Part shown: piece by piece, positions 1 to 64,000 of the stretch
How positions within the stretch are numbered: position 1 is the first letter of the stretch
Layout: every line of letters starts with the position of its first letter
Notes under the pieces: generated by a model
The model's database searches: none
What the model was told of the DNA's origin: nothing
What the model saw: only the letters and a program-made list of their open reading frames with translations
Made by a program: the position numbers and the translations under genes
Assembly: GCA_014240165.1 (NCBI GenBank)
Contig: JAAZXM010000009.1
Location: 18,624 to 82,623, forward strand
Reading direction: 5' to 3'
Length of the DNA stretch: 64,000 nt
Origin: Myxococcales bacterium
GTDB lineage: Bacteria; Myxococcota_A; UBA9160; UBA4427

Positions 1-4
1 TGGC

Positions 5-1339
5 TTGGGTGCGGGACAATGGGTGGCCTATGGGGATGTGACCCATGCCGCCTGCTCACGGTGGGGCCTGGCCATCGGCACCATGGCGGGGATCTCATTG
101 CTCCGGCGTTCGCGCTTCGAATCCGCGGAATCCGTTGTCGAAGCGAACCGGGAACTCCGTGAGCGAATTGCTGCTCACCCGGGCGGCGCCGAACAGTTGC
201 TGCAGATGGATGCGGCGGGAGCCGAGTCAACGAGACTCAGCGATCGCGGGGCGGTCTACGGATTCATCGCTCTTTGCCTGGTTGTCCAATTCCTTCAATT
301 CAGCGACCCCGCCTTCCTTCATGTCGGGAGTTTTATTCCCTCGTTGGTTGGACAGGGCGAGGTCTGGAGGGTCGCGACGGCGAATCTTCTCCACGACACC
401 CTGATCTTTCCCCTGCATATCCTGCTCAACTTGATCTGCATCTTCACGTTCGGAACGCTTGTCGAGCGCACTCTGGGCCGGGATCGAGCGATCGTAGTGA
501 TTGGCGCATCCGCCGCCGGAGCCATGTGGGCTGCGGCTTCAGCGAGTTATGTCGAGGTGATCGGTGCATCGGGAGTAGCAGCCGGTCTTGTGGGGTCGGT
601 TCTCTGTCTCGAGTTCAATGCGACCCGATCCCTACCGGTATGGTCGAGAATTCCAAGGCGCATCTTCATCTTCGCGCTCATCGTCCAGGGGATGGTGGAT
701 ATCCTGGTTCCCTTCGTCGCGGGTGCGGCCCATATCGGCGGGTTCGCATTGGGCTACCTGACAACGCGCCTCTTCATCACGGAAGGCCGGGTTCAATCGA
801 GCCCGGGACTTGGGGTTCGTCGCCTGGCGGGAGCCACAATTTTCATGGTGGTGGTCGCCATCGTGGCAACGATTCCCCTCTTGCGAGGGGATCCGGGGGC
901 GATGGAGCGTCATGGGTTACTCGTTCTCAAGATGGAAGATTCCACGGTGCGCTACGACAACGAAGCCGCCTGGCGGATTCTGACAGAAGGAGAGGCCCGT
1001 GAGAGCGGGGTGCAGGTCGCAGTGCTGCTGGCCCTTCGCGCCGCCCGTAGGAGCGATTGGCGCGATCCGAATGTGCTCGACACCCTGGCCGAAGCTCTCT
1101 TTGCCTCGGGTGACGCGTATAGTGCCCTCGAGGTGATCGACCAGGCGATCTTCCTGAGCCGGGGTTATCGGTATTTCGTGGAGCAGCGCAAGCGCTTTAC
1201 CGGAGAGCGTGATCCCGATGACCGCCCGGCTCCACCCGAGGAAGGTTGGTATCGCCGGCTGCCCGACCCCTTGGAGGAGCCGGATTCCGAAGAGCCCAAG
1301 ATCGACCCCGCTCCTCCCGGTGAATCGATCTGGATCTGA
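5..1339 (+). CDS. Rhomboid-family intramembrane serine protease with C-terminal soluble TPR-like domain
   Basis: Multi-TM core carries rhomboid catalytic motifs GASGVAAG (Ser) and AAHIGGFALGY (His). The ORF opens with TTG at the window edge; ATG at 83 is a more likely start. May be 5'-incomplete. Confidence 0.75.
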   Translation: MGAGQWVAYGDVTHAACSRWGLAIGTMAGISLLRRSRFESAESVVEANRELRERIAAHPGGAEQLLQMDAAGAESTRLSDRGAVYGFIALCLVVQFLQFSDPAFLHVGSFIPSLVGQGEVWRVATANLLHDTLIFPLHILLNLICIFTFGTLVERTLGRDRAIVVIGASAAGAMWAAASASYVEVIGASGVAAGLVGSVLCLEFNATRSLPVWSRIPRRIFIFALIVQGMVDILVPFVAGAAHIGGFALGYLTTRLFITEGRVQSSPGLGVRRLAGATIFMVVVAIVATIPLLRGDPGAMERHGLLVLKMEDSTVRYDNEAAWRILTEGEARESGVQVAVLLALRAARRSDWRDPNVLDTLAEALFASGDAYSALEVIDQAIFLSRGYRYFVEQRKRFTGERDPDDRPAPPEEGWYRRLPDPLEEPDSEEPKIDPAPPGESIWI

Positions 1340-1387
1340 ACGGGTTCTCGCTTGCCTGGACGCGACTCGTTTTCGCTGCCGCCCGGG

Positions 1388-2353
1388 TCAAGGCGTCAGG
1401 CTTTCTCCGTCTTCGGGAATCACGATGGGGCCATCGTAGGTTTTGCCCACGATCGCCTCGATCTGGAAATCGTAGAAGGGGGGCGGCCGCATGCGAATCA
1501 GGACGAGTTGCCGAGCCCGGGCTCTTCTGGCCAGGTCCCCGACGTCCTCGATGGAAGTATGAAGCGCCGCCTCCCGGATCAGCCTTTCGGGATCGGCGAT
1601 GACCCCAGCGCCTTCGATGTCCTCGGGCGGCGGGATGTAGACCGCCTCGTGGATCAAGAGGTCCGTATCCCGAGCAAATTCCGCGAGTTCTTCGGGCGCC
1701 CAGCCGGTTCCCGAGATCACCACTGATCGCTTGCCGCGTTCGAATCGCCACGCGAGGGCGGGAAGTGGACCCCCGCTGAGCGCGCCGGCGTGCAGCATGA
1801 CGCCCTCGATTTCTTCCGAGTAGCCGCCTTCGACTTCGTCGACTTCGATGCGAACGCCCAGGCTGGGCAGGGGAAGCGCTCGGTTCAGAGCCTCGCTTCC
1901 TTGGGCATGGGCGGCAAGCAGCCCCTCCACCAGGGCAGCCGTACCCGGTGGGCCGACCACGCGGAGGGGTTGCTCTCGATCTTCCAGCCAGCCTGTATAA
2001 AGAAGGTCGTCGAGGCCGAGGGTATTGACCGGAAGCAGGTGAGTGAGCAGAACCAGTTGGGGCTGATTGACCGGAATTCCCGCATTGCGCAGCGCCTCGC
2101 TGACGCCCCGGCCCGCGTCCACCAGCACGACATGGTTTGCCCACGCTACGGCGGTGGAGGGCCCCAGGCGTTCGGGGTTTTCGTAGTCGCTCCCCGTCCC
2201 CACGGCCACGACAGTCAATGACGGGTAGTGGCGTTCCTCAAGCGGCCCGACCAGGGCGCCCAATTCGGCGGCGCGCCATACGACAAAAGCCGCTGCCCAG
2301 GCGAGTGCGACGACACCCACCAAGCCGAATATCAGGACCAGGCGAAGATTCAT
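1388..2353 (-). CDS. MBL-fold (RNase Z / beta-lactamase-like) protein with N-terminal TM anchor and degenerate metal motif
   Basis: 321 aa. N-terminal hydrophobic helix, then MBL-like strands (VVLVDAGRG, LVLLTH...). The position of HxHxDH reads THLLPVN. Confidence 0.65.
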   Translation of the reverse strand: MNLRLVLIFGLVGVVALAWAAAFVVWRAAELGALVGPLEERHYPSLTVVAVGTGSDYENPERLGPSTAVAWANHVVLVDAGRGVSEALRNAGIPVNQPQLVLLTHLLPVNTLGLDDLLYTGWLEDREQPLRVVGPPGTAALVEGLLAAHAQGSEALNRALPLPSLGVRIEVDEVEGGYSEEIEGVMLHAGALSGGPLPALAWRFERGKRSVVISGTGWAPEELAEFARDTDLLIHEAVYIPPPEDIEGAGVIADPERLIREAALHTSIEDVGDLARRARARQLVLIRMRPPPFYDFQIEAIVGKTYDGPIVIPEDGESLTP

Positions 2354-2848
2354 CGGGCGAACTCCGGCCCGGCTGCACGGCTCGGGGAGTCGGGCCGGGG
2401 GACCCGGGGCGTTGCGATGTTTTCCGGAAAATTGGCGGCATACATGGGCGAAACTCCTTCAGCGGCCCTCATATTCCTCCAGCTTGGACCTTGGGGCCAG
2501 CCCCGGGGAAACGGAGTGGTTCCGAACGACTCGGGGCAAGAATGCTGGCCTGCGCCTGGGGGTTCGGATATTTTGAATGGCAGGGGATCTCACTCATTCC
2601 CGAGTCCAGGCTGTGCGTTCGTAGGGAACGTGTGGTGCGGGCGGCCCGGAGGGGCGGACACGGCGCCCACCCCGGCCCGGGAACCAGGCGAGGGAATTTT
2701 GGGAACTCGCCATTCGTCACTATGCCGGCATGGAGGTGAGAATGTATCAACGTAGCACTACGGCGAGTGAGGTGGCGGCGACTTAGCGCGCCAAGTATCA
2801 CCGTCAGTATTCGGTGCTGCGGGGACGCAGGTTCCCAGCGCCACCGTT

Positions 2849-2908
2849 CCCGGGACCGCGGATGTCGTAGCCGCTTTGGGGCCTAGGCCCGGTCCCGGGA
2901 ATTTTTTT
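2849..2908 (+). terminator. Long hairpin followed by U7: intrinsic terminator or attenuator 45 nt upstream of the LLM oxidoreductase start
   Basis: CCCGGGACC (2849-2857) pairs perfectly with GGTCCCGGG (2891-2899), extendable by TT/AA, and is followed by AA + T7 (2902-2908). No plus-strand CDS lies upstream. Confidence 0.5.
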
Positions 2909-2952
2909 GCCCGCGACGCAGACCCCGCGACGCATGTAGAGGAGAAACCGGC

Positions 2953-4029
2953 TTGGAATTGGGCGTGTGCGTTGCCAGCCATATCGGCGATATCGACTAT
3001 GTGGTGGCCGCCGAAGAACTCGGCTTCAGCCGCGCGTGGCTGGCCGATAGCCAGATGATCTGGTCCGACTGCTACGCCACCCTGGCCCTGGCTGCACACC
3101 GAACCGAACGCATCCGGTTGGGGACGGGAATCGCCGTCACGGGCACACGTCCTGCGCCGGTGACCGCCGCCGCCATCGGGACGATCAACGCCCTGGCGCC
3201 CGGGAGGACCTTTCTGGGGGTTGGCGCGGGCAACACCGCGATGCGGATCATGGGGGCCCCGCCGCAGAAGATCGCCGAATTCGACCGCTATCTCGAGTCT
3301 CTCCTGCCCCTGCTTCGGGGCGAGGAGGCCTGGTTGGAACTCGAGGGCGAGAGCCGGCCCATTCGCCACATCATGCCCGATCGGGGCTTCGTGAACTTCG
3401 ACGATCCCATCCCGGTTTACGTTTCGGGTTTCGGTCCGCGCTCACTCGGCCTGGCGGGCCGGTATGGCGATGGCGCAGTGGTTCCGCTGCCCTGGAATGC
3501 CGCAGTAATGGAGGGTTTCTGGCGGGCGATCGAAGTGGGTGCCTCCGCGGCGGGGCGCTCCCTGGACAGGGACGGGTACGACACCACCGCGCTGACCACC
3601 ATCTCGGTACTCGACCCCGGAGAAACGGCGGATTCGCCTCGGATACGCCATGAGTGCGGCGCCTTCGCCATGGCAACCCTCCACTATGCATACGATCAAT
3701 GGCGTCAATTCGGTCATTCACCCCCGGCGCTTCTGGCCGATGTTTGGGATGACTACTGCGCGATGCTGGACGAGGTGCCCAAGGAGCGCCTCCACCAGCG
3801 CATCCATGCCGGCCATAATTGCTGGGTGCTCCCCGAGGAGGAGCGCTTTGTGACCCCGGGACTGATCGAGGCGACCTGCCTGGTGGGGACACGGGATCAA
3901 CTGCTCGAACGGCTGCATGAGTTGGGGGCGGCGGGTCTCGACCAACTGATGCTCCTGCCCGCCCTCGAGCCCCGGTACGCGGTCCTGGAGCGGCTGGCGC
4001 GGGATCTCCTCGGGCCGCTCTCCGAATGA
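2953..4029 (+). CDS. LLM-class (luciferase-like) flavin/F420-dependent oxidoreductase
   Basis: 358 aa. N-terminus MELGVCV..DIDYVVAAEELGFSRAWLADSQMIW is typical of the luciferase-like monooxygenase fold. TTG start with GAGGAG 8 nt upstream. Confidence 0.8.
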   Translation: MELGVCVASHIGDIDYVVAAEELGFSRAWLADSQMIWSDCYATLALAAHRTERIRLGTGIAVTGTRPAPVTAAAIGTINALAPGRTFLGVGAGNTAMRIMGAPPQKIAEFDRYLESLLPLLRGEEAWLELEGESRPIRHIMPDRGFVNFDDPIPVYVSGFGPRSLGLAGRYGDGAVVPLPWNAAVMEGFWRAIEVGASAAGRSLDRDGYDTTALTTISVLDPGETADSPRIRHECGAFAMATLHYAYDQWRQFGHSPPALLADVWDDYCAMLDEVPKERLHQRIHAGHNCWVLPEEERFVTPGLIEATCLVGTRDQLLERLHELGAAGLDQLMLLPALEPRYAVLERLARDLLGPLSE

Positions 4030-4063
4030 TTCCAGGATCCTTCATGCCTTCTTAAGCCATTTG

Positions 4064-4072
4064 TGGTAAAAT
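4064..4072 (+). promoter_or_regulatory. Candidate extended -10 promoter element (TGgTAAAAT) for the 4103 gene
   Basis: AT-rich 74-bp intergenic gap in a GC-rich genome. TG-G-TAAAAT lies 31 nt upstream of the ATG. No good -35 element. Confidence 0.3.
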
Positions 4073-4102
4073 TTCCCATTATTCTGGATCATCGGGAGCC
4101 CC

Positions 4103-4972
4103 ATGGCGGAAGGCGAATCTCAGGCAGGGCGGGCCACAGGCACCTCCGAGGCGCTCTGGACGGCCCTCAGGCGCCTTCTACGGCCCCTGGTGCGCCTCCT
4201 GCTGGGGTTGCAGGTCACCTATCCCCAATTGGCGGGTCTCCTCAAGGAGATCTTTGTCGAGGTGGGGGAGCGCGACTTTCGCTTGCCGGGCAAGAGCCCG
4301 ACCGATAGCCGGATCAGCCTGCTCACCGGGATCCATCGCAAGGATGTGAAGCGCCTGCGCCAGGCCACCCCGGTGGAGACGGGGGTGCCGGCGGCGCTCT
4401 CGCTCGGGGAACAGATCCACTCGCGCTGGATCCGGGAGCCCGCGTGGCTCGACGATGAGGGGCATCCCCGACCCCTGGCGCGCCAGGCTTCGCCGGATGG
4501 CCTGAGTTTCGAGGCCCTCGTGGAGTCGGTCAGCCGGGATATTCGTCCCCGCTCGGTGCTGGACGAATGGCTCCGCCTGGGCGTTGCACACGTCGATGAC
4601 GACGGAAACGTGGTGCTCGATGCCTCGGCTTTCGTGCCCAGCAAGGGCTTTGATGAAAAGGCCTTCTACCTCGGGCGAAATGTTGCCGACCATATCGCGG
4701 CGGCGGCCCATAACCTGGCGGGGGAGGGCGAGTCCTTCGTCGAACGAAGTGTGCACTACAACCGGCTGAGCGAGGCTTCGGGCCGGGAATTGCAGCAGCT
4801 CTCGGAAGAGAAGGGGATGGAGGCCCTCGAAGCCATCAACCGTCGCGCCGCGCAACTCCAGGCCCAGGATCGTGGCGCGCCCGAGAACGACCAGCGCATC
4901 AATTTTGGAATTTACGTTTTTCAGCAGCCGGAAAACGCCGATGCGGATGGGGGCGATCCGGATGCTGATTGA
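4103..4972 (+). CDS. Hypothetical protein, DUF6502-like (HTH-like N-terminal region)
   Basis: 289 aa. The N-terminal pattern LLRPLVRLLLG..TYPQLAGLLKEIFVEV..FRLPGK..TDSRISLLTGIHRKDVKRL matches my recollection of the DUF6502 family. Acidic C-terminus. Overlaps the next gene. Confidence 0.55.
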   Translation: MAEGESQAGRATGTSEALWTALRRLLRPLVRLLLGLQVTYPQLAGLLKEIFVEVGERDFRLPGKSPTDSRISLLTGIHRKDVKRLRQATPVETGVPAALSLGEQIHSRWIREPAWLDDEGHPRPLARQASPDGLSFEALVESVSRDIRPRSVLDEWLRLGVAHVDDDGNVVLDASAFVPSKGFDEKAFYLGRNVADHIAAAAHNLAGEGESFVERSVHYNRLSEASGRELQQLSEEKGMEALEAINRRAAQLQAQDRGAPENDQRINFGIYVFQQPENADADGGDPDAD

Positions 4973-6404
4973 TCGATTTCAACGGGGTGCTCGGGCGATT
5001 GGGCTCCTGGTGGCGATCGCCGCGCTGAGCCCGGCGAGTGTCCGAGCCGAGGATCCGTGTATCGCATCGCTTCGCGGAGCCGGTCCCGGGGGTATCGGGG
5101 GTACGGGCTACGGGGAAGCTCCGACGCTCGAGTTGACGACCGCCGGCGCCCCCGAAAGCGGGGGCATCGGCGGCACGGGGCTCCGCGAAGAGGGCGGCAT
5201 CGGGGGCAGCGGCCTTTCGACTGACGGCGGCGAGGAAGAGGGGGGTGTCGGAGGAACGGGGCTCGGGGGCGACGATGCCACCGGGGGCATCGGCGGCACG
5301 GCATGGATCGATGCGAGTTCCGGCATCGGCGGAACCGGGATCTATGGCACGGTCACGGCCTTTGGGAGCCTCTGCGTCAACGGCTATCACGTGGATTTCG
5401 ATCCCGAGATGGCGGTGGAAATCGATGGCGTAGAGCGTTCGGCAAAAGAACTCGCCCTGGGGCAGGTGGTCGAGGCGCGGGTGGTCCCCGGCGAGGGGTC
5501 ACGCCTCACGTTGCGGAGCCTGCGGGCGCGTTCGGCGGTGATTGGGCCCGTGGGGTCCATCGATGCCGAGCGGGGCTCCCTCGTGGTCGCCGGACAGCGA
5601 GTGTCGGTGCCCACCGGTTTTGCGCACGAGAACGCAGGGGCGCTTCGGACCGCGGCCCCCGGCGATTTTGTCGCCGTCAGCGGATTGCGTCGCAACGATG
5701 GGGTGGTGGTGGCCTCCCGAGTCGAGATCCAGCCGGTTCGTTCCGAAGTCAGCGTCGAGGGACCGCTGCGCAGGGGCCCCGATGATGCGCTTTACATTGC
5801 CGGTCTGCGGCTTGAGACCGAAGCGGGTTCGGGGGGTCGCCAGGCTGGCGAGATTGTCCGCGTGCGCGGTCGTCTCGACGCATCGACGGGAACGCTTCAG
5901 CGCGCCCGGGTCGAGGGCGTTCGACGCTTTGCGGGCGATGTGCGGCGGGTTTCTGTGGAAGGCTATGTCGAGCGGCAGGCCGATGGCCGAGCGCGGATCG
6001 GGAGCCGTGTGCTCGATCTCGCCGATCTCCCGGTAGGGAGCGACGGCCCACGCTCGGGGACTCGCATTTTCGTACGCGGCCGACTCAGCGAGGGCGGCGC
6101 GATCCAGGTCGAACGCCTTCGCCTCGATCGCCGACCCCTGGATGCGCCCGAACGTTCCGCCCCGGGTGAGGAGCGCTCCGGCCACGGGTCCGGGGAGGAC
6201 GAGGGGTCTTCGGATGACCGCAGCGACCGCTCTGAAAGATCCGACCGCTCGGACCGCTCGGATCGTTCTGACCGCTCGGATCGTTCTGACCGCCCCGACC
6301 GGCCTGATCGCCCTGACCGCCCCGACCGACCTGACCGTCCTGATCGGCCCGACCGTCCTGAGCGCCCGGAGCGTTCGGGCGGAGGCGGGCGCGGTCCGGG
6401 CTGA
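4962..6404 (+). CDS. Secreted DUF5666-like repeat protein (GGIGGTG repeats, beta-rich middle, (D/E)R(S/P) tail)
   Basis: The ORF runs 4872-6404. The likely start is ATG 4962 (also 4941/4947), giving signal peptide MLIDRFQRGARAIGLLVAIAALSPASVRA. Repeated GxxVxVxG beta modules are compatible with DUF5666. Confidence 0.65.
   Translation: MLIDRFQRGARAIGLLVAIAALSPASVRAEDPCIASLRGAGPGGIGGTGYGEAPTLELTTAGAPESGGIGGTGLREEGGIGGSGLSTDGGEEEGGVGGTGLGGDDATGGIGGTAWIDASSGIGGTGIYGTVTAFGSLCVNGYHVDFDPEMAVEIDGVERSAKELALGQVVEARVVPGEGSRLTLRSLRARSAVIGPVGSIDAERGSLVVAGQRVSVPTGFAHENAGALRTAAPGDFVAVSGLRRNDGVVVASRVEIQPVRSEVSVEGPLRRGPDDALYIAGLRLETEAGSGGRQAGEIVRVRGRLDASTGTLQRARVEGVRRFAGDVRRVSVEGYVERQADGRARIGSRVLDLADLPVGSDGPRSGTRIFVRGRLSEGGAIQVERLRLDRRPLDAPERSAPGEERSGHGSGEDEGSSDDRSDRSERSDRSDRSDRSDRSDRSDRPDRPDRPDRPDRPDRPDRPDRPERPERSGGGGRGPG
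5088..5339 (+). repeat. In-frame glycine-rich GGIGGTG heptad repeats (about 7 copies)
   Basis: Translation shows GGIGGTG, GGIGGTG, GGIGGSG, GGVGGTG, GGIGGTA and GIGGTG separated by acidic linkers. Confidence 0.85.
6216..6377 (+). repeat. 18 tandem 9-bp in-frame units encoding (D/E)R(S/P) tripeptides
   Basis: The DNA reads gac cgc agc / gac cgc tct / gaa aga tcc / gac cgc tcg ... gag cgt tcg. This translates to DRSDRSERSDRS...DRPDRPDRP...ERPERS. Synonymous codons vary between units. Confidence 0.95.
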
Positions 6405-6457
6405 AGGCTCGTCATCTCATCCAGCCTCCGCGCGGGAGGGCAGGCATGAGGGCGGGT

Positions 6458-8401
6458 TCAGGACGAATCGCCTCGTTCGTTCTCGATCTCTTCCAGCGCG
6501 CGACGCGCGGCGTCGTCGTCGGGGTCCGTCCGTAGGACCTTGCGGAATTCTGCCGCGGCCAACCCGGGTGCGCGGGTTTCGCGGTAACTGAGGGCGAGGT
6601 TGAACCGGGCGTCGCTGTCTTCCGGGTCTTCTTGGAGCACCTCCCGGTAGCCCGCGATCGCCTCTTCGAGTCGGCCGAGGCGACGGAGGGAGTTCGCGAG
6701 GTTGAAGCGGGCGCCCGAGTGCAGGGGGTCGCCCTCCAATACCCTGACGTACGCATCGACGGCCTCGGCATCTCGGCCCAGGGAGGCCAGGGTGGTGCCC
6801 AGGTTGTTGCGCGCCTTGAGGTAGTCGGGGTCGTGGGCGAGGGCTCGGCGGTAGTGCGCGAGTGCTTGCTCGAGATCGCCTGCCTCGGCCGCGTGGGCGC
6901 CCAGGATGAAGTCCAGGTTGGAGTCGCCTTCCAGGTAATCGGTGGCTTTGTGGGCCAGGCGAGCGGCATCGTCACTCTTGCCCGCCCAGCTGAGCACTTT
7001 GGCCAGGTTGCGCAGGGCGATGCCGTGGGCTCGCCGGTCGATGCGATCCATCACCTGCTCGGTGATATCCGACTCTCGCTGGGCCCATCCCGATGCCTGA
7101 AAGTCGATCCAGCCGGCTCGCGACATGGCGTCGAGGATTTCGAGTGCGAGGATCCGATGACCTTCGATGGTGGGGTGAACGTGGTCCAGGAACCAATCCT
7201 CCCCCGCGGCACGGTGCCCCTGTTCGGACATCACCCGGGCCTCGAGCACGGCTTCGAAATCCACCACCGGGACCTGTTCCCGATCCGCCACTTCGCGCAC
7301 GATTTTCGCCATCGGGGAGAGTGCGCGGAGGGGACAGACATCTTCATCCCGTGCTCTGCGGAGATGGGCCTCGGCACCCGAGCCATCTCCCAGGGAAAGC
7401 AGGCTCTGGCCCAGGCCGTATTGGCTTTCGGCATGGCGCGGATCCAGCGCGACCGCCTGGGAAAAGGCCCTTTGTGCGCCAAGGGAATCGCCGGCTTCGA
7501 GCGCTGCCCGGGCGGTCTGCATCGAGTCCCGCCACGCTGCGCGATCCGGGTCATCGTCTGCCAGGGAAGGGGTGCTACGGAAGGGCGAGCAGCCGCGCAG
7601 GTTGGAAGCGGGAACGATCAGAAGCGGTTCCGCGCCAGCGCGGCGGGCGATGCGAATGATTCGCTCGAGGTTGAACCGGTAGTGCTCGAGTACGCGGTCA
7701 CGGAGCAGATCGTCCCGCTCGTAGGCCGACGGGCCGACACTTCCATCGAGCACGGCGGAAACTTCGGCTTGAAGGACCGGCTGAGCCGGATTCGGCTCGC
7801 TCTTCAATACGCCACGCAAGGCTGCATCGATACGGGTACTCCGGAGGAGTGAATCCATGCGCTTGAGCGCGGGGTTGCGATCGCGCAATTCTGCGTAGGT
7901 GCGCTCCTCGAGGAACTCGTTGTGCCCGGTATAGACGACGAAATAATCGGGTTGCTGGCGCGCGAGTTCCTGGGCCAGGGCGGCTACCCGATAACTCGCA
8001 TAGCTGATCCCGCCCGCGTTGATGATCTCCCAGGGAGCGCCGCCGGTTCCCTCCGGAAGAAATGCGCGTAGCCACCCACAGAAAGAGGTGGCATCCGAGT
8101 AGGGTCGGCCGTAGGTGGTGGAGCCTCCGAGGCAGAACACCCTGCGGGTCCCGCTCTTCTTCGTTGCCGAGAAGCTCTGGTAGTTGAAGAAGCGCCGCTT
8201 ATTGTCCGCGGTCTGCCAGATACGCTCGCCCGAGTCGTCGGTCGCTTCAACAAAAAGCGGGATATGCGAAGCAAAGCCGACGTAGGGATCTTCGCGATCG
8301 ATCCGTGCTTCGACGCCCAGAACTTTCAGGGCACCTTCGAGAGCGAGGAAGAAGATCAACCAGACGATGCAGCCAAAGGCGATTTTGCGGGACGTCTTCA
8401 T
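6458..8401 (-). CDS. Membrane-anchored SGNH/GDSL-like hydrolase fused to C-terminal TPR repeats
   Basis: 647 aa. N-terminal TM helix, then RVFCLGGSTTYG (GDS-like block I) and DHVHPT (block V-like DxxH), then several TPR units (AxxxYxxAL..P). Confidence 0.7.
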   Translation of the reverse strand: MKTSRKIAFGCIVWLIFFLALEGALKVLGVEARIDREDPYVGFASHIPLFVEATDDSGERIWQTADNKRRFFNYQSFSATKKSGTRRVFCLGGSTTYGRPYSDATSFCGWLRAFLPEGTGGAPWEIINAGGISYASYRVAALAQELARQQPDYFVVYTGHNEFLEERTYAELRDRNPALKRMDSLLRSTRIDAALRGVLKSEPNPAQPVLQAEVSAVLDGSVGPSAYERDDLLRDRVLEHYRFNLERIIRIARRAGAEPLLIVPASNLRGCSPFRSTPSLADDDPDRAAWRDSMQTARAALEAGDSLGAQRAFSQAVALDPRHAESQYGLGQSLLSLGDGSGAEAHLRRARDEDVCPLRALSPMAKIVREVADREQVPVVDFEAVLEARVMSEQGHRAAGEDWFLDHVHPTIEGHRILALEILDAMSRAGWIDFQASGWAQRESDITEQVMDRIDRRAHGIALRNLAKVLSWAGKSDDAARLAHKATDYLEGDSNLDFILGAHAAEAGDLEQALAHYRRALAHDPDYLKARNNLGTTLASLGRDAEAVDAYVRVLEGDPLHSGARFNLANSLRRLGRLEEAIAGYREVLQEDPEDSDARFNLALSYRETRAPGLAAAEFRKVLRTDPDDDAARRALEEIENERGDSS

Positions 8402-8419
8402 GGCAATTGCAGCGTCAGC

Positions 8420-9283
8420 CTAGAAACGGTCATAGATAAAACGGATTTGCATTCCGATCCCCCAATCGGGTGAGTTGTCCGACAGGCCAATCACGCCATA
8501 GGGGTCGATGGCAAAGCTCTTGGAGATTTTGAAGCTCGCGAAGGGCGAGAGTTCGTGGGCATCGGCCCGGGTTCGGACCGTGGACTGGCTCCAATCATAG
8601 GAAACGCCCAAGCTGAACTTCGAGCTGATCCGCGTCGACACGCCCGCATAGGCGAGCCATTTGTTGCGTAGATCAGAGCCTGGGGGGTTGCCCACGAAGC
8701 GGTAGCCCACGCCCGCGAAGGGATAGAATCTGCCCATGCTCTTGGAAATATCGGCCTGCAGCGTGTAATCGTTCTCTCCGGTACCGAGACCCTTGTCGCG
8801 GTCGGCGGTTCCGAACTTGATCTTGCCCGTGAGTTCCAGGGCGGGGAGCGACGAAGAGGCTTCGGGGTAGAAGACATACGCTGCGCTGACGATCAAATCG
8901 CCGATCCCTTTCTGTTCGGGCTGCGAGCCTCCCTGGCAGATGTCATCGACCAGATCACAACTCGAGCGGACCCAGGGGATGCTCATGCGAAAGATGAAGG
9001 GATCCAATTCGAGTTTGACCGCCGCGGGAATGTAGAGGGTATCGCTATCCTCGCCGCTCCCGTAGTCACCTTGGCTGTAGTCGAAGCCGGTGCTTGCCGA
9101 GAGCCGGAAGGGCTGCCCGGTGTAATCGAGTAGATCCTCTTCTTCTCCGGGCGCACGGTTCTGGCCCTGGGCCGCGGCCGCACTCACCAGGAGTGCGGCC
9201 GTGACCACGAGCAGCAGTAGGCCTCGCGGGATCGAGTGTGCAGCGTTGATCGGTTTCTTCCTCTGACTGCTCGTCATGACCAA
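8420..9283 (-). CDS. Outer-membrane beta-barrel protein (MetA-pathway/phenol-degradation-like transporter family)
   Basis: 287 aa. Signal peptide, alternating beta-strand pattern, GIGDLIVSAAYVFY motif and a C-terminal aromatic residue (..IYDRF). Confidence 0.65.
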   Translation of the reverse strand: MVMTSSQRKKPINAAHSIPRGLLLLVVTAALLVSAAAAQGQNRAPGEEEDLLDYTGQPFRLSASTGFDYSQGDYGSGEDSDTLYIPAAVKLELDPFIFRMSIPWVRSSCDLVDDICQGGSQPEQKGIGDLIVSAAYVFYPEASSSLPALELTGKIKFGTADRDKGLGTGENDYTLQADISKSMGRFYPFAGVGYRFVGNPPGSDLRNKWLAYAGVSTRISSKFSLGVSYDWSQSTVRTRADAHELSPFASFKISKSFAIDPYGVIGLSDNSPDWGIGMQIRFIYDRF

Positions 9284-9321
9284 TTCATCCTCTTGCTTTG
9301 AGATTGTGGGTGATTTCGAGA

Positions 9322-9939
9322 TTAAGCGTCACGTCCGGGTCGGTCGACTCGTTCCGGCCTCTCCGGTCGATCCACGCGTTCGGGTCGCTCTACACGTTCG
9401 GGCCTGTCTACACGTTCGGGCCGGTCCACACGTTCGGGCCGGTCCGCACGTTCGGGCCGGTCCGCACGCTCGGGTCGATCGGAGCGCTCAGAACGATCTG
9501 CACGATCCGTGCGATCCGCGCGGGCGGGCTTCTCGCGGGTGCGGGTTCGCTCGGAGATGACCGTGCCATCCTCGGCCGTGCGCACTCGCGTGCGGGTACG
9601 AGTTTCGCTTCCGTCGGGATTTCGCACCCGACTCCGCATGCGCTCGGTCGTCACACCGGTCTGGGTATTCAGCGTTTCTCGGCTCTCGCTTCGGGTCCGG
9701 GTGCCGTCGGCGCTCCGGGTTCGCTCGCGCTCCCGGTGAATGACGAGTTCGTGCTCATGCCCTTCCATGTCCGGTGCGTCGGGCAGATCGGGCGCGTCAG
9801 GCGCGTCAGGCGCGTCCGGGGAGTCGGTCATGTCGGGGCTGTCGCTACTCGACTGCGCTGAGGCCACGATGGGCGCGGCCAGCAAGAGGAAGAGCGCCAC
9901 AGTCAGCGCTCCCAGGAGTTTCAGTGTCGGAGTTGTCAT
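9322..9939 (-). CDS. Secreted low-complexity repeat protein (xPD repeats, R/T/E-rich middle, ER.DRP tail)
   Basis: ATG at 9939 with GAGGA RBS. Signal peptide MTTPTLKLLGALTVALFLLLAAPIVASA. 205 aa. No fold recognised. Confidence 0.6.
   Translation of the reverse strand: MTTPTLKLLGALTVALFLLLAAPIVASAQSSSDSPDMTDSPDAPDAPDAPDLPDAPDMEGHEHELVIHRERERTRSADGTRTRSESRETLNTQTGVTTERMRSRVRNPDGSETRTRTRVRTAEDGTVISERTRTREKPARADRTDRADRSERSDRPERADRPERADRPERVDRPERVDRPERVERPERVDRPERPERVDRPGRDA
9337..9519 (-). repeat. In-frame 9/18-bp tandem repeats encoding ADRTDRADRSERSDRPERADRPERVDRPER...
   Basis: The plus strand shows repeated cacgttcgggccggtcc units (18-bp period), which is the complement of (P)ER(V/A)DR(P) codons. 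Confidence 0.9.
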
Positions 9940-9960
9940 TGGTCGATTCCTCACTTTTTC

Positions 9961-9977
9961 GTGGGATTTATTCCCAC
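9961..9977 (-). promoter_or_regulatory. Inverted repeat GTGGGA-N5-TCCCAC in the 5' UTR of the 9939 gene
   Basis: Perfect 6-bp arms, 22 nt upstream of the ATG. It shares the GTGGGA half-site with the sequence at 9995-10000. Confidence 0.35.
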
Positions 9978-9987
9978 TGATTTGATT

Positions 9988-10016
9988 ATCATACGTGGGA
10001 AAATTTTCCATTTCAA
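9988..10016 (-). promoter_or_regulatory. Near-consensus sigma70-type promoter TTGAAA-17-TATGAT for the 9939 gene, with a palindrome in the spacer
   Basis: On the minus strand, the -35 TTGAAA is at 10016-10011, the 17-nt spacer is 10010-9994 and the -10 TATGAT is at 9993-9988. The spacer contains the perfect 12-bp palindrome GGAAAATTTTCC (9998-10009). Confidence 0.5.
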
Positions 10017-10237
10017 GTTAAATTCGAACTCTTTCAATCTGCCGGTAGTGGGCTCTTCATATTTCGGTCGCCGACACAAGATCTTGATAGGTTTTCACTA
10101 CAGATCGAGAATCGGTGATACCCGAGGGGAGTCATCGAGAAACCCTGCCCCTGAGATCCCCAGGGGCACGAGACCCTCTCTCCGGGCTCTGAGGTCTCCC
10201 CGAGTCTCGACGGGCGGAGCGCTGGTCGACTCGCCGA

Positions 10238-10885
10238 TCAGTTCTCGGCCGGTCCCGAGAGCAGTTCGAGGCTTGCGAAGGCGGCGTCGATTTCCGCCAG
10301 CAACGCCTCTCTCTGCCGAGGCGTTCTGGCATCCACGAGCGAATGCAATTGGACCATTTGACGACCGTGAAGTGCCACGCTGACCCTGGAGCAGGCCTTC
10401 CGTGCGGTGCCCTGACGCAGGCGTCCGCAGTAGACCGCCGAGCCCCGGTAATCGCTTTCCGAAAGCTCCATTTCGACGGCGTCCGGGTCGTATTGGATCA
10501 AGTACTTCGCCTGGCGCGCTTCGGCGATCAGCGCGCCTTCGACGCCTCGATTCGAACGGCGTGCCAGACGCCCCTTCAACCAGGCGTCGCCCCCCTTGTG
10601 ATAAACCGCGAGGTCGAACCCCTCGAGTTCGGGGTTGGTTCGCGGATCCACCGCGAACCATTCCCCGTCTGGAAAGGTCAGTGCAAAGGCCCCAGAAACG
10701 CTCACCACGCGAACCGATCCCTGGGCCGCAGGAATGTCGGCGGCGGAAGGGGAGGGCGGTTCGGCGCTGAATGCCGCCCCGGGCATCAGGGTAAGAAGGA
10801 AGCAGGCCAACCCGAGGGCACCCCGTCTGCTCTGGTTTCTCCCGGCACCCAGGGCAGCAGGCGCAGCGAGTCTTCTCGAACTCAC
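10238..10885 (-). CDS. Hypothetical secreted protein
   Basis: GTG at 10885 overlaps the upstream stop (GTGA). Signal-like VSSRRLAAPAALGAGRNQSRRGALGLACFLLTLMPGAAFS. No family recognised. The longer 264-aa ORF would overlap the upstream gene. Confidence 0.45.
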   Translation of the reverse strand: MSSRRLAAPAALGAGRNQSRRGALGLACFLLTLMPGAAFSAEPPSPSAADIPAAQGSVRVVSVSGAFALTFPDGEWFAVDPRTNPELEGFDLAVYHKGGDAWLKGRLARRSNRGVEGALIAEARQAKYLIQYDPDAVEMELSESDYRGSAVYCGRLRQGTARKACSRVSVALHGRQMVQLHSLVDARTPRQREALLAEIDAAFASLELLSGPAEN

Positions 10886-11961
10886 GAGCCCAGTCCCGGC
10901 AACCGGGAGAAGTCGCCCCACATGGAACGCCAAAGCGTAATCGGGTCGAGGCCGGAGGGTGTGGAGTCGCGGGTGCGCTGGACGCTGCCCACCAATCGCT
11001 CGTCGTCGTCGAAGATGCCCCGAATCCCCCACATTCCCCGTTCAGGGCTGTCCGGGAAGCCGTAGCGGAGGTCATCGATCTCTACCGTCGTGCCGCGAGG
11101 ATGGGGCAGGACCCGGGCAGCGGTCTCCTCCATGGCGAACCAGGTAAAGATGCGGCCGCGGGGCGTGTTTTGCAGCTTCCTCACCAGGGGGTGGGCCCCG
11201 GCCGTCGCGTCGAATCCGCGCCACTGGGTCACCCCGCCACCCAGGGGCGTATGGAAGCCGACCCAGATTCGGTCGTCGGTTCGGGCCACGAACCGGCGGA
11301 AGTAGGGTTGGGCGAACGTGGGGTAGCTGTTCACCCGTGCGTCGGGAAAGCCCGCATCCGCGAGCGTCCGGGCAACGCGGATTTCCGCGCTTTCGTTGAG
11401 CCACCACCCGTATCCCATATATGACCAGGAAAGCCCCAGCGCCAGCACGGCAACGGCGCGCGCGGGCCGCCCCTGGCGGTGCAGGAAACAGCCGAGCACC
11501 AGCCCCATCAGCAGGATGCCCGAGTACGTGACGTCGACGATGGCCACCGCGTCCAAGGCAAAACGCGCTCGCCAGAAGGGGGCGAAGAGTTGGGTCCCGT
11601 AGCTGGTAAAGACATCGATCAAGGGATGGGTGAAGAGCGCAAGGGCAATCAGGCCCATCCAGGCGGAGAGCATGTCGGGTGCCCCGGGCTCACCGGGCCC
11701 GTCCCTTCCTCGCCAACGGTAGCCACGCCAGATCAGCCAGCCCAGGATCGGGCCCGCAACGAATCCGAACCAAAGCGCATGGGTGAACCCGCGGTGGTAG
11801 ACGAATTCGGCGAAGGGACCATGGGTGGCGACGACCAGGACGTCGAGATCCGGGAGCAACCCTCCGGCGGCCCCCCAAGTCAGGGCGCGGCGCCCAAGCT
11901 TATGCGAGAAGCCCGCTTGGCCAACGACGGCGCCCAGCAGGGCCTGGGTGGCGGTATCCAT
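10882..11961 (-). CDS. Membrane-bound metal-dependent hydrolase, YdjM/DUF457-like, with large C-terminal extension
   Basis: Starts MDTATQALLGAVVGQAG...LLPDLDVLV...HRGFTHALWF, typical of the YdjM family. ATG 11961 chosen over the 12054 extension. Confidence 0.7.
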   Translation of the reverse strand: MDTATQALLGAVVGQAGFSHKLGRRALTWGAAGGLLPDLDVLVVATHGPFAEFVYHRGFTHALWFGFVAGPILGWLIWRGYRWRGRDGPGEPGAPDMLSAWMGLIALALFTHPLIDVFTSYGTQLFAPFWRARFALDAVAIVDVTYSGILLMGLVLGCFLHRQGRPARAVAVLALGLSWSYMGYGWWLNESAEIRVARTLADAGFPDARVNSYPTFAQPYFRRFVARTDDRIWVGFHTPLGGGVTQWRGFDATAGAHPLVRKLQNTPRGRIFTWFAMEETAARVLPHPRGTTVEIDDLRYGFPDSPERGMWGIRGIFDDDERLVGSVQRTRDSTPSGLDPITLWRSMWGDFSRLPGLGS

Positions 11962-12007
11962 GGATGCTTGCTCCGTTCGAGGGCTGGGCTGGGCTTGTCG
12001 CTCGCCC

Positions 12008-12490
12008 TCAGCCGGCGGCTCGGCCGTACATGCCGCCGAGGACCGCCCCGGCACTCAGGAGCCCGAGAGCGGCGGCGGAGACGGCCACGCGCCCTGCGAT
12101 GCGATGGGAGCGGAGGTCCTCGGGCCGGGGTTCCGAGGCCGTCTCACTTTCGATGAGCGCGCGTGTTCGGGCCAGGCGGATTCCTCTCCGGGCAGCGAGC
12201 CCCCCGCTGATCAGCATGGTGAAGACACAGAGCTCGTGGAAACGGAGCGTCCAGACGGCTCCCGAAGTCCAGGTAGCGAGGTCTTCGCGGCCCAGAAAGA
12301 GGAGTTTGAAGAGATAGGAGACCACGAAGGCCAAAACGAGGGCCACCGAACTCAGCATGAAGCGGCGATGACTCGCCACCTGGCCCGAGCGAGCTCGCCC
12401 CATGCCGCGAACCGCCAGGCCCAGCAGAACCGCCATGTTCAGCGTTGCCCCTGTCCAATACATGAGTTTGGGATCCATCCGGCTCAGCAT
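12008..12490 (-). CDS. DUF420-like small integral membrane protein
   Basis: About 160 aa with 4-5 TM helices. The pattern LNxxxLLGL...SHRRFMLSSVALVLAFVVSYLFK...FHELCV resembles DUF420. Start at MLSRMDPKL. Confidence 0.5.
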   Translation of the reverse strand: MLSRMDPKLMYWTGATLNMAVLLGLAVRGMGRARSGQVASHRRFMLSSVALVLAFVVSYLFKLLFLGREDLATWTSGAVWTLRFHELCVFTMLISGGLAARRGIRLARTRALIESETASEPRPEDLRSHRIAGRVAVSAAALGLLSAGAVLGGMYGRAAG

Positions 12491-12645
12491 AGCGCCTCGT
12501 CCCCGCCCCTTGCGGTAGCATCCCGCAAAAATCACCCTTGCGGGTCGCAGTGTGTAGGCGCCAGGGTCGGCCGCAGGGTACGCTCTGGCGATTGGCATGG
12601 CGGGCCGGGCGAGGGTGGTTCGCGGAGCCAGGGGGAGACGGCCGG

Positions 12646-14004
12646 GTGGAAGGCAACGAGGTGCTCATCGTCGGCGGGGGGCTCGTGGGGCAGACCCTGG
12701 CCAATCGGCTTTCACGGGACGGATACGACGTTACGCTGATCGACCAGGATGCCGGACGCGTACGCGAAGTGAGCGAAACCCTCGATGTCCAGATCGTCGA
12801 GGGTGACGGGGCGACGGCGCCGGTCCTGCGCAACGCGGGGATCGAGAATGCCGGCCTCGTGGTGGCTGCGACGGAGAGCGATGCGGCGAACATCGTCGTG
12901 GGGTTCCTGGCGAGTCATGTTTTCAATACGCCCCGTGTCGTCGTTCGTGTACACGATGCGGGCTATGAAGAGGGCTTCGCGCGAGCCTGCGAAGACCGGC
13001 CGGTCGAGGGAGTCTGCGTCAACCCCGACACGGCTTCGGTTGAACGCATCGCGTCGCTCCTCGAGGTGCCGGGCGCGGTGGACGTGATGCAATTCATCGA
13101 AGGCAGCGTCTTCGTCGCGGGATTCAGGATCCACCCGGCCTCGGATTTCGCCGGGCTTCGCGTTTCCGACATGAAATTGCTCTTTGCTTCGACCCCGACC
13201 CTGGCCGTAGCGATTCAGCGCGGGAGCGAGTGGATCGTCCCAGGCGGGACCGAAGAGATTCTGGCGGGGGACCTCGTCTACTTCGCCATCGCGCGCCACG
13301 AATTGGCCGATGTCCTTGCCCTGGTGGGCGCTCCACCCGAACGTTCCGGGCGCATCATGGTGGCCGGGGCTTCGCCCATCGGGCTTGCCTTGGCGAGTCG
13401 TCTGGAAAAACGGGACGAGCGGGTGGTGATGGTGGAGGAGGATCCGGCGGCCGCGCAGGCAGCGGCCAGTCTCCTGGATCACGTCCTGGTCATCGAGGGC
13501 AAGGCCACGGACCAGGCCCTGCTCGAGGACGAAGAAATCGATCAGGTCTCGGCCTTCGTGGCCCTGACCGATGACCACGAGTCGAACCTGGTGGCGGGTT
13601 TGCTGGCCAGGCGATTGGGTGCAGGTCGATCCATTGTTCTCGTGGACAACCCGGCCATGGTCTCCATGGTGGGGGATATCGGGATCGACGCGATCATCAG
13701 CCCCCGCCTCTTGACCATTGGGGAAACCATCCGGCATATCCGGGGCGGCGATATCCGCTCCGGGGCTGCACTGCTCGGAGAGGAAGTAGAAATCCTGGAG
13801 GTGGACGCCAGCCAGGATTGCCGTTTGACGTCGGCCCGCCTGATGGATGTCGGGCTGCCCAAAGGCGTTCTCGTGGCGGCGCTCGAGCGGGGTGAAGAAC
13901 TTCTGCTTCCCAGGGGCGGAGATCAGATCATGGTGGGCGATCGGTTGCTCATCGTAGCCAAGAGCGAGTTGAGTACGAAGCTCAACGAATTTCTCGAGCC
14001 CTAG
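12646..14004 (+). CDS. trkA: Trk potassium-uptake system NAD-binding protein TrkA (tandem RCK)
   Basis: VLIVGGGLVGQTLANRL and a second IMVAGASPIGLALASRL Rossmann motif, each followed by an RCK_C-like segment. GTG 12646 with GGGGGAGA RBS (alternative GTG at 12661). Confidence 0.85.
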   Translation: MEGNEVLIVGGGLVGQTLANRLSRDGYDVTLIDQDAGRVREVSETLDVQIVEGDGATAPVLRNAGIENAGLVVAATESDAANIVVGFLASHVFNTPRVVVRVHDAGYEEGFARACEDRPVEGVCVNPDTASVERIASLLEVPGAVDVMQFIEGSVFVAGFRIHPASDFAGLRVSDMKLLFASTPTLAVAIQRGSEWIVPGGTEEILAGDLVYFAIARHELADVLALVGAPPERSGRIMVAGASPIGLALASRLEKRDERVVMVEEDPAAAQAAASLLDHVLVIEGKATDQALLEDEEIDQVSAFVALTDDHESNLVAGLLARRLGAGRSIVLVDNPAMVSMVGDIGIDAIISPRLLTIGETIRHIRGGDIRSGAALLGEEVEILEVDASQDCRLTSARLMDVGLPKGVLVAALERGEELLLPRGGDQIMVGDRLLIVAKSELSTKLNEFLEP

Positions 14005-14050
14005 CTCCGGGGATGGCGAGCGGTCGCAGCGCCCCGATGGAAAGACCTTC

Positions 14051-15442
14051 ATGCCCGCGCCGGTGGTGGACAGCCCGGGTCGTCTGACCCGTCTCCTCGA
14101 GCGCGCTCCAGGCGGATTCTTCGTTGCGTACGCCGTGGTCGCGTCCTTCGGTGCCTACTTCTGCATGTATGCTTTTCGCAAGCCTTTCGCGGCAGCGAAA
14201 TTTGCCGAGGAAGCCTTCGCCTTCGACGCACTCGAACTCAAGAGTGCCATCGTGATCAGCCAGGTGATGGGCTACGCCCTTTCCAAATACATCGGCATTC
14301 GAGTCTGTTCGGAACTCCACCCGCGTTATCACCCGGCGGCCCTGGTCGGCTTGATTCTCTGGGCCGAAGCCGCGCTCGTGCTTTTCGCACAATCGCCCGG
14401 AAGCTGGAAGACCCTGGCGATTTTTCTGAATGGACTCGCCTTGGGCATGGTTTGGGGGTTGGTCGTTCGCTTTCTCGAGGGCCGTGTCACCTCGGAATTG
14501 CTCCTGGCGGGCCTCAGTTGTTCATTCATTGTTTCCAGCGGAATCGTCAAGGATGTGGGCCGCGCCATGATGAGTGGAACCGCGGCGGAGTTCTGGAGCG
14601 GGGTTCCTCTTCTGGGGCCGCCAATCGCCGCCTGGCTCGGCCAGGTCAGCGAGTCCTGGATGCCCGCAACCACGGGTCTCCACTTCCTGCCCTTCTTCAT
14701 GCTCTTCGTTTGGATGCTCGCCCAACTTCCGCGCCGGACCGAGCGCGATGTGGTCCAGCGTCAACCGCGAGAGTCCATGGACGGTGCACGCCGCTACGCG
14801 TTCTTGCGCGAATACGCCCCGGGTCTGGTGATGCTGGTGGGCGCCTATTTCCTCCTCACGGCCTACCGCGATTTCAGGGATAATTTTTCGGTGGAGATCT
14901 TCGAGGCCCTGGGATACCCCTACGCGGGCAACGAGACCATCATCACCCAGGCCGAAACCCTGGTCGCCGTCGGCGTGATTTCGATTCTTGCGTTGCTCAA
15001 TACCCTTCGTCGCAGTCGGCCGGGGCTGATCGCGACCTTTGTCGTCATGGCGGGAGGGACCGCCTTGCTTGCCCTGAGTACCCTGGCGCTCCAGGCTGGT
15101 TGGATCGATGGCTTCTGGTGGATGACCTTGATCGGGCTCGGCTCCTATCTCGCCTACGTGCCCTATGGTTCCCTGCTCTTCGAGCGCTTGATGGCCAATA
15201 CCGCCATCGTGGGGACAGCGGTTTTCGCGATTTATCTCGCGGATGCCGTGGGGTACACAGGCTCCGTCGCCATGCTGCTCTACAAGGACCTGGCGGCTGC
15301 GGAGATGTCTCGCCTGGCCTTCTTCCAAGGGGCGACCTGGGCGATGGCGGGTGTGGGCACGCTATTGCTGGCGCTCAGCTGTGTCTACTTCCTGTGGCGA
15401 CCGGGTGCTGAGCCGGAAGATCCTGAACCGCGCCGGGGCTGA
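14051..15442 (+). CDS. Polytopic MFS-like membrane protein (possibly DUF5690 family)
   Basis: 463 aa with about 12 predicted TM helices. N-terminal FGAYFCMYAFRKPF motif. 46 nt downstream of trkA. Confidence 0.55.
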   Translation: MPAPVVDSPGRLTRLLERAPGGFFVAYAVVASFGAYFCMYAFRKPFAAAKFAEEAFAFDALELKSAIVISQVMGYALSKYIGIRVCSELHPRYHPAALVGLILWAEAALVLFAQSPGSWKTLAIFLNGLALGMVWGLVVRFLEGRVTSELLLAGLSCSFIVSSGIVKDVGRAMMSGTAAEFWSGVPLLGPPIAAWLGQVSESWMPATTGLHFLPFFMLFVWMLAQLPRRTERDVVQRQPRESMDGARRYAFLREYAPGLVMLVGAYFLLTAYRDFRDNFSVEIFEALGYPYAGNETIITQAETLVAVGVISILALLNTLRRSRPGLIATFVVMAGGTALLALSTLALQAGWIDGFWWMTLIGLGSYLAYVPYGSLLFERLMANTAIVGTAVFAIYLADAVGYTGSVAMLLYKDLAAAEMSRLAFFQGATWAMAGVGTLLLALSCVYFLWRPGAEPEDPEPRRG

Positions 15443-15485
15443 GCGGGCCGAGTCGTTGCCGGCGCGCCCGGCCGAAGTCAGGGAT

Positions 15486-16067
15486 CTAAAGCCGGATGCG
15501 GGTTTGTTGTCGGCGGGTCGAACTTCGATAGATCAGGCTGCCCAGGAGCATGCCGGCGGCGAGGATCGAGGCGCCCGTGATCCACTCGGGATAGCGATCT
15601 CCAGCGCGCAATCGCATGTTGTCCTGGGTGAGTTCTGCGATCTTCGCCGCTTGGGTGGCGTCCGCCGCTGTCAGTTCATCTCTCTTCTGGCGTAGGGCGT
15701 CGGACTCCTGGACCAAAGTTTCGAGTTCCGCGCTGAGCCTGCCGACTTCTTCTTCGGCTTGCGCCAGGCGCAGGGTCGGAGGCGGCGTGGGCTTCAGATA
15801 ACCCTTGGGGATCCAGCCGTCTTTGCTCTGAGCGGAGTTGGCGGGGATCCGAATCTTCGTCCAGCCCTCCTGCCGTTCGAGCACCTTGACGCCGTCGCCC
15901 GTTTTGGCCACCCCGACGATCTTGAATTGGGTGCCGGGTCCGGTTCGGATATTGAGCCGAATCTCTCCGCGCACCCAGCCGTTCTCCGCCGCCAGGGCGA
16001 CCGTCGCGGGCGCCGCGAGAAGAATCCCGAGACCGATCGAAATGAGGACGCAGCGTCTCACGCGCAC
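15486..16067 (-). CDS. SH3-domain protein with coiled coil and C-terminal TM helix (YgiM/TIGR04211-like)
   Basis: Signal peptide, an SH3b-like segment WVRGEIRLNIRTGPGTQFKIVGVAKTGDGVKVLE..GWTKI, a coiled coil and a TM tail. GTG 16067 with AAGGAAA RBS. Confidence 0.65.
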   Translation of the reverse strand: MRVRRCVLISIGLGILLAAPATVALAAENGWVRGEIRLNIRTGPGTQFKIVGVAKTGDGVKVLERQEGWTKIRIPANSAQSKDGWIPKGYLKPTPPPTLRLAQAEEEVGRLSAELETLVQESDALRQKRDELTAADATQAAKIAELTQDNMRLRAGDRYPEWITGASILAAGMLLGSLIYRSSTRRQQTRIRL

Positions 16068-16391
16068 GGGTGATTTCCTTGTTGTTGGCTGGCTGACGAG
16101 ACTCGCCCAGGATTGGGCCCGCCGCATCGCGGGCAGACCCGGCTTCTCCGACCCCCGCGGAGACAAGCGCTCGGGCGATTTCGTCCCATGTTACCGATTC
16201 CCCCAGGCCTGCCCCCCTGGATTTCCGGCTTTCGGACCCGGTCGGGGCCCTTCGGCTGCTTTCAAACTCAGGGAAATCCACCAGAGCCGCAAGGATTCGC
16301 TTGGTTTTCACCACGCATCCGGGTTGATGGCGGGGGGCCAGCGGAGATATCGTGCACGCCGAACGGCGTTGGGGCCGGAGAGGGATTCTGC

Positions 16392-17897
16392 ATGCGCAGG
16401 TGGTTGTGGGGGGGAGCGGTCGCGGGGCTGCTTCTGGTCTTCGGCGCGTTGCCGATTGGGGTGGGTTTTTCGCTGGAGCAAGGCTTTCCCAGCCTGCTCG
16501 ACAGGGTGCGCGATCAGCTTGGGCCCGGCTATGTCGTCCGGGGTCAACTCGACCGCGGCCTCTTGAGTTCGATTTCCGAGACCGTGTTGGAGCCCGTGGG
16601 CGACGGAGCCGGCGAGGGACCGATTGTCCTGCAACACCAATGGGCGCACGGTCCCTTTCCCCTATCGGAATTGCTCGCGGGTCGAATGCCCATTCCCCCG
16701 GTTCTCGTGCTGATTCGAAACGCCCCATCCATGGCCGGGCTCGCCGGGACGGATCTTTGGGGGCTGGACACAGAACTGCGCCTGAATTTCGATGGATCGT
16801 TGGCGATCGAGTTGGCAGCGCCGGCCTTCGAGTCCGACGCGCTTGGTTTCGCGAGCGAGGGTTGGCTGGCGGACGTGTTGGTTCAAGGGGGCGTTCGAGG
16901 CGCACGGGGAAGTGCGGATCTGGGTCCCATGCGGATGCAGGGGGCGAGGGGGCGCGTGGAGATCGAGGCGAGCACGCTTCGTTTTCACGCTATCCACAGC
17001 CCGGCCGGAAGCCAGATCGACGGAACCTTCGACCTCGGAGGTGGCCAAGGCGAATGGAGTGCGGGAGGCGATTATCGCTTCGACCCGAGCACGGGCACCT
17101 TTCGCGCTCGCCGCGCTCCCAATGAACTCGACGCTTCTTTCCTGGATCTGGCCCTGGCGCAGGCCGAGATTGCGGTCCCCGGCTCGTCGGTTCCGGGGAT
17201 CATCCGCGGCGCGCATATGCGGCTGGATGTGAAGAGTGAACCCGGGATGCTCGTTCGCGCGGATGCGGTGATCAGCCTGGATGCCCTGGAGTGGGAGCGC
17301 GGCCAGTTGGGTGCGGTCTTGGCCCGAATCACGCTGAGCGGAGTCGATTTTTCGGCCGCCGCCGATTTCAGGCGGGCGCTGGCGGAACTCGAGGCGGCGG
17401 CAGAGAGCGAAGCAATCGCAGCCGAGGCACAGGCCGACCTGATCGTAGAGTGGCTACCCGCGCTGGCCAGCGCGTCCCCGGAGTTCAGGCTGGATCGACT
17501 CGAGTGGGAGTGGGCCGGGGGCAAGGGCGAGGCGGCGGGCTGGATCCGGATCGATGGCAGCAATCCCGCTGCCTTCGCCCAGGAAACCACCGCCATGGAG
17601 GCCCTCGAGGCCCGGGGCTCGTTGACGCTGCCCGTCAGCCTGGTCCACCAGGGGCTGGACGCCTTTCTGGCGGGTACGGTGGAAGCGCAAGCGGGGCCGC
17701 TGCCCAGTGACGAAATCGCGGCCATGACCGAGTTCCTGCGCGAAATGGCGGTGATGCGATTGCTCGAAACCGGCGTCCTCCTCGCGGAGGGTGATCATTA
17801 CATCGTCGAATTTCGTTTCGAGCAGGGTGTCACCATCGTCAACGGCAAGTTGATCGGGCCGGGCGGGTTGATGGCGTTGCTCACCGGCGCTGGATGA
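16392..17897 (+). CDS. YdgA/DUF945-like envelope protein
   Basis: ATG 16392. The N-terminal TM MRRWLWGGAVAGLLLVFGAL followed by ..GLLSSxxxxxLEP.. resembles the E. coli YdgA layout. About 500 aa. Confidence 0.45.
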   Translation: MRRWLWGGAVAGLLLVFGALPIGVGFSLEQGFPSLLDRVRDQLGPGYVVRGQLDRGLLSSISETVLEPVGDGAGEGPIVLQHQWAHGPFPLSELLAGRMPIPPVLVLIRNAPSMAGLAGTDLWGLDTELRLNFDGSLAIELAAPAFESDALGFASEGWLADVLVQGGVRGARGSADLGPMRMQGARGRVEIEASTLRFHAIHSPAGSQIDGTFDLGGGQGEWSAGGDYRFDPSTGTFRARRAPNELDASFLDLALAQAEIAVPGSSVPGIIRGAHMRLDVKSEPGMLVRADAVISLDALEWERGQLGAVLARITLSGVDFSAAADFRRALAELEAAAESEAIAAEAQADLIVEWLPALASASPEFRLDRLEWEWAGGKGEAAGWIRIDGSNPAAFAQETTAMEALEARGSLTLPVSLVHQGLDAFLAGTVEAQAGPLPSDEIAAMTEFLREMAVMRLLETGVLLAEGDHYIVEFRFEQGVTIVNGKLIGPGGLMALLTGAG

Positions 17898-17942
17898 AGC
17901 GAACCGGCTGGGCGCCTCGGCGCCGTTGCCCGGGTCGGACGA

Positions 17943-18419
17943 TCAGGCGGGGGACCGCTCTTTTTCTCGTTCGGCGGCCCGGGCGAAGAGTTCTTCGCTT
18001 CCCGAGCGCCAGCTGACATTGAGGGCGCTCCGGGCAATGCGCCACTGGCCCTCCTGGCGCAGCAGGTGCGTATCGTACCAACCCCCCAAAACGACGCGCT
18101 CGTCGCCGAGTCTGTGGCTGGCCTGGACGTTGGATGTGGCATGGGCCCGGTCCCCGTCCACTTCCACCAGGTGATTTCCGCTCAGGTGTTGAGTGGCGTC
18201 GAAGCCGGAGAGCCCGGCACGGACGCCCGCCACCCAGGTATCCAGGGGTAAGACGGCGGGCGGGTTGCCGTTCCAACTGGAGAGGTCGATTTCGACTTCT
18301 TCGCAAAAGCAAGCGCGGAAGAGATCCCAATCCCGTCGGTCGCATCCCGCCGCGTAGCGGTAAAGGACCTCGCTGATGGCCTGTTTGTCGATCAGGATCT
18401 GAACGGGCTCCGAACTCAT
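17943..18419 (-). CDS. NTF2-like / SnoaL-like domain protein
   Basis: MSSEPVQILIDKQAISEVLYRYAAGCDRRDWDLFRACF... is the typical SnoaL_4 N-terminus. ATG 18419. The upstream ORF extension is rejected. Confidence 0.7.
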   Translation of the reverse strand: MSSEPVQILIDKQAISEVLYRYAAGCDRRDWDLFRACFCEEVEIDLSSWNGNPPAVLPLDTWVAGVRAGLSGFDATQHLSGNHLVEVDGDRAHATSNVQASHRLGDERVVLGGWYDTHLLRQEGQWRIARSALNVSWRSGSEELFARAAEREKERSPA

Positions 18420-18691
18420 TGAAGATCTCCCCTCTCCTTGTGCGCGTTGCCGAATATCCGAACCCGGGCTTCCCAGGTGCGTTGCACCTTGCGAGCGACC
18501 CGAAGAGGGCGCTGGCGCAGGGGAAACAGTAACGGTTTGCAGGCGCTTTTCCCCCGATGTTCGGCGTGCTCGATCTGCATTGAGTCGTCCGCCGCACCCG
18601 GACGAGTCGTTCTTGAACTGCTCGCGGGGACCGGGGGGGGCCGCTATTTTCATGTTTTCCGGGTTCTGCTCGCCGAGAGATTGTTTTCAGA

Positions 18692-19558
18692 ATGACGCCT
18701 CCTTTCAAAAACAGGCCCATTGCGGGCGCGGGTCTCGGCCTGCGCAGCCCCCACTATGGGGACCTGATGGCTGGCGCCGCTGACGTCCCCTGGCTCGAGG
18801 TGCTGGCGGACAACTACGCCCACGGCGATGGTCTCCCGCTCTGGCATCTCGAAGGGATTCGCGAGCGATACCCCGTGGTCTTTCACGGAGTGGGACTGTC
18901 GCTCGGATCTGCGGACCCACTGGACTCGGCCTATCTCGATACGATCCTCGACCTCGCCCGCCGCTTCGAACCCGCCTGGTATTCCGAGCACCTGGCCTGG
19001 ACTGCTTCCGGGGGGCGTCATCACCACGAGCTGCTTCCGCTTCCCTTCATGGAGGAGACGGTGCAGACCCTGGTCGACCGGGTGGGGCAGGTTCAGGATC
19101 GTCTTGGCGAGCGCATGCTGGTGGAGAACTCGGCCGCTTATACGGCTTTCGATGCCTCGCATATGACCGAAGCGGAATTCGTCGGACGTGTTCTCGAAGA
19201 AGCGGACTGCTTCTTGCTTCTCGACGTCAACAATCTCTACGTCAACGCGCGCAATCATGCTTTCGACCCATTGGATTACCTGCGCGGCCTGCCGCCGCAT
19301 CGGGTCGCCCAGATGCATCTCGCCGGGCACGACGATCACGGCCATTACCTGGTGGACGCCCACGGAAGCGCGGTGGCCGAGCCGGTATGGGAACTTTACG
19401 CCGAGGCCGCGAGGCTCTTTCCCGGTGTGCCCGTTTGCGTCGAATGGGATCGGGAGGTCCCCGGCTTCGAAGTGCTGGTGGCTGAAATGCGTCGCGCGGG
19501 GCAGGCCATGAGGTTCGAGGAGCCGGACTCTGGGAAGGTCACCCCGCATGCTCCGTGA
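18692..19558 (+). CDS. DUF692-family multinuclear non-heme iron oxidative enzyme (MNIO; MbnB/BufB-like)
   Basis: 288 aa with DUF692 hallmarks GLGLRSPHY, HGVGLSLGS, WYSEHLAW, LVENSAAY, LLLDVNNLYVNARNH, MHLAGH and VEWD. Confidence 0.85.
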   Translation: MTPPFKNRPIAGAGLGLRSPHYGDLMAGAADVPWLEVLADNYAHGDGLPLWHLEGIRERYPVVFHGVGLSLGSADPLDSAYLDTILDLARRFEPAWYSEHLAWTASGGRHHHELLPLPFMEETVQTLVDRVGQVQDRLGERMLVENSAAYTAFDASHMTEAEFVGRVLEEADCFLLLDVNNLYVNARNHAFDPLDYLRGLPPHRVAQMHLAGHDDHGHYLVDAHGSAVAEPVWELYAEAARLFPGVPVCVEWDREVPGFEVLVAEMRRAGQAMRFEEPDSGKVTPHAP

Positions 19559-20390
19559 ACTCCAGGAAAAATTTTCTCGCGCGCTCTACGAAGAGGAATC
19601 GGCTGGCCCTCAGGCCCGCTCACTTCAAACTGAACTCTGCCCGCTGCCGAAGCTGTCGCCCGGGGAGAGCATTGATGTCTATCGAAGTTCCGTATCGAGC
19701 GTGTTCGAGGAAGCCCTCGCCGAGATTTTTCCCGTATGTCTCGAATTGGTCGGCGAGCCCTGTTTTTCCAGCGTTGCGCGTCTCTATCTCAGGGCGCGTC
19801 CCTCTCGGCACGCCGACCTGGCCCGGGTGGGGGACGAATGGCCGGATTTCGTGGAGACCCTGGCCTTCTTATCCGACGTGGCCTACCTGGCCGATGTCGG
19901 TCGCCTCGAATTGGGTCTGCACCATGCCCATGCTGCGCCGTGGCCGCCCCCCTTGAAGGATCCCCAGGCGCTGGGCGAAGCCATCGCCGGAGAGCCCGAA
20001 GCCTGGCGATTGCTTCTCTCGCCCTCCGCCACGCTCCTGGCATCGCCTTTCCCTGTCCTGACGCTCTGGGAAGCCCACCAGGATCGCCGAGTGGACCGCG
20101 GCTGGAAACTCGATCCGGCTGCGCCCGGGGAACAACTCGTCGTCTGTCGGCAAGGCGGCGATATCTACGCCGATCTCGTCGAGCCGAGCCTGTGGCCAAT
20201 CCTGCTCTCCATCGCGGCTGGGGAAAACGTGGCGCGGCAACTGGAACTGGCCGAGGGGCTACGGGCGTCTTCTCGAGATCAAGGCGATCTCAATTCTGAG
20301 AACTCGATGCCGATATTGACTACCATCCAGGCGCTCTTCGAAAGGGGCTGGGTGGTGGGTGGCGTGTCCGCGGCATCGCTCGAAGGATAG
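19548..20390 (+). CDS. DUF2063-family partner protein (BufC/MbnC-analogous RiPP recognition partner)
   Basis: 280 aa. Overlaps the MNIO gene by 11 nt. The N-terminal LQEKFSRALYEE...IDVYRSSVSSVFEEALAEIFP pattern is typical of DUF2063. Confidence 0.75.
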   Translation: MLRELQEKFSRALYEEESAGPQARSLQTELCPLPKLSPGESIDVYRSSVSSVFEEALAEIFPVCLELVGEPCFSSVARLYLRARPSRHADLARVGDEWPDFVETLAFLSDVAYLADVGRLELGLHHAHAAPWPPPLKDPQALGEAIAGEPEAWRLLLSPSATLLASPFPVLTLWEAHQDRRVDRGWKLDPAAPGEQLVVCRQGGDIYADLVEPSLWPILLSIAAGENVARQLELAEGLRASSRDQGDLNSENSMPILTTIQALFERGWVVGGVSAASLEG

Positions 20391-20441
20391 TGCGCTGCAG
20401 ATCGCGCGAATTTACGAAAACTGATCAAGGGAGAACCAAGC

Positions 20442-20732
20442 ATGAAGCGAACGGCGAATCGCACGGCATTTCAACTGGCCCTGGGTGGTGCTTTGACCCT
20501 GGGTCTTGCGAGCGCGGCTACCCAGGCGGAGGCCAAACCCACCTGGGAAGGGCATGAGAAGTGCTTCGGGGTTGCGAAGAAGGGCATGAACGATTGCCAT
20601 AATGCGGACCATCGCTGCGGCGGTCGGTCGAAGGAAAGCGGCGCCTCGAACGAGTGGGTCTACCTGCCCGAGGGCACCTGCGAAAAGATCGTCGGCGGTA
20701 GCCTTCAGCCCAAGAAGGCCTCGGCGGAATAA
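20442..20732 (+). CDS. DUF2282-family Sec-exported 4-cysteine peptide (bufferin-1-type RiPP precursor)
   Basis: 96 aa. Signal peptide ending AQAEA, core EKCFGVAKKGMNDCHNADHRCGG...WVYLPEGTCEKIVGG with Cys41/52/59/80. AAGGGAGA RBS. Confidence 0.8.
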   Translation: MKRTANRTAFQLALGGALTLGLASAATQAEAKPTWEGHEKCFGVAKKGMNDCHNADHRCGGRSKESGASNEWVYLPEGTCEKIVGGSLQPKKASAE

Positions 20733-20993
20733 CCGTCTCTGGATCCCGAGCCCCCGGGCTTTTCAGCCCAGGGGCTTCGGGCGTTCGGCTGGCTGAGCCC
20801 GGGGTCATGGGGATGGCCGAGTTCCACGGCGACGTCAGCCCGCATGGGCCCGCCCGTGGCGGATTGGGCAGTCGGGCAGAGACGGCGGCGCCCCGAGTTC
20901 GCTCTCGGGCGCTCCCAGGGCAGTTCCTAGCGGCTATCCTCGTCGCCGCTCCGTTTCTCTCGCCCCGGTTCCCGTTCTCCTGGAGGTCCTTCA

Positions 20994-23078
20994 TTGTCTG
21001 CGCTTTTTTCCGTTGTCGGGACGCGTTCCCTCGGCGGATCGATCTCTGCTTGGGCTCTCACGCTTCTGCTGAGCCTCGTGGCAGGAAACTCCGCTGCGCA
21101 TGCTTCCCCGGACGAGGCGGCGGATGACCCGGTTCGCGAAGAAATCATCGTGCAGGCGGGCCGAATCTCGACGCCGTTATTGGAGACTGCAGCCGCCATT
21201 GGTGTAGTGGGTCAGGAGGAGATCCAACTCGCGAGGCCCCAGCTGACCTTGGGCGAATCCCTTGCGCGGATTCCCGGCGTGTTCACCCAGGATCGGGAGA
21301 ATTTTGCCCAGGACCTTCGGGTCTCGATTCGCGGCTTTGGTTCCCGCGCCCGCTTTGGGCTGCGCGGTATCAAGCTCATCGTCGACGGGATTCCCGCCAC
21401 GCTTCCCGACGGTCAGGGCCAACTCGATACCCTGCAGTTGTCCACGGCGGGGAGGATCGAAGTTCTGCGCGGCCCTTCGGCATCGCTCTACGGAAGCGCT
21501 GCGGGCGGCGTCATCCGCGTGGAAAGCGAAGCCATAGGCGAAGGGACTTCGGCTGCGGGAAGAGCGGGGTTTGGGAGCAACGGCTACCGGAGTTACGACG
21601 CCAAGGCCACGGGCCGTGAGGGCTCGGTCGGGATTCTTCTGGGGCTCTCCCACCAGGAATTGGCGGGCTACCGCGACCACAGCCGGATGGAGAGCACGAT
21701 TCTCAACAGCCGGGCAGAGTGGCAAATCGATGAGGCCTCGGAACTCACGGCCCTTCTGAGTTTTGTTCACGCGCCGATTGCGGATGATCCGGGCGGGTTG
21801 AGAGCCTCTGAGGTGGCAGCGGATCGCCGTCAAGCCGCTCCGAATAACCTGCTCTTTGATGCGGGGGAGAGCCTTGACCAGGTCACAGCCGGTCTCCGCT
21901 ATACGCGCCGGAGTGGCGACAATCATGAGACCACGGGTGCGGCCTGGTATGGCTGGCGCGATTTCGCCAATCGCTTGCCCTTCGGAGATGTCAACGGGTC
22001 GCTCGATCGCAACTTTGCCGGGGCAAGCTTGCAGCATGAGTACACGGATGAATTGTTGGGCATGCCCAACTCGCTGCTCGTGGGTTTCGATGTCGAAGCC
22101 CAGCGGGACGACCGTATTCGCCGCGTAGGCGCCAACCCCACCCTGGACCAGGCCGAAGACGTGACCAGCCTGCGGGTCTTCATTCGCGATGAAGTGCAAC
22201 TGCCCCGTGATTTCGCCCTGGCTTTCTCATTGGGCTTCGACAACCTGCGCTACCGGGTGGACGATCATCTCTCCGGGGGCAGCGCTTCGGGGTCGGCGGA
22301 TTTCAGCGAATGGAGTCCTGCCCTTTCCTTCCGCTGGAATCCGCGCCAGGCTCTGAATCCCTACCTGCGGCTATCGACTTCCTTCGAGCCTCCCACGACA
22401 GTGGAGTTTCGCAATCCCACGGGCGCGGGCGGCCTCAACCCGAATCTCGATGCCCAGCGCGCGATCAACTACGAAGCGGGGGTCAAGGGCCTTCTGCCCG
22501 GGCGCCTGCGCTACGACCTTGCCGTCTACCATATTCGCACCGAGGACGAACTGATCCCCTATGAGGACGCTCTGGGGGAGACCTACTATCGGAATGCGGG
22601 CCGGACCGAGCGCACCGGTTTCGAGGCGATGCTCATCGCCGAGATCTACGAGGGCCTCAAGTTCACCGCTTCCTACACGTTCTCCAAGGCGCGTTTTACC
22701 GACTATGTGCTGGGGAGCGGGGAAAATCTCGTGGGCAAAAAGGTGCCGGGTATTCCCGAGAACACCTTTTACGCCGAACTCCTCTACCTGCATCCCACGG
22801 GCTTCTTTGCCGCCGTCGAGGGCCGAGCCGTGGGTGAGTTCTATGCCGATGATGCGAATGCCGTTCGTACCGAGGCCTACGGGGTGCTCGATTTTCGCAT
22901 GGGTTGGAAGGGTGATTGGGGTCGCTGGCGGCTGACCCCTTATCTCGCGGTGAGCAACCTGACGGATACGCTCTACAACGACAACGTGCGCCTGAATGCG
23001 GGCTTTGGTCGCTACTACGAACCAGCGGCGGGCGTGCAGGTTCAGGGTGGCCTGGGCCTTGCCTATCGCTTCGACTGA
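20994..23078 (+). CDS. TonB-dependent outer-membrane receptor
   Basis: 694 aa. Signal peptide, plug domain (RIPGVFTQDR..SIRGFGSR..GIKLIVDGIP..VLRGPSASLYG) and a barrel ending ..GLAYRF. TTG start with GGAGG RBS. Confidence 0.9.
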   Translation: MSALFSVVGTRSLGGSISAWALTLLLSLVAGNSAAHASPDEAADDPVREEIIVQAGRISTPLLETAAAIGVVGQEEIQLARPQLTLGESLARIPGVFTQDRENFAQDLRVSIRGFGSRARFGLRGIKLIVDGIPATLPDGQGQLDTLQLSTAGRIEVLRGPSASLYGSAAGGVIRVESEAIGEGTSAAGRAGFGSNGYRSYDAKATGREGSVGILLGLSHQELAGYRDHSRMESTILNSRAEWQIDEASELTALLSFVHAPIADDPGGLRASEVAADRRQAAPNNLLFDAGESLDQVTAGLRYTRRSGDNHETTGAAWYGWRDFANRLPFGDVNGSLDRNFAGASLQHEYTDELLGMPNSLLVGFDVEAQRDDRIRRVGANPTLDQAEDVTSLRVFIRDEVQLPRDFALAFSLGFDNLRYRVDDHLSGGSASGSADFSEWSPALSFRWNPRQALNPYLRLSTSFEPPTTVEFRNPTGAGGLNPNLDAQRAINYEAGVKGLLPGRLRYDLAVYHIRTEDELIPYEDALGETYYRNAGRTERTGFEAMLIAEIYEGLKFTASYTFSKARFTDYVLGSGENLVGKKVPGIPENTFYAELLYLHPTGFFAAVEGRAVGEFYADDANAVRTEAYGVLDFRMGWKGDWGRWRLTPYLAVSNLTDTLYNDNVRLNAGFGRYYEPAAGVQVQGGLGLAYRFD

Positions 23079-23506
23079 GGCGCTGGGGAAGGGGCGTCGC
23101 TCTGGCCCAGGAGTTCGGCCGCCCATGTCCCCACCTCGTCCCTGATTCTGCAAAACACGTCGAGAAGTTCCGCGCGATTCATCTCGGGGTAATCCGGATC
23201 CTCGAAGGCCCGGTGCAGGGTCCGCATGGCACCGGGGAATATCGGACAGGCCTCCTTCGCATCGTTGCAGACCGTGACCACCAGGTCGAAGTCCTGATCG
23301 GCATAAACGTCCACGTGATCCGAAGTCTGATCCCTGATATCGATGCCCCTCTCCGCCATGGCTTCGATGGCGAGCGGGTGAACGCCCTTGGGATCGGTGC
23401 CAGCGCTCCGCACTTCGAGCATGGGATGGCCCAGATGGCGAAGCCAGCCCTCGGCCATCTGGGACCGGGCGCGGTTGCCGGTGCAGATGACGAGAATCCG
23501 GTTCAG
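23063..23506 (-). CDS. arsC: LMW-PTP-family arsenate reductase (thioredoxin-coupled ArsC type), probable CTG start
   Basis: The ORF track starts at ATG 23458, but in-frame upstream codons encode LNRILVICTGNRARSQ, the CX5R P-loop. The downstream VTVCNDAKEACP Cys pair is present. No ATG/GTG/TTG is available upstream. Confidence 0.75.
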   Translation of the reverse strand: MNRILVICTGNRARSQMAEGWLRHLGHPMLEVRSAGTDPKGVHPLAIEAMAERGIDIRDQTSDHVDVYADQDFDLVVTVCNDAKEACPIFPGAMRTLHRAFEDPDYPEMNRAELLDVFCRIRDEVGTWAAELLGQSDAPSPAPQSKR

Positions 23507-23534
23507 TGGTCTTCCCTTTCGCTCCCCCAGCCCA

Positions 23535-25355
23535 TCAACCCTTTTCGATCCCTGCGAGGTCGCCTTTTGCGCGCCAATCCGCGAGCAGGCCGAAGAACTC
23601 CTGTGCGCCCCCGGCGTAGTTGCCTCCGAACCAGCCGGGCCCCTCTCCGGGTTTCCCCTCGTTGTTGTAATAGCCGGGCGTGCACTCGGTCTGAAAATCG
23701 GCCCTGGGATCAGCGCCCGCGGTGACGGTGCGCACCCAATCCGCCTCCGCCTGCTCGGAAGGGTCGAGGGTGGAGACGTCGCCCTTGATTCCCTGTTCGA
23801 TGATGTACGCGAGGTGTCGGCTCTGCTCGTTATAGAGTTCCATGAAATTGGGGGTCACCGCAGATTGCATGCCTCCCATGAAGAAACAGTTGGGGAAGCC
23901 CCTGCTCATCAGCCCCTGAAACGTGGAAACCCCGTCCGACCATTTTTCGGTCAGGCTCAACCCGCCCCGACCGGTGATCTCGCATGCGGCGCGCTGGGCA
24001 TAGTCGGTCCCGACCTCGAAGCCGGTGGCGAAGATCAGACAGTCCAACGGGTACTCCCGGCCCCCGGCCCATACCGAGTGCGGGGTGATTCGCTCCACGC
24101 CCTGGCCCTGGGTATCCACCAGGGTGACGTTGGGGCGGTTGAAGGTGGGCAGATAGTCGTCGTGGAAACAGGGGCGCTTGCAGAATTGCCGGTAATAGGG
24201 CTTCAAGGCTTCGGCGGTCTGCGGGTCTTCGACCGCGCCGGCGATGCGTGCCCGAATTGACTCCATCTTCTGAAAGTCCACGAGTTCGACATTGGCCGCG
24301 ATCTCTTCCGGGGAATTTCCCAGGCCCCCGCTCTCCTGGGCGAGTCCGGAGAGGTTGCGGATGATGTCGGTCCAGCCGTCGCTCACCAGATCTTCCGCCT
24401 GGAAGCCCCCCGAGACCAGGATGCTGAAATTCTCGATTCGCTCCTTTTGCCAACCGGGTGCGAGAGTAGAGGCCCATGCGGGATCCGTGGGCCGGTTCCC
24501 GCGAACGTCGATGGACGAAGGCGTGCGCTGGAAGACGTAGAGGTGCTCTGCGGATTTGCCCAGGTGGGGGATGCATTGCACCGCGGTGGCCCCGGTGCCG
24601 ATAATGCCGACGCGCTTGTCGCTGAGCCCGGAGAGCCCCCCGTTTGAGTCGCCTCCCGTGTAGGCGTAGTCCCAGCGACTGGTATGGAATGAGTGCCCCT
24701 CGAAACTCTCCACGCCCGGAATGCCGGGCAATTTGAGCCGGCTCAGGGGGCCGATCGCCATGCAGACGAAGCGCGCGCGAATGCGGTCGTTGCGCTGGGT
24801 GGAAAGGATCCAGCGCGCGCTCTCTTCATCCCATTGCATGGCGCTGACCCGGGTATGAAAACACGCGTCCCGGTAGAGATCATAGTGCCGGCCAATGGCC
24901 CGGCCGTGTTCCTGGATCTCCGCTCGATACGAGTATTTCTCTTTGGGGATATACCCGAGTTCCTCGAGCAGCGGGAGGTAGATATAGGATTCGATATCGC
25001 ATTGGGCCCCGGGATAGTGGTTCCAATACCAGGTCCCGCCGAAATCGCCCCCGGTTTCGATGATTCGGATGCGCTCGACACCCGCTTCACGCAGCCGCGC
25101 CGCGGCCAGGAGGCCACTGAACCCGCCTCCCACGATGGCGACCTCGACTTCGTCTTCCAGAGGGGCTCGCTGGAAACCCGGATCCGCCGACGGATCATCG
25201 AGGTAGCGCGCGAGTTCTCCGGAGGCCGTGCGATATTGGTCGTTGCCGTCATTTCGTGTGCGCTTGTCGCGCTCGCGTCGGTACTTCTCACGGAGGGCGT
25301 CGGGATCGAAATCCGGCGAGGGTTTCCGGGTGGTCGTGGCCGCTTCGCTGGTCAT
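23535..25355 (-). CDS. Baeyer-Villiger (type I flavin-containing) monooxygenase
   Basis: 606 aa. FAD motif VAIVGGGFSGL, GGTWYWNHYPGAQCD, BVMO fingerprint FEGHSFHTSRWD and a second Rossmann motif VGIIGTGATAVQ. Confidence 0.9.
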   Translation of the reverse strand: MTSEAATTTRKPSPDFDPDALREKYRRERDKRTRNDGNDQYRTASGELARYLDDPSADPGFQRAPLEDEVEVAIVGGGFSGLLAAARLREAGVERIRIIETGGDFGGTWYWNHYPGAQCDIESYIYLPLLEELGYIPKEKYSYRAEIQEHGRAIGRHYDLYRDACFHTRVSAMQWDEESARWILSTQRNDRIRARFVCMAIGPLSRLKLPGIPGVESFEGHSFHTSRWDYAYTGGDSNGGLSGLSDKRVGIIGTGATAVQCIPHLGKSAEHLYVFQRTPSSIDVRGNRPTDPAWASTLAPGWQKERIENFSILVSGGFQAEDLVSDGWTDIIRNLSGLAQESGGLGNSPEEIAANVELVDFQKMESIRARIAGAVEDPQTAEALKPYYRQFCKRPCFHDDYLPTFNRPNVTLVDTQGQGVERITPHSVWAGGREYPLDCLIFATGFEVGTDYAQRAACEITGRGGLSLTEKWSDGVSTFQGLMSRGFPNCFFMGGMQSAVTPNFMELYNEQSRHLAYIIEQGIKGDVSTLDPSEQAEADWVRTVTAGADPRADFQTECTPGYYNNEGKPGEGPGWFGGNYAGGAQEFFGLLADWRAKGDLAGIEKG

Positions 25356-25412
25356 GCTTCGCTTTCCTGGCAGTCAAAGGGGGCACCGAAGCCCAAGTGG
25401 TTTCGTTGGGGT

Positions 25413-26648
25413 CTAGAGAATCGCTCCCGAGGCTTTGTGCGCGAGGATCTCGTCGTAATCGAGGCCGAGTTCAAGAAGAACCGCGTCCGTGTCCTGGCCG
25501 TGCTCGGGGGCTCGGGACAACTCGGCGGGTTCTTCGTTGAATTGGACGGGGTTGTTGACGAGTTGGCAATGGGTTCCGTTGGAGAGTTCCACTTCGGGGA
25601 GGTAGCCGTTGGCGAGGACCTGGGGGTCCTCGTAGAGCTCACCCGGGAATTGGATCGGCGCCCAGACCCCCTCGGTGGTGGCCAGGGCCGTCTGCCATTG
25701 GGCCAGGGTTCGGGTCTTGAAGATGGCATCGAGTTCGTCGACGCAGTCCGCCTTGTTCTCCGCCCGCAAGGCGCTGGTGGCAAAACGCGCATCCTCGATG
25801 AGATCGAGTCTCTCCAGGTGCTGGCACAGGTCGGGCCAATCCCGATCGGACTGCAACATGATCAGCATGATCCAGCGATCGTCGCCGGTTTGGTAGGCGT
25901 TCACGATGGGATTGGGGGTCATCTTCCGGTCGAGCTTGGGCATTCCTTTGTCGAGCCCGATGGCCTCCAAGGCCTTGGCCATGGTGACGTCGGCGGAGAT
26001 ATTCCACATGGCGGCTCCCAGGAGCGAGATGTCCACGACGCTGGGCTCGCCGGTGCGCTCGCGGCGGAAGAGGGCCGCCGAGATTCCTCCCGCCACCGTC
26101 ATGCCCCCGATGCTGTCGCCGAAGGCGGGCCGCTGCATGACGGGAGGGCCTTCGGTGCCGGCGCCGGTGAGCGCCATGGCGATGCCGCCCCGGGCCCAAT
26201 ACGAAGCGCCGTCGTAGCCGCCGCGCTGGGCATCCGGGCCCCGCACGCCTTGGCCCGTCCCCCGGGCGTAGATGATGTCGGGGTTCACCGCGCGAATGTG
26301 ATCGACATCGATCTTCAATTTCTGCCGGGCTTCGGGCAGGAAACTGGTCAGGAAGACGTCGCTGGTGGCGGCCAGCTTGTAGAGCAGATCCAGGCCACCG
26401 GGTTGCTTGATATCCAGGCCGACGCTGCGCTTGCCGCGATTGGGTTGCTCCCACATGAAGTTGAAGCCGCCCTTGGGCACCAGCCCGGACGTCACCAATC
26501 CGCGTTGGGGGTCGCCGCTCTCGGGATGCTCGATCTTGATGGTGTCCGCGCCCCAATCCGAGAGGATCGCCCCGGCGGAGGGAACGAACCACCACTGAGC
26601 GACTTCGAGAACGCGAATGCCTTCCAACGTACGGTTGATTTCGGACAT
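25413..26648 (-). CDS. Family III CoA-transferase (CaiB/BaiF)
   Basis: 411 aa. LEGIRVLEVAQWWFVPSAGAILSDWGADTIKIEHPESGDPQRG is typical of the family. Confidence 0.9.
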   Translation of the reverse strand: MSEINRTLEGIRVLEVAQWWFVPSAGAILSDWGADTIKIEHPESGDPQRGLVTSGLVPKGGFNFMWEQPNRGKRSVGLDIKQPGGLDLLYKLAATSDVFLTSFLPEARQKLKIDVDHIRAVNPDIIYARGTGQGVRGPDAQRGGYDGASYWARGGIAMALTGAGTEGPPVMQRPAFGDSIGGMTVAGGISAALFRRERTGEPSVVDISLLGAAMWNISADVTMAKALEAIGLDKGMPKLDRKMTPNPIVNAYQTGDDRWIMLIMLQSDRDWPDLCQHLERLDLIEDARFATSALRAENKADCVDELDAIFKTRTLAQWQTALATTEGVWAPIQFPGELYEDPQVLANGYLPEVELSNGTHCQLVNNPVQFNEEPAELSRAPEHGQDTDAVLLELGLDYDEILAHKASGAIL

Positions 26649-26740
26649 GGGCCCCCCTCCAAAGAATCTGACGAACCATCAGAAAAGCTAGCAGAGCGTT
26701 CTGCCGCCGTAGGGCCCCCAGGTTCGAGCCCCAGGGAGAA

Positions 26741-28108
26741 GTGGTAGGTTACCCGGTCGCTGGATCCACTGGGCCCAGCCGGGGACCGGGCGACGGGATG
26801 GGGATACGGATGATGAGCCGCAGACAACAGGATCGCCGGGCGCCGGTCGGAGCCCTCTATGCCTTCTCTGCCCTCTGGGCCGCTTTGTTGGCGCTTGGAG
26901 CGGCCAGCCCGGGTTGGGGCGAGGCGTTGACCGAAACGGGACCGGCTGGCCCCTGTCCGGAGGTGGAGGCGGCGCTTGCGCTGGAGGATCAGCCCCTGGC
27001 GGTTCGGGTCTGCCTTCTCGAGGAACGCGGGATCCGGGCCAACCTCGAGGGGCGTTTTTCAGAGGCCGAGGCCATTTGGGCAGAGCTTCGCCAAATCGCC
27101 CCCGCCGATGGCGCCGCCGGTTTGGGTGAGATCGATACGGTTTGGTGGCGCCTGATGCTCGATGAGGGCGCGACGGATAATGACACCACCTTGCTGAACG
27201 CCTGCGCCGAAGTCATCGCCCTCGCCGATGCCCGGCTGGCCCGGAACCCCGACGATGCCGACGCCCTGGCCCAGAAGGGGGCCGCTCTTTTCAACCGCGC
27301 TCGGCTCTACGGGATCCGCGGTCGCTATTTGAAGGCGGGGGGCGATGGCGAAAAGGGGCGGAAACTCCTGGAGCGATCCCTCGAACTTGATCCTGAGCGC
27401 ATGGACAGTCGCTACGCCCTGGGCCTCTACACCTACTACACCTATATCGCCCCCAAAGTGGTGCAATGGATGAGCTGGCTCTGGTTCGTTCCCGAGGGCG
27501 ATCGCGCCGGTGGTTTGCGCAATTTGGAGATCGTGCGGGACAGCGGAAGCCTTCACGCCACCGGGGCCGCTTTCATTCTGATGAACGTTCACACCTACCA
27601 CGCGCCCATGGATCTGCCCGCTGCACTCGCCACGGGGCGTGAACTTCACGCGCGCTATCCGGGCAATGCACTCTTTCATTCGGAACTGGTGGAGGTGCTT
27701 CTCAAGCTGGGCCTCTACGAAGAAGCCGTGCTCACGGCTCAGCAATTGGAGGAGAGCCAGCCCCAGGAGCTCGAGGCCCAGGTACGCCCGCAGCTCGCTC
27801 GCATCCTGCGGGCCCAGGCAGTTCTTCTCTCGGGTCGGCCCCAGGAGGCATGGGGGATTCTCGAACCCATGGACGCGAGCACGACCCCGTTGCCCATCTG
27901 GGGGGGAGCCTGGCTTCACCTGGTGCGCGGCCAGGTCCACGACGCCCAGGGTCGGCGGGAGGCTGCTGTGGCGGAGTACGAGCAAGTACTGGCCCTGAAG
28001 GGCGCCCGCTACAACCCCCGGGCCGGGATGATCGCCAAGGCCGCCCTGACGGAACCCTTTGCGCCCGAGCACTACCAGGAACTTCCCATGGTGGGGGCCG
28101 GGTCCTGA
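26741..28108 (+). CDS. Secreted TPR-like helical repeat protein
   Basis: Likely start at ATG 26798/26810 (MSRRQQDRRAPVGALYAFSALWAALLALGAA is signal-like). Alpha-helical repeat composition. No specific family recognised. Confidence 0.45.
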   Translation: MVGYPVAGSTGPSRGPGDGMGIRMMSRRQQDRRAPVGALYAFSALWAALLALGAASPGWGEALTETGPAGPCPEVEAALALEDQPLAVRVCLLEERGIRANLEGRFSEAEAIWAELRQIAPADGAAGLGEIDTVWWRLMLDEGATDNDTTLLNACAEVIALADARLARNPDDADALAQKGAALFNRARLYGIRGRYLKAGGDGEKGRKLLERSLELDPERMDSRYALGLYTYYTYIAPKVVQWMSWLWFVPEGDRAGGLRNLEIVRDSGSLHATGAAFILMNVHTYHAPMDLPAALATGRELHARYPGNALFHSELVEVLLKLGLYEEAVLTAQQLEESQPQELEAQVRPQLARILRAQAVLLSGRPQEAWGILEPMDASTTPLPIWGGAWLHLVRGQVHDAQGRREAAVAEYEQVLALKGARYNPRAGMIAKAALTEPFAPEHYQELPMVGAGS

Positions 28109-28289
28109 TTTCCGGCTCGAGCCCGGGTTATTGGCCTTTCAGCAGCTCGGCTTGCTCGGCGACGGGGCCGGGACTATGGTGCGCGCCGAGGAAGAGCGCC
28201 GGGCCGGGGCTCACTTGGGGGAAACCCCTTTAGTTCCAGGCCATTGCACCGCCGAGAGCCCGATTGGGCGGGCACCGAAGGGGTCGTAG

Positions 28290-29021
28290 GTGACCAAACT
28301 CAACGAAGCCATGGAGCGGTCTCTCGAGGATCGGGACGTGGACGCCCTGCGCGCCGAGTTCGAGTCGGGGGGCCGGCTTCTGGTGATCGAGGATTTCCTG
28401 CCGACGGATCTCCGCGATGCGGCCCTTGCCGATCTCGGGCGTCTCCGCGCCCAGGTACATCGCAACTACGTGCCGCGTCAGAAGAAGGGCGGATCGGTGA
28501 GCCGGCATGCCATCGACCGGGGCGGCGAGATGATCGGGGCCCTCTACCGGTGCCCTGCGCTGCGAGAATTTCTTGAAGAGGTGAGTGGCGCTCGATTGCT
28601 CGACTGCCCGCCCGAAGACCCCCATACCTACGCGCTCTATCTCTATACCGAGCCCGGCGACCATATCGGCTGGCACTACGACACCTCCTTCTACCGCGGT
28701 CGCCGCTTTACCTTGCTGCTCGGCCTGGTTGAAAATGAGAGCTGTCGCTTCGAGTGTGAAATCAACCGCCGGGATGAAGCCCGGCCCACAGAGTCGAGAG
28801 ACTACGTGATGAAGCCGGGAACCCTGGCCTTCTTCGACGGCGACGGGCTCTGGCACCGGGTGACGAAGATGGCCGAAGGCGATGGAGAGAGAGTAGTGAT
28901 CACGATGGAATTCGTGACCGATAACTCCATGCACCCGTGGCGGCGGCTGATCTCGAACGTCAAGGACGCCTTCGCTTATTTCGGCGTTCGCGAGGTTTTC
29001 GGGCGCAGGGCGGGCGCATAG
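28290..29021 (+). CDS. 2OG-Fe(II) oxygenase superfamily protein
   Basis: 243 aa. HxD (GWHYD) and a distal His (LWHRV) within jelly-roll-like strands. GTG start. Confidence 0.55.
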   Translation: MTKLNEAMERSLEDRDVDALRAEFESGGRLLVIEDFLPTDLRDAALADLGRLRAQVHRNYVPRQKKGGSVSRHAIDRGGEMIGALYRCPALREFLEEVSGARLLDCPPEDPHTYALYLYTEPGDHIGWHYDTSFYRGRRFTLLLGLVENESCRFECEINRRDEARPTESRDYVMKPGTLAFFDGDGLWHRVTKMAEGDGERVVITMEFVTDNSMHPWRRLISNVKDAFAYFGVREVFGRRAGA

Positions 29022-29042
29022 GTCTGCCCGGTCGGGGCTGGC

Positions 29043-30290
29043 TCAGTCCGGCAGATGGGCGCGTGGGCCGAGTTCGCTCAGGGTTTGCTGCCGGACATCC
29101 TCCATCAGGCGGGGGAAATCGGCCGGAGTGATGGTGGGCCCCACTTCGTCAAAGATCGGTTGTTGGGCAGGGAACCCATGAGGCGTGATCTCCAGGGTTG
29201 CGAGATCGCTGAACGCGTAGCCTCCCATGGCCTCGGGAATGCGAAAAAGAGCGGGTTGCGGGTTCTTGCCGCATTCCTTTTCGAGATCGGCCCGCAGCTC
29301 CGTCGAAGCCAGGCGTTCGGGCAATAGCCACGCTTCCAGGGTTGTGTCCGTGTCGAGGTAGCGGCGCCGCACCAGGGCATTATCGGGCAGACGGGCTTCG
29401 GAATCCCACCAGACCTGGTCAACAGCGCGAACCGCGCGCTCGCCTACGGCGCTGGGCACGGGGCCGAGCTCTTCCAGGGCGATCTGGATCAATTGGTCGA
29501 CGTGATCGTTATAGGTCTTCTCGCTGGAAAGGATTTCTTCCACGTTCGCCCCCGAGAGCAGGTCGATCCCGATTGCGTTGGAAACCGGATCTTCGGGAGA
29601 GAAGCCCGAGAGGAGTTCGGGATAGAGATTCACCAACGACCAGCCATACCATTGGGCGATTTCGTGCCAGACCGATCCCTGGTAGGCGAGCCATTGGGCG
29701 ATGCTGACAATCACCTGGTCTCGGCCATAGGCTTCGATGAGTTCCGGAGGGATGGGCTGGAGAATCAGGCGCCGTTCGGCGCCTTCGGGTGTCAGGTCAA
29801 CTTCGGTTCCTGTTGTGAGATTCCGGTCGAGTTGAGAGATGAAAAACGCGACCCAGTCCACCTGTTCACGGATATGGGCGGTGTCGAGAAAACCGGCGTG
29901 ACAGGTGTAGACCAGGCCGTTGGCCTCGCCCCATGGAAAGGCGTTCTCTCTCTCGTCGTCAATCGCGGCGGTGGCCCCGTCGTAGCGATGCGGGCCGAGG
30001 TCCTTGGGATCCAGCACCCGGCCCACCTTGAGCCAGGGGATGGGCATCTGTCCGAGGCGCACACGAAGATCGGTCCCGAAGGCACAGCAGAAGCGAAATT
30101 TCTTGCGACCGGGCAGTTCCGGAGTGCGCGCTTGGGACGCGGCGGACACCTGGGGCGGCCCGGTCATCCGGGTCTGGAGCCATTCGCCCGGGGGCGGAAC
30201 GGTTTCCCCCTGATGCCATTTGCCGGGCCCCATACAGCCCGTGAAAGCGAGCAGCAGGCACACGAGGGCTATGGAGGGGACGAGGTTCAC
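29043..30290 (-). CDS. Lipoprotein, DUF4056-like
   Basis: Lipobox LLLAFTGC. The TCHAGFLDTAHIREQVDW segment resembles my recollection of DUF4056. 415 aa. Confidence 0.5.
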   Translation of the reverse strand: MNLVPSIALVCLLLAFTGCMGPGKWHQGETVPPPGEWLQTRMTGPPQVSAASQARTPELPGRKKFRFCCAFGTDLRVRLGQMPIPWLKVGRVLDPKDLGPHRYDGATAAIDDERENAFPWGEANGLVYTCHAGFLDTAHIREQVDWVAFFISQLDRNLTTGTEVDLTPEGAERRLILQPIPPELIEAYGRDQVIVSIAQWLAYQGSVWHEIAQWYGWSLVNLYPELLSGFSPEDPVSNAIGIDLLSGANVEEILSSEKTYNDHVDQLIQIALEELGPVPSAVGERAVRAVDQVWWDSEARLPDNALVRRRYLDTDTTLEAWLLPERLASTELRADLEKECGKNPQPALFRIPEAMGGYAFSDLATLEITPHGFPAQQPIFDEVGPTITPADFPRLMEDVRQQTLSELGPRAHLPD

Positions 30291-30418
30291 GGGCCGCAGG
30301 GTAGCCCCTTCAGGCCGTCCCGGGAGTCATACCAGGCGGCATTCCCCCATGGGGTATGCATGCCCGGGAGATGCCGACTTCTTGCATGGGAGGGCCCAAT
30401 GAGGCGGCCCAGAACGCC

Positions 30419-30868
30419 TCAACGCACAGTGATGGTGATGATTTCCGAGACCACCGGAGGATCGTGGGGAACATGGCGATCATCTCCGAGAATCAGCTGG
30501 AGAGTGTGCTCGCCCGGCGGCAATTCGACTTGGGTCTCGGTCTGGCCGCCACCGAAATGGCGGTGCTGGTCGTCGTTGGGAATCGGTAGCCCGAGAGGCG
30601 GAAGTTCGGTGTCGATCAGCAGGTGGTGGTGCCCGGTTCCTGCTTTGTCGATCCCCGCTGGTGCCACCCCCATGCCCCGAAGGCCAAAACGTACGGTCAC
30701 GGGGCCTGTCAAGGTGGCTCCATCGGCGGGTGAGATCATGTAAACCGCACTGCCTGGAGACGAAGCCTTTCTTTCAAGGCCGCTGTCCGCGGCAACCGCC
30801 AAGCCGATGAAGAGCCCCGCCAGCAGCGTGAGCGCAGCGGTTATAGAGTTGTGCAGGAGTCGCGTCAT
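30419..30868 (-). CDS. DUF4399 domain periplasmic protein
   Basis: Signal peptide, then ISPADGATL.GPVTVRFGL.GMGVAPAG...GHHHLLID...HFGGGQTE, which is characteristic of DUF4399. Confidence 0.7.
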   Translation of the reverse strand: MTRLLHNSITAALTLLAGLFIGLAVAADSGLERKASSPGSAVYMISPADGATLTGPVTVRFGLRGMGVAPAGIDKAGTGHHHLLIDTELPPLGLPIPNDDQHRHFGGGQTETQVELPPGEHTLQLILGDDRHVPHDPPVVSEIITITVR

Positions 30869-30919
30869 TGTTGTTCCTTCTTATCGGCCGAGCTCGTGTC
30901 CCGGCCGTTGGGGCCACGC

Positions 30920-31402
30920 TCAGGCGTAGACGGCTCGGGTCAGCCAGTCGGCCACCAGGGCGGGCTTGTCCTGGCCATCGATCTCGATCGTCATGGTTCG
31001 GGTCTGCTGGATGGCATTGCCCTTGAGTTCAACCTTCGAAAGCAGGCTATGGGCTCGAATGCGGCTACCGACTTTGACCGGGCTCACGAAGCGGACCTTT
31101 TCGAAGCCGTAGTTGACTCCCATCACGATACCCTCGAAACGCTTGGGGTCGGGGTTCTCTGGGTTGGCGGAGGCTCCAAGGTGCGTGAGTAGTGAAAGGG
31201 TCAAGAAGCCGTGGGCGATGGTGGTTCCGAAGGGCGTCGCCTTGGCTTTTTCGGGATCGACGTGAATGAATTGGTGGTCCAGGGTCACATCTGCGAATTG
31301 GTCGATGATGTCCTGATTGATCTCCATCCATTCGCCTGTGGCGGTTTCCTTGCCCTCGACTTCCCTGAAGAGAGCAAATGCTTTTTCTGCGTTTTCTGAC
31401 AT
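30920..31402 (-). CDS. MaoC-like (R)-specific enoyl-CoA hydratase / hot-dog dehydratase
   Basis: 160 aa. FADVTLDHQFIHVDPEKA...TIAHGFLTLSL motif. Confidence 0.85.
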   Translation of the reverse strand: MSENAEKAFALFREVEGKETATGEWMEINQDIIDQFADVTLDHQFIHVDPEKAKATPFGTTIAHGFLTLSLLTHLGASANPENPDPKRFEGIVMGVNYGFEKVRFVSPVKVGSRIRAHSLLSKVELKGNAIQQTRTMTIEIDGQDKPALVADWLTRAVYA

Positions 31403-31477
31403 GAGGGTGTTCCTTCTTTCGTTCGTTCACTGCCCGTAGTCGGGCGCTGGGGAGTGGGGCTCGCTTGTCGGCGAGTT

Positions 31478-31759
31478 CTAGAGTTCCTCGACGTAGATGA
31501 TCTCTGGGCGCCCGGCCAGCAAGTCGCCAAACTCGGCGTTCTTGGATGCCAGGTTCTTCCCATGGATCGCAAACGCTTCGTCGCTCTCGTATTTCTCGTA
31601 AAAGGTAAAGGTGGTCGGATCCTCTTTGTGTTGATGCGGGATATAGGCGAGGGTGCCCGACTCGTTGGCGAGAGTTTCGGCGGAAAGTTTTTTCAGAAAG
31701 CTCTTTGCTTCTTCGATTTTCTCTTCCTTGACTCGAATTGTTGCAATCACGCTCGGCAT
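31478..31759 (-). CDS. ABM-domain (antibiotic biosynthesis monooxygenase-like) protein
   Basis: 93 aa. Ferredoxin-like ABM pattern (IATIRVKEE...F..YE.Y.SDEAF..H). Confidence 0.7.
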   Translation of the reverse strand: MPSVIATIRVKEEKIEEAKSFLKKLSAETLANESGTLAYIPHQHKEDPTTFTFYEKYESDEAFAIHGKNLASKNAEFGDLLAGRPEIIYVEEL

Positions 31760-31786
31760 CGACTTCTCCTTCTGTGGTCGAAGTGT

Positions 31787-33550
31787 CTACTCACTGACTA
31801 GTTGTTCCCTGACGAAGTCCCGATAGTAGTCGGAGTGGCTCATCAGGTCTTCGTGTCTGCCCTCGGCAATGACTTCACCTTCCTGGATCGCGATGACGCG
31901 GTCGGTATCGACAATCGTAGACAGGCGATGTGAGACGATGATGATAGTGGGTTTTGAAGGTAGTTGGCGCAAGGATTCCTTGACCAAAGCTTCGCCCTTG
32001 GAGTCGAGAGCGGCAGTGGCTTCGTCGAGAATCAATACGGCCGGATTTCGCAGGACTGCCCGCGCGATGGCGATGCGTTGGCGCTGCCCGCTGGAGAAGA
32101 GTCTTCCGCTATCTCCCACGTTCGTATCGAAACCCTCGGAGAGTTCCCCGATGAATCCATCGGCGTGCGCGACTTTGGCGGCGGCAGCGACTTCGAGATC
32201 AGAGGCTTCGGGCTTGCCGTAGCGGATATTGTCGGCCACGCTGCATGAGAAGAGGGTGGCTTCCGGGGGGACAAGTGTGATGTGCTCTCGCAGCCACTCG
32301 GTGTCGAGGGTGCCGAGGTCCCTCCCGTCCAGAAGCACTCTTCCGCTATCGGGTTCGTAGAGTCGCGCGATCAATTTGGCCACGGTGGATTTTCCGCAAC
32401 CCGAGCTACCCACCAGGGAGACCACCTCGCCGGGAGCGATTTTCAGCTTGATTCCTTGGAGAGCGGCTGCGTCACGGCGCGTAGGATAAGCGAAGGAAAC
32501 CGCGTCCAACTCCACCGCGCCCTCGACTGCGTCGGGCTTGATGCCGCCGATATAGGGCATTCGGCTCTGGCGCTCGCCGAGCTCGAAGATGCGTTGAGTG
32601 GCGCCCTGGGCTCGCAAAACCTCGGCCCCGGCATTCGCCACATTCCTCGAGGATCGCATGACCAGCGTCGCGTAGAGGATGAAAGTGACCAGCGCACCCG
32701 CCGTGAGGTTCTGACTCGAGATCAAGACAGCGCCAACGAATATGGCCAGAACCACGGCCCCCTCACTCAGGAGCTCGGTGAAGGAGCGGAGCAGGGAATG
32801 GCCGTGTACCTGCTGTTTGGCGGCATCGATCAATTTGTCCGCCGAAAGGTCGTAGCTTTCCGAGGCCTTGGCTTCCTGGTGGTAGACCCGAACAGTGAGG
32901 ATGCCGTTGAGCACTTCGATGACCGAACTCATGAGCGTGGAGGTTCGCGACTGAACCTCTGTTGCCTGGGCCCGAAGGAGACTGCCCAGCCGCGACGAGC
33001 CAAACCAGATAATGGGACCGATCACGATCACCACCGCGGCCAGGGGAGGCGAGGTATAGATCATCAAGCCGGCGGCGCAGACACCCATCAGGCCGAAGTG
33101 AATCAGTTGCGGCGCCAGGAGTTGCAGGGTGTGGCCCAATTGGCTGACGTCACCGACCAGCCTCGCCGTGAGGTCGCCCGTATTCTGCTCGTCGAAGAAG
33201 CCGAGTTCGTGGTTGATCACGCGACCGAAGACCCAGCCTCGAATCGCGGCGGAAACCTGTTGTGCGCCGATCTCCAGCAGGTAGTTGCGGTAGTAGGTAG
33301 AAATGGACTGGACCACCAATAGCCCAGCCATGATCGTGACCCAGTAGTTGACCTCTCCCATATCGCCTTGTTGGATGCCCCGGTCTACGACGATGCGAAT
33401 CATCTGGGGATAGGCGAGGGTAGTACTCAGGGTGAGCAGGTCGAAGAAGATGCCGCCCAAATAGGTGCCCCGGCGCTGGGCGAGGAACGGCTTGAGGCGT
33501 AGCCAAAAGGCGCGAAGGCTCCTTGCGTCAGGCAATCCTTCTTCTGCCAT
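31787..33550 (-). CDS. ABC exporter, fused permease/ATPase (MsbA-like)
   Basis: 587 aa. Six-TM domain, Walker A GSSGCGKST, signature FSSGQRQR and Walker B ILILDEAT. Confidence 0.9.
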   Translation of the reverse strand: MAEEGLPDARSLRAFWLRLKPFLAQRRGTYLGGIFFDLLTLSTTLAYPQMIRIVVDRGIQQGDMGEVNYWVTIMAGLLVVQSISTYYRNYLLEIGAQQVSAAIRGWVFGRVINHELGFFDEQNTGDLTARLVGDVSQLGHTLQLLAPQLIHFGLMGVCAAGLMIYTSPPLAAVVIVIGPIIWFGSSRLGSLLRAQATEVQSRTSTLMSSVIEVLNGILTVRVYHQEAKASESYDLSADKLIDAAKQQVHGHSLLRSFTELLSEGAVVLAIFVGAVLISSQNLTAGALVTFILYATLVMRSSRNVANAGAEVLRAQGATQRIFELGERQSRMPYIGGIKPDAVEGAVELDAVSFAYPTRRDAAALQGIKLKIAPGEVVSLVGSSGCGKSTVAKLIARLYEPDSGRVLLDGRDLGTLDTEWLREHITLVPPEATLFSCSVADNIRYGKPEASDLEVAAAAKVAHADGFIGELSEGFDTNVGDSGRLFSSGQRQRIAIARAVLRNPAVLILDEATAALDSKGEALVKESLRQLPSKPTIIIVSHRLSTIVDTDRVIAIQEGEVIAEGRHEDLMSHSDYYRDFVREQLVSE

Positions 33551-33727
33551 ATCGGTTCTCCGAGGTTCCGCAATCGCATGCGCAGCGGCTCAGCCCGAAG
33601 TCTAACGCCATCGAAGCCGTTGGCCTCTTGACGAGTGGGGCTCAAGTTGAGGCCCGCTCGGGAAGGGCGACGTGTGGAAGAGGGATCAGGGGGGCGTTGC
33701 TGCGGCGCCTTCAGTTTGGCGAGTGTG

Positions 33728-33803
33728 TGGCTCCCCGGGTAGGACTTGAACCTACGACAAGGCGGTTAACAGCCGCCTGCTCTACCAGCTGAGCTACCGG
33801 GGA
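33728..33803 (-). tRNA. tRNA-Asn (GTT)
   Basis: Manual cloverleaf: TCCCCGG-TA-GCTC..GAGC-A-GGCGG-CTGTTAA-CCGCC-TTGTC-GTAGG-TTCAAGT-CCTAC-CCGGGGA-G-CCA. CCA is encoded. Confidence 0.9.
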
Positions 33804-33914
33804 ATGCACATCGAATCGGCGCCGAGTGTAGAGATTGGCCCTGGAAGCGCAAGATAAAACGGCTGCGCTGATATCTGAGACCGGGGCTCCGTCTCCTTGA
33901 TCGGCGATCGAATT

Positions 33915-34391
33915 TCAATCGAAACGAATCTCCAAAATTTCGAATTCGCGAACACCCTTGGGCGCCTTGACGGTGGCTTCGTCGCCCACCTTCTTGCTCA
34001 TCAACGCCTGGGCAACTGGGGCCGTAACCGAGATCATGCCCTTCTTTGGATTCGCTTCGTCCTCGCCCACGATTCGATAGGTCACAACCTCTTCGCTCTC
34101 GGCATCCGCCAGCACGACGGTTGCCCCGAATTGGACTTTTCCGGGCGAGTCGTGCGGGGGATCGATGATCTGCGCCCGTGCCAGCTTGTCCTCAGTCGCT
34201 GCAATTCGCCCAGCGATGAGGCTCTGGCGTTCCTTGGCGGCATGATATTCGGCGTTCTCGGACAGGTCGCCGTGGGCGAGGGCCTCCTCGATATCTCTGA
34301 CGTTTTCCGGGCGTTCCTCGGTCTTGAGTCGGCTGAGTTCCAGCTTCAACGACTCGTAGCCCGCACGTGTCATCGGTACCCGATCTGCCAT
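33915..34391 (-). CDS. greA: Transcription elongation factor GreA
   Basis: MADRVPMTRAGYESLKLELSRLK...EALAHGDLSENAEYHAAKE...VTAPVAQALMSKKVGD. ATG 34391. The 230-aa extension is rejected. Confidence 0.9.
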   Translation of the reverse strand: MADRVPMTRAGYESLKLELSRLKTEERPENVRDIEEALAHGDLSENAEYHAAKERQSLIAGRIAATEDKLARAQIIDPPHDSPGKVQFGATVVLADAESEEVVTYRIVGEDEANPKKGMISVTAPVAQALMSKKVGDEATVKAPKGVREFEILEIRFD

Positions 34392-34726
34392 GGTCTCCTG
34401 CCCCCCAATTCGGGACTTGTTTTCGCTTCGAACGTCGAACACTGAATGCACAAGGAGATTATCGGCGGATATCTCCTCAACGTGAATCCCTTGAGCGTAC
34501 GGCCTTAATCCTGTGGGGATATGGCAACACAAATGAATCAATCGGATCGGGAGGATCGTTCTCTGCCCCAGGGCGGCAAATTCATTGCAACGCGTGCAGG
34601 CACTCACTCCCGTGATTTCAAGCTGCCTTCAAGCCAGGCCGCTTTCGGAGGGCCGAACCCGGGCCGAAAAGGCTATCCCCCTGAAAGGGTCGGGTCAATC
34701 CCTGAGCCTCAGGAGGATGGGCGAAG

Positions 34727-35341
34727 GTGGAATGGGGCAAGCAGGAAGGCGCGATATCGGCAGATGACCGGTCTGCATCTGCGCGGCTTGTCTTCGGCCT
34801 GTGCTTCTACGGACTGGTGGTTGTCGTCGCCTTGTTGTGGCGCACGGGTGTCTACGGCGAAGCGATCGTCTTTGCGTCCGCTGCAGATGCCGCGGGGACA
34901 CAGAATTTCCTCGCAGATTTCGCGGTGGGGGTGGGGGTCGGTCTCACCTTGGCGGGCACTTCCTTCCTGGCCACTACGCGGTCGACTTGGGGAAAGCGAC
35001 TCTCGACAGAATTGGCCACGGCTCTGGGGCCGCTGGGCTTGAAGCGCGCTCTTGTTCTGGCCGTCGCCAGCGGGATCGCCGAGGAGATGTTCTTCCGCGG
35101 TGCGTTACAGCCCAGGGTCGGCCTGGGGGTCGCAAGCGTGCTCTTTGCGGCTGCGCATTTCCTTCCCCGCCGAGTTCTTCTCCCATGGACCGCATTCGCC
35201 CTGGTTGCTGGCTTTATGCTGGGAGGGCTTTTCGAGTGGACGGGGAATCTTGTCGCACCGGTCACGGCGCATATCGTCGTCAACGCCATCAATCTTCCCT
35301 TGCTCGAGTATTATTTCGGCAAGGCTTCGAGAGGCTCTTGA
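34727..35341 (+). CDS. CPBP-family intramembrane glutamic endopeptidase (CAAX protease-like)
   Basis: Motifs IAEEMFFRGALQ, FAAAHF and HIVVNAINL in a multi-TM protein. GTG start. Confidence 0.8.
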   Translation: MEWGKQEGAISADDRSASARLVFGLCFYGLVVVVALLWRTGVYGEAIVFASAADAAGTQNFLADFAVGVGVGLTLAGTSFLATTRSTWGKRLSTELATALGPLGLKRALVLAVASGIAEEMFFRGALQPRVGLGVASVLFAAAHFLPRRVLLPWTAFALVAGFMLGGLFEWTGNLVAPVTAHIVVNAINLPLLEYYFGKASRGS

Positions 35342-35342
35342 C

Positions 35343-35762
35343 TCAGTTCTCAGCGATCGCGATCGCGTCGATTTCGACTTGAGCGCCCAGTGGAAGGGCG
35401 GCTACGCCAACCGTGGCGCGTGCGGGTGCCGGGTCGCCACGAAAGTATCGTGCGTAGACTTCATTGACTCTTGGAAAGAGGGACAGGTCGGTGAGATAGA
35501 CCGTTGACCGGACGACACGGTCCAGCGAACTTCCCCCTTCCTTCAGGACAGCCGCCAGGTTCTCGATCACCCTTTCGGTCTGCGCTTCCACGGGTCCTTC
35601 CACGAGCTTACCGGTGGCCGGGTCGAGAGGAATCTGCCCAGAGGCGAAGAGCCAAGGGCCGCAGACTACGGCTTGGGAATAAGGCCCGACGGGTTCCGGG
35701 GCCAGTTTACTCCGGATGGCGCTGATCTCGCTGGAAGAAGAGTCAGCTCGGGCTGACGTCAA
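35343..35762 (-). CDS. ridA: RidA-family reactive enamine/imine deaminase
   Basis: APEPVGPYSQAVV..LFASGQIPLDP...RATVGVAALPLGAQVEIDAIA. Confidence 0.9.
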   Translation of the reverse strand: MTSARADSSSSEISAIRSKLAPEPVGPYSQAVVCGPWLFASGQIPLDPATGKLVEGPVEAQTERVIENLAAVLKEGGSSLDRVVRSTVYLTDLSLFPRVNEVYARYFRGDPAPARATVGVAALPLGAQVEIDAIAIAEN

Positions 35763-35988
35763 TCTTTTCTTCCAGTGAGCGCAGCAGGTAGCCGATCAAC
35801 ATCAGGTTCGGGAGTTGCTCTCGGACGGAAGACGACATAACCGCACCCCGAGCGAACTTCGAACTGTACTCAAGAAAGAATTCAAGGACTTCCAAGCTGA
35901 CGTTGGCCGCCAAAACCTGATTCATTTGCTCCGTGTCGAGTTCGTCGAAAATCTCGGAAAACTCCCACGAAAGTTCCTCAAATGTCAT
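35743..35988 (-). CDS. Small acidic hypothetical protein (81 aa) of atypically low GC
   Basis: ATG 35988 is preceded by GGGGGG 7 nt upstream. Coding-like periodicity and an acidic helical sequence. Overlaps the ridA start by 20 nt. No family recognised. Confidence 0.4.
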   Translation of the reverse strand: MTFEELSWEFSEIFDELDTEQMNQVLAANVSLEVLEFFLEYSSKFARGAVMSSSVREQLPNLMLIGYLLRSLEEKIDVSPS

Positions 35989-36338
35989 TTGTCAGCCCCC
36001 CGCTCATGATTTCACCCTCTCGAATTCCCTGCGTGTCCTCTATGTCCACTGTGAACTTCTTGCTTTCGTTCGTAATGGCTCTTAAGAAGTTTTGATCCTG
36101 GCTTTTCGAAAGTCTTTCCAAACGGTTGAAGTCGCTCGTCGTATTCGTGGCTGGATTGAATTGTGTTGCTCTTTCGATTCAGTCGTTCGTGCGACGAATT
36201 TTGGTTCTATTTTCAAGAGATCATTTAGATATGGAGATTGTGAATCGCTTCGGGCAACAGGTACTGCTTGACTTGGACAACGCGAAATGGCCCAACTGCA
36301 CACTCTCTGTCGCGGCACTCTGTATCGATGGCTGGTCT

Positions 36339-36377
36339 GTCGATTGCTTTCGTCGATTGCTTTCGTCGATTGCTTTC
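36339..36377. repeat. Perfect 3 x 13-bp tandem repeat GTCGATTGCTTTC
   Basis: Read directly: 36339-36351, 36352-36364 and 36365-36377 are identical. Confidence 0.95.
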
Positions 36378-36485
36378 CTTGCCGAAATTAAGTTCGACGG
36401 TCCAACGATCAATGATGCCTGTTGCCAACCAGGGTTCGTATCTCTGGGTTCTCTTATGACCCCAACCCTTAAAAGCTCTCTAGGT

Positions 36486-36549
36486 CTCTTGACCTCTTGA
36501 CCTCTTGACTGATCTCTTGACCTCTTGAGCTCTTGGCTGATCTCTTGGC
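36486..36549. repeat. Seven copies of the 8-bp unit CTCTTGAC (variants ..GAG, ..GGC) organised as 28-bp higher-order units
   Basis: tCTCTTGAC CTCTTGAC CTCTTGAC tga / tCTCTTGAC CTCTTGAG CTCTTGGC tga / tCTCTTGGC. Each unit carries a TTGAC (-35-like) core. Confidence 0.95.
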
Positions 36550-36910
36550 GAACCTCTAACTTCTGTTTGTTTGGTTGACTCCTCTACTGTCAGGTTCGCA
36601 GGGTGTTTTATTTATGGTTCAACTCTGAGGAGGAATCACTTAATCATAGTGACCGAAAGCAACTTCAATGTCAACGTAACCATATGATGTGGGTGTAAGC
36701 TCTGTTGCGATTTAAGTGTATTTGATCGGTAAGAGTTGAGTGCGAGAACTTCACGAGCGCGTTTGACTCAAGTTGCTCAAATCCGAGAAGCAAATTTTTG
36801 CTGAGTGTTCATGGAAGCTTCCAGCTGAAGTTGCCCACCACTTGCCGGCAGGTTCAGGTCGAGTGCAACTCGATTCGTATTTCTTCAGGTTTTCTTGAGG
36901 CTGAAAAATG

Positions 36911-36987
<77 letters not shown>

Positions 36988-37141
36988 ACTGGCGGCGAAG
37001 TATGACGCCTTCTTGCCATCCCCTCAACCGAAAGCGAGCCGAGTTGGTTGTGGATTCATTTTTATCCAAGGGCAGATAGCGCCATAGCGGCTGAATTCGA
37101 CGTCTGGACTAGAATCCGCCTCGTCTCGTTGGAGGCGGGCA

Positions 37142-39508
37142 TTGACAGATTCCCTTGAAGCCGGAGTCACCCTGGGGATTGCGCTATTGGCGCTTTCCTC
37201 CCTTGTTCTGGCCTACAGACCGCGCTGGGTCGTCCTTCATCCTAAATGGGTGCTGGTCGCGCTGGCGTTGACCACGATTGGGTCCCTGAGCGCTCTCTTT
37301 GAGCCTGATCCTGTCGGGCTTCGTCTTCGAATCGACCCCTCCAGCGAGCCGCTTCTGGCTCGGGGCGACCCCGCCGCGGATCTGTATCGAGGAGCCGTTC
37401 GTGACTTCGGTCACGACGAAGTCTTCTCGGTCGCGTTGGTGTGCGAGGAAGTCTTTTCCGTTGACTGCCTCTCTACCCTCGACCGAATCTCGAGTCGTCT
37501 TGCGCGGCTGGATGGGGTTCGAAGTATTTCGAGCCTGGTGGACGCGACCTCTCTTCGTTGGGTCGAGGCCGATGATTGGATCGAGATCAGGCCCTTCATC
37601 AAAGAAGTTCCGCAAGATGAGCCCACCCTGGCTGAACTGCGCTCCAGGGCCCTGGCGGATGTTGTCTACAAGCACACGCTGGTCTCAGGCAACGCTGAGG
37701 CCGCAGCATTGAACGTTGCCTTTCAGAAAATGGACGATGCTCTTTTCTTGGCTTCCGGACTCGATGCCTCGATTACGGAAATAGTGCGAGAAGAAATATT
37801 GCCGGGTCAGGCCTTCCACGTGGCAGGCAGGCCCCATGTCAAGGTTCACGTTTATCGTGGGATCGTTCGTGACCTCTTGCTCTTGATTCCCCTGGCGATT
37901 TTGGTGATGAGCGCGGTCCTCTGGCTTTTCGTTCGCAATATTTGGGGTGTGCTCCTGCCATTGGGGACGGCGCTGACCGCGAATCTATGGACCTTCGGCG
38001 CGATGGCGGCTTCCGGGGAGCAGTTGACGCTTTTGACGGGCCTATTGGGACCCCTGCTTCTGGCCATGGGGAGCGTGTATGGGGTTCACGTGGTCACGCG
38101 CTATGAGGAGCAGGTCGCGTTTTCAGCCTCGTCAATCGAGGCGGCGACTCGCGCCCTTGAAGAAATCAGGTTGCCCGCGCTGATCGCGGGGCTGACCACA
38201 TTGATCGGGTTTGCTGCGCTTTTGATCACCGATGTCCCGGCGGTTTTTCAACTGGGTCTCTTCGCCATGCTGGGAATCGCCTCCAGCACATTCCTGGCCC
38301 TGGTTGGAATCCCCGCTGTTCTCGCCATGCTTCCGTTTCCGGGGCGCAGCGAAGGATCCGAAAACAACCCGCAAAGCGTCGATAGCGGTGCGTTGGATCG
38401 TCTTCTGGTCGCCCTGGCGGGAGGGGTGGCCCGTTTCTCGGGTCCCGCCATCGGTGCGTGGATTCTTCTCGGATTGGCGTCCCTGATTGCGCTTCCCCAT
38501 ACGGAAGTGGACACCGACTATCTCTCGTATTTCGCCGAAGACGATCCCCTTCGTCAGGATTTTGATGCCATCAACCGATTATTGGCCGGGGTTGTGCCGA
38601 TCTATGTCGTGATCGACGGTCAGGGCGGGGGCAGCTTTCGCGAGCCGGCATTGGCAAAGGCGGTCGCTGCGCTTGAGGAGCGCCTCGCCGCGCTGCCGGC
38701 GGTGAGCCGAACGCTCTCATCCAACGACATGCTGGGCCAGTTGAACAGGGCCTTTCAGGGGGATAATCCCAAAGAAGAGCGGGTGCCCGATACCCGGGCG
38801 GCCATCACGGAATTGCTCTTCATGCTTCCAAAGGACGATCTGAGCCCCTTTCTCACCGTCGATCATGGCCGTGCCAACGTCATCGCGCGAACGGGTGTCG
38901 TGGGGTCGTCGGCAGTGCTCGAACTCGAGCGTCAGATGCAAGAGGTTCTCGACGAAAGCCCGCTGCCCCAGGGCGCCCAGGCGCGGCTCACTGGGAACGC
39001 GATTCTGCTCGCGCATAGTGCCGATGCCATTACGCGTTCGCAGCCTCGGAGCGTCGGGATCGCTGCTTTGGCGATCTTCTTGCTGATCAGCATTGCGCTG
39101 CGGTCACCGCGCATGGGTGCCGTTGCGATGATCCCAAACCTGGTCCCGGTATTGATCTTTTTCGGGCTCCTGGGGGCCGGGCTCGCCCCGCTGTCCTTGC
39201 CCGTCAGCCTGATCGGATGCATGGCCCTGGGCATTGCCATCGACGACAGCGTGCATTTCCTGGTTCGTTACCGGCGGGAGCGGCAGCGAGGGGCGCATCC
39301 CGTGGAGGCGGCGGAGCTCTGCAGTCGGCGGGTGGGGCGCCCCGTTGCGATCACCTCGGTGATGCTCTGCCTGGGCTTCCTCGTGGTGACGGGCTCCCGG
39401 TTCGCCACATTGCAGGAGTTCGGTCTGCTCTCGGCCCTGACCATGGGGGTTTGCCTGGCGACGGACTTGATCCTGCTTCCCGCGGTGCTGATCCGTCTGC
39501 GCGCGTGA
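37142..39508 (+). CDS. RND-superfamily / MMPL-type exporter (HpnN-like, two 6-TM bundles)
   Basis: 788 aa. Two periplasmic loops alternate with TM bundles carrying SSD-like segments (GIAIDDSVHFL). TTG start. Confidence 0.75.
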   Translation: MTDSLEAGVTLGIALLALSSLVLAYRPRWVVLHPKWVLVALALTTIGSLSALFEPDPVGLRLRIDPSSEPLLARGDPAADLYRGAVRDFGHDEVFSVALVCEEVFSVDCLSTLDRISSRLARLDGVRSISSLVDATSLRWVEADDWIEIRPFIKEVPQDEPTLAELRSRALADVVYKHTLVSGNAEAAALNVAFQKMDDALFLASGLDASITEIVREEILPGQAFHVAGRPHVKVHVYRGIVRDLLLLIPLAILVMSAVLWLFVRNIWGVLLPLGTALTANLWTFGAMAASGEQLTLLTGLLGPLLLAMGSVYGVHVVTRYEEQVAFSASSIEAATRALEEIRLPALIAGLTTLIGFAALLITDVPAVFQLGLFAMLGIASSTFLALVGIPAVLAMLPFPGRSEGSENNPQSVDSGALDRLLVALAGGVARFSGPAIGAWILLGLASLIALPHTEVDTDYLSYFAEDDPLRQDFDAINRLLAGVVPIYVVIDGQGGGSFREPALAKAVAALEERLAALPAVSRTLSSNDMLGQLNRAFQGDNPKEERVPDTRAAITELLFMLPKDDLSPFLTVDHGRANVIARTGVVGSSAVLELERQMQEVLDESPLPQGAQARLTGNAILLAHSADAITRSQPRSVGIAALAIFLLISIALRSPRMGAVAMIPNLVPVLIFFGLLGAGLAPLSLPVSLIGCMALGIAIDDSVHFLVRYRRERQRGAHPVEAAELCSRRVGRPVAITSVMLCLGFLVVTGSRFATLQEFGLLSALTMGVCLATDLILLPAVLIRLRA

Positions 39509-39533
39509 CTGCCTGCTTCCGGCGGCGCGCGTT

Positions 39534-40199
39534 TCAGGCGGCTTCCGCGTTCTTGCGCAGGGTTTCGATGGCGGCCTTGTAGTCGTCGGTACCAAAGACG
39601 GCGGTCCCGGCGACGAAGACATTGGCCCCCGCCCCCGCTGCTTCTGCGATGGTGTCGGCCGTGATGCCTCCGTCCACCTCGATGTCGACCTGAAGTCCGT
39701 CCCGCTCAACCCAGCCCCGGATCTGCTCCACGGCGGGCAATGCGCTTCGGATGAACTTCTGACCCCCGAAGCCCGGGTTGACTGTCATGACGAGAACCTG
39801 GTCGACCTCGGAGAGGATGGGCTCCACAGCGTTGGCTGGGGTCGCGGGATTGATCACTACGCACGCCCGGGCCCCGGCTTCGCGAATCAACTGGACGCTG
39901 CGGTGCAGGTGGGGGCATGCCTCCACGTGCACACCCACGGTGTCGGCGCCCGCGGATACGAAATCCCCCACGTAGCGATCCGGGGCCTCGATCATCAGGT
40001 GGACATCCAGGGGGAGATCCGTGCAACGGCGAACCGCCTCCACCATGGCCGGGCCAATGGTGATATTCGGGACGAAGTGGCCGTCCATCACGTCCACGTG
40101 AATCCAGTCGGCGCCGGCGGCCTCTGCCGCGCGCACTTCTTCGCCGAGCCGGGCGAAATCCGCGGCGAGGATCGAGGGTGCGATTCGCAGGTCAGGCAT
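39534..40199 (-). CDS. rpe: Ribulose-phosphate 3-epimerase
   Basis: MPDLRIAPSILAADFARLGEE...IHVDVMDGHFVPNIT...MTVNPGFGGQKF. ATG 40199. Confidence 0.9.
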   Translation of the reverse strand: MPDLRIAPSILAADFARLGEEVRAAEAAGADWIHVDVMDGHFVPNITIGPAMVEAVRRCTDLPLDVHLMIEAPDRYVGDFVSAGADTVGVHVEACPHLHRSVQLIREAGARACVVINPATPANAVEPILSEVDQVLVMTVNPGFGGQKFIRSALPAVEQIRGWVERDGLQVDIEVDGGITADTIAEAAGAGANVFVAGTAVFGTDDYKAAIETLRKNAEAA

Positions 40200-41667
40200 C
40201 GCTTTTCGCTCTCTCCAATCGGACAGCGAAGAACCCGTCGCTGTCATGAATGTGGGGGTGGCAGCGCATGAATCCCTTCTCGTCGAGAACCGGCGCCAAC
40301 AAGAGGGGGAGCGAGCCGGGCTTGGCTGGCTCGAACTCGGGGTGGCTTTCCAGGAAACGGGTCACGACGTCCTCGTTCTCCTCCCTGAGAACAGTACAGG
40401 TACTGTAGACGAGGCTTCCGCCGGGCGACACGACCTCGGCAGCACGATCGAGCAATTGCGATTGGATCGCGCCCAGCTGCTCGGGATCAGTGGGGCGCAG
40501 GCGCCAACGTGCATCCGGGTTGCGCCGGAGCGCGCCCAGGCCCGAGCAGGGCGCATCCACCAGGACCCGATCGAAGCGGGCGCCACCGGGCGGCGGCGCC
40601 TGGCCGGCTTCGGGGGGCAAGTCGTCCAGGGGGAGGGTGGCGTCGCGAACCAGGGTGCTGATACCCCGCAGCCCCAAGCGCCGCGCCGCGCGCGCCACCA
40701 GGGCGAGTCGGCCGGCGTGCCGATCCAGGGCAAGCACGCTGCCGCCTTCGGACAGTTCCTCTGCGATGGCTGTGGTCTTGGTGCCGGGCGCCGCGCAGAC
40801 GTCGAGGACCCGATGTCCGGGGGAGACATCGAGCAAGTCCACCACGGCCTGGGAGGCCTCGTCCTGAACTGTGTAGCGACCTTCCCGAAAGCGCGGGTCT
40901 CGGCCTGCATCACCACTTCGACCCAGGACAATGCCCCGGGAACTCAGGGCACAGAGTCGGGCGTCGGGAAAATCTTCCAGCACCCTCGAAAGCAGTTCCT
41001 CTCGGGAGTTGAGTCGGGGGTTGGCACGAATCGTATGGGGCGGGGGGTGGTTCGAGACCTCGGCCAAGCGGGGCGCGGCCGAGCCATAATCCTGAAGCCA
41101 GCGCTCGGCGATCCATCGAGGCATGGAGAGCGCGTGTTCGAGGTGATCCAGGGGATCCTTCTCCGGGTCGGGGAAAACGATCTTGTCGCGTTCCCGGGCT
41201 ACGCGCCGAAGCGTTGCATTGACGAGCCCCGTTGCGCGTTCGGCTCCCAAGGCGCGGGTGCAGCGCACCGCTTCGTCTACCGCGGCGCCATCGGGGATCC
41301 GGTCGGAGAAGTAGATTTGGTAGGTGCCCATGCGCAGGGACGTGAGTACCAGGGGTTCGATGGACTCGAGTTCGCGATCCAGGGCGCCGCGCAGGACGAA
41401 ATCGATCCGTCCGCGCCAGCGCAGGGTTCCGTAGACGAGTTCGGTGGTCAGGCGGCGGTCGACGCTGGCCATGCTGCTTTGGGCCAGCGCATTGTGGAGC
41501 GCCACGTCCGCATAGGCGCGTACCCGCTCCACGCGCTCGAGAACCCGCGCCGCGGCGAGTCGCGCCACGGTGGGCCCGCTTCCGCGTCGGCGCACGCCGC
41601 CATCCCCCACCCCGTCCTGGCTACTCCGGGGTCGCCCTCCGCCGGGAGGAAGTCTGCGCTCGTTCAT
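40192..41667 (-). CDS. rsmB: 16S rRNA (cytosine967-C5)-methyltransferase RsmB
   Basis: NusB-like N-terminal domain plus a SAM methyltransferase domain (VLDVCAAPGTKT, DRVLVDAPCSGLG, LVYSTCT). 8-nt overlap with rpe and ATGA overlap with fmt. Confidence 0.9.
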   Translation of the reverse strand: MNERRLPPGGGRPRSSQDGVGDGGVRRRGSGPTVARLAAARVLERVERVRAYADVALHNALAQSSMASVDRRLTTELVYGTLRWRGRIDFVLRGALDRELESIEPLVLTSLRMGTYQIYFSDRIPDGAAVDEAVRCTRALGAERATGLVNATLRRVARERDKIVFPDPEKDPLDHLEHALSMPRWIAERWLQDYGSAAPRLAEVSNHPPPHTIRANPRLNSREELLSRVLEDFPDARLCALSSRGIVLGRSGDAGRDPRFREGRYTVQDEASQAVVDLLDVSPGHRVLDVCAAPGTKTTAIAEELSEGGSVLALDRHAGRLALVARAARRLGLRGISTLVRDATLPLDDLPPEAGQAPPPGGARFDRVLVDAPCSGLGALRRNPDARWRLRPTDPEQLGAIQSQLLDRAAEVVSPGGSLVYSTCTVLREENEDVVTRFLESHPEFEPAKPGSLPLLLAPVLDEKGFMRCHPHIHDSDGFFAVRLERAKSDA

Positions 41668-42668
41668 GCTCCGCCTTTCTGCGCGTCCGATCCCGCGAGC
41701 AGGCTTGTCTCGGGAAGCGGGCAGCCACGAAGGAAGGCGGCCGGGTCCATGGCTTTGCCTCCCGGGCGCTGGACTTCCAAGGGGACGAGCCAGCCGTCCG
41801 CGGTGCCGATTCGAAGGGCTGGGGCTTCGGGTTGGTCCGCCAGCCGGATCTGACCGGGCTGCGGCGCTTCGTGCGAACTCCCCGCGTAGGGACGAGCACG
41901 CAAAATACGCAGCCCCGCCCCGTCATGGTCTTCGTCCGGAAGCCGCGTAAAGGCTCCAGGACGCGGAGCCATGGCATGGATTCGCCGCACGCAGGTGGCG
42001 GTGTCCCGGGTCCAGTCGATTCGGCCATCGCCCCGAGCGATCTTGGGCGCCAGGCTGGCCAGGGCCGGGTCCTGCTCGGTCCAGGTTGCGTGGCCCTCGG
42101 CAATCGCGTCCAGGGCCTCGAGTAGGGTCGCGCCCGCCAGGGTGGCGAGCCGGTCCGTCAACTCGCCGGTGGTTTCCTCTTCGCCGATCTCGATGGATCG
42201 AGTCAGGGCGACGGGGCCCGAATCCATTTCCCGTTCGACGCGCATGATCGACACGCCGGTTTTCTGCTCGCCGTCGAGAATGGCCTGGGCCACCGGGGAA
42301 GCGCCGCGGTATTTGGGGAGCAGGCTGGCGTGGGCGTTGATGAGATAGCCGAGGCGCGGCAGGCTGCGGACCGACTTGGGGATGAACTGCCCGAAAGCCA
42401 CGACCACGCCCAAATCGGGTTCGGCTCTTTTCAGCGCCTCGAGACTATCGGCATCCCCGATGACCTCGGGGCGGAGCAGGGGCAGGTTCTCGGCCAGGGC
42501 GCGCTCGCCCACGGGTGAAGCTGAGCGCTTGCGCCCGCGTCCCCGACCCCGGTCGGGTTGGGTCACCACCGCCACCACGCTGTGGCGGCTCTCGAGCAGA
42601 CCTTCGAGGCTGGGAAGCGCCAACCCGGGTGTGCCGAAGAAGGCGATCCGGAGTGCGGTGGCGGCCAG
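41664..42668 (-). CDS. fmt: Methionyl-tRNA formyltransferase, probable CTG start
   Basis: ALRIAFFGTPGLALPSLEGLL...HASLLPKYRGASP. The only in-frame start candidates after the def stop are CTG 42668 (GAGGAG 8 nt upstream) and ATT 42674. The 475-aa ORF would overlap all of def. Confidence 0.85.
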   Translation of the reverse strand: MAATALRIAFFGTPGLALPSLEGLLESRHSVVAVVTQPDRGRGRGRKRSASPVGERALAENLPLLRPEVIGDADSLEALKRAEPDLGVVVAFGQFIPKSVRSLPRLGYLINAHASLLPKYRGASPVAQAILDGEQKTGVSIMRVEREMDSGPVALTRSIEIGEEETTGELTDRLATLAGATLLEALDAIAEGHATWTEQDPALASLAPKIARGDGRIDWTRDTATCVRRIHAMAPRPGAFTRLPDEDHDGAGLRILRARPYAGSSHEAPQPGQIRLADQPEAPALRIGTADGWLVPLEVQRPGGKAMDPAAFLRGCPLPETSLLAGSDAQKGGA

Positions 42669-42673
42669 GGTAA

Positions 42674-43201
42674 TTACTCCTCGGCTTCTTCGGCGAGTTG
42701 CTTCTTGCGCTTCTTGACATAGAGGCTGCGCTTGAGTCGACTGATGCGGTCGATGAAGAGAATCCCGTCGAGGTGGTCGTATTCGTGTTGGAGACACACA
42801 GCGCGCAGACCCTCGGCCTCTTCGATGATCTCCTTGCCGTCGAGGTCCATGGCCCGGATGGTGACCGCCGCCGCGCGTTCGACGTCGGCGGTGTAGTCGG
42901 GCACGGAGAGGCAGCCCTCCTCCCAGACGAGGCTGCCCTCTCGCCGGAGAAATTCGGGGTTGATCATGACCTGGGGCTCGCGGTCGTTTCCCTCTTCGCT
43001 CCACTCGGTGTCGATCACGAAGAGCCGCAGGGCATGGCCTACCTGGGGTGCCGCGAGCCCGATGCCGGGCTCGTCGTACATGACTTGGCACATTTCCTCG
43101 GCCAGGGCGCGGATCTCGTCGGTGATCTCAGCGACGGGCTCCGAGACCTTCTTGAGGCGCGGGTCCGGGAAGCGAACGATTTCGAGAGGGGATGTGGGCA
43201 A
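42674..43201 (-). CDS. def: Peptide deformylase
   Basis: GIGLAAPQVG, EGCLSVP and QHEYDHLDG motifs. Confidence 0.95.
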   Translation of the reverse strand: MPTSPLEIVRFPDPRLKKVSEPVAEITDEIRALAEEMCQVMYDEPGIGLAAPQVGHALRLFVIDTEWSEEGNDREPQVMINPEFLRREGSLVWEEGCLSVPDYTADVERAAAVTIRAMDLDGKEIIEEAEGLRAVCLQHEYDHLDGILFIDRISRLKRSLYVKKRKKQLAEEAEE

Positions 43202-43279
43202 CCGGGTCTTCCGTCTTTTCCCGCGGCGCTCGCCGGCTTGGGGACGCTCGTAAGTTCGCGTCCGAATTAGGGTTTCGCT

Positions 43280-45823
43280 TTATAGCATATCGACGGGATC
43301 GACATCCACTGCCACCTGGATTCCGCGCTCGCCCCGGCGTCCGAGTTCGGCCATGCGCTGGGAGACGGCGCGAACAGCGGCGGGGTCATTGCCCTTGATG
43401 ACGATTTGCTGGCGATGTCGACCCCGCAAGCGGGGAAAGGCCGCCGGGACCGGCCCCAGCACATCGCAGGCCGCGTGGGCGCCCGTGGCTCCGTCGGCCG
43501 GAGATTGGGGCAGGCCCGCGCGGCCGGCTTCCGCCAGGCTCTCCGCCGCTGCGACCGTGGCGGGAAGGTCTTCGCCCGAGACCACGACCTGGCTGATCCG
43601 GCCAAAGGGGGGATAGCCGAGCGCGGCCCGGTGCCCGAGTTCTTCGCGATAGAACGTCTCGTAGTCGTGTTTGCGTACGGGTCGGATCGCATAATGGTCG
43701 GGAAGAAAGCTCTGAAGCAGAACCCGCCCCGGGGCCTGGGCCCGGCCGGCCCGGCCCGCCACCTGGGTGAGGAGTTGGAAGCAGCGCTCGGCCGCCCGAA
43801 AGTCGGGCATATGGAGCCCGAGGTCCGCGGCGATCACGCCCACCAGGCGAACGCCGGGAAAGTCGTGCCCCTTGGCGATCATCTGGGTCCCGATCACGAT
43901 ATCGATTTCGCCGGAGCCCAGGCCGGCGAGGACCGCGCCGACATGCCCCCGCCGCTGCGCCGTGTCCCGATCGAGCCGGGCTGTGCGCGCCGAGGGCAGG
44001 AAGGCGCGGATTTCCTCTTCCAGTCTTTCCGTGCCCGTGCCCAGCAAAGCCGTATCCGCGTTGCCGCAGCCGCCGCAATGCTCGGGCGGGGGTTTGTGAA
44101 AGTCGCAGTAATGGCAGCGCAAGCGGTGTTCCGTGGCGTGGTAGACCAGGGCCACGTCGCAATCCGGGCAATGTTCGGCGAAGCCGCAGTCGAAGCAGAA
44201 GATCCGGGTGGAAAAGCCGCGCCGGTTCAGGAAGAGAATGCTTTGGGCCGATTCCTCGAGGGTTTCCACCAATGCTTTTCGCATGGCTTTCGAGAGAATC
44301 AGTTTCCGACCCCGGGGTGCTCGCCGGCGCTCCTCCTCGAGGTCGATGATCTCCACCGAGGGCAGGGGACGCCCCCCAATACGCCGGGGCAGGATGAGGC
44401 GTTCGATCTCGCCCTGTTCCGCGCGGTAGCGGCTTTCCAGCGCCGGGGTGGCCGACCCCAGCACAAGGGGACATTTGAAGAGAACCGAAAGTTGCTCCGC
44501 GAGTCGGCGCGCGTGATAGCGAAAGCCCTGCTCGTTCTTGTACGCCGAGTCGTGTTCTTCATCGATGACGATCAGTCCGATATCGGCGAGGGGCGCGAAG
44601 AGGGCGCTGCGGGCGCCCACTGCGATATCCGTGTCACCCGCATGCAGGCGCTGCCATTGTTCCAGGCGCTCGCCCGGCGACAGGCCGCTGTGGAGGACGG
44701 CGAGCCCGTCGCCGAAGCGTCCACGGAGCCGGGCGACGATCTGGTGGGTCAGGGAAATTTCGGGTACCAGGATCAGCGCCTGCCGCCCCATCTCCCGAGC
44801 GGTGGCCACGGCGCGCAAGTAGATCTCGGTCTTTCCGCTGCCGGTCACGCCGTGAAGCAGGAAGGTCTGGTTGCGCCGGTCCCGGACGCAGCGATTGATG
44901 GGGTCGAGGACTTCAGCCTGATCGTCGGTCAGGGGCAGGGGATCCTCAGCGGGGACGGGAGGCCCCAGCACATTGCGCGGCGCGTCGCGCTCAAAGGTTT
45001 CCGCCAGGCCCCGAGCCACCAGGGCCCTCAGTTGCGCAGGCCCGGAGCCGGCCCTTTCCCCGAGTTGCGCGGTGGGGATCGGCCCCTGGTCGGCCAGCGT
45101 CCTGAGCAGGTGAGCCTGCTTCGGGGCGCGGGCCAGGTCCTCTTGGCAGCGGGCTTCCACGTCGACGTCCTTGGCAATCCGGGCGAGTCTTTCCCGGGCC
45201 ATTCGCGCAGCGGGGCTCCGCAGGTTCTGGACTTCGCGGATCAGGCGGTCCGCCATCAGGCCGGGAACAACTTCCCGCGCTTCGGGAATCCTGCGGCCGA
45301 GACCCGCCGCATCGGCAGGTCTTTCGGCAAGCAGGTCCAGCACCTGCGCGGCGATGCCCCGTGCGCCTCCGCTGCGCCGGGCTTCCTGCCCGCGCGGGGT
45401 CAGGGTGAGTTGCTTGACGACCCGGGGCGAAGAGCCCGCCGGCAGCGCGCTGGCCAGGGCCAGGCCAACGGGGCAGAGCACTTCGTCCGCGGCCCGGGTC
45501 AGCAGGGTCAGCATTTCCGTGGAGAGCACCGGGCTGGGGTCGAGAATTTTCTCGATTTCCGCGCGAATTGCGGCTTCGTCTTCCGCCGCGGAGGGGGATT
45601 CCTTCTCGGGGCCGGTATGCTGGTCCGAAGCGGTGGGCTCGAGGCACTCGACGACGACGCCCGTGAGCCGCCGTCCGGAAAAAGGAACCAGCACCCGCTG
45701 GCCGGGGGCGAGCGCAGCCGTTTCGCTGTCGGGGACGCGATAGCTGAAAAGGGAATCGATGGGGACCGGAAGCGCGACGCGGACCACGCGACGGCTGGGG
45801 GTGACAAAGAGCGATTCGGTCAT
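43280..45823 (-). CDS. priA: Primosomal replication-restart helicase PriA
   Basis: 847 aa. Walker A GVTGSGKT, DEEHD box and Cys-rich zinc region CxxC..CxxC..CHYC..CGxC. Confidence 0.9.
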   Translation of the reverse strand: MTESLFVTPSRRVVRVALPVPIDSLFSYRVPDSETAALAPGQRVLVPFSGRRLTGVVVECLEPTASDQHTGPEKESPSAAEDEAAIRAEIEKILDPSPVLSTEMLTLLTRAADEVLCPVGLALASALPAGSSPRVVKQLTLTPRGQEARRSGGARGIAAQVLDLLAERPADAAGLGRRIPEAREVVPGLMADRLIREVQNLRSPAARMARERLARIAKDVDVEARCQEDLARAPKQAHLLRTLADQGPIPTAQLGERAGSGPAQLRALVARGLAETFERDAPRNVLGPPVPAEDPLPLTDDQAEVLDPINRCVRDRRNQTFLLHGVTGSGKTEIYLRAVATAREMGRQALILVPEISLTHQIVARLRGRFGDGLAVLHSGLSPGERLEQWQRLHAGDTDIAVGARSALFAPLADIGLIVIDEEHDSAYKNEQGFRYHARRLAEQLSVLFKCPLVLGSATPALESRYRAEQGEIERLILPRRIGGRPLPSVEIIDLEEERRRAPRGRKLILSKAMRKALVETLEESAQSILFLNRRGFSTRIFCFDCGFAEHCPDCDVALVYHATEHRLRCHYCDFHKPPPEHCGGCGNADTALLGTGTERLEEEIRAFLPSARTARLDRDTAQRRGHVGAVLAGLGSGEIDIVIGTQMIAKGHDFPGVRLVGVIAADLGLHMPDFRAAERCFQLLTQVAGRAGRAQAPGRVLLQSFLPDHYAIRPVRKHDYETFYREELGHRAALGYPPFGRISQVVVSGEDLPATVAAAESLAEAGRAGLPQSPADGATGAHAACDVLGPVPAAFPRLRGRHRQQIVIKGNDPAAVRAVSQRMAELGRRGERGIQVAVDVDPVDML

Positions 45824-45865
45824 CGGGGCCAGTATACCCGCACAGACCCGGGCGAAGGGGCGGGC

Positions 45866-46609
45866 ATGAATCCTCCGGCGAGTCGCCGCCCCAAGAAGAA
45901 GGCGCGGGTTCGGGTCCAGAGCGACCGTTTCGGCAAACGCCTGATCGTCGATGAAACCTTCGCCTCCCTCTACCGCGCGGAAAGTCCGGCCACGGGCTGC
46001 GTCTGGGACGCCTTGGCGGCGCCCCTATTGGCCCTGCCGCCCGCTCGCCGTCGCCGGGTCCTGCTGCTCGGCCTGGGCGGGGGGAGCGCTGCCCGAATCG
46101 TGCGCGCCCTGGCGCCCGAGGCCCGTATTGTGGGGGTGGAACTCGACGCCGAGGTGGTGCGCCTGGCCCGGGCGCATTTCGACCTCGATGCTCTGGATAT
46201 CGAAGTGCGCATCGAGGATGCCCAGGAGGTGCTCCGCGCGGAGCCGGGCCCTTTCGACCTGGTGGTGGACGACATTTTCGTGGGCCGAGGGGACGAGGTC
46301 CGCAAACCCGATTGGTTGCCTCATCCGGGGCTCGATCGGGCCGCAGGGCTGCTGGCCCGGGGTGGATTATTGGTGACCAATACCCTCGACGAGGCGCCCG
46401 AGGTGGCGGCGGTCCTGGCTCGCCGCTTTCCCGGCTTGCTCCGGATCGAGGTGGAGGACTACGACAACCGGATTTTCGTCGCCGGCCCGGCGCGACTCGA
46501 TGCGCGTGCGCTGCGCTCGGCGGTGGCCGCGGACCCGGTCCTGGCGCCCAGTCTGGGGATTCTGCGCTTTCGCGACTGGCGTCGGCGCGTGCCGGGAGAG
46601 CGGGGCTGA
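45866..46609 (+). CDS. Class I SAM-dependent methyltransferase / spermidine-synthase-like protein
   Basis: This is the real C-terminal part of the 1067-aa shadow ORF. ATG 45866. VLLLGLGGGSAARIV...VGVELD...DLVVDD motifs. Confidence 0.6.
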   Translation: MNPPASRRPKKKARVRVQSDRFGKRLIVDETFASLYRAESPATGCVWDALAAPLLALPPARRRRVLLLGLGGGSAARIVRALAPEARIVGVELDAEVVRLARAHFDLDALDIEVRIEDAQEVLRAEPGPFDLVVDDIFVGRGDEVRKPDWLPHPGLDRAAGLLARGGLLVTNTLDEAPEVAAVLARRFPGLLRIEVEDYDNRIFVAGPARLDARALRSAVAADPVLAPSLGILRFRDWRRRVPGERG

Positions 46610-46637
46610 TCGCTGCGCGGGCTCCTCGCCGGGGGGC

Positions 46638-49142
46638 TCAGGGGGGGCCGGGCGAAGCGGCGGGCACGCCCACGGGACCGGCGCGGTGGGGCCGGGCGGC
46701 ACGGTATTGGTCGAAGCGTGCCTCGAGAGCCGGAATCCGATCCGAACGCCCCTCGGCCCGGGCGATTTCCAGGGCCCGGGCTGCGGCTTTTTGCGCTTCC
46801 GGGAACCGGCCGAGTTCGGCCAGGGCAGCCCCCTGGGCATCGAAACTTCTGCTGCTCGGACTCGGCTCCGCCGCCAGGGCCCGGTTTGCATAGCGAAGTG
46901 CCGCATCGCCCCGTCGCAGGCCGGGTTGGGGCGCGGTGGCCAGGCTGAAAGCGAGGCTGGCGAGCAGGCCGGGATCTCGGCCTCTGCGCTGAACGGCGCT
47001 TTCGAGGACCGCGATCGTTTCGGCGTGTTGGCCCAGGCCCCGCAGCGCACTCGCCATGTTCTGGCTTGCGCCCGGGAGGTCGGGATCCTGCCGAAGCGCC
47101 AGCCTGTAGTGAGCGATGGCGGGATTGGTCCGCCCCGCCAGCAGGTGGACATCGCCGCTGCGCTGGAGGGCGCGCGCACTGCGCGGATCGAGTTCGAGGG
47201 CGCTGCCGAAATCCGCCAGTGCCGCCGACCGGTCGCCGAGTCCCAGATGGGCCTCACCCCGGCAGAGGTAGGCGGCCACGGGTTGGGTCTCGAGTCGGAG
47301 GGCCAGGCTGAGGGGGGCGAGGGCCTGCCGGTATTGTCTCCCGCGCTTGAGCGCGCAGCCCAAACCCAATTGGGCCGCACCATAGGCGGGCTGAAGATCG
47401 ACCGCGGCTTCAAATTGCTCGAGTGCCGCGGGCGCCCGTCCCGAGGCGGCCAGGGCCTGGGCCCACTCGAGTCGAATCTCGGCGTTTTCAGGAAAGCGCT
47501 TCCCGGCCCGGGTGAGCCCCGAAAGCGCGCTCGCGAGTCGCTCGGTGCGGCGGTGTTCCCGGGCCAGTGCAAGCTGGAGATAGGGGCTTCCCGGCTTGAG
47601 GCGCACGGCTTCTTCGTAATGCGCCCGGGCCAGATCGTGGCGCTCGCGATCCGAGAGCGGTGCGCCGGCGTAGAGATCGGCCAGATATTTATGACCCTCG
47701 CCCTGCATCGCCTGGTGAAAAGCGGCGCGATCCGCGGGCGGATTCGTTGCGATTCCCCAGGCGACAGCGAGCCCGACGCATCCGGAGAGACCCAAGAGCC
47801 CGAAACGTCTCTCGCGCACCAGGTCGGGGAGTCGGCTGAGCCCGCCCGCCGCGGCAAGGATCAGCAGCGGGTAGACGGGCAGGCGATAGCGGGCGTTGCA
47901 GAAGAAGAGCACAACCGTGGCCATGTAGAGCAGCAGGAAACCGGCTGGCAGCAGCCACCGCTTCCAGCGGTCGGCCAAGAGTACGAAGCCCGCGAGCCCA
48001 AAGATGGCGATCAAGGGAAAACCAATGATGAAGAGAGAGGAAATTTCAGAGCGCTCGGCAAAGAAGCGGATGGGTTGGTTGTTGGGGAGTTCGACCGGGC
48101 TCCAGAAGAGTCGAAACTTTTTCAGCATGTGCGCTGCAAAGTCCGTGGGGTTCGCCTTGATCCACTCGAATGACTTTGCGTACCAATAGTCGGAGATCTC
48201 CTGCCGGCTCAGAGAATGGCCGAGTTCGGCTTCGGGGATGCGGTGGGCGTCCTCGTAGCCGCCGCGGACGGAGCGGCGACCGTCGGGAAGCACGGCGGAG
48301 ATGCCATCGGATTCGGGGTTGTTGCCGATGTAGAAATTGATTCCGCCGCTGTAGGTGATGAAAACGGGTTCGCCCCCAACCCAGGCATTGCGCAAACTCA
48401 CCGGGGCCACGATGCAGACCGCGCTGATTGCCACCACGGCGGCGGCCCACCATTTTCGGCTCGCCCAGCGCGCGCCCGGCAGGGCGATGAAGAGCCAGAG
48501 CCCGATGATCGGGGCCAGGGCCAGGAAATTCGGGCGCGTGATGAGACTCAGCCCCCAGACCACGCCCGAGAGGGCGAATAGGGGCAGCGAGTTTCGGCTC
48601 GTGGCCAGCATCAGCGCCAGCATCAGCCCGACTTCGAGCAGGCACTCGAGGCCCACCGTGAGCAGTTCGCCATCGAAATAGATCGCGGGCCAGTAGACCG
48701 CGGCCAGGATTCCCGCGACCCATCCCGCCCGGTAGCCTCCGAGCGCTGCGCCCAGGCGCGCGATCCCATAGCTGGTGAGGGCGCCCAGGCAGGCCCCGGC
48801 GATGCGGGCCCAGATGATGCTCGGTCCGACGGTGCTGTAGAGGAGCGCCAACCCGTAGTAGTAGAAGGGCGCCCTGTAATAGGGCTCCGCTTCCATGCCG
48901 GGCCCCACCGCGATGGCCCGGGCCCAGGCGTCGTGATCGAAGGCGTCGCCACGCACGAGTTCGAAGAAGGGGTTGTTGCGCGCCTGTCCCCAGAGGTAGA
49001 GCCCGCGCAGCACCAGGGAGAGAACCCCGATGCCGATGAGGACGAGGTGCTGCCGCCGGGTGAGGTGCCAATCGAGGGCCGGTTCAGTCGGTGTGGACGG
49101 CGCCAATGGGGGATCCTCGCTGCCGGAGCCTTTGTCTACCAC
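46638..49142 (-). CDS. Glycosyltransferase family 39 (ArnT/PMT-like) membrane domain fused to C-terminal TPR repeats
   Basis: 834 aa. About 12 TM helices in the N-terminal half (RGDAFDHDAW loop), then at least 8 TPR units. Confidence 0.8.
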   Translation of the reverse strand: MVDKGSGSEDPPLAPSTPTEPALDWHLTRRQHLVLIGIGVLSLVLRGLYLWGQARNNPFFELVRGDAFDHDAWARAIAVGPGMEAEPYYRAPFYYYGLALLYSTVGPSIIWARIAGACLGALTSYGIARLGAALGGYRAGWVAGILAAVYWPAIYFDGELLTVGLECLLEVGLMLALMLATSRNSLPLFALSGVVWGLSLITRPNFLALAPIIGLWLFIALPGARWASRKWWAAAVVAISAVCIVAPVSLRNAWVGGEPVFITYSGGINFYIGNNPESDGISAVLPDGRRSVRGGYEDAHRIPEAELGHSLSRQEISDYWYAKSFEWIKANPTDFAAHMLKKFRLFWSPVELPNNQPIRFFAERSEISSLFIIGFPLIAIFGLAGFVLLADRWKRWLLPAGFLLLYMATVVLFFCNARYRLPVYPLLILAAAGGLSRLPDLVRERRFGLLGLSGCVGLAVAWGIATNPPADRAAFHQAMQGEGHKYLADLYAGAPLSDRERHDLARAHYEEAVRLKPGSPYLQLALAREHRRTERLASALSGLTRAGKRFPENAEIRLEWAQALAASGRAPAALEQFEAAVDLQPAYGAAQLGLGCALKRGRQYRQALAPLSLALRLETQPVAAYLCRGEAHLGLGDRSAALADFGSALELDPRSARALQRSGDVHLLAGRTNPAIAHYRLALRQDPDLPGASQNMASALRGLGQHAETIAVLESAVQRRGRDPGLLASLAFSLATAPQPGLRRGDAALRYANRALAAEPSPSSRSFDAQGAALAELGRFPEAQKAAARALEIARAEGRSDRIPALEARFDQYRAARPHRAGPVGVPAASPGPP

Positions 49143-49220
49143 GGCCCCAGCCTAGGGCAGATCGAGCCGGCATCGCTGCCCAACCCTTCCCGCGCCCCTC
49201 CCCGGTCTACCGGGGGCGGT

Positions 49221-50171
49221 TCATTGGGGCGCGGTGCCGACCGGTTGCCCGCTGGCTTGCAGCAGGGTCTTCATTGCCCGCTCGATTTCTGCCTGGGCGG
49301 CCCGCGTCGCCCGGGGGTCGTAGATCGAACCGGCATCGCGGTTGACCGCGCTCGGTCGCGCGTGGTCGAAGGTGTGGGTGGCCCCCTCGAAGAGGCGGTA
49401 GCTGAAGCGGGGAGACTCGTTGGGGCCCGGGGCCTGCCCCTCCGCGTATTCGATGCAGGCCTGGGCATCGATGTAGCGGTCCTCGCCTGCGAGGAAGGCC
49501 ACCGTGGGCACGTCGACGGTCCAGGCTTCGAGGCAGGGGCCATAGAAAAGGAAGGCGGCACGCACGCCGCGCAGACCCGAGGCGGGCCACTCGGCCAGGC
49601 CCAGGGGCGGGCGCGAATGGCTCGCCAGAACGAAGAGTTCCCAGATTGTCCAGGCGCCGTGGGAGAAGCCCATGAGGGCCAGGTGTTCGCGGTCCACGAA
49701 GGGCAGTTCCCGGGCGTGTGCCAGGCTGGCCAGCACGTCGGCGGCGCGCTCCCGGCCGGTGAGCGCCTGGAGGTCACAGACGGGCTGACCCTCGAGTTTG
49801 CGCGGGGCGAGGCTATCCACGGCGATCATCGCTGCGCCGCGTTCGCTGTGAAAGCGCCCCCAATCCTCTTCGTGGCTGAGGGTCGGGCCGCTGCAACCAT
49901 GAAGGAAGAGGGTGGTGGGAAAGGGACCGGGTCCGTCGGGTTTGTAGAAACGCAGGGCGGGGACGAGGGCGGCTTCGAGTGCGTCCAGGCTCGTGGGTGA
50001 TGCCTGGGCGGTGCTTCGCGCCTTGGCGAGGAAAGCCTCCATGGAGCCTTGGCGGGCGGCGTCTTCGAGCCCGGGGTCGGGCGGCGGCTCGGGATGGGTT
50101 TCGCCCGATAGGCTGAGGAGGAACGCCGCGGCGCAAAGTGCCCGCAAATTTCGCCCCCGACCCTGGATCAC
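49221..50171 (-). CDS. Dienelactone-hydrolase-like alpha/beta hydrolase (secreted)
   Basis: LFLHGCSGP and MGFSHGAW nucleophile elbow. The GTG start overlaps the upstream stop (GTGA). Confidence 0.7.
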   Translation of the reverse strand: MIQGRGRNLRALCAAAFLLSLSGETHPEPPPDPGLEDAARQGSMEAFLAKARSTAQASPTSLDALEAALVPALRFYKPDGPGPFPTTLFLHGCSGPTLSHEEDWGRFHSERGAAMIAVDSLAPRKLEGQPVCDLQALTGRERAADVLASLAHARELPFVDREHLALMGFSHGAWTIWELFVLASHSRPPLGLAEWPASGLRGVRAAFLFYGPCLEAWTVDVPTVAFLAGEDRYIDAQACIEYAEGQAPGPNESPRFSYRLFEGATHTFDHARPSAVNRDAGSIYDPRATRAAQAEIERAMKTLLQASGQPVGTAPQ

Positions 50172-51067
50172 GCGGGCGCTTCCATGGAGGCCAGGTAGCG
50201 GAGGATCTCGCGTTCTATCCGGGCGGGCTGCTCGGGCAGAATGGCGTGACCGCTGCCGGGGATTTCAAGGAGTTCTACCCGGTCCGGGAAGCGGTCGCGC
50301 AAACGCTGGGCTCCCCCGGGCGCCAAGGCATCCTCGGCGGGCTGCAGGATCAGGATCGGTCGCCCGCCCCCCGCCCCCCACTCCGCGTAGGGGGTCGCCG
50401 CACTGGCGTTCTGCTCGGCAACGCCCGCCAGGGGATACCAACCGCGTATCCAGTTCTCCGCGACCGGGTTGCCCTCGGCAAAGAAAGCCAGGTCGATCGC
50501 CTCCCGGCGCCGGGTTTCCGGGAGGATCCGCAAAAGCGCGAGCCCCAGGGCCTGGGCCGCTTCCGGGGGCGTGGGTTCGCTGCCGCCCGCGGCCAGCAGG
50601 ATCAGCGCCTGGGTGCGCTCGGGAAAATCGCTGGCGAAGGTTCGGGCGACTCGGTTCCCGTAGGCATGGCCGATCACGACGGCCTCTCCGCTGACCCCCG
50701 CCGCATCGAGAACCGCGGCCAGATCCGCCGCGTAGGTGTGGAGGCTGGTTTGCAGGCTTGGCAATTCCGAGCCGTCCACGCCTCGGGGTTGCATGGCGAG
50801 TGTGCGGTAGCCCGCCCGATTGAGCGCCCGGGCGAGTTCGTTGAAATCCGAGGCCGATCGGGCAAAGCTGGGCAGCAAAGCGATGGCGAGACCCGAAGTC
50901 GGTCCGCTCTCGAAGTAGTGGATCCGGGCGTCTTCGCCGACGGCGACCCTGCGTTCGCCTACCGCCGGGCGTGCCGGGTTGTCGCGGAGCGCGGCGTAGA
51001 GACCCGCCGCCGCCAGAACGATCAGAACAGCGAAGGCGATGAGAATTCGCCGCAACCAGCGCAACAT
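50168..51067 (-). CDS. Alpha/beta-fold protein with Ala at the nucleophile position (GHAYG)
   Basis: 299 aa. N-terminal TM helix. The elbow reads VVIGHAYGNRV (codons GGC CAT GCC TAC GGG at 50671-50657). The distal GSGHAILPEQP His is retained. Confidence 0.75.
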   Translation of the reverse strand: MLRWLRRILIAFAVLIVLAAAGLYAALRDNPARPAVGERRVAVGEDARIHYFESGPTSGLAIALLPSFARSASDFNELARALNRAGYRTLAMQPRGVDGSELPSLQTSLHTYAADLAAVLDAAGVSGEAVVIGHAYGNRVARTFASDFPERTQALILLAAGGSEPTPPEAAQALGLALLRILPETRRREAIDLAFFAEGNPVAENWIRGWYPLAGVAEQNASAATPYAEWGAGGGRPILILQPAEDALAPGGAQRLRDRFPDRVELLEIPGSGHAILPEQPARIEREILRYLASMEAPA

Positions 51068-51128
51068 GTCATCTCCTTTCTTTTTTCACCGCGTGGGGTT
51101 CAGTCGAAGTCGCCGAGGGACGCTGCGA

Positions 51129-51482
51129 CTACGCCGGCGCTTCCCCCGTGCCGGCGGGCGCGGTCCGCTCCCGCAGGCAGGCGATCGCCAGGCCGACCAC
51201 GCTGAAGTCGATCACCGCGTGGAAATAGGTCGGGGCCACGGGGATGTCGGCCACGATGCGGTAGACGGCGCCCAGCCCCAATACGAAAGGCACGGCGACG
51301 GCCCACCACAGCGCTTTTCTCGATTGGGTGAGCAAGCCAGCCCCCACCAGGAGGAAGACCATTCCGGTCAGGGCAGGGCTACGGATTTCCGGTGCTGTCC
51401 CGTAGTAGAGCATCTGTGCGGGATGGGTTACGCCTGAAAGAAGCATCAGCCACGCCGCGATCTTCCGGTAGGTCCCCGTCAA
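51129..51482 (-). CDS. Small 4-TM membrane protein, unknown function
   Basis: 117 aa and hydrophobic. Lies 41 nt downstream of the PQQ-ADH gene. No family recognised. Confidence 0.4.
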   Translation of the reverse strand: MTGTYRKIAAWLMLLSGVTHPAQMLYYGTAPEIRSPALTGMVFLLVGAGLLTQSRKALWWAVAVPFVLGLGAVYRIVADIPVAPTYFHAVIDFSVVGLAIACLRERTAPAGTGEAPA

Positions 51483-51523
51483 GGTGGAACTCCTCGCTGG
51501 CTCTTCGTGCTTCTATTGTGGGT

Positions 51524-53698
51524 TCAGCCCCCGCTGGTGCTCCCGATAAATAGCATGAAGAGCCAGGCCAGGATTTCGTAGGCCGCGGTCTTGATGGTGG
51601 TCCACCAGCCGGGTTCCTCGCGCAGGGCGCGGTCTTCATGGGCCTTCTCGATGACGAAGCCCTGGAGCGCCTCGACGTCGGCGGCGCTCAAGACGTCGCC
51701 AAAGCCGGGCATGCCGCGGCTCTCCAGGGCTCCATGGCGAACGATGGCCTGGAAATTGGCGTGGGCGCTCGCGGGGATGTGCCGGAGATCGGGGATCGAC
51801 CCCCCGCCCACCACGCCCGCGCCGTGGCAGAAGGAGCAGTAGTTCGCGTAGACGGCGCCGCCTCGGGCCAGGGCCGCCTCGGACAGTTCCATGAGGGGCG
51901 GCGGAGGCGGGATGGGTTTGGGGTCCGGGCGTTCGGGCAATTGGGCCTCGCCCCCCAATTTGAAAGCCAAGAGCCTCCCCTGAGCGGGGCGGCTGTCGGG
52001 CTTGAAGCCCGATGTGAGCCCGAAGGATCCGCCCCAGCCCGCCAGAACCGCGACGTATTGTTCCCCTTCGGCCATATAGGTGATGGGCGAAGCGATGACT
52101 CCGGTCTGGGTAGGAAAGCGCCAGAGCGGTTCGCCGTCTTGGGACCGGTAGGCGAGGAACGCGCCCTCGCCGCTGCCGTGAAAGAGCAGGCCGCTCGCGG
52201 TGGAGAGTACGCCGCCATTCCACGCCCTGGGGTAGGAGATCTGCCAGGCGGCCTTCTCTTCCCGGGGATTCCACGCCAGCAATCCGCCGGCGATCAAGCG
52301 ACCCTGGAGCACGCTGAGGAAGAGGGCATTGCCCGGGGGATTGTCACGGCGGTCGACCCCCACGTTGCGCAGCCCCCGCTCGATCTCCAAGGGCTCCCGG
52401 GCTTTGTAGGTGAAGAGCGAATCGATCACCGGGATGAAGACGAGGCCGAGTGCCGGGTCGTAGGCCATGGGCTGCCAGTTGTGCCCGCCGACACTGGCGG
52501 GCCGCACCGTGGCGCTTCCCTCGGCGTAGTCCTGCCCGGGGTTCTCCACCGGGCGCCCGGTCTTCAAGTCGTAGTGGCTGGCCCAGGTCACCTCGACATA
52601 GGGCTCCGCCGAAAGCAATTCGCCGGTCTCGCGATCCAGGACCATGAAGAAGCCGCTCTTGGGGGCCTGCATCAGGACCTTGCGCGTCCGGCCCTGCCAT
52701 TCCAGGTCGGCGAGGATCATGTGCTGGGTGGCGGTGTAGTCCCAGGTTTCTGCGGGAACGACCTGGTAATGCCATACGTACTCGCCGGTCGCCGGGCGCA
52801 GGGCGACGATGGAAGCGAGAAAAAGGTTGTCTCCGCCTTCGGGGCTGCGCAGCCGACGATTCCAGGGGCTGCCGTTGCCCACGCCGATATAGAGCAGGTC
52901 GAGTTCGGGGTCGTACGCCATGGAGTCCCAGACGGTTCCCCCCCCGCCGAGTTTCCACCATTCGCCGGTCCATGTTTCGGCGATGCGTCTTTGCACATCG
53001 TCTTCGAAACCGTCCGCCGGATTCCCCGGTACGGTGTAGAAGCGCCAGATGTGTTCGCCGGTTTCACTCGAATAGGCATCGAGGTAACCGCGTACGCCGT
53101 ACTCGGCACCCGAGTTGCCGATCAGGACATGGCCACGCACGACCCGGGGTGCGCCGGTGATGGAGTAGGGTTGGTCCGAGTCGACGGTCTGTACGCTCCA
53201 CGCCACCTGGCCGCTCTTGGCGTTCAGGGCAATCAGGCGGCCGTCCAGGGTGCCGACGAAGATTTTGCCCCGCCAGGCGGCGACGCCCCGGTTTACGACG
53301 TCGCAGCAGATTTTCCGCGCCACCGCCCGAGGAACCTGGGGGTCGTGGCGCCAGAGAAGCCGGCCGCTGGCACCATCCACGGCGTAGACCACGCTCCAGG
53401 TTCCCGTGAAATAGAGGACGCCGTCCACCGCCAGGGGCGTGGCCTCGAGGCCGCGTCGAGTGCCGAGATCCAGCGACCAGGCGAGGCCGAGATCGTCGAT
53501 ATTGTCCGGCCGGATTGCAGTCAGGGGGCTGTGGCGCTCTTCGGCGTAGCTTCGTCCGTGGGTCAACCAATTGCCGGGCTCATCGTCCGGGCGCACGAGG
53601 CGCTGGTGATCGATGCCGGTTGTCTCCGCCAGGGATGCGTGGAGCGGCACGCATAAAAGGCCGACAAGCCCGGCGAGGATCGAAAGTCGAAGCGGCAT
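51524..53698 (-). CDS. PQQ-dependent quinohemoprotein alcohol dehydrogenase (type II-like) with C-terminal cytochrome c domain
   Basis: ATG 53698 (signal MPLRLSILAGLVGLLCVPLHASLA). Eight-bladed W-motif propeller, vicinal Cys pair KICCDVVNRG and heme site CSFCHG. The 887-aa extension is rejected. Confidence 0.9.
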   Translation of the reverse strand: MPLRLSILAGLVGLLCVPLHASLAETTGIDHQRLVRPDDEPGNWLTHGRSYAEERHSPLTAIRPDNIDDLGLAWSLDLGTRRGLEATPLAVDGVLYFTGTWSVVYAVDGASGRLLWRHDPQVPRAVARKICCDVVNRGVAAWRGKIFVGTLDGRLIALNAKSGQVAWSVQTVDSDQPYSITGAPRVVRGHVLIGNSGAEYGVRGYLDAYSSETGEHIWRFYTVPGNPADGFEDDVQRRIAETWTGEWWKLGGGGTVWDSMAYDPELDLLYIGVGNGSPWNRRLRSPEGGDNLFLASIVALRPATGEYVWHYQVVPAETWDYTATQHMILADLEWQGRTRKVLMQAPKSGFFMVLDRETGELLSAEPYVEVTWASHYDLKTGRPVENPGQDYAEGSATVRPASVGGHNWQPMAYDPALGLVFIPVIDSLFTYKAREPLEIERGLRNVGVDRRDNPPGNALFLSVLQGRLIAGGLLAWNPREEKAAWQISYPRAWNGGVLSTASGLLFHGSGEGAFLAYRSQDGEPLWRFPTQTGVIASPITYMAEGEQYVAVLAGWGGSFGLTSGFKPDSRPAQGRLLAFKLGGEAQLPERPDPKPIPPPPPLMELSEAALARGGAVYANYCSFCHGAGVVGGGSIPDLRHIPASAHANFQAIVRHGALESRGMPGFGDVLSAADVEALQGFVIEKAHEDRALREEPGWWTTIKTAAYEILAWLFMLFIGSTSGG

Positions 53699-53781
53699 AC
53701 CCGGCAGATTTCCCGGACCACACCCAGGAACTCGCTTTTTACGAGGCCTTATGGCCGAAGCGGCGAAAGTTGTCGCGTCGT

Positions 53782-54600
53782 TCACCGCTCGTCGTCGAGG
53801 AATTGAAGCACGATTTGGTTGAAGCGTTCGGCGGACTCCACCATCACCAGATGACCCCCGTAGTTCAAGCTGACCATTCGGGAGTCCGGCAGGAGTTGGT
53901 CGATTTCGCGGAGGAATTTGGGCGGGGTCAGGATATCGTTCCGCCCGCAGAGCAGCAGCGTCGGATGTTCCAACGCCGACAGGCGCGTCGAGGTGTCGTG
54001 CGCCGCGCAGGCCTGGCATTGGCGGATGAAGAGATCTGCCGAGAAGGGGGCGCCTTCCTTGCGATAGAAGTCGGTCATCGCCTGGATCAGGTCGCTCTGC
54101 TCGATGGTGTCTTCGTGCAGTGTCCAGAGCAGCCGGTTGTAGATGAAGGTTTCGGTGGAGAGGCCCATGCCCACGAGTTCGGCCCAATGCTTGAGCAGCA
54201 TCAGGCGCTTCTTGTCCGGGCGTGCATAGGTGCCCACCAGGATCAGTCGCTCGACACGGTCAGGAGCGAGCAACGCCAGTTCCTGGGCCGTCATGCCGCC
54301 CATGAAGGGGCCCAGCACGTCGGCCTTTTCCACCTCGAGGCAGTCGAGCAGGCCGAGGGCATCCTGGGCCAGGTCCCGAGTGGTAAAGGGCTCGCCCGTA
54401 TCCTCGCTCTCGCCCACGCCGAGATGATCGAAGATGATCACCGGACGCGTCGGGGCGAAGTCGGGCATCTGGAGGGGCAACCAGCCGGCGCATGAGCCCG
54501 CCATGCCCATGATGAGCAAGAGCGGCCGGGCGCCGTCGGACTCGAGGTCACCGTGGCATTCGTAGTAGAGTTTTCGGCCAGCGAGATCAGCGAAAGGCAT
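53782..54600 (-). CDS. Alpha/beta-fold protein (enol-lactonase-like) with Phe at the nucleophile position (GPFMGG)
   Basis: 272 aa. The elbow reads DVLGPFMGGMTAQELA (GGC CCC TTC ATG GGC GGC at 54312-54295). Asp (GRNDILTP) and His (YGGHLVMVE) are retained. Confidence 0.75.
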   Translation of the reverse strand: MPFADLAGRKLYYECHGDLESDGARPLLLIMGMAGSCAGWLPLQMPDFAPTRPVIIFDHLGVGESEDTGEPFTTRDLAQDALGLLDCLEVEKADVLGPFMGGMTAQELALLAPDRVERLILVGTYARPDKKRLMLLKHWAELVGMGLSTETFIYNRLLWTLHEDTIEQSDLIQAMTDFYRKEGAPFSADLFIRQCQACAAHDTSTRLSALEHPTLLLCGRNDILTPPKFLREIDQLLPDSRMVSLNYGGHLVMVESAERFNQIVLQFLDDER

Positions 54601-54661
54601 GGGCCGCGAGGATAGGATTTCTCCGCCGCCTATGGGAGCCCACCGCTTGAGAGCGCTTGGC

Positions 54662-55252
54662 TCAGGCTCCCACTTTGCGAAGATCCGAAAGTACGCCCTT
54701 GGCGGTCGCCTTGAGGGTCTCGAAGACCCCCTCTCCGGTGGTCGCGCAGGCCTCGAATTCGGGTACGCCCGTTGGGTTCAGCTGCCGCCGCATCTCCTCG
54801 ATGGGAGTGACATTGGGCAGGTCGCGCTTGTTGTATTGCATCACCCAGGGGATCTTGCCGAGTTCCAGACCGTGCTCGATGAGGTTGGTCTGAAGATTCT
54901 CGAGACTCTCGATATTGGCCTCCATCCGTTCTTCCTGGCTGTCGGCGACGAAGACGGCGCCGTCCACACCCTTGAGGATCAGCTTTCGGCTGGCGTCATA
55001 GAAGACCTGGCCAGGAACGGTGTAGAGATGGAAGCGGGCTTTGAATCCGCGGATCTCGCCCAAGGCCAGGGGGAGGAAATCGAAGAAGAGGGTTCGCTCG
55101 GTCTCCGTGGCGAGGGAGATCATCTTCCCCTTCAGGTCCGGGTTCGTCCTGGCATAGACGTATTGCAAGTTCGTCGTCTTCCCGCATAGGCCCGGGCCGT
55201 AGTAGACGATCTTGCAGTTGATTTCACGTGCTGCGTAATTGATGAATGACAT
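54662..55252 (-). CDS. mglA: Ras-like motility/polarity GTPase MglA
   Basis: [31 protein letters not shown]...[37 protein letters not shown] is near-identical in pattern to Myxococcus MglA. Confidence 0.9.
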
Positions 55253-55264
55253 GATGGGGTCCGC

Positions 55265-55753
55265 TCAATCCGAAAAAAGGTTATCGATTTCGTCGTCGGA
55301 AATATCCGCGAACGTTTTCCCGTTCCCGGGTCCTTCGGCTTCGCACTTCTTCTTGATGGCTTCGAAAATTGTGGCGAGTTGGGTACTGGCCTTGCGGGCC
55401 CGCAGTCGGACCAGGCCGAGAGAGCTGCGCTGATCGAATACGACGACAAGGATTCCGCGTCCCCCGACCAGGGTCATGTGGAGGCTATCGCGCTCGCCTT
55501 GATGGACGTGAGTCGGGAATTCCTCTTCACCGAGCAGCTGCGCCAATCCCCCGGTGGCGGCGACGCAACCGGCTGTAAGACTAGCCAGGCTGGTGGTATC
55601 CAGGTTGCTCATTTCTCCCGTTTGGCGAATCAATTGCCCCACGCGATCCACGACGAAGACTCCCCGGGCTCTGGCGTTCTTCAGAAGGGGGTCGATCACC
55701 TTCTGGATCGCCAGAAAGTCGCCTTCGTGCATGACGAATTGGGATTCGGACAT
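55265..55753 (-). CDS. mglB: MglB, Roadblock/LC7-domain GAP of MglA
   Basis: ATG 55753. The Roadblock-like core is ARGVFVVDRVGQLI...SLASLTAGCVAATGGLA. 12 nt upstream of mglA. The 285-aa extension is rejected. Confidence 0.85.
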   Translation of the reverse strand: MSESQFVMHEGDFLAIQKVIDPLLKNARARGVFVVDRVGQLIRQTGEMSNLDTTSLASLTAGCVAATGGLAQLLGEEEFPTHVHQGERDSLHMTLVGGRGILVVVFDQRSSLGLVRLRARKASTQLATIFEAIKKKCEAEGPGNGKTFADISDDEIDNLFSD

Positions 55754-56051
55754 TTCACCCCTGTGGGTCTTCTCGGTCGCCTGAGTTTCGTCCGGCTCAT
55801 CGCCGCTCGCGTTCCGGGGGCTCAGAGGCCTCGGTTGTCGTAAGCGTTTGCTCGGAGATGATCCGGTGAACTTTGTTGCCGAGGTTTCGGCGCGGCTTCC
55901 GCGCACGGCACATCGGCGGATGACGACCCCGTCGCCACCTTCCTCTAAGGGATCGGCCGAAAGGGGGATGGGCTTTAGCGTTGTGCCGAGAAGACTTCTG
56001 CGCCGAACATGCCGCCGGACTTCGCGTCGGACTCCGACTTGACCGCTGGGC

Positions 56052-56675
56052 CTAGTCCAGGGTCCGGCGATTTTCCAGGGAGCGCCCAATCGTGACGTGG
56101 TCGGCGTATTCGAGGTCGCCACCCAGGGGCATTCCGTACGCGATTCGCGTGAGGGTGATGCGTGCGCCCTTCAGTTGTTCGGCAACGTAGTGGGCCGTGG
56201 CGTCGCCCTCGGCGTTGGGATTCGTGGCGAGGATGACCTCGCTGATTCCACCCGCCCGGATTCGCTGAAGGAGTTCGCCGATGCGGAGGGTCTCGGGCCC
56301 CATGCCATCGATGGGCGAGAGGGCCCCGCCGAGTACGTGGTAGTGGCCCTTGAAGCTGCCGCTCTGCTCGATGGAGGCGAGGTCGGCGGGCTCTTCGACG
56401 ACGCAGATCGAGGTGGCGTCCCGGGCGGGGTCGCCACAGATCGAGCATGGGGTCTGGGCGCCGAGATTGAAGCAGGACTCGCAGATCACCGTATCGGCCT
56501 TGATGCGCGCGATGGCGTCGGAGAGTTCGCCGATCAGTTCGTCCGGGGCCCCGAGCAGGAAATAGGCCAGCCGGGCAGCGGATTTCTCGCCGACGCCCGG
56601 AAGCCGTTTCAATCCGGCCACGAGCCGCTGCATGGCGGGCGAGGCGCCTCCCGCAGAGCGATGAGAAGCGGCCAT
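56052..56675 (-). CDS. recR: Recombination protein RecR
   Basis: LPGVGEKSAARLAYFLL HhH motif, Cys4 zinc finger CxxC..CxxC and a Toprim domain. Confidence 0.9.
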   Translation of the reverse strand: MAASHRSAGGASPAMQRLVAGLKRLPGVGEKSAARLAYFLLGAPDELIGELSDAIARIKADTVICESCFNLGAQTPCSICGDPARDATSICVVEEPADLASIEQSGSFKGHYHVLGGALSPIDGMGPETLRIGELLQRIRAGGISEVILATNPNAEGDATAHYVAEQLKGARITLTRIAYGMPLGGDLEYADHVTIGRSLENRRTLD

Positions 56676-56679
56676 GGGA

Positions 56680-57006
56680 TCAGCCCCCGTCTCCGGCCCC
56701 GGGCTGCATCATGGCGCCCTGGAGTTGTTGCAATTCCTGCTGGACACCGGCCTGGGCCTTTTCCAGCGCGGCGTTGACCGCGGAAGCCGCCAGATCCTGA
56801 ATCATTTCCCGGTCCCCGCCCTCAATCAGGGAAGGTTCGACGCGCAGTTCAAGTACGCGAAGCTGGCCACTGACCACCGCGGTCGCCATGCCGCCTCCAC
56901 TTGTGGCCTCGTAACGGCGGTGCACCAACTCCCGCTGAAGGTCGGCCATTTTCTGCTGGACGCGTTGGGCCTGCTTCAGCATTTCGTTCATGTCGGGCGT
57001 ACTCAC
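56680..57006 (-). CDS. ybaB: YbaB/EbfC nucleoid-associated protein
   Basis: 108 aa. MNEMLKQAQRVQQKMADLQREL... pattern. The GTG start overlaps the dnaX stop (GTGA). Confidence 0.9.
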   Translation of the reverse strand: MSTPDMNEMLKQAQRVQQKMADLQRELVHRRYEATSGGGMATAVVSGQLRVLELRVEPSLIEGGDREMIQDLAASAVNAALEKAQAGVQQELQQLQGAMMQPGAGDGG

Positions 57007-58769
57007 TTGGATGACTCCCCGCCCAGGGGCACGATCTTGACGATCTGCCCCCCGAGCGCCTTGATGGCCTCATTGAGAGCCGGATGGTTGAGTGCGGTCT
57101 GGATCTTTTCGCGTTCCCGGTCGCGCGCCTTGCCCGAGGGTGCGCCGACCTGGGCGCCCTCGTTGGGGCGCTCGAAGGGGGTGAGTTCCACCTTGACGGG
57201 CTGGTCGAAGAACTCCGTGGCGACTCTCTCCAGATCCTGCAAACGGTCCTCCAGGCGCTTGGCCTGGAAGGGCGAACTGGGCGCAATCCGAAGCGAGTGA
57301 TCGTTTCGCTCCAGAAGGACCGCATTCTCGAGCGAGGCGGAGAGGGGGCGGTCTTGTTTGCCCGCGAAGACGCGAAGCCGGTCGAGTACGTTTTCGAGGG
57401 GCGCTTCGGCGCTTTGCGGAGGGCCGGCATCCGCGGGCGTCGGCTCATCGGCGCCCGCAAGCGGGGCGGTTGGCTCCTGGGGCTCTTGGGGCCGTGGTGC
57501 TGCCTGCGCGGGGGGCGAGGCCTTCTTGGCCGGCTTGGGGGGGGCGCTCGCCGCCGGGCGGGCCTTTCCGGGCGTGCCGCCCGAGCCGGGCTCGGGGTTT
57601 CCCTTGCGGCCGCCGCCGGCCGCAGCGGCCGGCGCTTCCAGGCGTTTGAGGCGCTCGAGCAATTCGGCCACGTCCTCGCCTCGGGGCAGGATGGCCAGGC
57701 GCACCAAAGCCATTTCGAGCACCGCCGCGGGCTGGGGCGCCCATGCGAGGTTTTCATGCTCCGCCACCAGGGCCTTGAACATGCGGCGCAGGCGCGCAGT
57801 GCCGCCGCGTTTCGCGAGAGCCGCAAGGGCTTCGAGTTCGGCCTCGCCGCCCTCCACCAATCCCGGTGATGACGGCGCAACGCCCAGCACCACCAGGTCG
57901 CGGAGCAGCCCGATCAGGGCCTGGCCCAGGCGTTGGGGCTCGGCGCCCGATTGCAATGCCTTCTGACTCTCCTCCAGGGCCCGGGCCGGATCCTCATCGA
58001 TACACGCCCCGATGATTTCAGCCAACACCCGGCGATCCACGAGACCCAGCATGTCGGCGACTGTGGCGTCGGCGACCTCGCTGCCCCCGTAGGCAATGGC
58101 CTGGTCCAGGAGGGTCTGGGAGTCGCGCATGGAACCCTGTCCCTCTCGGGCGAGGTCGCGCAGGCTCTTATCCGAGATTTCGATGCCTTCGGATTTGCAG
58201 ATTTCCGTCAGCCGATCCGTGACCTCGCCCGTGGTGAAGAGTCGCAGGTCATAGCGCTGGCAGCGCGACAGAACCGTGAAAGGGATTTTTTCCGGGTTCG
58301 TCGTGGCGAAAATGAAAAGGCTGTTCGGCGGGGGCTCCTCGAGAGTTTTGAGCAGGGCGTTGAAGGCCGAGACGGAAAGCATGTGGACCTCGTCGATGAC
58401 GAAGATCCGATGCTTGCCCGGCGCCGCTGCGTAACGAATTGATTCGATCAAGACGCGGATATCGTCGACGCCGGTGCGGCTTGCGGCATCCACTTCCTGG
58501 ACGTCGGTGGAGTGCCCGGCAGAAATTCCCTCGCAGGGAGCGCATTTCCCGCACGGTGCATCGGTGGGCCCTTCATCGCAGTTGAGCGAACGGGCGATGA
58601 TTCGCGCCAGGGTGGTCTTGCCGACACCGCGAGGCCCAGTCAGGAGAATCGCGTGGGGGATGCGGCCGGTTAGGATCGCGTTGCGCAGCCCCTTCTTGAC
58701 ATGTTCCTGCCCCGAGACCTCATCGAAGGTCTGGGGTCGCCACTTTCGCGCGATAACCTGGTAGCTCAC
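57003..58769 (-). CDS. dnaX: DNA polymerase III subunits gamma/tau
   Basis: MSYQVIARKWRPQTFDEVSGQEHV, GPRGVGKTT, zinc module CxxxxxPCGKCAPC, VIDEVHML and SRCQRY. Pro/Ala-rich linker. Confidence 0.9.
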   Translation of the reverse strand: MSYQVIARKWRPQTFDEVSGQEHVKKGLRNAILTGRIPHAILLTGPRGVGKTTLARIIARSLNCDEGPTDAPCGKCAPCEGISAGHSTDVQEVDAASRTGVDDIRVLIESIRYAAAPGKHRIFVIDEVHMLSVSAFNALLKTLEEPPPNSLFIFATTNPEKIPFTVLSRCQRYDLRLFTTGEVTDRLTEICKSEGIEISDKSLRDLAREGQGSMRDSQTLLDQAIAYGGSEVADATVADMLGLVDRRVLAEIIGACIDEDPARALEESQKALQSGAEPQRLGQALIGLLRDLVVLGVAPSSPGLVEGGEAELEALAALAKRGGTARLRRMFKALVAEHENLAWAPQPAAVLEMALVRLAILPRGEDVAELLERLKRLEAPAAAAGGGRKGNPEPGSGGTPGKARPAASAPPKPAKKASPPAQAAPRPQEPQEPTAPLAGADEPTPADAGPPQSAEAPLENVLDRLRVFAGKQDRPLSASLENAVLLERNDHSLRIAPSSPFQAKRLEDRLQDLERVATEFFDQPVKVELTPFERPNEGAQVGAPSGKARDREREKIQTALNHPALNEAIKALGGQIVKIVPLGGESSK

Positions 58770-58876
58770 TAAGGCCTCGGGGTGCGCGCGGTCCGGATTG
58801 GGGCAGCGGGGGTAAGTGGGTTGAAGTCAGGGGTTGCGTGCAGTTTGGCCCGGCTCCTGCCCGGGCCGCCTAAGAA

Positions 58877-59008
58877 GTGTGCCGAGGGGAGACCGCAGGG
58901 CGACCCCACCCGCAGCCGAATTCCTGCTACGGCTGCTTCCTTCCGGATCTGACCGGGTTCACAGGGTCCCGAACTCGAGCGGGACCCTGCGGTCCGCCCT
59001 CGGCACAC
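58877..59008 (-). ncRNA. ffs: Signal recognition particle RNA (4.5S, ffs)
   Basis: The minus strand contains the domain IV core GGUCAGAUCCGGAAGGAAGCAGCCGUAGCAGG. It is closed by the long terminal helix GUGUGCCGAGGG...CCCUCGGCACAC. The position upstream of dnaX is the conserved one. Confidence 0.85.
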
Positions 59009-59079
59009 AGAAGGCGAAAGTACAGCCGCGTCGGGCCAGGGTCAAACGCGAGCTGGCGCTGGCTCCTCCAGGGGAATGG

Positions 59080-59172
<93 letters not shown>

Positions 59173-59209
59173 CGGTGGCCGGGACCCTAGCATTCCGACG
59201 CTGAGCCCG

Positions 59210-59230
59210 GCCCGGGCTTCCCGGGCTTTT
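59210..59230 (+). terminator. GC hairpin plus T4 (GCCCGGG-ctt-CCCGGGC-TTTT), terminator-like element upstream of infA
   Basis: Perfect 7-bp stem and 3-nt loop followed by TTTTCTC. No plus-strand gene lies upstream, so its function is unclear. Confidence 0.3.
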
Positions 59231-59348
59231 CTCGCTTGCCCAGATTGCGCGTGCTAGCGTGCGCCCCGCTGGACAGAGGGATCCGGGCCCAACTCCGCCC
59301 TCCCGTTCAGTAGGAGCCCTTCGGGCTTCCCTCCATGGAGAATTGCAT

Positions 59349-59585
59349 TTGGCGCGAGATGACTTGATTCAGGCGACGGGTAGCGTCGATAAGATCCTCG
59401 GCGGAGGGCGCTACCAGATTACCCTCGAATCGGGCCAGGTGGTGACCGCTCAACTCTCCGGGCGCATGCGTCGCTTTCGCATCCGGGTGATTCCCGGAGA
59501 CCGGGTGACGGTGGGCCTTTCCCCTTACGACCCCACGCACGGCTTTATTACGTTCCGCTTGCGCGAAGGTCAGAACGCGCCCTGA
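59349..59585 (+). CDS. infA: Translation initiation factor IF-1
   Basis: (M)ARDDLIQATGSVDKILGGGRYQITLESGQVVTAQLSGRMRRFRIRVIPGDRVTVGLSPYDPTHGFITFR. TTG 59349 with GGAG 7 nt upstream. The 108-aa ORF extension is rejected. Confidence 0.9.
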   Translation: MARDDLIQATGSVDKILGGGRYQITLESGQVVTAQLSGRMRRFRIRVIPGDRVTVGLSPYDPTHGFITFRLREGQNAP

Positions 59586-59618
59586 ACGCCGGCTTCCGGC
59601 TTCGGGCCTGAGTCCGCC

Positions 59619-60308
59619 ATGTCCACTCGGTCGCCCACTCGGTCGCCCAATCGATGGCGCAATCGATGGCTCGCCCTGTATATGCGGATGGTTGCCGCCT
59701 GGGATCGGCGGCAGCTGCGGCTCTTGATGCGGCGGCATCCCGGAGTCGAGATTCATCCCACCGCGGCCTCGGCTTTCGCTCGGGCGACCTTTGTCCTCGA
59801 GCCGGGGGCGCGTTTGACGATCGGCCCGGGCGTGGTGACCGAGCGCCGCCCCGATGGCGTTCGCATCTCGATTCGCACCGGCGGCGAAGTGGTGATCGGC
59901 GAGAATACCTGGCTGCGCAGCGACCTGGCCCCGGTGATCCTGAACGCCTATAGCGGGGCGCGGCTGGAAATCGGAGCCGATGGTTTTCTGAACGGGGCCC
60001 AGGTTTCCGCCAAGGCCGGGGTGACCTTGGGCCGCGGCACCTGGTTGGGGCCCGGCAGCCGGGTCTGGGACTCGGACCAGCACGCGCTCGATGAGGAGCA
60101 CCCGGAAAGGCCGCGGGCGGTGCGAATCGGCGACCATGTCTGGGTGGCGGCGGATGTCACCATCCTCTCCGGGGTGACCGTGGGCGATCATTGCGTGATC
60201 GGCACCCGCTCCCTGGTAACCTCCTCCATCGAGCCCCACTCCCTGGCCTTCGGCTCCCCCGCGCGTCCGCGGGGTACGGTGGGGGATCGCAGCCGGGTGC
60301 CCATCTGA
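59619..60308 (+). CDS. Left-handed beta-helix (hexapeptide-repeat) acyl/acetyltransferase
   Basis: Hexapeptide repeats (IGENTWL, IGADGFL, LGRGTWLGPGSRVWD, IGDHVWVAADVTILSGVTVGDHCVIG). Confidence 0.75.
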   Translation: MSTRSPTRSPNRWRNRWLALYMRMVAAWDRRQLRLLMRRHPGVEIHPTAASAFARATFVLEPGARLTIGPGVVTERRPDGVRISIRTGGEVVIGENTWLRSDLAPVILNAYSGARLEIGADGFLNGAQVSAKAGVTLGRGTWLGPGSRVWDSDQHALDEEHPERPRAVRIGDHVWVAADVTILSGVTVGDHCVIGTRSLVTSSIEPHSLAFGSPARPRGTVGDRSRVPI

Positions 60309-60351
60309 ACATCGCCGTGCTCGCTTTCTCGGCGTGTTAGGCTCCCGCCCC

Positions 60352-61284
60352 ATGAGCCTCAAGATCGCACTCTTCGGACAAGCGCCCTTCGGGCGAGATG
60401 TGGCGGTTCGCCTGGCGGAAGCGGGTCACGAACTCGTAGCGGTTCACGTTCCGCCGGACGCACCCAATCGCGTGGACCCGCTGGCCGCGGAAAGCGACGA
60501 GCGCGGATGGCCTCTCTACCGCCACAAGGCCTATCGCCGGAAGGGGGTTGCCCTGCCGGCGCGCGTGGACGAGTACTTGGCCCAGGGCGCCGAACTCAAC
60601 GTGATGGCCTTTACCACGGTGATCCTGCCGCCGGAGATCGTCGACGCACCGCGCCTGGGATCGCTTTGTTTTCATCCTTCCCTGCTGCCCGCGTTTCGGG
60701 GGGGCAATGCCCTGGCCTGGCAGATCATCGAGGGCGTCGCCGAGAGTGGGGTGACGGTCTTTCGTCCCGATGCCGGGGTCGATACGGGGCCCATCGTGAT
60801 CCAGAAGCGTGGCGTCGTCGTGGCCCCGGAAGCCACCAGCGCCTCCCTGTATTTCGACGAACTCTATCCCCTGGGTGTCGACGCCATGGCGGAGGCCGTG
60901 GCGGCGGTGGCCGACGGCAGCGCACGTTTTGCCCCCCAATCCGAGGAGGGCGCGAGCTTCCAGGGGCTGGTGGACGACACGGTGGCGCGGATTGCCTGGG
61001 ACAAACCCGGAACCGAACTCGATCGGCTGATTCGGGGCTGCGATCCCCAACCCGGGGCCTGGGCTGAATTGGGCGGCGAGCGGCTCCGGCTCTACGGAGC
61101 CAGCGTCTCGGCCTCGGACCACGGGGCGGCTCCGGGCAGTGTGCTGGAAGCGGCACCCGGCGGCCCCGCCGTATTGGCCGCTGCCGGGGGCGTGGCGCTC
61201 ACCATCGCGCGGGTTCGGGGGCCCGATGGCGCCAAGCAGAGCGCCGGGGACTACGGCTTCCGGCCGGGAGACCGTCTCCAGTAG
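60352..61284 (+). CDS. Formyltransferase-family protein (Fmt/ArnA-N-like paralogue)
   Basis: MSLKIALFGQAPFG..., SLCFHPSLLPAFRGGNA and FRPDAGVDTGPIV motifs, plus a C-terminal Fmt_C-like domain. Confidence 0.75.
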   Translation: MSLKIALFGQAPFGRDVAVRLAEAGHELVAVHVPPDAPNRVDPLAAESDERGWPLYRHKAYRRKGVALPARVDEYLAQGAELNVMAFTTVILPPEIVDAPRLGSLCFHPSLLPAFRGGNALAWQIIEGVAESGVTVFRPDAGVDTGPIVIQKRGVVVAPEATSASLYFDELYPLGVDAMAEAVAAVADGSARFAPQSEEGASFQGLVDDTVARIAWDKPGTELDRLIRGCDPQPGAWAELGGERLRLYGASVSASDHGAAPGSVLEAAPGGPAVLAAAGGVALTIARVRGPDGAKQSAGDYGFRPGDRLQ

Positions 61285-61290
61285 CGAGGG

Positions 61291-61315
61291 AAAACCCCTC
61301 CAAATAAGGGGTTTT
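61291..61315 (+). terminator. Intrinsic terminator AAAACCCCT-ccaaata-AGGGGTTTT
   Basis: Perfect 9-bp stem beginning 7 nt after the stop codon. A-tract/T-tract symmetry suggests a bidirectional terminator. Confidence 0.65.
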
Positions 61316-61598
61316 GCCAGGGATCCCATGGATTTCCGCGAAAACCGCGCGCGGGGGCTCAGCCTAGGGCGAAACACCGCCGATGGTCGAGAGCGTCCGT
61401 GGAGGATTCGGATCCCCCGCGGGCGAAAGTGAGTCTGTGGGCTATGCGGCATTTCGGGGTCGCATAGCACGCGCTGGGCCGCTAATGTGCGGCCCGCTCG
61501 ATCTTCAAATAACCCCCCGAAACTCCGTGGTATTGAGATCGACCACCTGCCGGAAGCGGCCAGTCATTGGCCTTTGCTCCGCGCTTTGATTGAGGCGA

Positions 61599-63704
61599 AT
61601 GATGGTCACCAACATCGAGAACGTCCGAAATATTGGCATCAGTGCACATATCGACTCGGGCAAGACAACCCTGACCGAGCGCGTGCTCTTTTACACCGGC
61701 CGAATCCACGCCATTCACGAGGTTCGTGGCAAGGATGAGGTGGGGGCCACCATGGATTCCATGGAGCTCGAACGCGAGCGTGGCATCACCATCGCGTCGG
61801 CGGCGACCCATTGTGTCTGGGAGGATTCCCAGATCAATATCATCGATACCCCCGGCCACGTGGACTTCACCATCGAGGTGGAGCGCGCGTTGCGGGTGCT
61901 CGACGGTGCCGTCCTGATTCTTTGCGGCGTGGCTGGCGTGCAGTCCCAGTCCATGACGGTGGATCGCCAGATGAAGCGGTACAAGGTCCCGCGCATCGCC
62001 TTCATCAACAAGCTCGATCGATCGGGGGCCGACCCCGCCAAGGTGACCCAACAGCTCTGCGAAAAGCTCGGACACAACGCGGTGCTCTTCCAGCTGCCGA
62101 TTGGTCTCGAGGCGGAGTTCGACGGTGTGGTGGACCTGATTCGCATGAAGGCATTGATGTTCGAGGGCGAAAACGGCGAAAACGTGGCGGAAAAGGATAT
62201 CCCCGAAGCCATGATGGACGCCGCGGCGATAGCCCGGGAGACCATGCTGGACGCCGTTTCGATGTTCTCGGACGACCTCACCGAGGCGATTCTCGAGGAG
62301 AAGGTCACCGAGGAGCTCATTCACGAGGCCGCCCGTCTGGGCACGCTGTCCATGGACCTGACCCCGGTCTTCCTGGGTTCGGCGTACAAGAACAAGGGCG
62401 TTCAGCCCCTGCTCGACGCGGTGACCGCTTATCTCCCCAGCCCGCTGGATATCCGCAACACGGGCGTGGATCTCTCCAACGACGAAGCCGAGATGGAGGT
62501 CTACAGCGATCCGGACAAGCCGCTGGTGGCCCTGGCGTTCAAGCTCGAGGATACGCGCTATGGCCAGTTGACCTATTTGCGTGTCTACCAGGGAACCCTG
62601 GCCAAGGGGCATACGATCTTCAACTCGCGCACCAAGAAGAAGGTCAAGGTGGGTCGGCTGATTCGCATGCATTCGGATGAGATGGAGGAGATCAGCGAGT
62701 CCTCCGCCGGCGATATCGTGGCGCTCTTCGGCATCGACTGTGCCTCGGGTGACACGTTCACCGATGGCAAGCTCGATATGGCGATGAGCTCGATGCACGT
62801 GCCGGATCCGGTGATTTCGCTTTCCATCACGCCCAAGGATCAGAAGAGCACGGACAATATGGGCAAGGCCCTGGGTCGCTTCGTGCGTGAGGACCCGACG
62901 TTCCGCGCTGGGGTGGATCCCGAGAGCAACGAGACGGTGATCTCGGGGATGGGCGAGCTTCATCTCGACGTCTACGTCGAGCGGATGAAGCGCGAATACA
63001 GCTGCGAGGTCGAGACCGGTCAGCCCCAGGTGGCCTACCGGGAGACGATTTCACGCAAGGTCGACTTCACCTACACGCACAAGAAGCAGACCGGCGGCTC
63101 GGGCCAATTCGGCCGGGTGGCGGGTCGCGCGGAGCCGATTCCCGACGGAGATGACGGCGATCCCGATTTTCAGTTCGTCAGCGAGATCCGGGGCGGATCG
63201 ATTCCCACGGAGTATATCCCTGCAGTGGAGAAGGGTTTTCGTCAATCCCTCAGCAAGGGACGCCTGATCGGATTCCCGGTACTCGGGCTTCGGGTGGTGA
63301 TCGACGATGGCCAATCCCACAGCGTGGATTCATCGGAAATGGCTTTCCAGGCCGCGGCGAGGGGCGCCTTCCGAACCTTCTACGACAAGGCCAAACCCCA
63401 GATTCTTGAACCGATTATGAAGCTCGAGGTTGAGGGTCCCGGCGAGTTTCAGGGCGCTATCTTGAAGACGATCATGCAACGTCGCGGACACGTCATCGGA
63501 TCTACCGAGGAGGAAGGTTTCTCCCGAGTCGAGGCCGAGGTTCCGCTGAGCGAAATGTTCGGCTACGCGACGGACCTGCGCTCCATGACCCAGGGCAAGG
63601 CGGAATTCACCATGGAGTTCGCCAAGTACGCGCCCGCTCCCGCCGAGGTTCAGAAGGAACTCAGGGAGAAGTACAAGTCCAAGATCCCGGAAGACGAGGA
63701 TTGA
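61599..63704 (+). CDS. fusA: Elongation factor G paralogue (stand-alone, outside the str operon)
   Basis: [32 protein letters not shown] and NKLDR GTPase motifs plus domains II-V. ATG 61599 after the GAGG RBS (the ORF opens with TTG at 61590). Confidence 0.9.
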
Positions 63705-63735
63705 TCTCCGGCCGAGCAGTCTTAGAGAGGCATCG

Positions 63736-64000
63736 ATGTATAGAAAATTTGTAAATGCCCGAAGCCCCATGCGGTTGCTCGAGAAGGGCCTGCACGGAGG
63801 GCTCGGGGTTGGAAACCTGGGCGCGTGTGTCGCCGGCCACGGAGTGGGAAAGTCGTCCTTCCTGGTGGGCGTCGCGATCGACGAGTTGCTTCGGGGGGGC
63901 ACGGTCCTTCACGTGGTGCTGGATCAGACCGTTTCCCATGTGCGCGATTATTACGACACGGTCTATCTGGCCCTGGCGGAGAGTACGCATCTCGATGAAC
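63736..64000 (+). CDS. RecA-superfamily P-loop ATPase (KaiC/DnaB-like), 3'-truncated by the window end
   Basis: My translation: MYRKFVNARSPMRLLEKGLHGGLGVGNLGACVAGHGVGKSSFLVGVAIDELLRGG.., i.e. G..LxGGLxxG....GxxGxGKS. AGAGAGG RBS. 31 nt after the EF-G stop. Confidence 0.5.
   Translation, partial: MYRKFVNARSPMRLLEKGLHGGLGVGNLGACVAGHGVGKSSFLVGVAIDELLRGGTVLHVVLDQTVSHVRDYYDTVYLALAESTHLDE

Follow-up and report, generated by a model that had tools for sequence, protein, structure and literature searches.

A gene cluster for a ribosomally synthesized, copper-binding peptide that lies immediately upstream of a TonB-dependent receptor gene raises the question of whether its product is secreted and re-imported as a metallophore, or whether it is a periplasmic metal buffer that merely has a receptor gene as its neighbor. 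The original prediction for this locus assigned the genes to the bufferin/gig-type set, regarded the position of the precursor gene after the enzyme genes and the lack of a DoxX gene as signs of an undescribed variant, and likened the receptor to MbnT of methanobactin operons. ORF calls in the window (the whole stretch of 64 kb that was analyzed) agreed with it in every coordinate, overlap and gap, as well as in the divergent SnoaL-like gene upstream of bufB and the receptor gene 261 nt downstream of bufA. The genes considered here are:

17943-18419, minus strand: SnoaL_4 (NTF2-like) gene, divergent from bufB (PF13577, 107.6 bits)
18692-19558, plus strand: bufB, 288 aa, MNIO (DUF692) bufferin maturase
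19548-20390, plus strand: bufC, 280 aa, DUF2063/PME1 partner, 11-nt overlap with bufB
20442-20732, plus strand: bufA, 96 aa, DUF2282 precursor, 51-nt gap after bufC
20994-23078, plus strand: TonB-dependent receptor gene, 694 aa, TTG start, 261-nt gap after bufA
51524-54187: PQQ/cytochrome c dehydrogenase gene, PQQ beta-propeller plus cytochrome c (PF01011, 252 bits)

The mechanical ORF of the SnoaL_4 gene extends to 18653; its likely start is at 18419, giving a product of 158 aa, which is also the length called on L001, a Tara Oceans contig identical to the window. A second buf locus was not found in the 64-kb window.

The three core products matched the DUF692, DUF2063 and DUF2282 families far beyond chance. 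BufB scored 329.5 bits (E 1.8e-98) against PF05114 MbnB_TglH_ChrH and 326.3 bits against NCBIfam NF050167 MNIO_BufB, above the equivalog cut-off of 310, and its nearest solved structure is 3bww (145 bits). BufC matched PF09836 DUF2063 over residues 4-102 (64.5 bits), and its AlphaFold2 model (pLDDT 83.9, pTM 0.80) had significant Foldseek matches in the PDB only to TglI (8hci_A, 8hi7_A) and NGO1945/3DEE, with a probability of 1.00. The modeled fold, an N-terminal DUF2063 domain followed by a C-terminal RRE-like domain, confirms the identity of BufC as the partner protein. BufA matched PF10048 DUF2282/BufA1 (75.3 bits) and has a signal peptide of the n/h/c type (MKRTANR-...LGLASAATQAEA|KPTWEG; residues 1-31) ahead of a core of residues 32-96. 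Its four cysteines (C41, C52, C59, and C80) are invariant in an alignment with 17 relatives and are spaced 11/7/21, compared to 11/8/21 in the core of Caulobacter vibrioides Buf1. By analogy with that peptide (PMC11626156), Cys41 and Cys80 are predicted to form a disulfide pair and Cys52 and Cys59 to be converted into 5-thiooxazoles. Family matches, fold and cysteine pattern together bear out the predicted gene set, more specifically as Buf1 (‘captophorin’).

The precursors of the Myxococcota-type loci have additional histidines (NDC-H-NA[D/E]-H-R-C), and the motif C-H-N-A-[D/E]-H-R-C is invariant in nine of them, whereas most relatives have C-G-T/N-x-x-H-x-C. These residues could give the bufferin of the permuted cluster a different metal preference or role, with Cu(II), Zn, Ni or another metal as its partner, and the survey paper on bufferins reports MerC-bufferin fusions that suggest roles with other metals. 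We nevertheless consider a changed metal unlikely, as the His before CysIII is shared across the broader subfamily, with the canonical A-B-C loci L012, L026, and L031 among its members, while the His after CysII is missing in L019, L025, and L107, all of which share the permuted architecture. In addition, Pfam searches of the neighboring genes found no metal-specific regulator or transporter near bufBCA.

The placement of the precursor gene at the end of the cluster is a real variant and a conserved one. The order bufB-bufC-bufA (B-C-A) recurs in Tara, Logan and JGI metagenome contigs and MAGs (L003-L010, L015-L021, L025, L028, L044, L045, L107, L110, and L114), and the 4-nt overlap of bufC and bufA in L025 and L107 argues that these two genes are co-transcribed. 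A divergent SnoaL gene adjoins bufB in all B-C-A loci except those of the Geobacter type. The BufB sequences of these loci form a single clade, chiefly of marine Myxococcota-type MAGs, with a bootstrap of 100% for the SnoaL-linked set and 76% with the Geobacter-type loci included; the nearest canonical relative of this clade is L031. The conserved enzyme-partner-precursor order contradicts the “strict conservation of bufABC” stated in the published bufferin survey, which took in a precursor only if its gene preceded that of the enzyme. The order is apparently undescribed so far, as had been proposed, and bufBCA represents a new gene architecture within an already known RiPP class. The absence of DoxX was likewise confirmed, as none of the ORFs tested over the 64 kb of the window had a DoxX domain, but it does not set the locus apart. 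Neither modification nor the copper phenotype requires DoxX, which is missing from many bufferin loci, including the buf2 operon (PMC11626156) and canonical Buf1 loci that we sampled (e.g., L012), and its absence here is consequently unremarkable.

Four putative expression elements of bufBCA and the receptor gene lie on the plus strand:

18641-18650, plus strand: putative -10-like box of bufBCA, CCGCTATTTT (consensus CGCTAATTT), ~45 nt upstream of the bufB ATG
~18675-18680, plus strand: GAGAGA ribosome-binding site of bufB
20734-20815, plus strand: GC-rich stem-loop directly 3' of the bufA stop, inner hairpin at ~20748-20777
20933-20940, plus strand: putative -10-like box of the receptor gene, GCTATCCT (consensus GCTATGCT), 54-61 nt before the TTG

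The first box is the sole conserved block in the otherwise unalignable SnoaL-bufB spacers (8/8 Myxococcota-type loci), a motif that suggests a promoter for bufBCA in this spacer. The stem-loop after bufA (dG -48.6 kcal/mol, z = -2.75, with 2/200 shuffles equally stable) has counterparts of different sequence at the same position in all 12 B-C-A loci examined and in the receptor-less L107, and in L018 a U-tract comes after the hairpin (z = -5.76). The structure is probably a terminator or 3'-end stabilizer of the bufBCA transcript; the window's hairpin has no U-tract, so some read-through into the receptor gene is feasible. Of 14 loci compared, 10 match GCTA[AT]NNT ahead of the receptor gene; the divergent loci L019, L025, and L114 and L039, which has no buf genes, are among these 10, the deletion-scarred L029 is not, and the motif is consistent with the receptor gene having a promoter of its own. 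The receptor gene thus appears to be a transcription unit separate from bufBCA.

The receptor itself, which has the Plug and TonB_dep_Rec_b-barrel Pfam domains, belongs to the YncD/PqqU family. Its best NCBIfam model is PqqU (379.5 bits over the full length, below the equivalog cut-off of 1200), and its PDB matches are 9c4o (PqqU, 312 bits) and 6v81 (YncD, 310 bits), the next match having only 58 bits. Searches with Pfam and NCBIfam found no N-terminal STN/FecA-type signaling domain, and these together with the PDB comparisons found no similarity to MbnT, OprC or CrtA. The PQQ-binding signature of PqqU (Y/F/W99, R304, and R365; PMC12124388) is present in the receptor as F121, R322, and R374, together with Q106, Q143, and E292, and nearly every one of the 22 relatives sampled (32–77% identity), almost all of them buf-less, keeps these positions. 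The position of K274 in PqqU is Glu in all buf-linked receptors, and that of R536 is Glu in the window's receptor. On these residues the receptor is predicted most likely to import PQQ or, in view of the Glu at the K274 position, possibly a PQQ-metal complex.

The receptor gene follows bufA in every Myxococcota-type member with enough sequence, and also in L019 and L025 although their upstream flanks differ. The two units are nonetheless separable. In L107 the arrangement P450-SDR-SnoaL|bufBCA is followed by an unrelated convergent gene and the receptor is missing, yet BufB of L107 groups as sister to the L019 protein (bootstrap 97.5%). Conversely, the receptor ORF of L029 is intact and falls within the buf-linked receptor clade (bootstraps 91% and 100%), but bufBCA next to it was deleted, leaving a 5'-truncated SnoaL; the deletion also took the receptor's putative promoter, and this copy may therefore be decaying. 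L039 has SnoaL-SDR|receptor with buf genes absent, and both SnoaL and the receptor gene are missing from the B-C-A loci of the Geobacter type. The neighborhood comparison that upheld the gene order as confined to one clade hence did not uphold the receptor linkage. L114, whose BufC is 49% identical, is collinear over ~20 kb of the window, from YdjM to MaoC, so that bufA and the receptor gene are adjacent as part of a general synteny. A PqqU-like receptor, of the sister clade in the receptor tree, is also found ~1 kb from the canonical buf genes of L031, such that the neighborhood may pre-date the rearrangement, a hint of more than chance.

We believe that the locus probably consists of two functionally separate units that are neighbors by inheritance, a Buf1-type bufBCA operon (18692-20732) and a PqqU-type importer gene (20994-23078). 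The B-C-A order would have arisen once, when the precursor gene shifted from first to last in the ancestor of the now mainly marine Myxococcota-type clade. Transcription of bufBCA would start in the SnoaL-bufB spacer and end at the stem-loop after bufA. BufC, as the PME1 partner, would recognize the BufA precursor and, with the multinuclear iron oxidase BufB, turn Cys52 and Cys59 into 5-thiooxazoles in the cytoplasm. After export by Sec, cleavage by signal peptidase after Ala31 and formation of the Cys41-Cys80 disulfide, the 65-residue product would remain in the periplasm and chelate copper, the chemistry, location and metal all being those expected from the characterized C. vibrioides Buf1. 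The receptor, expressed from its own promoter, would supply PQQ to periplasmic quinoproteins such as the dehydrogenase at 51524-54187.

A looser coupling would have the Glu-274-type transporter import a metal-loaded ligand (PQQ-metal or another chelate) whose metal the bufferin accepts or buffers in the periplasm, where both gene products act, and selection would then keep the units side by side despite separate transcription. The K274E substitution has been proposed to permit metal co-transport with PQQ (PMC12124388), Glu occupies this position in all buf-linked receptors, and the BufB and receptor trees are roughly congruent, with L031 as sister in both. However, dozens of receptors with no buf gene within 6 kb have the Glu variant and the full signature just as well, the metals proposed for co-transport are Ca or lanthanides and not copper, the units come apart in L107, L029, L039, and the Geobacter-type loci, and the long collinear block accounts for the adjacency without selection, leading us to doubt such a coupling strongly. 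That the peptide leaves the cell after modification, captures extracellular copper or another metal and returns through the adjacent receptor, making the whole gene set an acquisition system and not a periplasmic buffer, is very improbable: a receptor gene that adjoins the cluster in the same direction in every Myxococcota-type locus as well as in L019, L025, and L114, a related one near the canonical bufAB of L031, and an open-ocean organism (Tara contig) for which trace metals are scarce would fit, but Pfam searches of the flanking genes found no exporter (MATE [MbnM-type], ABC or other) for passage through the outer membrane, the characterized product is a folded ~65-residue protein that accumulates in the periplasm, BufB scored only 37 bits against the MbnB model (cut-off 325), terminator-like and promoter-like elements separate bufA from the receptor gene, close relatives have either unit without the other, and the receptor has the small enclosed pocket and PQQ-binding signature of the PqqU type, with no signaling domain, MbnT, OprC or CrtA similarity or other peptide- or metallophore-receptor feature. 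The one published experiment on a link between a bufferin and a TBDT, with B. pertussis CrtA, gave a negative result as well (PMC12914433), and neither the MbnT analogy nor the secreted metallophore of the original prediction is supported.

The locus can be compared with four known systems. As in the methanobactin operon (mbnABC plus mbnT), an MNIO-superfamily enzyme would modify Cys residues of a copper-binding ribosomal peptide and a TonB-dependent transporter gene adjoins the cluster; in contrast, BufB falls far short of the MbnB model, the partner is DUF2063/PME1 and not MbnC, the precursor is a small folded protein with a Sec signal and not a leader-core peptide, an MbnM-type exporter, MbnE and MbnN were not found beside the buf cluster, and the receptor is PqqU-like and probably transcribed separately. 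HvfABC/oxazolin and fontiphorin (EGKCG-repeat captophorins) share the MNIO and PME1 pair and the thiooxazole chemistry, but the HvfB model gave 248.6 bits (cut-off 360) and HvfC 23 (cut-off 142), and the precursor here is DUF2282 where theirs is an EGKCG repeat. The receptor resembles PqqU (YncD) of Escherichia coli (PDB 9C4O, 6V81) in its full-length homology (~310 bits), in retaining Q84, Q121, R304, and R365 with Y99 replaced by the accepted Phe, in having no signaling extension, and in having a PQQ-dependent dehydrogenase encoded in its window; it differs in scoring 379 bits against a cut-off of 1200 and in having Glu for K274, a natural variant, and for R536. The buf genes are closest to the Buf1 BGC (bufA1B1C1D1, gig-like) of C. 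vibrioides, Cupriavidus metallidurans and Legionella pneumophila, of the ‘captophorin’ class. Unlike that cluster, the window has the order B-C-A instead of A-B-C(-D), has neither DoxX (bufD) nor a nearby ECF sigma/anti-sigma pair, has a stem-loop after the terminal precursor gene, additional His residues flanking CysII and CysIII, and a marine Myxococcota-type host; the two share the same three core families, the bufB-bufC overlap and, apart from one residue, the Cys spacing, along with the predicted 5-thiooxazoles at CysII and CysIII, CysI-CysIV disulfide and periplasmic copper chelation.

All four open reading frames in the original prediction were confirmed, each at the coordinates and on the strand listed here.

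Genes of the bufferin locus and the adjacent receptor gene (window coordinates)
18692-19558, + strand: bufB, MNIO (DUF692) enzyme, 288 aa
19548-20390, + strand: bufC, DUF2063/PME1 partner, 280 aa, overlapping bufB by 11 nt
20442-20732, + strand: bufA, DUF2282 precursor, 96 aa, 51 nt after bufC
20994-23078, + strand: TonB-dependent receptor gene, 694 aa, 261 nt after bufA

Pfam profile searches matched the products of the first three genes to the DUF692, DUF2063 and DUF2282 families proposed for them, placing the assignments beyond doubt. BufB scored 329.5 bits against PF05114 in the profile search and passed the NCBIfam MNIO_BufB equivalog NF050167 (326.3 bits, cut-off 310), while falling below the NCBIfam HvfB, ApyH, ChrH and MbnB models. 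BufA matched PF10048 (DUF2282/BufA1) with 75.3 bits (cut-off 22.4), and its sequence reads as a classical Sec signal peptide (…ATQAEA/KPTWEG) with four cysteines, C41, C52, C59 and C80, which are invariant across an 18-sequence alignment. The cysteine spacing is 11/7/21, compared with 11/8/21 in C. vibrioides Buf1, and the precursor itself is ordinary. An extra histidine after CysII is limited to Myxococcota-type BufA sequences and does not follow architecture; as a marker of receptor linkage it was ruled out, since the L019 and L025 loci lack it. For BufC, Pfam reaches only the first 100 residues, an N-terminal DUF2063/HvfC_N domain (PF09836, 64.5 bits), and a sequence search against solved structures gave no match (the top hit, E 0.66, was spurious), so a fold search was used instead. 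A structure predicted with AF2 from 24 homologues (pLDDT 83.9, pTM 0.80) matched only two PDB folds at E<1e-3, TglI of the TglHI holoenzyme and NGO1945 (3DEE), both MNIO partner proteins and the latter the PME1 archetype. The gene directly 3' of the MNIO gene is thereby predicted to encode a DUF2063/PME1 partner with a C-terminal RRE-like domain. None of the ORFs tested across the 64-kb window matched DoxX (bufD), in line with the original prediction of no DoxX-like gene on either side, though the absence has no special significance: DoxX genes are frequent in bufferin clusters yet dispensable for modification and the copper phenotype, and the buf2 operon lacks one (PMC11626156). There is also no second buf locus or second related receptor elsewhere in the window.

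The order bufB-bufC-bufA (B-C-A) runs against the reported regularity of the family, for which a survey described "strict conservation" of bufA-bufB-bufC, with further conserved genes only "in extremely low proportions" (PMC12452194). We sampled gene order through precursor-homologue neighbourhoods, a BufC-alignment scan of species-representative genomes and the lookup of one 49%-identical BufC. The B-C-A order was found in more than 15 independent contigs or MAGs. Among them are marine Myxococcota MAGs (L015-L018), one unclassified MAG (L025), one with a Spirochaetaceae label (L019), several labelled Geobacter (L020, L021 and L110), and the loci L003-L010, L028, L044, L045, L107 and L114. Once precursor identity falls to about 53% or lower, the relatives show the canonical order (L012, L026, L031, L108 and L112). 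All B-C-A loci group into a single clade of the BufB tree, with bootstrap values of 100% for the set linked to a divergent SnoaL_4 gene and 76% once the Geobacter-type loci are added, a topology that fits a single ancestral rearrangement. In L025 and L107, bufC and bufA overlap by 4 nt, which places the precursor in the same transcript. The precursor-last order that had been flagged as a possible variant is thus real and conserved.

We conclude that the A-B-C order is a descriptive regularity of the bufferin family and not a mechanistic requirement, and that the window cluster belongs to a known RiPP class, in which it forms a new architectural variant. The published generalization is corrected in that bufferin clusters are not always precursor-enzyme-partner, and bufferins are extended to marine Myxococcota-type bacteria; understanding of their chemistry and function is unaffected. 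A practical consequence is that mining which seeks the precursor solely on the 5' side of the MNIO gene would mis-score this clade as an "enzyme without substrate" plus an "orphan precursor".

Other arrangements were seen among the sampled loci. Two canonical-order loci (L108:7306-8952 and L112:7351-8985) encode natural BufB-BufC fusions of 544-548 aa (PF05114 + PF09836), and L112 also carries a DoxX gene and a tandem pair of DUF2282 precursor genes. In a Gammaproteobacteria MAG (L022:9659-10750) a BufC-like gene comes immediately after a DUF2282 precursor gene, with no BufB match by tblastn between or beside them; the pair may be a further architectural oddity, or its MNIO may be divergent or missing.

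The original prediction had also counted the receptor as a component of the cluster. Five lines of evidence, namely transcription signals, the separability of buf genes and receptor, synteny, a reverse test and the receptor's PqqU-type identity, make it probable that the receptor lies outside the bufferin system. A simple promoter/terminator scan gave no site after bufA, the window hairpin having no T-run, and nothing above shuffle expectation, and folding and cross-locus comparison were used instead. In every B-C-A locus, including the receptor-less L107, a strong GC-rich hairpin begins no more than about 40 nt 3' of the bufA stop codon, variable in sequence and kept in structure. That of the marine Myxococcota MAG L018 (z = -5.76) is followed by a U-tract; that of the window (dG -48.6 kcal/mol, z = -2.75) has none, so that some read-through into the receptor gene is possible. 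Upstream of the receptor gene a GCTATGCT-type box is present in 10 of 14 loci, one of them without buf genes, the rest of the spacer being unalignable, and a similar box, CGCTAATTT, lies upstream of bufB. No metal-regulator operator is conserved in either spacer, where only two short -10-like boxes align, and the 261 nt between bufA and the receptor gene gave no riboswitch or known RNA in an Rfam E-value scan of 17800-23600.

The buf genes and the receptor also occur apart. L107, whose BufB is sister to that of L019 (97.5% bootstrap), has a P450-SDR-SnoaL string beside bufBCA, then an unrelated convergent gene and no receptor; L039 has SnoaL-SDR beside the receptor and zero buf genes; and both SnoaL and the receptor are missing from the B-C-A loci of Geobacter type. 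In L029, bufBCA has been deleted next to an intact receptor ORF that nests in the buf-linked receptor clade, but the deletion scar, which 5'-truncated SnoaL, also removed the putative receptor promoter, and this locus therefore carries less weight as a receptor without buf genes. Gene order in L114 matches that of the window over about 20 kb, from YdjM to MaoC, which makes the buf-receptor adjacency part of a general inherited block and not a specifically retained pair. In the reverse test, covering 80 receptor-anchored metagenome loci, buf genes were found only where the neighbouring receptor shares 70% or more identity with that of the window, and in L031; a separate genome scan found them beside receptors 53-57% identical to the window's in L019 and L025.

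The SnoaL_4 gene divergent from bufB (window 17943-18419, - strand) is probably 158 aa, the length called on an identical Tara Oceans contig. It is the region's most constant landmark, standing beside bufBCA-receptor, bufBCA alone (L107) or the receptor alone (L039; truncated in L029), and it heads a SnoaL-SDR-P450 string in L019, L025 and L107. The L031 locus (1342-5454) consists of a PqqU-like receptor gene (46% identical to the window's), an opposite-strand gene for a small membrane protein and then canonical bufA-bufB.

A loose functional partnership of bufferin operon and receptor is unlikely, the two being separable, even though all of the Myxococcota-type lineage has the receptor 3' of bufA, as do L019 and L025 with their different upstream flanks, and the hairpin lacking a U-tract might be read through. 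L031 is also on its side: among canonical loci its BufB stands closest to the B-C-A clade, as its sister in the BufB tree, and its receptor, about 1 kb from bufA, falls in the sister receptor clade. From these two sister positions the buf-receptor neighbourhood may be older than the rearrangement, L031 being the only hint of this.

The receptor has Plug and barrel domains only in Pfam, with no STN domain, and its best PDB matches are YncD/PqqU structures (9C4O, 312 bits; 6V81, 310 bits). The next match has 58 bits, and below 60 bits come siderophore/metallophore receptors (CntO, FoxA). A copper TBDT family was considered and rejected, there being no significant PDB match beyond YncD/PqqU; the TonB-copper model is absent among the 25 NCBIfam matches listed for the receptor. 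The alignment to the PqqU equivalog NF041535 is full length (59-694 to 10-676 of 676), but its 379.5 bits are well below the cut-off of 1200, and we therefore call the receptor PqqU-like, not PqqU. The residue signature of PQQ importers, Y/F/W99, R304 and R365 (PMC12124388), is present as F121, R322 and R374 and is accompanied by Q106, Q143 and K274E, a natural variant, as mapped by phmmer alignment to 6v81_A/9c4o_A with the numbering verified on Q84, Y99 and Q121. These residues are invariant in six receptor orthologues, and the signature is kept in nearly all of 22 sampled relatives (32-77% identity), almost all of which are without buf genes. An 887-aa ORF at window 51524-54187 (- strand), whose N-terminus may be over-extended, combines a PQQ beta-propeller (PF01011, 252 bits) with a C-terminal cytochrome c domain and is a quinohaemoprotein dehydrogenase. 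Lying 28 kb from the receptor, it is a plausible client for imported PQQ and lends circumstantial support to PQQ uptake. The receptor is most likely a separate unit that scavenges PQQ.

Several other features of the window were recorded. Between the receptor and a CoA-transferase, at 23063-25355 (- strand), are a Baeyer-Villiger/flavin monooxygenase gene and an ArsC/LMWPc-like gene (131 aa), the 3' end of which shares 16 nt with the receptor stop region; both are absent at that position in the collinear L114 and L025 loci and look like a lineage-specific insertion. A HalD-like/2OG-Fe(II) oxygenase gene (28290-29021, +) and a DUF4056 gene (29043-30290, -), the latter kept in synteny with the locus in L114, have no evident link to buf; at the oxygenase's position L114 has a 258-aa gene with no Pfam match on record. 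A low-GC patch without convincing ORFs (about 35700-36990; 0.53 in the 36-38 kb bin, 0.59-0.71 elsewhere) directly adjoins a tRNA-Pro gene (36911-36987, -) and may be an integrated-element remnant.

Buf1 (DUF2282) bufferins are periplasmic copper-binding RiPPs in which BufB and BufC turn CysII and CysIII into 5-thiooxazoles and a disulphide links CysI to CysIV; the mature product builds up in the periplasm, and its loss of 10 Da from the core and absorbance at ~305 nm are marks of the modification (PMC11626156). By analogy, we consider it probable that the bufBCA operon yields a thiooxazole bufferin chelating periplasmic copper, with the receptor as a separate unit, the family and fold assignments coming from the present analysis and the chemistry, location and metal from the characterized homologue. 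Transcription would start in the SnoaL-bufB spacer and end at the post-bufA stem-loop, BufB and BufC would oxidize Cys52 and Cys59 of BufA to 5-thiooxazoles, and Sec export would be accompanied by cleavage after Ala31 and a Cys41-Cys80 disulphide, leaving a 65-residue product to chelate copper in the periplasm.

Also unlikely is an old two-unit partnership pre-dating the rearrangement, in which a Glu-274-type PqqU-like transporter imports a small ligand loaded with metal, and this metal is then received or buffered in the periplasm by the thiooxazole peptide of the permuted operon; if true, this would be a metal-acquisition or hand-off system, not a pure detoxification buffer. The bufferin and captophorin literature makes no mention of a TonB-dependent receptor, and the accession lists among the survey's supplementary tables contain no TonB, Plug or SnoaL terms. 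In the one experimental bufferin-TBDT test, in B. pertussis, a bufferin was a candidate ligand of the copper transporter CrtA and was discarded (PMC12914433). The case illustrates that a transporter gene, even one conserved beside a RiPP cluster, needs transcription, presence/absence and family checks before it is admitted to that cluster.

Secretion of the modified peptide and its return through the adjacent receptor is very improbable, as no exporter gene is adjacent and a PQQ-sized receptor pocket would have to take a folded peptide of about 65 residues, whatever the constancy of the receptor's position. The methanobactin-like reading in the original prediction is unlikely. BufB scores 37.1 bits against the MbnB model TIGR04159 (cut-off 325). 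The partner is a DUF2063 protein instead of MbnC, with a non-significant fold match to MbnC (7dz9_C, E 1.3), and no MATE or other exporter gene corresponding to MbnM is adjacent to the cluster. The precursor is a DUF2282 protein with a Sec signal where methanobactin has the MbnA leader-core peptide. Finally, the methanobactin importer MbnT, which typically has a FecA-like extension, is dedicated to the peptide, whereas the window receptor belongs to the YncD/PqqU family without an STN domain.

Follow-up and report, generated by a model that had tools for sequence, protein, structure and literature searches.

What is encoded by the small open reading frame (ORF) that follows two genes for putative peptide-modifying enzymes, and what becomes of its product, are the questions raised by this locus. 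The DNA analysed, called the window hereafter, is the whole stretch of 64,000 nucleotides. The ORF, here denoted bufA, runs on the + strand from the ATG at 20442 to the TAA at 20730-20732, and includes 96 codons. The 96 aa product features cysteines at residues 41, 52, 59 and 80, and histidines at residues 38, 53 and 57; a core of 65 aa is left after the predicted cut AEA31|K32. Length, cysteine positions and core size are exactly those stated in the original prediction, in which the gene had been proposed to encode an exported precursor of a modified peptide. A Shine-Dalgarno sequence, AAGGGAG (20427..20433, + strand), is located 8 nt 5' of the ATG, and equivalent AAGGAG or AAGGGAG motifs are found in relatives. 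The GC content at the three codon positions (0.60/0.53/0.73) is like that of the neighbouring genes, and dN/dS ratios of 0.07-0.14, measured at dS ~1 against relatives with 75-83% identity, show that the gene is under strong purifying selection. bufA is a real gene, far above a chance ORF. The identical protein is encoded by at least 11 marine metagenome contigs, Tara Oceans assemblies included, and is present in NCBI, JGI, ENA and Logan, where it had been called by standard gene callers and carries the PF10048 domain. The worry that annotation pipelines would easily miss such a gene was therefore misplaced. The sole public name, 'uncharacterized membrane protein', is uninformative, though.

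BufA matches the Pfam profile PF10048 (DUF2282/BufA1) with E=3.7e-21 and 75.3 bits, against a gathering cutoff of 22.4 bits. The match covers HMM positions 2-53 of 53 and spans residues 39-88, which bears out the assignment to DUF2282/BufA1 made earlier; the same domain is carried by 53/53 BufA homologues. In the alignment with DUF2282 sequences proposed together with the original prediction, the cysteine spacing of BufA (10-6-20) was common to at least 41 of 51 relatives, all members of the PF10048 family. The four cysteines and His57 are invariant in an alignment of 26 sequences (A1), and kept in nearly all the members of a larger alignment of 51 sequences (A2). BufA also falls within the size and cysteine definition of the Buf1 family, 80-120 residues with four conserved cysteines (PMC11626156).

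The 5' part of the gene (20442..20534, + strand) encodes residues 1-31, MKRTANRTAFQLALGGALTLGLASAATQAEA, and the remainder (20535..20732, + strand) the core peptide, residues 32-96, and the stop codon. Judged by rules, BufA bears a predicted Sec-type signal peptide. The n-region carries K2, R3 and R7, residues 9-24 form a hydrophobic stretch (Kyte-Doolittle mean up to 1.7), and A-E-A occupies positions -3/-1 of the predicted cleavage site. Neither a lipobox nor a twin-arginine motif was seen upon rule-based inspection of the N-terminus. The signal peptides proper drift among relatives, while the A-x-A|KPTWEGHEKC junction is kept across the alignment. The signal peptide with an AxA site claimed earlier thus conforms to the rules, and has a conserved A-E-A junction.

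The two genes preceding bufA on the same strand encode the presumptive modifying enzymes, and the link to them drawn in the original prediction is upheld by the profile scores of both. The first, bufB (18692..19558, + strand), encodes an MNIO (DUF692) bufferin maturase of 288 aa, which matches PF05114 with 329.5 bits and the NCBIfam model NF050167 (MNIO_BufB) with 326.3 bits, and passes the equivalog cutoff of 310. Scores were under the cutoffs of the HvfB, ApyH, ChrH and MbnB models. BufB keeps the conserved His/Glu/Asp/Asn motifs of the MNIO family, found as FHG64, SEHL98, VEN144, DVNN178, HLAGH209 and VEWD250; the nearest solved structure is that of the DUF692 protein 3BWW (E=2e-41), with TglH and MbnB next in rank. 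The second gene, bufC (19548..20390, + strand), overlaps bufB by 11 nt and encodes a putative DUF2063 partner protein (PME1 type) of 280 aa. PF09836 is matched over residues 4-102 with 64.5 bits (cutoff 27.2), and it is from this Pfam DUF2063 match by itself that the PME1/DUF2063 assignment is predicted. No match to a 3DEE-like PME1 was obtained by phmmer or by a 22-sequence profile. An RRE-like C-terminal domain, considered as a candidate, was likewise unconfirmed by phmmer, by the 22-sequence profile and by a single-sequence AF2 model of BufC, which had a pLDDT of 37. No second copies of bufA, bufB or bufC are found within the 64-kb window.

The three genes are adjacent on the + strand, and the gap between bufC and bufA measures 51 nt. 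Some 40-50 nt 5' of bufB is a conserved box, GGCCGCTATTTTCATG (18639..18654, + strand), unique in the window and including a candidate -10-type element (TATTTT/TAATTT). Boxes of the CGCTAATTT type are found at the same relative position in six related loci (L016, L017, L019, L020, L005, L001), and the GGCCGCTA(A/T)TTT box is probably the -10 element for bufBCA. In more distant loci of the same gene order (L015, L022, L023, L024, L027) a CCACTCTATCCC box is located instead beside the start of the divergent SnoaL gene. The intergenic region between SnoaL and bufB contains -10-like boxes only, and no palindrome of the Fur, Zur or CueR-like type; no Rfam regulatory RNA was found near the bufBCA locus, and a consensus promoter and terminator scan around bufA gave nothing meaningful.

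At the opposite end, a GC-rich stem-loop (20748..20777, + strand; 12 bp stem with one mismatch, loop UUUC) is located 16 nt 3' of the bufA stop codon. Folding of the 106-nt stretch which holds the hairpin gave -57.2 kcal/mol (z=-2.47). The hairpin in the window is not followed by a U-tract and is missed by the consensus terminator scan. Hairpins differing in sequence are found at the equivalent place in nearly all the loci of the same gene order, and are followed by U-tails in L017, L019 and L012. The element is a probable operon-end terminator or 3' stabiliser, and its occurrence 3' of bufA across the clade suggests that the bufBCA operon most likely ends at bufA. The spacer between bufC and bufA is larger in three relatives, where it measures 112-128 nt (L016:4980-5107, L018:5872-6000, L005:3879-3991) as it is enlarged by A-rich direct repeats (AACCTAAATCAAAAAAA). 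These repeats, absent from the 51-nt spacer of the window, may act as a promoter inside the operon, or represent an insertion with a regulatory role.

By analogy to the characterised members of the family, bufA very probably encodes the precursor of a Buf1-type bufferin (captophorin), made by a bufBCA operon and acting as a periplasmic copper chelator through thiooxazoles and a disulfide. The features that define a Buf1 precursor and are open to in silico testing (profile, cysteines, signal peptide, size, fold, partners) were all found, and the locus is an ordinary, uncharacterised Buf1 member of a known family, varying slightly in its operon. The gene with the family to which it belongs, the genes for the enzymes, the arrangement of the operon and the conservation are read directly from the DNA, and the modification, export, metal and physiological role of BufA may be modelled by homology on Buf1 of Caulobacter vibrioides. 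In the latter, CysII and CysIII are converted into 5-thiooxazoles, and CysI and CysIV are joined by a disulfide, for a net change of -10 Da. BufB and BufC are both required for the thiooxazoles and suffice for them, DoxX being dispensable; cleavage of the Sec signal peptide takes place where predicted, and the periplasm is where the product builds up. Cu(II) is bound at a 2N2S site with a KD of ~6e-15 M, and Cu(I) still more tightly, with a KD of ~7e-20 M; copper binding protects the cells from copper (PMC11626156). The 5-thiooxazole assignment has been upheld across MNIO/DUF2063 systems, now also named captophorins (PMC13097082).

By homology, the iron-dependent oxidase BufB and the DUF2063 partner BufC would turn Cys52 and Cys59 of BufA into 5-thiooxazoles in the cytoplasm. 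The modified peptide would then be exported by Sec and cleaved by signal peptidase after Ala31, and a Cys41-Cys80 disulfide would tie beta-strand 1 to the short helix at the C-terminus. The mature 65-residue peptide is predicted to have a monoisotopic mass of 7018.23 Da, which corresponds to the mass of the core minus 10.08 Da. It would remain in the periplasm and chelate copper via the S and N atoms of the thiooxazoles, possibly assisted by His57 and His53. No family of MNIO-modified RiPPs known so far is larger than that of the bufferins, which provide a widespread mechanism of copper defence that was recognised only recently; the bufBCA locus extends them into uncultured marine Myxococcota. 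Neither copper-homeostasis genes, nor DoxX, nor SigF/NrsF-type sigma/anti-sigma genes were found in the 64-kb window, and the context thus gives no pointer to copper specifically.

The fold was modelled by AF2 from 51 sequences, with a pLDDT of 84-92 in the core (residues ~31-90). In the model, residues 38-42, which include Cys41, and residues 72-76 form strands, and residues 80-82, which include Cys80, a short helix. The predicted fold agrees with BufA1 as described in the literature, where a sheet of two strands is accompanied by some helix, and a disulfide joins the first strand to a short helix (PMC11626156). Relatives of solved structure were found neither by sequence nor by a Foldseek search of the PDB (best E=1.4).

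The histidines in the central region of BufA had been regarded as extra residues, a view that holds for one of them. His57, in the motif H-x-CysIII, is found in 49/51 relatives, among them members of gammaproteobacterial and cyanobacterial clusters in the canonical bufABC order, and is therefore a trait of the subfamily and not an addition; His38 is present in 24/51. His53, located right after CysII, occurs in 10/51 relatives, essentially the closest clade, and alone among the histidines of BufA is lineage-specific. Since His53 and His57 flank predicted thiooxazole sites, they could plausibly serve as extra metal ligands. The loop between CysII and CysIII measures 6 residues in BufA and 7 in P0053, the single relative of Caulobacter type among those compared. 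The shorter loop and the two histidines suggest that the metal site of BufA may differ from that of Caulobacter Buf1.

Comparison with known systems places BufA closest to BufA1 of C. vibrioides (CCNA_03363) and to the gig operon precursor from Cupriavidus metallidurans, which belong to the same Pfam family (PMC11626156, PMC12452194). Shared features are the Sec signal peptide (here predicted), a four-Cys core of ~65 residues, a predicted two-strand-plus-helix fold and the maturase pair formed by the MNIO BufB and the DUF2063 protein BufC. In contrast to the A-B-C(-D) clusters of these bacteria, the window features the order B-C-A, lacks DoxX (BufD) and SigF/NrsF-type regulators nearby, and derives from an uncultured marine Myxococcota lineage; the CysII-CysIII loop with His53 and His57 is a further difference from Caulobacter Buf1. 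Bufferin 2 (BufA2, Buf_6/12Cys) shares with BufA the signal peptide, modification by MNIO/DUF2063 enzymes and periplasmic copper chelation (here predicted), as well as a cluster devoid of DoxX, but BufA2 features six cysteines with Cys-Lys motifs. Identity with BufA2 was rejected, because the window peptide has four cysteines, not six, and scores 27 bits with the NCBIfam model NF050166 (cutoff 60).

In the EGKCG captophorins, oxazolin/HvfA of H. influenzae, gonophorin and fontiphorin, MNIO and PME1 (DUF2063) enzymes install 5-thiooxazoles at cysteines; EGKCG repeats and many modified cysteines are present, and copper binding is thought to be disordered (PMC11252979, PMC13097082). MNIO and PME1-type enzymes, a copper-related function and a Sec-exported precursor, the latter two here predicted, are common to both. 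Unlike the EGKCG captophorins, the window peptide contains no EGKCG repeat, and a small folded protein is predicted. This identity was discarded given the lack of tandem EGKCG repeats, and the scores of BufB with the HvfB model (248.6 bits, cutoff 360) and of BufC with the HvfC model, a weak match (23 bits, cutoff 142). Methanobactin systems (MbnA/MbnB/MbnC/MbnT) have in common with the locus copper ligands made by an MNIO as Cys-derived heterocycle/thio groups (here predicted) and a TonB receptor in the neighbourhood; their precursors feature a leader peptide, and are secreted and re-imported via MbnT. BufB scores 37.1 bits with the MbnB model (cutoff 325), its partner is a DUF2063 protein and not MbnC, and the receptor is PqqU/YncD-like, and identity with methanobactins was rejected as well.

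The position of the precursor gene 3' of both enzyme genes (bufB-bufC-bufA) is the one atypical feature of the locus, and had gone unmentioned in the original prediction. The order bufABC has been described as 'strictly conserved' (PMC12452194). Order A-B-C and DoxX (BufD) are the features of Buf1 loci missing from the window; both are typical, but non-essential. The alignment of the BufA subfamily served to retrieve 80 genome loci at species level, in which gene order was surveyed. The order A-B-C was found in 51/80, 15 of which include DoxX, and the order B-C-A in 12/80, with a BufA identity to the window of 55-83%. In 17/80 loci bufA is not adjacent to an MNIO gene, and in 12 of these it is found beside DoxX. 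Among metagenome contigs, P0003, P0005, P0012 and P0015 feature the order B-C-A, P0023 and P0037 the canonical one. In bufA-DoxX loci (L047, L051, L053, L056, L067, L071, L075, L077, L078, L086, L094, L095), MNIO and DUF2063 genes are absent within 6 kb. Two loci in canonical order (L013:5220-8582 and L014:1289-4651) contain two tandem BufA1 genes, a fused MNIO-DUF2063 (BufB-BufC) gene product of ~578 aa, and DoxX.

When 65 BufB proteins were placed in a tree by neighbour joining, the 17 enzymes from B-C-A loci formed one clade in 100/100 bootstraps, which suggests that the rearrangement happened once and was then kept. Twelve species-level genomes and many marine metagenome contigs contain the B-C-A unit, with dN/dS ratios of 0.07-0.33, and bufA and bufBC are inherited together throughout the clade. 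DoxX is found neither within the window nor in any B-C-A locus, and no B-C-A locus includes a sigma/anti-sigma pair such as that beside P0023. On sequence grounds, the order B-C-A is a coherent, monophyletic exception to the bufABC rule, and is what is new here; a search of literature and supplements yielded no earlier account of a DUF2282 cluster in which the precursor comes last, or of an association with a TonB receptor. B-C-A clusters would be scored wrongly by genome-mining pipelines that, as in PMC12452194, accept the precursor only upstream of the MNIO gene; each cluster would read as an "MNIO without precursor" plus a "stand-alone precursor". The variant is a modest change of architecture, of practical interest for the rules of genome mining.

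B-C-A loci are mostly labelled as marine Myxococcota MAGs, but also as 'Deltaproteobacteria', 'Geobacter sp.', and, in some MAGs, as Spirochaetaceae. Three MAGs titled 'uncultured Spirochaetaceae' carry the cluster (L021, L023, L024). L021 shares the synteny of the window (DUF5690, SH3, CoA-transferase and TPR genes; 56-84% identity) with MAGs labelled as Myxococcota, and its label, at least, thus looks unreliable.

The chemistry predicted for BufA might serve a job other than defence from copper. The CHNADHRC loop could retune the site for Zn, Ni or Co, or the peptide could provide cuproenzymes of the periplasm or membrane with copper where it is scarce. The restriction of His53 to the closest clade, next to a His57 kept beside CysIII in most relatives, is consistent with such a change, as is the lack, in the B-C-A clade, of DoxX and of the metal-stress regulators of canonical clusters. 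Copper excess is moreover unlikely in the open ocean, from which the metagenomes originate, and the literature already mentions fusions to MerC and the possibility of roles involving other metals. However, His57 is not specific to the clade, being found also in many canonical bufABC clusters, neither a cuproenzyme nor a metal transporter is encoded in the neighbourhood, and the case is drawn purely from sequence; a different job is accordingly regarded as rather unlikely. About equally doubtful is the broader idea that the bufBCA clade is a functionally distinct bufferin branch, which in seawater poor in metals would handle trace metals constitutively or deal with another metal in place of copper, rather than buffer copper stress. 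It may be put forward because the clade is monophyletic, has neither DoxX nor stress regulators, features a short CysII-CysIII loop flanked by histidines, and resides in marine Myxococcota.

A TonB-dependent receptor gene (20994-23078, + strand) starts 261 nt 3' of bufA, and the bufferin might work with its product, either as a chalkophore-like uptake pair, as do methanobactin and MbnT, or as the periplasmic acceptor of an imported metal. The receptor is encoded directly 3' of bufA in the window and in 7/12 B-C-A genome loci, with 53-73% identity, but is missing from four others (L022, L024-L026) and from the metagenome contig L015. Genes for DUF5690, SH3, CoA-transferase and TPR proteins are equally kept in synteny, so the adjacency may simply be inherited, and the conserved hairpin separates bufA from the receptor gene. 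The nearest relatives of the receptor are PqqU and YncD (E ~1e-91), OprC, MbnT and CrtA not being among them, a PQQ-dependent dehydrogenase is encoded elsewhere in the window, and Sec export would take BufA only as far as the periplasm. A partnership with the receptor is thus very improbable, and a link to copper uptake was rejected on the grounds of the PqqU/YncD-like sequence, the intervening hairpin, the wider synteny and the absences in the clade. Less probable still is that BufA, as a small secreted Cys/His protein free of modification or as a membrane protein, just happens to be encoded beside an MNIO gene. The public name would favour a membrane protein, but the sole hydrophobic segment of BufA is the predicted cleavable signal peptide. 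Published surveys report many DUF2282 genes devoid of an adjacent MNIO gene, as are the 17/80 loci mentioned above; here bufA is co-oriented with the enzyme genes, 51 nt away from them, and co-inherited with bufBC across the clade, and BufB and BufC of the characterised system act on exactly the DUF2282/BufA1 family (PMC11626156). A copper-binding bufferin of the Buf1 type is the preferred reading of the locus.

The best NCBIfam match of the receptor is PqqU, with 379 bits, far under the equivalog cutoff of 1200, and the protein is probably unrelated to the bufferin system. The PQQ-dependent enzyme is a quinohemoprotein dehydrogenase with a C-terminal cytochrome c domain (51524-54187, - strand), encoded ~30 kb from the receptor; the pair suggests import of PQQ for a quinohemoprotein, and no pqq biosynthesis genes came to notice in passing. 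A SnoaL_4 (NTF2-like) gene (17943-18419, - strand), divergent from bufB, is found in 10/12 B-C-A genome loci with 42-80% identity. It accompanies most of the clade, and nothing ties it functionally to the bufferin system. Genes for a LMW phosphatase/ArsC-like protein and a flavin (Baeyer-Villiger-type) monooxygenase (23063-25355, - strand) reside between the receptor and the CoA-transferase genes. In L021 and L027 the CoA-transferase gene is located ~100 bp after the receptor gene, and the two genes therefore seem to have been inserted in the lineage of the window only. Genes for tRNA-Asn (33728-33803), tRNA-Pro (36911-36987) and tRNA-Ser (59081-59172), all on the - strand, and for a small SRP RNA (58891-58991, - strand) are also present in the window.

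What the first reader, a model, noticed from the sequence alone, without database searches (positions are those of the whole stretch)
35743..36910. AT-rich, ORF-poor island abutting the 3' end of tRNA-Pro(CGG)
GC content drops sharply here, by eye to roughly 45% against about 68% in flanking genes. The span runs from the small ORF at 35743 to the tRNA-Pro 3' end at 36911. About 920 bp (35989-36910) have no convincing ORF: the listed 60-124 aa ORFs have odd composition and overlap each other. The span contains two unrelated tandem-repeat arrays plus a hairpin TCGAGT-gca-ACTCGA (about 36859-36873) followed by a T-rich tract. tRNA 3' ends are classic integration sites. A weak partial copy of the tRNA T-arm segment (CTGGATT-GAA, 36151-36160, versus CTGGATTCGAA in the tRNA) might be a degenerate att remnant. 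No integrase is present. The island could therefore be a decayed integrated element, a regulatory or iteron region, or the locus of an unannotated non-coding RNA.
Basis: partly seen in the sequence, partly recalled or inferred. Interest (0 to 1): 0.55.

Follow-up and report, generated by a model that had tools for sequence, protein, structure and literature searches.

The report
Native promoter and long leader, not island
The AT-rich, gene-free 0.9 kb next to tRNA-Pro is not a decayed mobile element but a native intergenic region, found at the same place in related marine Myxococcota, that carries a conserved promoter and a fast-evolving, repeat-accumulating probable leader for a small conserved gene; it is largely ordinary.

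Summary
Window 35989-36910 has 46% GC, the deepest trough in the 64 kb. It has no conserved ORF, two tandem arrays, a hairpin, and abuts the 3' end of tRNA-Pro(CGG).

The island reading fails. In every related Myxococcota locus long enough to show it, bar one (L026), tRNA-Pro, an intergenic spacer and an 81-aa gene (orf81; family of 921 homologues or more) lie in the same order and on the same strand. There is no integrase within about 10 kb. There is no phage or plasmid similarity. The att-like match is at chance level.

One sigma70-like promoter is conserved in most of the 25 lineages aligned: TTGACA-17-CACTAT, minus strand, 36674..36646, with a conserved upstream box. It sits 202-288 nt from the tRNA and points at orf81. 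The distance from promoter to ATG is 35-390 nt in relatives and about 650 nt here.

This presumed leader evolves at or above the synonymous rate. It picks up different tandem duplications in different lineages. Both window arrays are missing from a 96%-identical sister lineage, and one array varies in copy number within the species.

A conserved 5' CCUCCUCAG may pair with orf81's Shine-Dalgarno region; this is a hypothesis with weak support here. No Rfam family matches. Interest is low.

The parts
35743..35988 (-). orf81: 81-aa acidic, four-helix protein of unknown function. It is the gene served by the region and overlaps the downstream RidA gene by 20 nt.
   Evidence: Homologues of 45-96% identity at the same position in all related loci. 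Family of 921 proteins at E<=1e-3, all unnamed and without Pfam domains. AF2 pLDDT 80, four helices. No PDB fold match. GC3 0.67 as in neighbours.
35989..36639 (-). Predicted 5' leader of orf81, about 650 nt, GC 0.47. It evolves fast and is rich in indels and repeats.
   Evidence: The only sigma70-like candidate in the whole intergenic region, on either strand, is the conserved one at 36674. No intrinsic terminator on the minus strand inside it. Divergence from the sister lineage is 0.22-0.26 against 0.069 at 4-fold sites, with indels that are not multiples of 3. Fold z-score -2.87. The transcript itself is inferred, not shown.
35996..36007 (-). Shine-Dalgarno region of orf81: the G6 run at 36001..35996 and the preceding AUGAGC. 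It is the predicted partner of the 5' CCUCCUCA motif. The AUG at 36007 also opens a 9-codon uORF (36007..35978).
   Evidence: Read from the sequence. Pairing seen in the MFE and ensemble. UGAG plus a G-run co-occurs with the 5' CUCA motif in the window, L033, L040, L012 and L049/L055.
36339..36377 (-). Tandem array, 13 nt x 3 (GAAAGCAAUCGAC in the transcript sense). A lineage-specific duplication.
   Evidence: TRF 100% match. The segment 36331-36395 is absent in sister lineage L032-L036. One SNP in copy 2 in L001/L003.
36485..36547 (-). Tandem array, 8 nt x about 7 (GUCAAGAG in the transcript sense). A lineage-specific expansion that is copy-number polymorphic.
   Evidence: The segment 36450-36550 is absent in the sister lineage. 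L001 and L003 (99% identical, different samples) lack one unit, 36486-36493. L005 and L007 have a single CCAAGAG at the aligned place.
36625..36633 (-). CCUCCUCAG motif about 6-14 nt after the predicted transcription start (about 36639). Candidate anti-Shine-Dalgarno element.
   Evidence: Conserved in the window, L012, L013, L014, L016 and L049/L055, with variants in L033, L015 and L040; the rest of the leaders is mostly unalignable between these lineages. 9-13 expected pairs with the SD region in the ensemble. In the window it is not the best duplex partner of the SD (rank 35/113).
36646..36674 (-). Conserved sigma70-type promoter of orf81: -35 TTGACA (36674..36669), 17-nt spacer, -10 CACTAT (36651..36646).
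   Evidence: A TTGACA/TTGACT hexamer is aligned in all 25 lineages compared. A CAnnAT-type -10 (often TGnCAGGAT) follows at 17 nt in most of them. The hexamer lies 202-288 nt from the tRNA 3' end. Function is inferred from conservation. The tool's strict E. coli-type scan does not call it.
36682..36698 (-). Conserved box just upstream of the -35: TTACA-N4-CAYCATAT. Candidate regulator-binding site.
   Evidence: Conserved in the closer clade: window, L033, L040, L005, L007, L009, L012-L016. The box plus -35 is unique in the 64 kb, with 0 expected by chance. The binding factor is unknown.
36701..36910 (-). tRNA-Pro trailer and spacer. It contains a U5 run right after the tRNA (36908..36904), a hairpin (36857-36875) and a conserved GCAACU (36834..36829).
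   Evidence: T-runs follow the tRNA within 5-40 nt in relatives. A GCAAC-type motif about 80-110 nt from the tRNA recurs in most lineages. The spacer length is conserved. There is no excess folding energy (z 0.11). Divergence from the sister lineage is 0.10-0.13.
36911..36987 (-). tRNA-Pro(CGG).
   Evidence: ARAGORN and Rfam RF00005, 64 bits. Identical in the sister lineage.

Best explanation
The span is the native intergenic control region between tRNA-Pro(CGG) and a small conserved gene, orf81. Both are on the minus strand. The order on that strand is as follows.

1. The tRNA, with a U-run and hairpin trailer.
2. A spacer of about 210 nt.
3. A conserved upstream box and a sigma70-type promoter (TTGACA-17-CACTAT, 36674..36646).
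4. An untranslated leader of about 650 nt.
5. orf81, which overlaps ridA by 20 nt and so probably forms an operon with it.

Only the promoter, a pyrimidine motif at the 5' end of the leader (CCUCCUCAG) and the Shine-Dalgarno region are under evident constraint. The leader body evolves at or above the synonymous rate. It has low GC, gains and loses segments, and accumulates short tandem duplications, probably by replication slippage. This accounts for the low GC, the lack of ORFs and the two 'unrelated' arrays.

The likely mode of action is that the 5' CCUCCUCA pairs across the whole leader with UGAGCGGGGGG at the ribosome-binding site. This would hold orf81 translation down until something opens the helix.

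Shown: conserved position and synteny, promoter conservation, lineage-specific and polymorphic repeats, the divergence rates, and the absence of mobile-element marks. Inferred: that the promoter fires, that the 650 nt is transcribed as one leader, and the clamp.
For: Synteny: tRNA-Asn, GreA, CPBP, (RidA), orf81, intergenic region, tRNA-Pro, MMPL in four Myxococcota MAG genomes. tRNA-Pro lies upstream of orf81 on the same strand wherever a contig reaches it.

Intergenic length: 313-666 nt in relatives and 922 nt here. GC is also depressed in the closer clade, at 0.44-0.54.

Promoter: a TTGACA/TTGACT hexamer is aligned in 25 lineages, with a CAnnAT-type -10 at 17 nt in most, at a conserved distance from the tRNA. 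It is the only candidate in the region on either strand. The upstream box is unique in the window.

Sister lineage (orf81 96% identical): both arrays are absent and it has its own duplication. 4-fold divergence is 0.069 against 0.22-0.26 in the leader, 0.10 in the promoter and 0.10-0.13 in the spacer. Two other pairs give a leader rate about equal to the 4-fold rate.

Repeats: tandem repeats of different units occur in the leaders of seven lineages. There is an 8-nt unit copy-number polymorphism within the species. The periods, 8 and 13, are not multiples of 3, unlike all the other arrays in the window.

Clamp: the MFE and ensemble pair the 5' motif with the SD in the window, L033 and L012-L016. 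The CUCA/UGAG extension co-occurs. Leader fold z-scores are -0.8 to -2.9, all negative.

Not foreign.
Against: There are no transcript data, so the start site and the continuity of the leader are inferred.

The -10 hexamer is weak by E. coli rules, and the tool's strict scan finds no promoter.

The clamp is weak in the window itself. The G-rich SD can pair equally well with many leader segments (rank 35/113; 23% of shuffles do as well). The motif is absent from the L005/L007/L052 and L009/L045 lineages. Pairing of pyrimidine runs with purine runs tolerates G-U, so there is no clean covariation.

Other short intergenic regions nearby keep 0.56-0.64 GC, so 'intergenic' alone does not explain 0.46. 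The AT-drift test had too few polarisable changes (8 GC>AT against 3 AT>GC).

The window/sister leader rate is three times the synonymous rate, which neutrality alone does not explain. Recombination or selection on synonymous sites could contribute.
Confidence: 0.6

Rival explanations
1. The conserved promoter drives a separate non-coding RNA, or several, that ends within the region. orf81 is then expressed from an unrecognised proximal promoter. The repeats could give such an RNA multiple binding sites for a protein or another RNA.
For: 650 nt is very long for a bacterial leader. The fold z-score is -2.87. Repeated motifs recur in many lineages. The L049/L055 lineage has a second TTGACA-17-AATATG only 18 nt before the ATG, so proximal promoters can arise here.
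Against: In distant relatives the same promoter sits 35-130 nt from the ATG, so it is orf81's promoter there. There is no minus-strand terminator in the leader and no second promoter candidate in the window. The repeat units share no motif across lineages and are absent from the sister lineage. The body of the region evolves at a neutral rate or faster. No Rfam match.
Confidence: 0.17
2. The region is a decayed integrative element (phage or genomic island remnant) inserted at the 3' end of tRNA-Pro, with CTGGATT-GAA as an att remnant.
For: It is adjacent to a tRNA 3' end, has low GC and lacks ORFs.
Against: The same arrangement occurs in related lineages down to 44% orf81 identity. The putative 'element' would contain the promoter that is conserved at a fixed distance from the tRNA. 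The att-like match is at chance level. No integrase nearby. No phage or plasmid hit. orf81 GC3 is native. The sister intergenic region has the same GC without the arrays.
Confidence: 0.03
3. The tandem arrays are DNA-level protein-binding sites (iterons, operator arrays or an origin) rather than by-products of slippage.
For: CTCTTGAC carries a TTGAC core repeated about 7 times. A perfect 13-mer is repeated 3 times. The region is AT-rich.
Against: Both arrays are missing in the sister lineage, where orf81, the promoter and all neighbours are intact. Copy number varies within the species. Other lineages have unrelated units. There are no DnaA boxes, no GC-skew switch, no rep gene, and no further copies in the window.
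Confidence: 0.04
4. A sigma54-type promoter on the + strand, about 105 nt from the tRNA, drives transcription towards MMPL or a short antisense RNA that stops at the 36857-36875 hairpin.
For: TGG-N8-TTGCA occurs at the homologous place in L005, L007 and L008/L028/L030. The GTTGC core is conserved in most lineages. The + strand hairpin with a T-rich tail lies just downstream.
Against: The window, its sister lineage and L040 lack the essential GG at -24. Such a transcript would run antisense through tRNA-Pro.
Confidence: 0.04

Closest known systems
Long regulatory 5' leaders that mask their own ribosome-binding site, such as the E. coli rpoS leader, which is opened by the small RNAs DsrA, RprA and ArcZ (general knowledge; only lists papers on the rpoS leader and DsrA, none of which was read)
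   Same: A leader of several hundred nt. An upstream leader segment is predicted to pair with the Shine-Dalgarno region. The promoter and the pairing segments are conserved while the rest is free to vary.
   Different: There is no sequence or family relationship and no Rfam match. The pairing here would span the entire leader, from about +10 to about -10 of the ATG. No trans-acting opener is known. The masking is only predicted, and for the window it is statistically weak.
tRNA-gene-associated genomic islands and prophage remnants
   Same: The region is adjacent to the 3' end of a tRNA gene and has lower GC than its surroundings.
   Different: It has no integrase, no direct repeat of the tRNA 3' end above chance and no mobile-element similarity. 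It is present at the same place in all related lineages that could be checked.
CsrB/RsmZ-type protein-sponge RNAs (general knowledge)
   Same: A non-coding stretch with reiterated short motifs whose number differs between lineages.
   Different: The window's repeat units (GAAAGCAAUCGAC and GUCAAGAG) contain no GGA. The repeat units differ completely between lineages and are missing in the sister lineage. No Rfam hit.
Simple-sequence contingency loci (phase-variable repeats; general knowledge)
   Same: A short tandem repeat with copy-number polymorphism in natural populations, lying between a promoter and a start codon.
   Different: The repeat lies in the leader body, not between the -35 and -10 or in a reading frame. 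A one-unit change therefore has no obvious on/off effect. The array is absent in the sister lineage.

Membership tests
tRNA-integrated genomic island or prophage remnant | Integrase or recombinase gene, or a remnant of one, next to the tRNA | tested here: not met
   The neighbours are ABC transporter, GreA, CPBP, RidA, orf81, MMPL, Rpe, RsmB, Fmt and PriA. ORFs within the region have no PHROG or Pfam hits.
tRNA-integrated genomic island or prophage remnant | Direct repeat of the tRNA 3' segment (attL/attR) bounding the insert | tested here: not met
The best direct local match scores 9.
tRNA-integrated genomic island or prophage remnant | Insert absent from the same tRNA site in related genomes | tested here: not met
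   The region and orf81 are present between tRNA-Pro and the CPBP/RidA genes in every related locus in which the tRNA is seen.
tRNA-integrated genomic island or prophage remnant | Foreign composition or codon usage, or similarity to mobile elements | tested here: not met
   orf81 GC3 is 0.67 against 0.66-0.74 in neighbours. No blastn match in the phage or plasmid collections.
Replication origin or iteron region | Conserved iterons or DnaA boxes, an adjacent initiator gene and a skew switch | tested here: not met
   No DnaA box in the region. The arrays are absent in the sister lineage. Cumulative GC skew rises through the window with no switch at this locus. No rep or dnaA gene nearby.
Any curated RNA family (Rfam 15) | A covariance-model match at or near the gathering score | tested here: not met
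   Only the tRNA matches. The best other hit is a chance hit of 13.9 bits, E=2.6.
Sigma70-type promoter | -35 and -10 hexamers at 16-18 nt spacing, conserved in orthologous positions and upstream of a gene on the same strand | tested here: met
   TTGACA-17-CACTAT in the window. The -35 is aligned in 25 lineages, with CAnnAT-type -10 hexamers in most. Activity itself cannot be tested here.
RBS-masking long leader (rpoS-like mode of action) | An upstream leader segment base-pairs with the Shine-Dalgarno or start region, and this is conserved across relatives | tested here: inconclusive
   9-13 expected pairs in 7 lineages and about 0 in 3. The 5' end is the top-ranked duplex partner in L012, L013, L014 and L016, but ranks 35/113 in the window. 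The CUCA/UGAG motifs co-occur.
RBS-masking long leader (rpoS-like mode of action) | The leader is transcribed as one RNA with the gene, and translation responds to opening of the helix | not testable with these tools
   This needs RNA-seq or 5'-RACE and reporter assays.
CsrB/RsmZ-type sponge RNA | Many GGA-containing motifs in hairpin loops, conserved across relatives | tested here: not met
   The units are GAAAGCAAUCGAC and GUCAAGAG. Other lineages have unrelated units. No Rfam hit.

The most novel reading that the evidence does not exclude
The tRNA-Pro/orf81 spacer encodes a previously undescribed long cis-regulatory RNA of marine Myxococcota. A conserved 5' anti-Shine-Dalgarno motif clamps the ribosome-binding site across a leader of 220-650 nt. 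The leader body is kept long but is free to vary, and repeated independent tandem duplications, polymorphic in nature, tune the length or stability of the clamp and hence the output of a widespread small protein of unknown function.
Probability: 0.12. Interest if true: 0.45.

Novelty: new member of a known kind. Interest (0 to 1): 0.2.

Why it matters
The main value is as a correction. Low GC next to a tRNA looks like an island, but comparative data show a native control region. The low GC, the missing ORFs and the repeats are best read as relaxed constraint plus replication slippage. This is a useful caution for island finders in high-GC genomes.

There are two minor positive points. First, the work defines a conserved promoter and the gene it serves: a family of 921 or more small Myxococcota proteins with no annotation. 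Second, it flags an unusually long, fast-evolving leader with a testable RBS-masking motif.

Tried and rejected
- Rfam at gathering and permissive thresholds found only tRNAs and SRP RNA.
- The strict sigma70 scan found no promoter. The conserved one has a weak -10 hexamer.
- blastn of the region against phage and plasmid collections gave no match.
- The att-remnant match is at chance level.
- There are no DnaA boxes.
- Neither repeat array has further copies elsewhere in the window.
- A sigma54 promoter on the + strand fits L005, L007 and L008/28/30 but not the window.
- The tRNA-distal spacer has no excess structure (z 0.11).
- orf81 function could not be assigned: no Pfam, NCBIfam, PHROG or PADLOC hit, no PDB sequence hit and no Foldseek PDB hit.
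- An exact look-up of the window's MMPL protein, meant to find more same-species contigs, returned nothing.
- Polarised substitution counts to test AT-biased drift gave too few sites: 8 against 3.
- The first z-score script timed out and was re-run.
- The duplex rank test of the clamp gave a mixed result and was negative for the window itself.
Full report
**Observation.**
- The sequence at 35400-37300 and the composition profiles confirm a sharp GC trough. 35989-36910 is 46.3% GC against 64.2% for the window. The 900-nt window 36001-36900 is the lowest of all such windows in the 64 kb (0.462; next lowest 0.546).
- The immediate flanks are 0.59-0.62 in genes and 0.56-0.64 in short intergenic regions.
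- ARAGORN and Rfam place tRNA-Pro(CGG) on the minus strand at 36911-36987.
- TRF finds a perfect 13-nt x3 array at 36339-36377 and an 8-nt x about 7 array at 36485-36547.
- The hairpin at 36857-36875, with a T-rich tail on the + strand, is found by the terminator scan.
- The mechanical ORFs inside the region have no family matches.

**It is not an insertion.**
- A scan of one genome per species with the neighbouring MMPL protein returned four Myxococcota MAG loci, L005-L008. All four carry tRNA-Asn, GreA, a CPBP/Rce1-like protease, an orf81 homologue, an intergenic region, tRNA-Pro(CGG) and MMPL in the same order. RidA is present only in the two closer ones.
- A metagenome scan with an orf81 alignment gave 23 more loci. 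Wherever a contig reaches far enough, tRNA-Pro(CGG) lies upstream of orf81 on the same strand. The one exception is L026, where no tRNA lies within 3.5 kb upstream. Further lineages fetched by exact protein look-up agree.
- The intergenic length is 313-666 nt in relatives (one outlier, L021, has 1498 nt) and 922 nt here. In the closer clade its GC is also depressed, at 0.44-0.54 against 0.58-0.65 for the locus.
- orf81 is a real gene. Its homologues are 45-96% identical. The family has 921 proteins at E<=1e-3, all 'hypothetical' and without a Pfam domain. Its GC3 of 0.67 matches its neighbours (0.66-0.74). Its total GC is about 10 points below the locus in every lineage, which reflects amino-acid composition.
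- There is no integrase or transposase among the larger ORFs scanned within about 10 kb.
- There is no similarity to phage or plasmid records.
- The CTGGATT-GAA 'att remnant' is matched or beaten in 75% of dinucleotide shuffles.

**What is conserved inside the region.** Aligning the intergenic regions in the orientation of orf81 shows one sharply conserved block.
- It reads TTACA-N4-CAYCATAT-N7-TTGACA-N17-CAnnAT. In the window this is TTACACCCACATCATATGGTTACG TTGACA TTGAAGTTGCTTTCGGT CACTAT, with the -35 at 36674..36669 and the -10 at 36651..36646 on the minus strand.
- A TTGACA or TTGACT hexamer is aligned in all 25 lineages compared. A CAnnAT-type -10 follows at 17 nt in most of them, often as TGnCAGGAT, which is an extended -10.
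- Its distance from the tRNA 3' end is nearly constant at 202-288 nt.
- Its distance to the orf81 ATG is 35-130 nt in most distant lineages, 220-390 nt in the closer clade and about 650 nt in the window.
- Under a relaxed rule it is the only sigma70-like candidate in the 922 bp on either strand.
- The upstream box plus -35 is unique in the 64 kb, with 0 expected by chance.
- I therefore read it as orf81's promoter, and 36639..35989 as a leader that has grown in this lineage.
- Immediately after the tRNA there is a U5 run (36908..36904). Relatives also have T-runs within 5-40 nt. This is plausibly the tRNA terminator (inference).

**How the leader evolves.**
- A sister lineage (L032-L036; orf81 96% identical) aligns across the whole region. 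Both tandem arrays are absent there (gaps at 36450-36550 and 36331-36395). The sister has its own duplication of about 15-25 nt near 36215-36235.
- Divergence at 622 four-fold sites of five flanking genes is 0.069.
- In the intergenic region, divergence is 0 in the tRNA, 0.05 in the MMPL-tRNA spacer, 0.10-0.13 in the tRNA-distal spacer, 0.10 in the promoter block and 0.22-0.26 in the leader. The leader indels (1, 3, 5, 7, 14, 25 nt and so on) would break every listed ORF.
- Two other sister pairs give a leader divergence about equal to the four-fold divergence: 0.29 against 0.30, and 0.10 against 0.10.
- The leader body is therefore essentially unconstrained in sequence. The threefold excess in the window/sister pair is unexplained; recombination or selection on synonymous sites may contribute.
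- Within the species, contigs from two other samples (L001, L003; 99% identical) lack one CTCTTGAC unit. They also carry an extra T between the Shine-Dalgarno region and the ATG.
- TRF finds tandem repeats of unrelated units (periods 11-16) in the leaders of L012, L013, L015, L016, L033 and L039 as well.
- The window's other arrays all have periods that are multiples of 3; I did not check whether they lie in genes. The two arrays in this region have periods of 8 and 13.
- The sister's intergenic region has the same GC (0.461) without the arrays, so the arrays do not cause the trough.
- This fits relaxed constraint. It may also fit the AT-biased mutation reported for bacteria (title of PMC2936535, found; the paper was not read) together with replication slippage. 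My own polarised count was too small to test the bias (8 GC>AT against 3 AT>GC).

**A possible mechanism in the leader.**
- About 6-14 nt after the predicted transcription start lies CCUCCUCAG (36633..36625). It is conserved in the window, L012, L013, L014, L016 and L049/L055, with variants in L033, L015 and L040. Most of the rest of the leaders cannot be aligned between these lineages.
- The MFE structure of the 661-nt RNA pairs AUUCCUCCUCA with UGAGCGGGGGGCU at the ribosome-binding site (z -2.87, confirmed).
- The partition function gives 9-13 expected pairs between the first 40 nt and the SD region in the window, L033, L012, L013, L014, L015 and L016. It gives about 0 in L005, L007 and L009, which lack the motif.
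- Lineages with the 5' CUCA also have UGAG plus a G-run at the SD. Those without it have AAAGGGGG-type SDs.
- Against this, the 5' end of the window is only the 35th best of 113 duplex partners of its G-rich SD, and 23% of shuffles do as well. It ranks first in L012, L013, L014 and L016.
- Leader z-scores in the eight lineages tested are -0.8 to -2.9.
- I treat the clamp as a reasonable but unproven hypothesis. The nearest functional analogue is the RBS-masking rpoS leader (general knowledge; only located papers on that topic). This is a resemblance in mode of action, not family membership.

**Other readings.**
- A separate non-coding RNA cannot be excluded without transcript data. It is disfavoured because the same promoter abuts orf81 in distant lineages, there is no minus-strand terminator in the leader, the sequence evolves neutrally, and the repeat units are not shared.
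- Iterons or an origin are excluded by the absence of the arrays in the sister lineage, the polymorphism, the lack of DnaA boxes and the absence of a GC-skew switch at this locus.
- A sigma54-like TGG-N8-TTGCA on the + strand, about 105 nt from the tRNA, is present in L005, L007 and L008/28/30. The window lacks the GG.

**orf81.** AlphaFold2 with 59 homologues gives a four-helix protein (pLDDT 80). Foldseek finds no PDB match. There is no sequence hit in the PDB, NCBIfam, PHROGs or PADLOC. Its function remains unknown.

**Verdict.** The region is a native control region consisting of a tRNA trailer, a conserved promoter and a long, unconstrained, repeat-accumulating probable leader. It is a new instance of a known kind of feature, and of low general interest. 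The modest open questions are the RBS-masking motif and the unusually fast leader evolution.

Noticed in passing
window 35978-36007 (minus strand): A 9-codon uORF (AUG AGC GGG GGG CUG ACA AAU GAC AUU UGA, MSGGLTNDI) with its own SD-like GAGGG overlaps the orf81 start. In the sister lineage, in L007, and in the L001/L003/L004 alleles (extra T at 35988-35990), the uORF ends in an AUGA overlap with the orf81 AUG. This is the classic arrangement for translational coupling. In L005 the upstream AUG is in frame with orf81.
   Followed up: partly
window 35721-35785 (minus strand hairpin 35757..35742): A terminator-like hairpin (GUCAGC-CCGA-GCUGAC followed by UCUUCUUCC) and a 22-nt inverted repeat sit at the orf81 stop and RidA start overlap. 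The hairpin is identical in the sister lineage. It may be an attenuator between orf81 and ridA.
   Followed up: no
L005 about 7658-7673, L007 about 7592-7607, and L008/L028/L030 (about 105 nt from the tRNA-Pro 3' end, on the strand opposite to orf81): A sigma54-like TGG-N8-TTGCA is present in these relatives at the site of the conserved GTTGC motif (window 36829-36834). The window, L033 and L040 lack the GG.
   Followed up: partly
window 35989-36639 compared with L033: Leader divergence of 0.22-0.26 is about three times the 4-fold-site divergence (0.069) of the flanking genes. In two other sister pairs the two rates are equal. This may be a recombination import or local acceleration.
   Followed up: partly
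L001 and L003 (ends at window 36572): Two independent assemblies of the same species break at exactly the same position inside the leader. This suggests strain heterogeneity or a coverage or assembly problem there.
   Followed up: no
L049, L050, L055-L057 (18 nt upstream of the orf81 ATG): This lineage has a second TTGACA-17-AATATG promoter-like site right next to the start codon, in addition to the conserved distal promoter.
   Followed up: no
L021 2003-3500: One GC-rich relative has 1498 nt (GC 0.68) between tRNA-Pro and orf81. That is long enough to hold an extra gene.
   Followed up: no
window 31051-31950: This is the second-deepest GC trough of the window (0.546). It lies at and beside the 3' end of the ABC transporter gene (31787-33550, minus strand).
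   Followed up: no
window 6225-6367 and 9371-9474: Long tandem arrays with periods of 9/18/27 and 18 nt (multiples of 3), possibly repeats within protein-coding genes.
   Followed up: no
L006, L008, L028-L030: The more distant lineages lack the RidA gene between orf81 and the CPBP gene, so the orf81-ridA pairing is clade-specific.
   Followed up: partly
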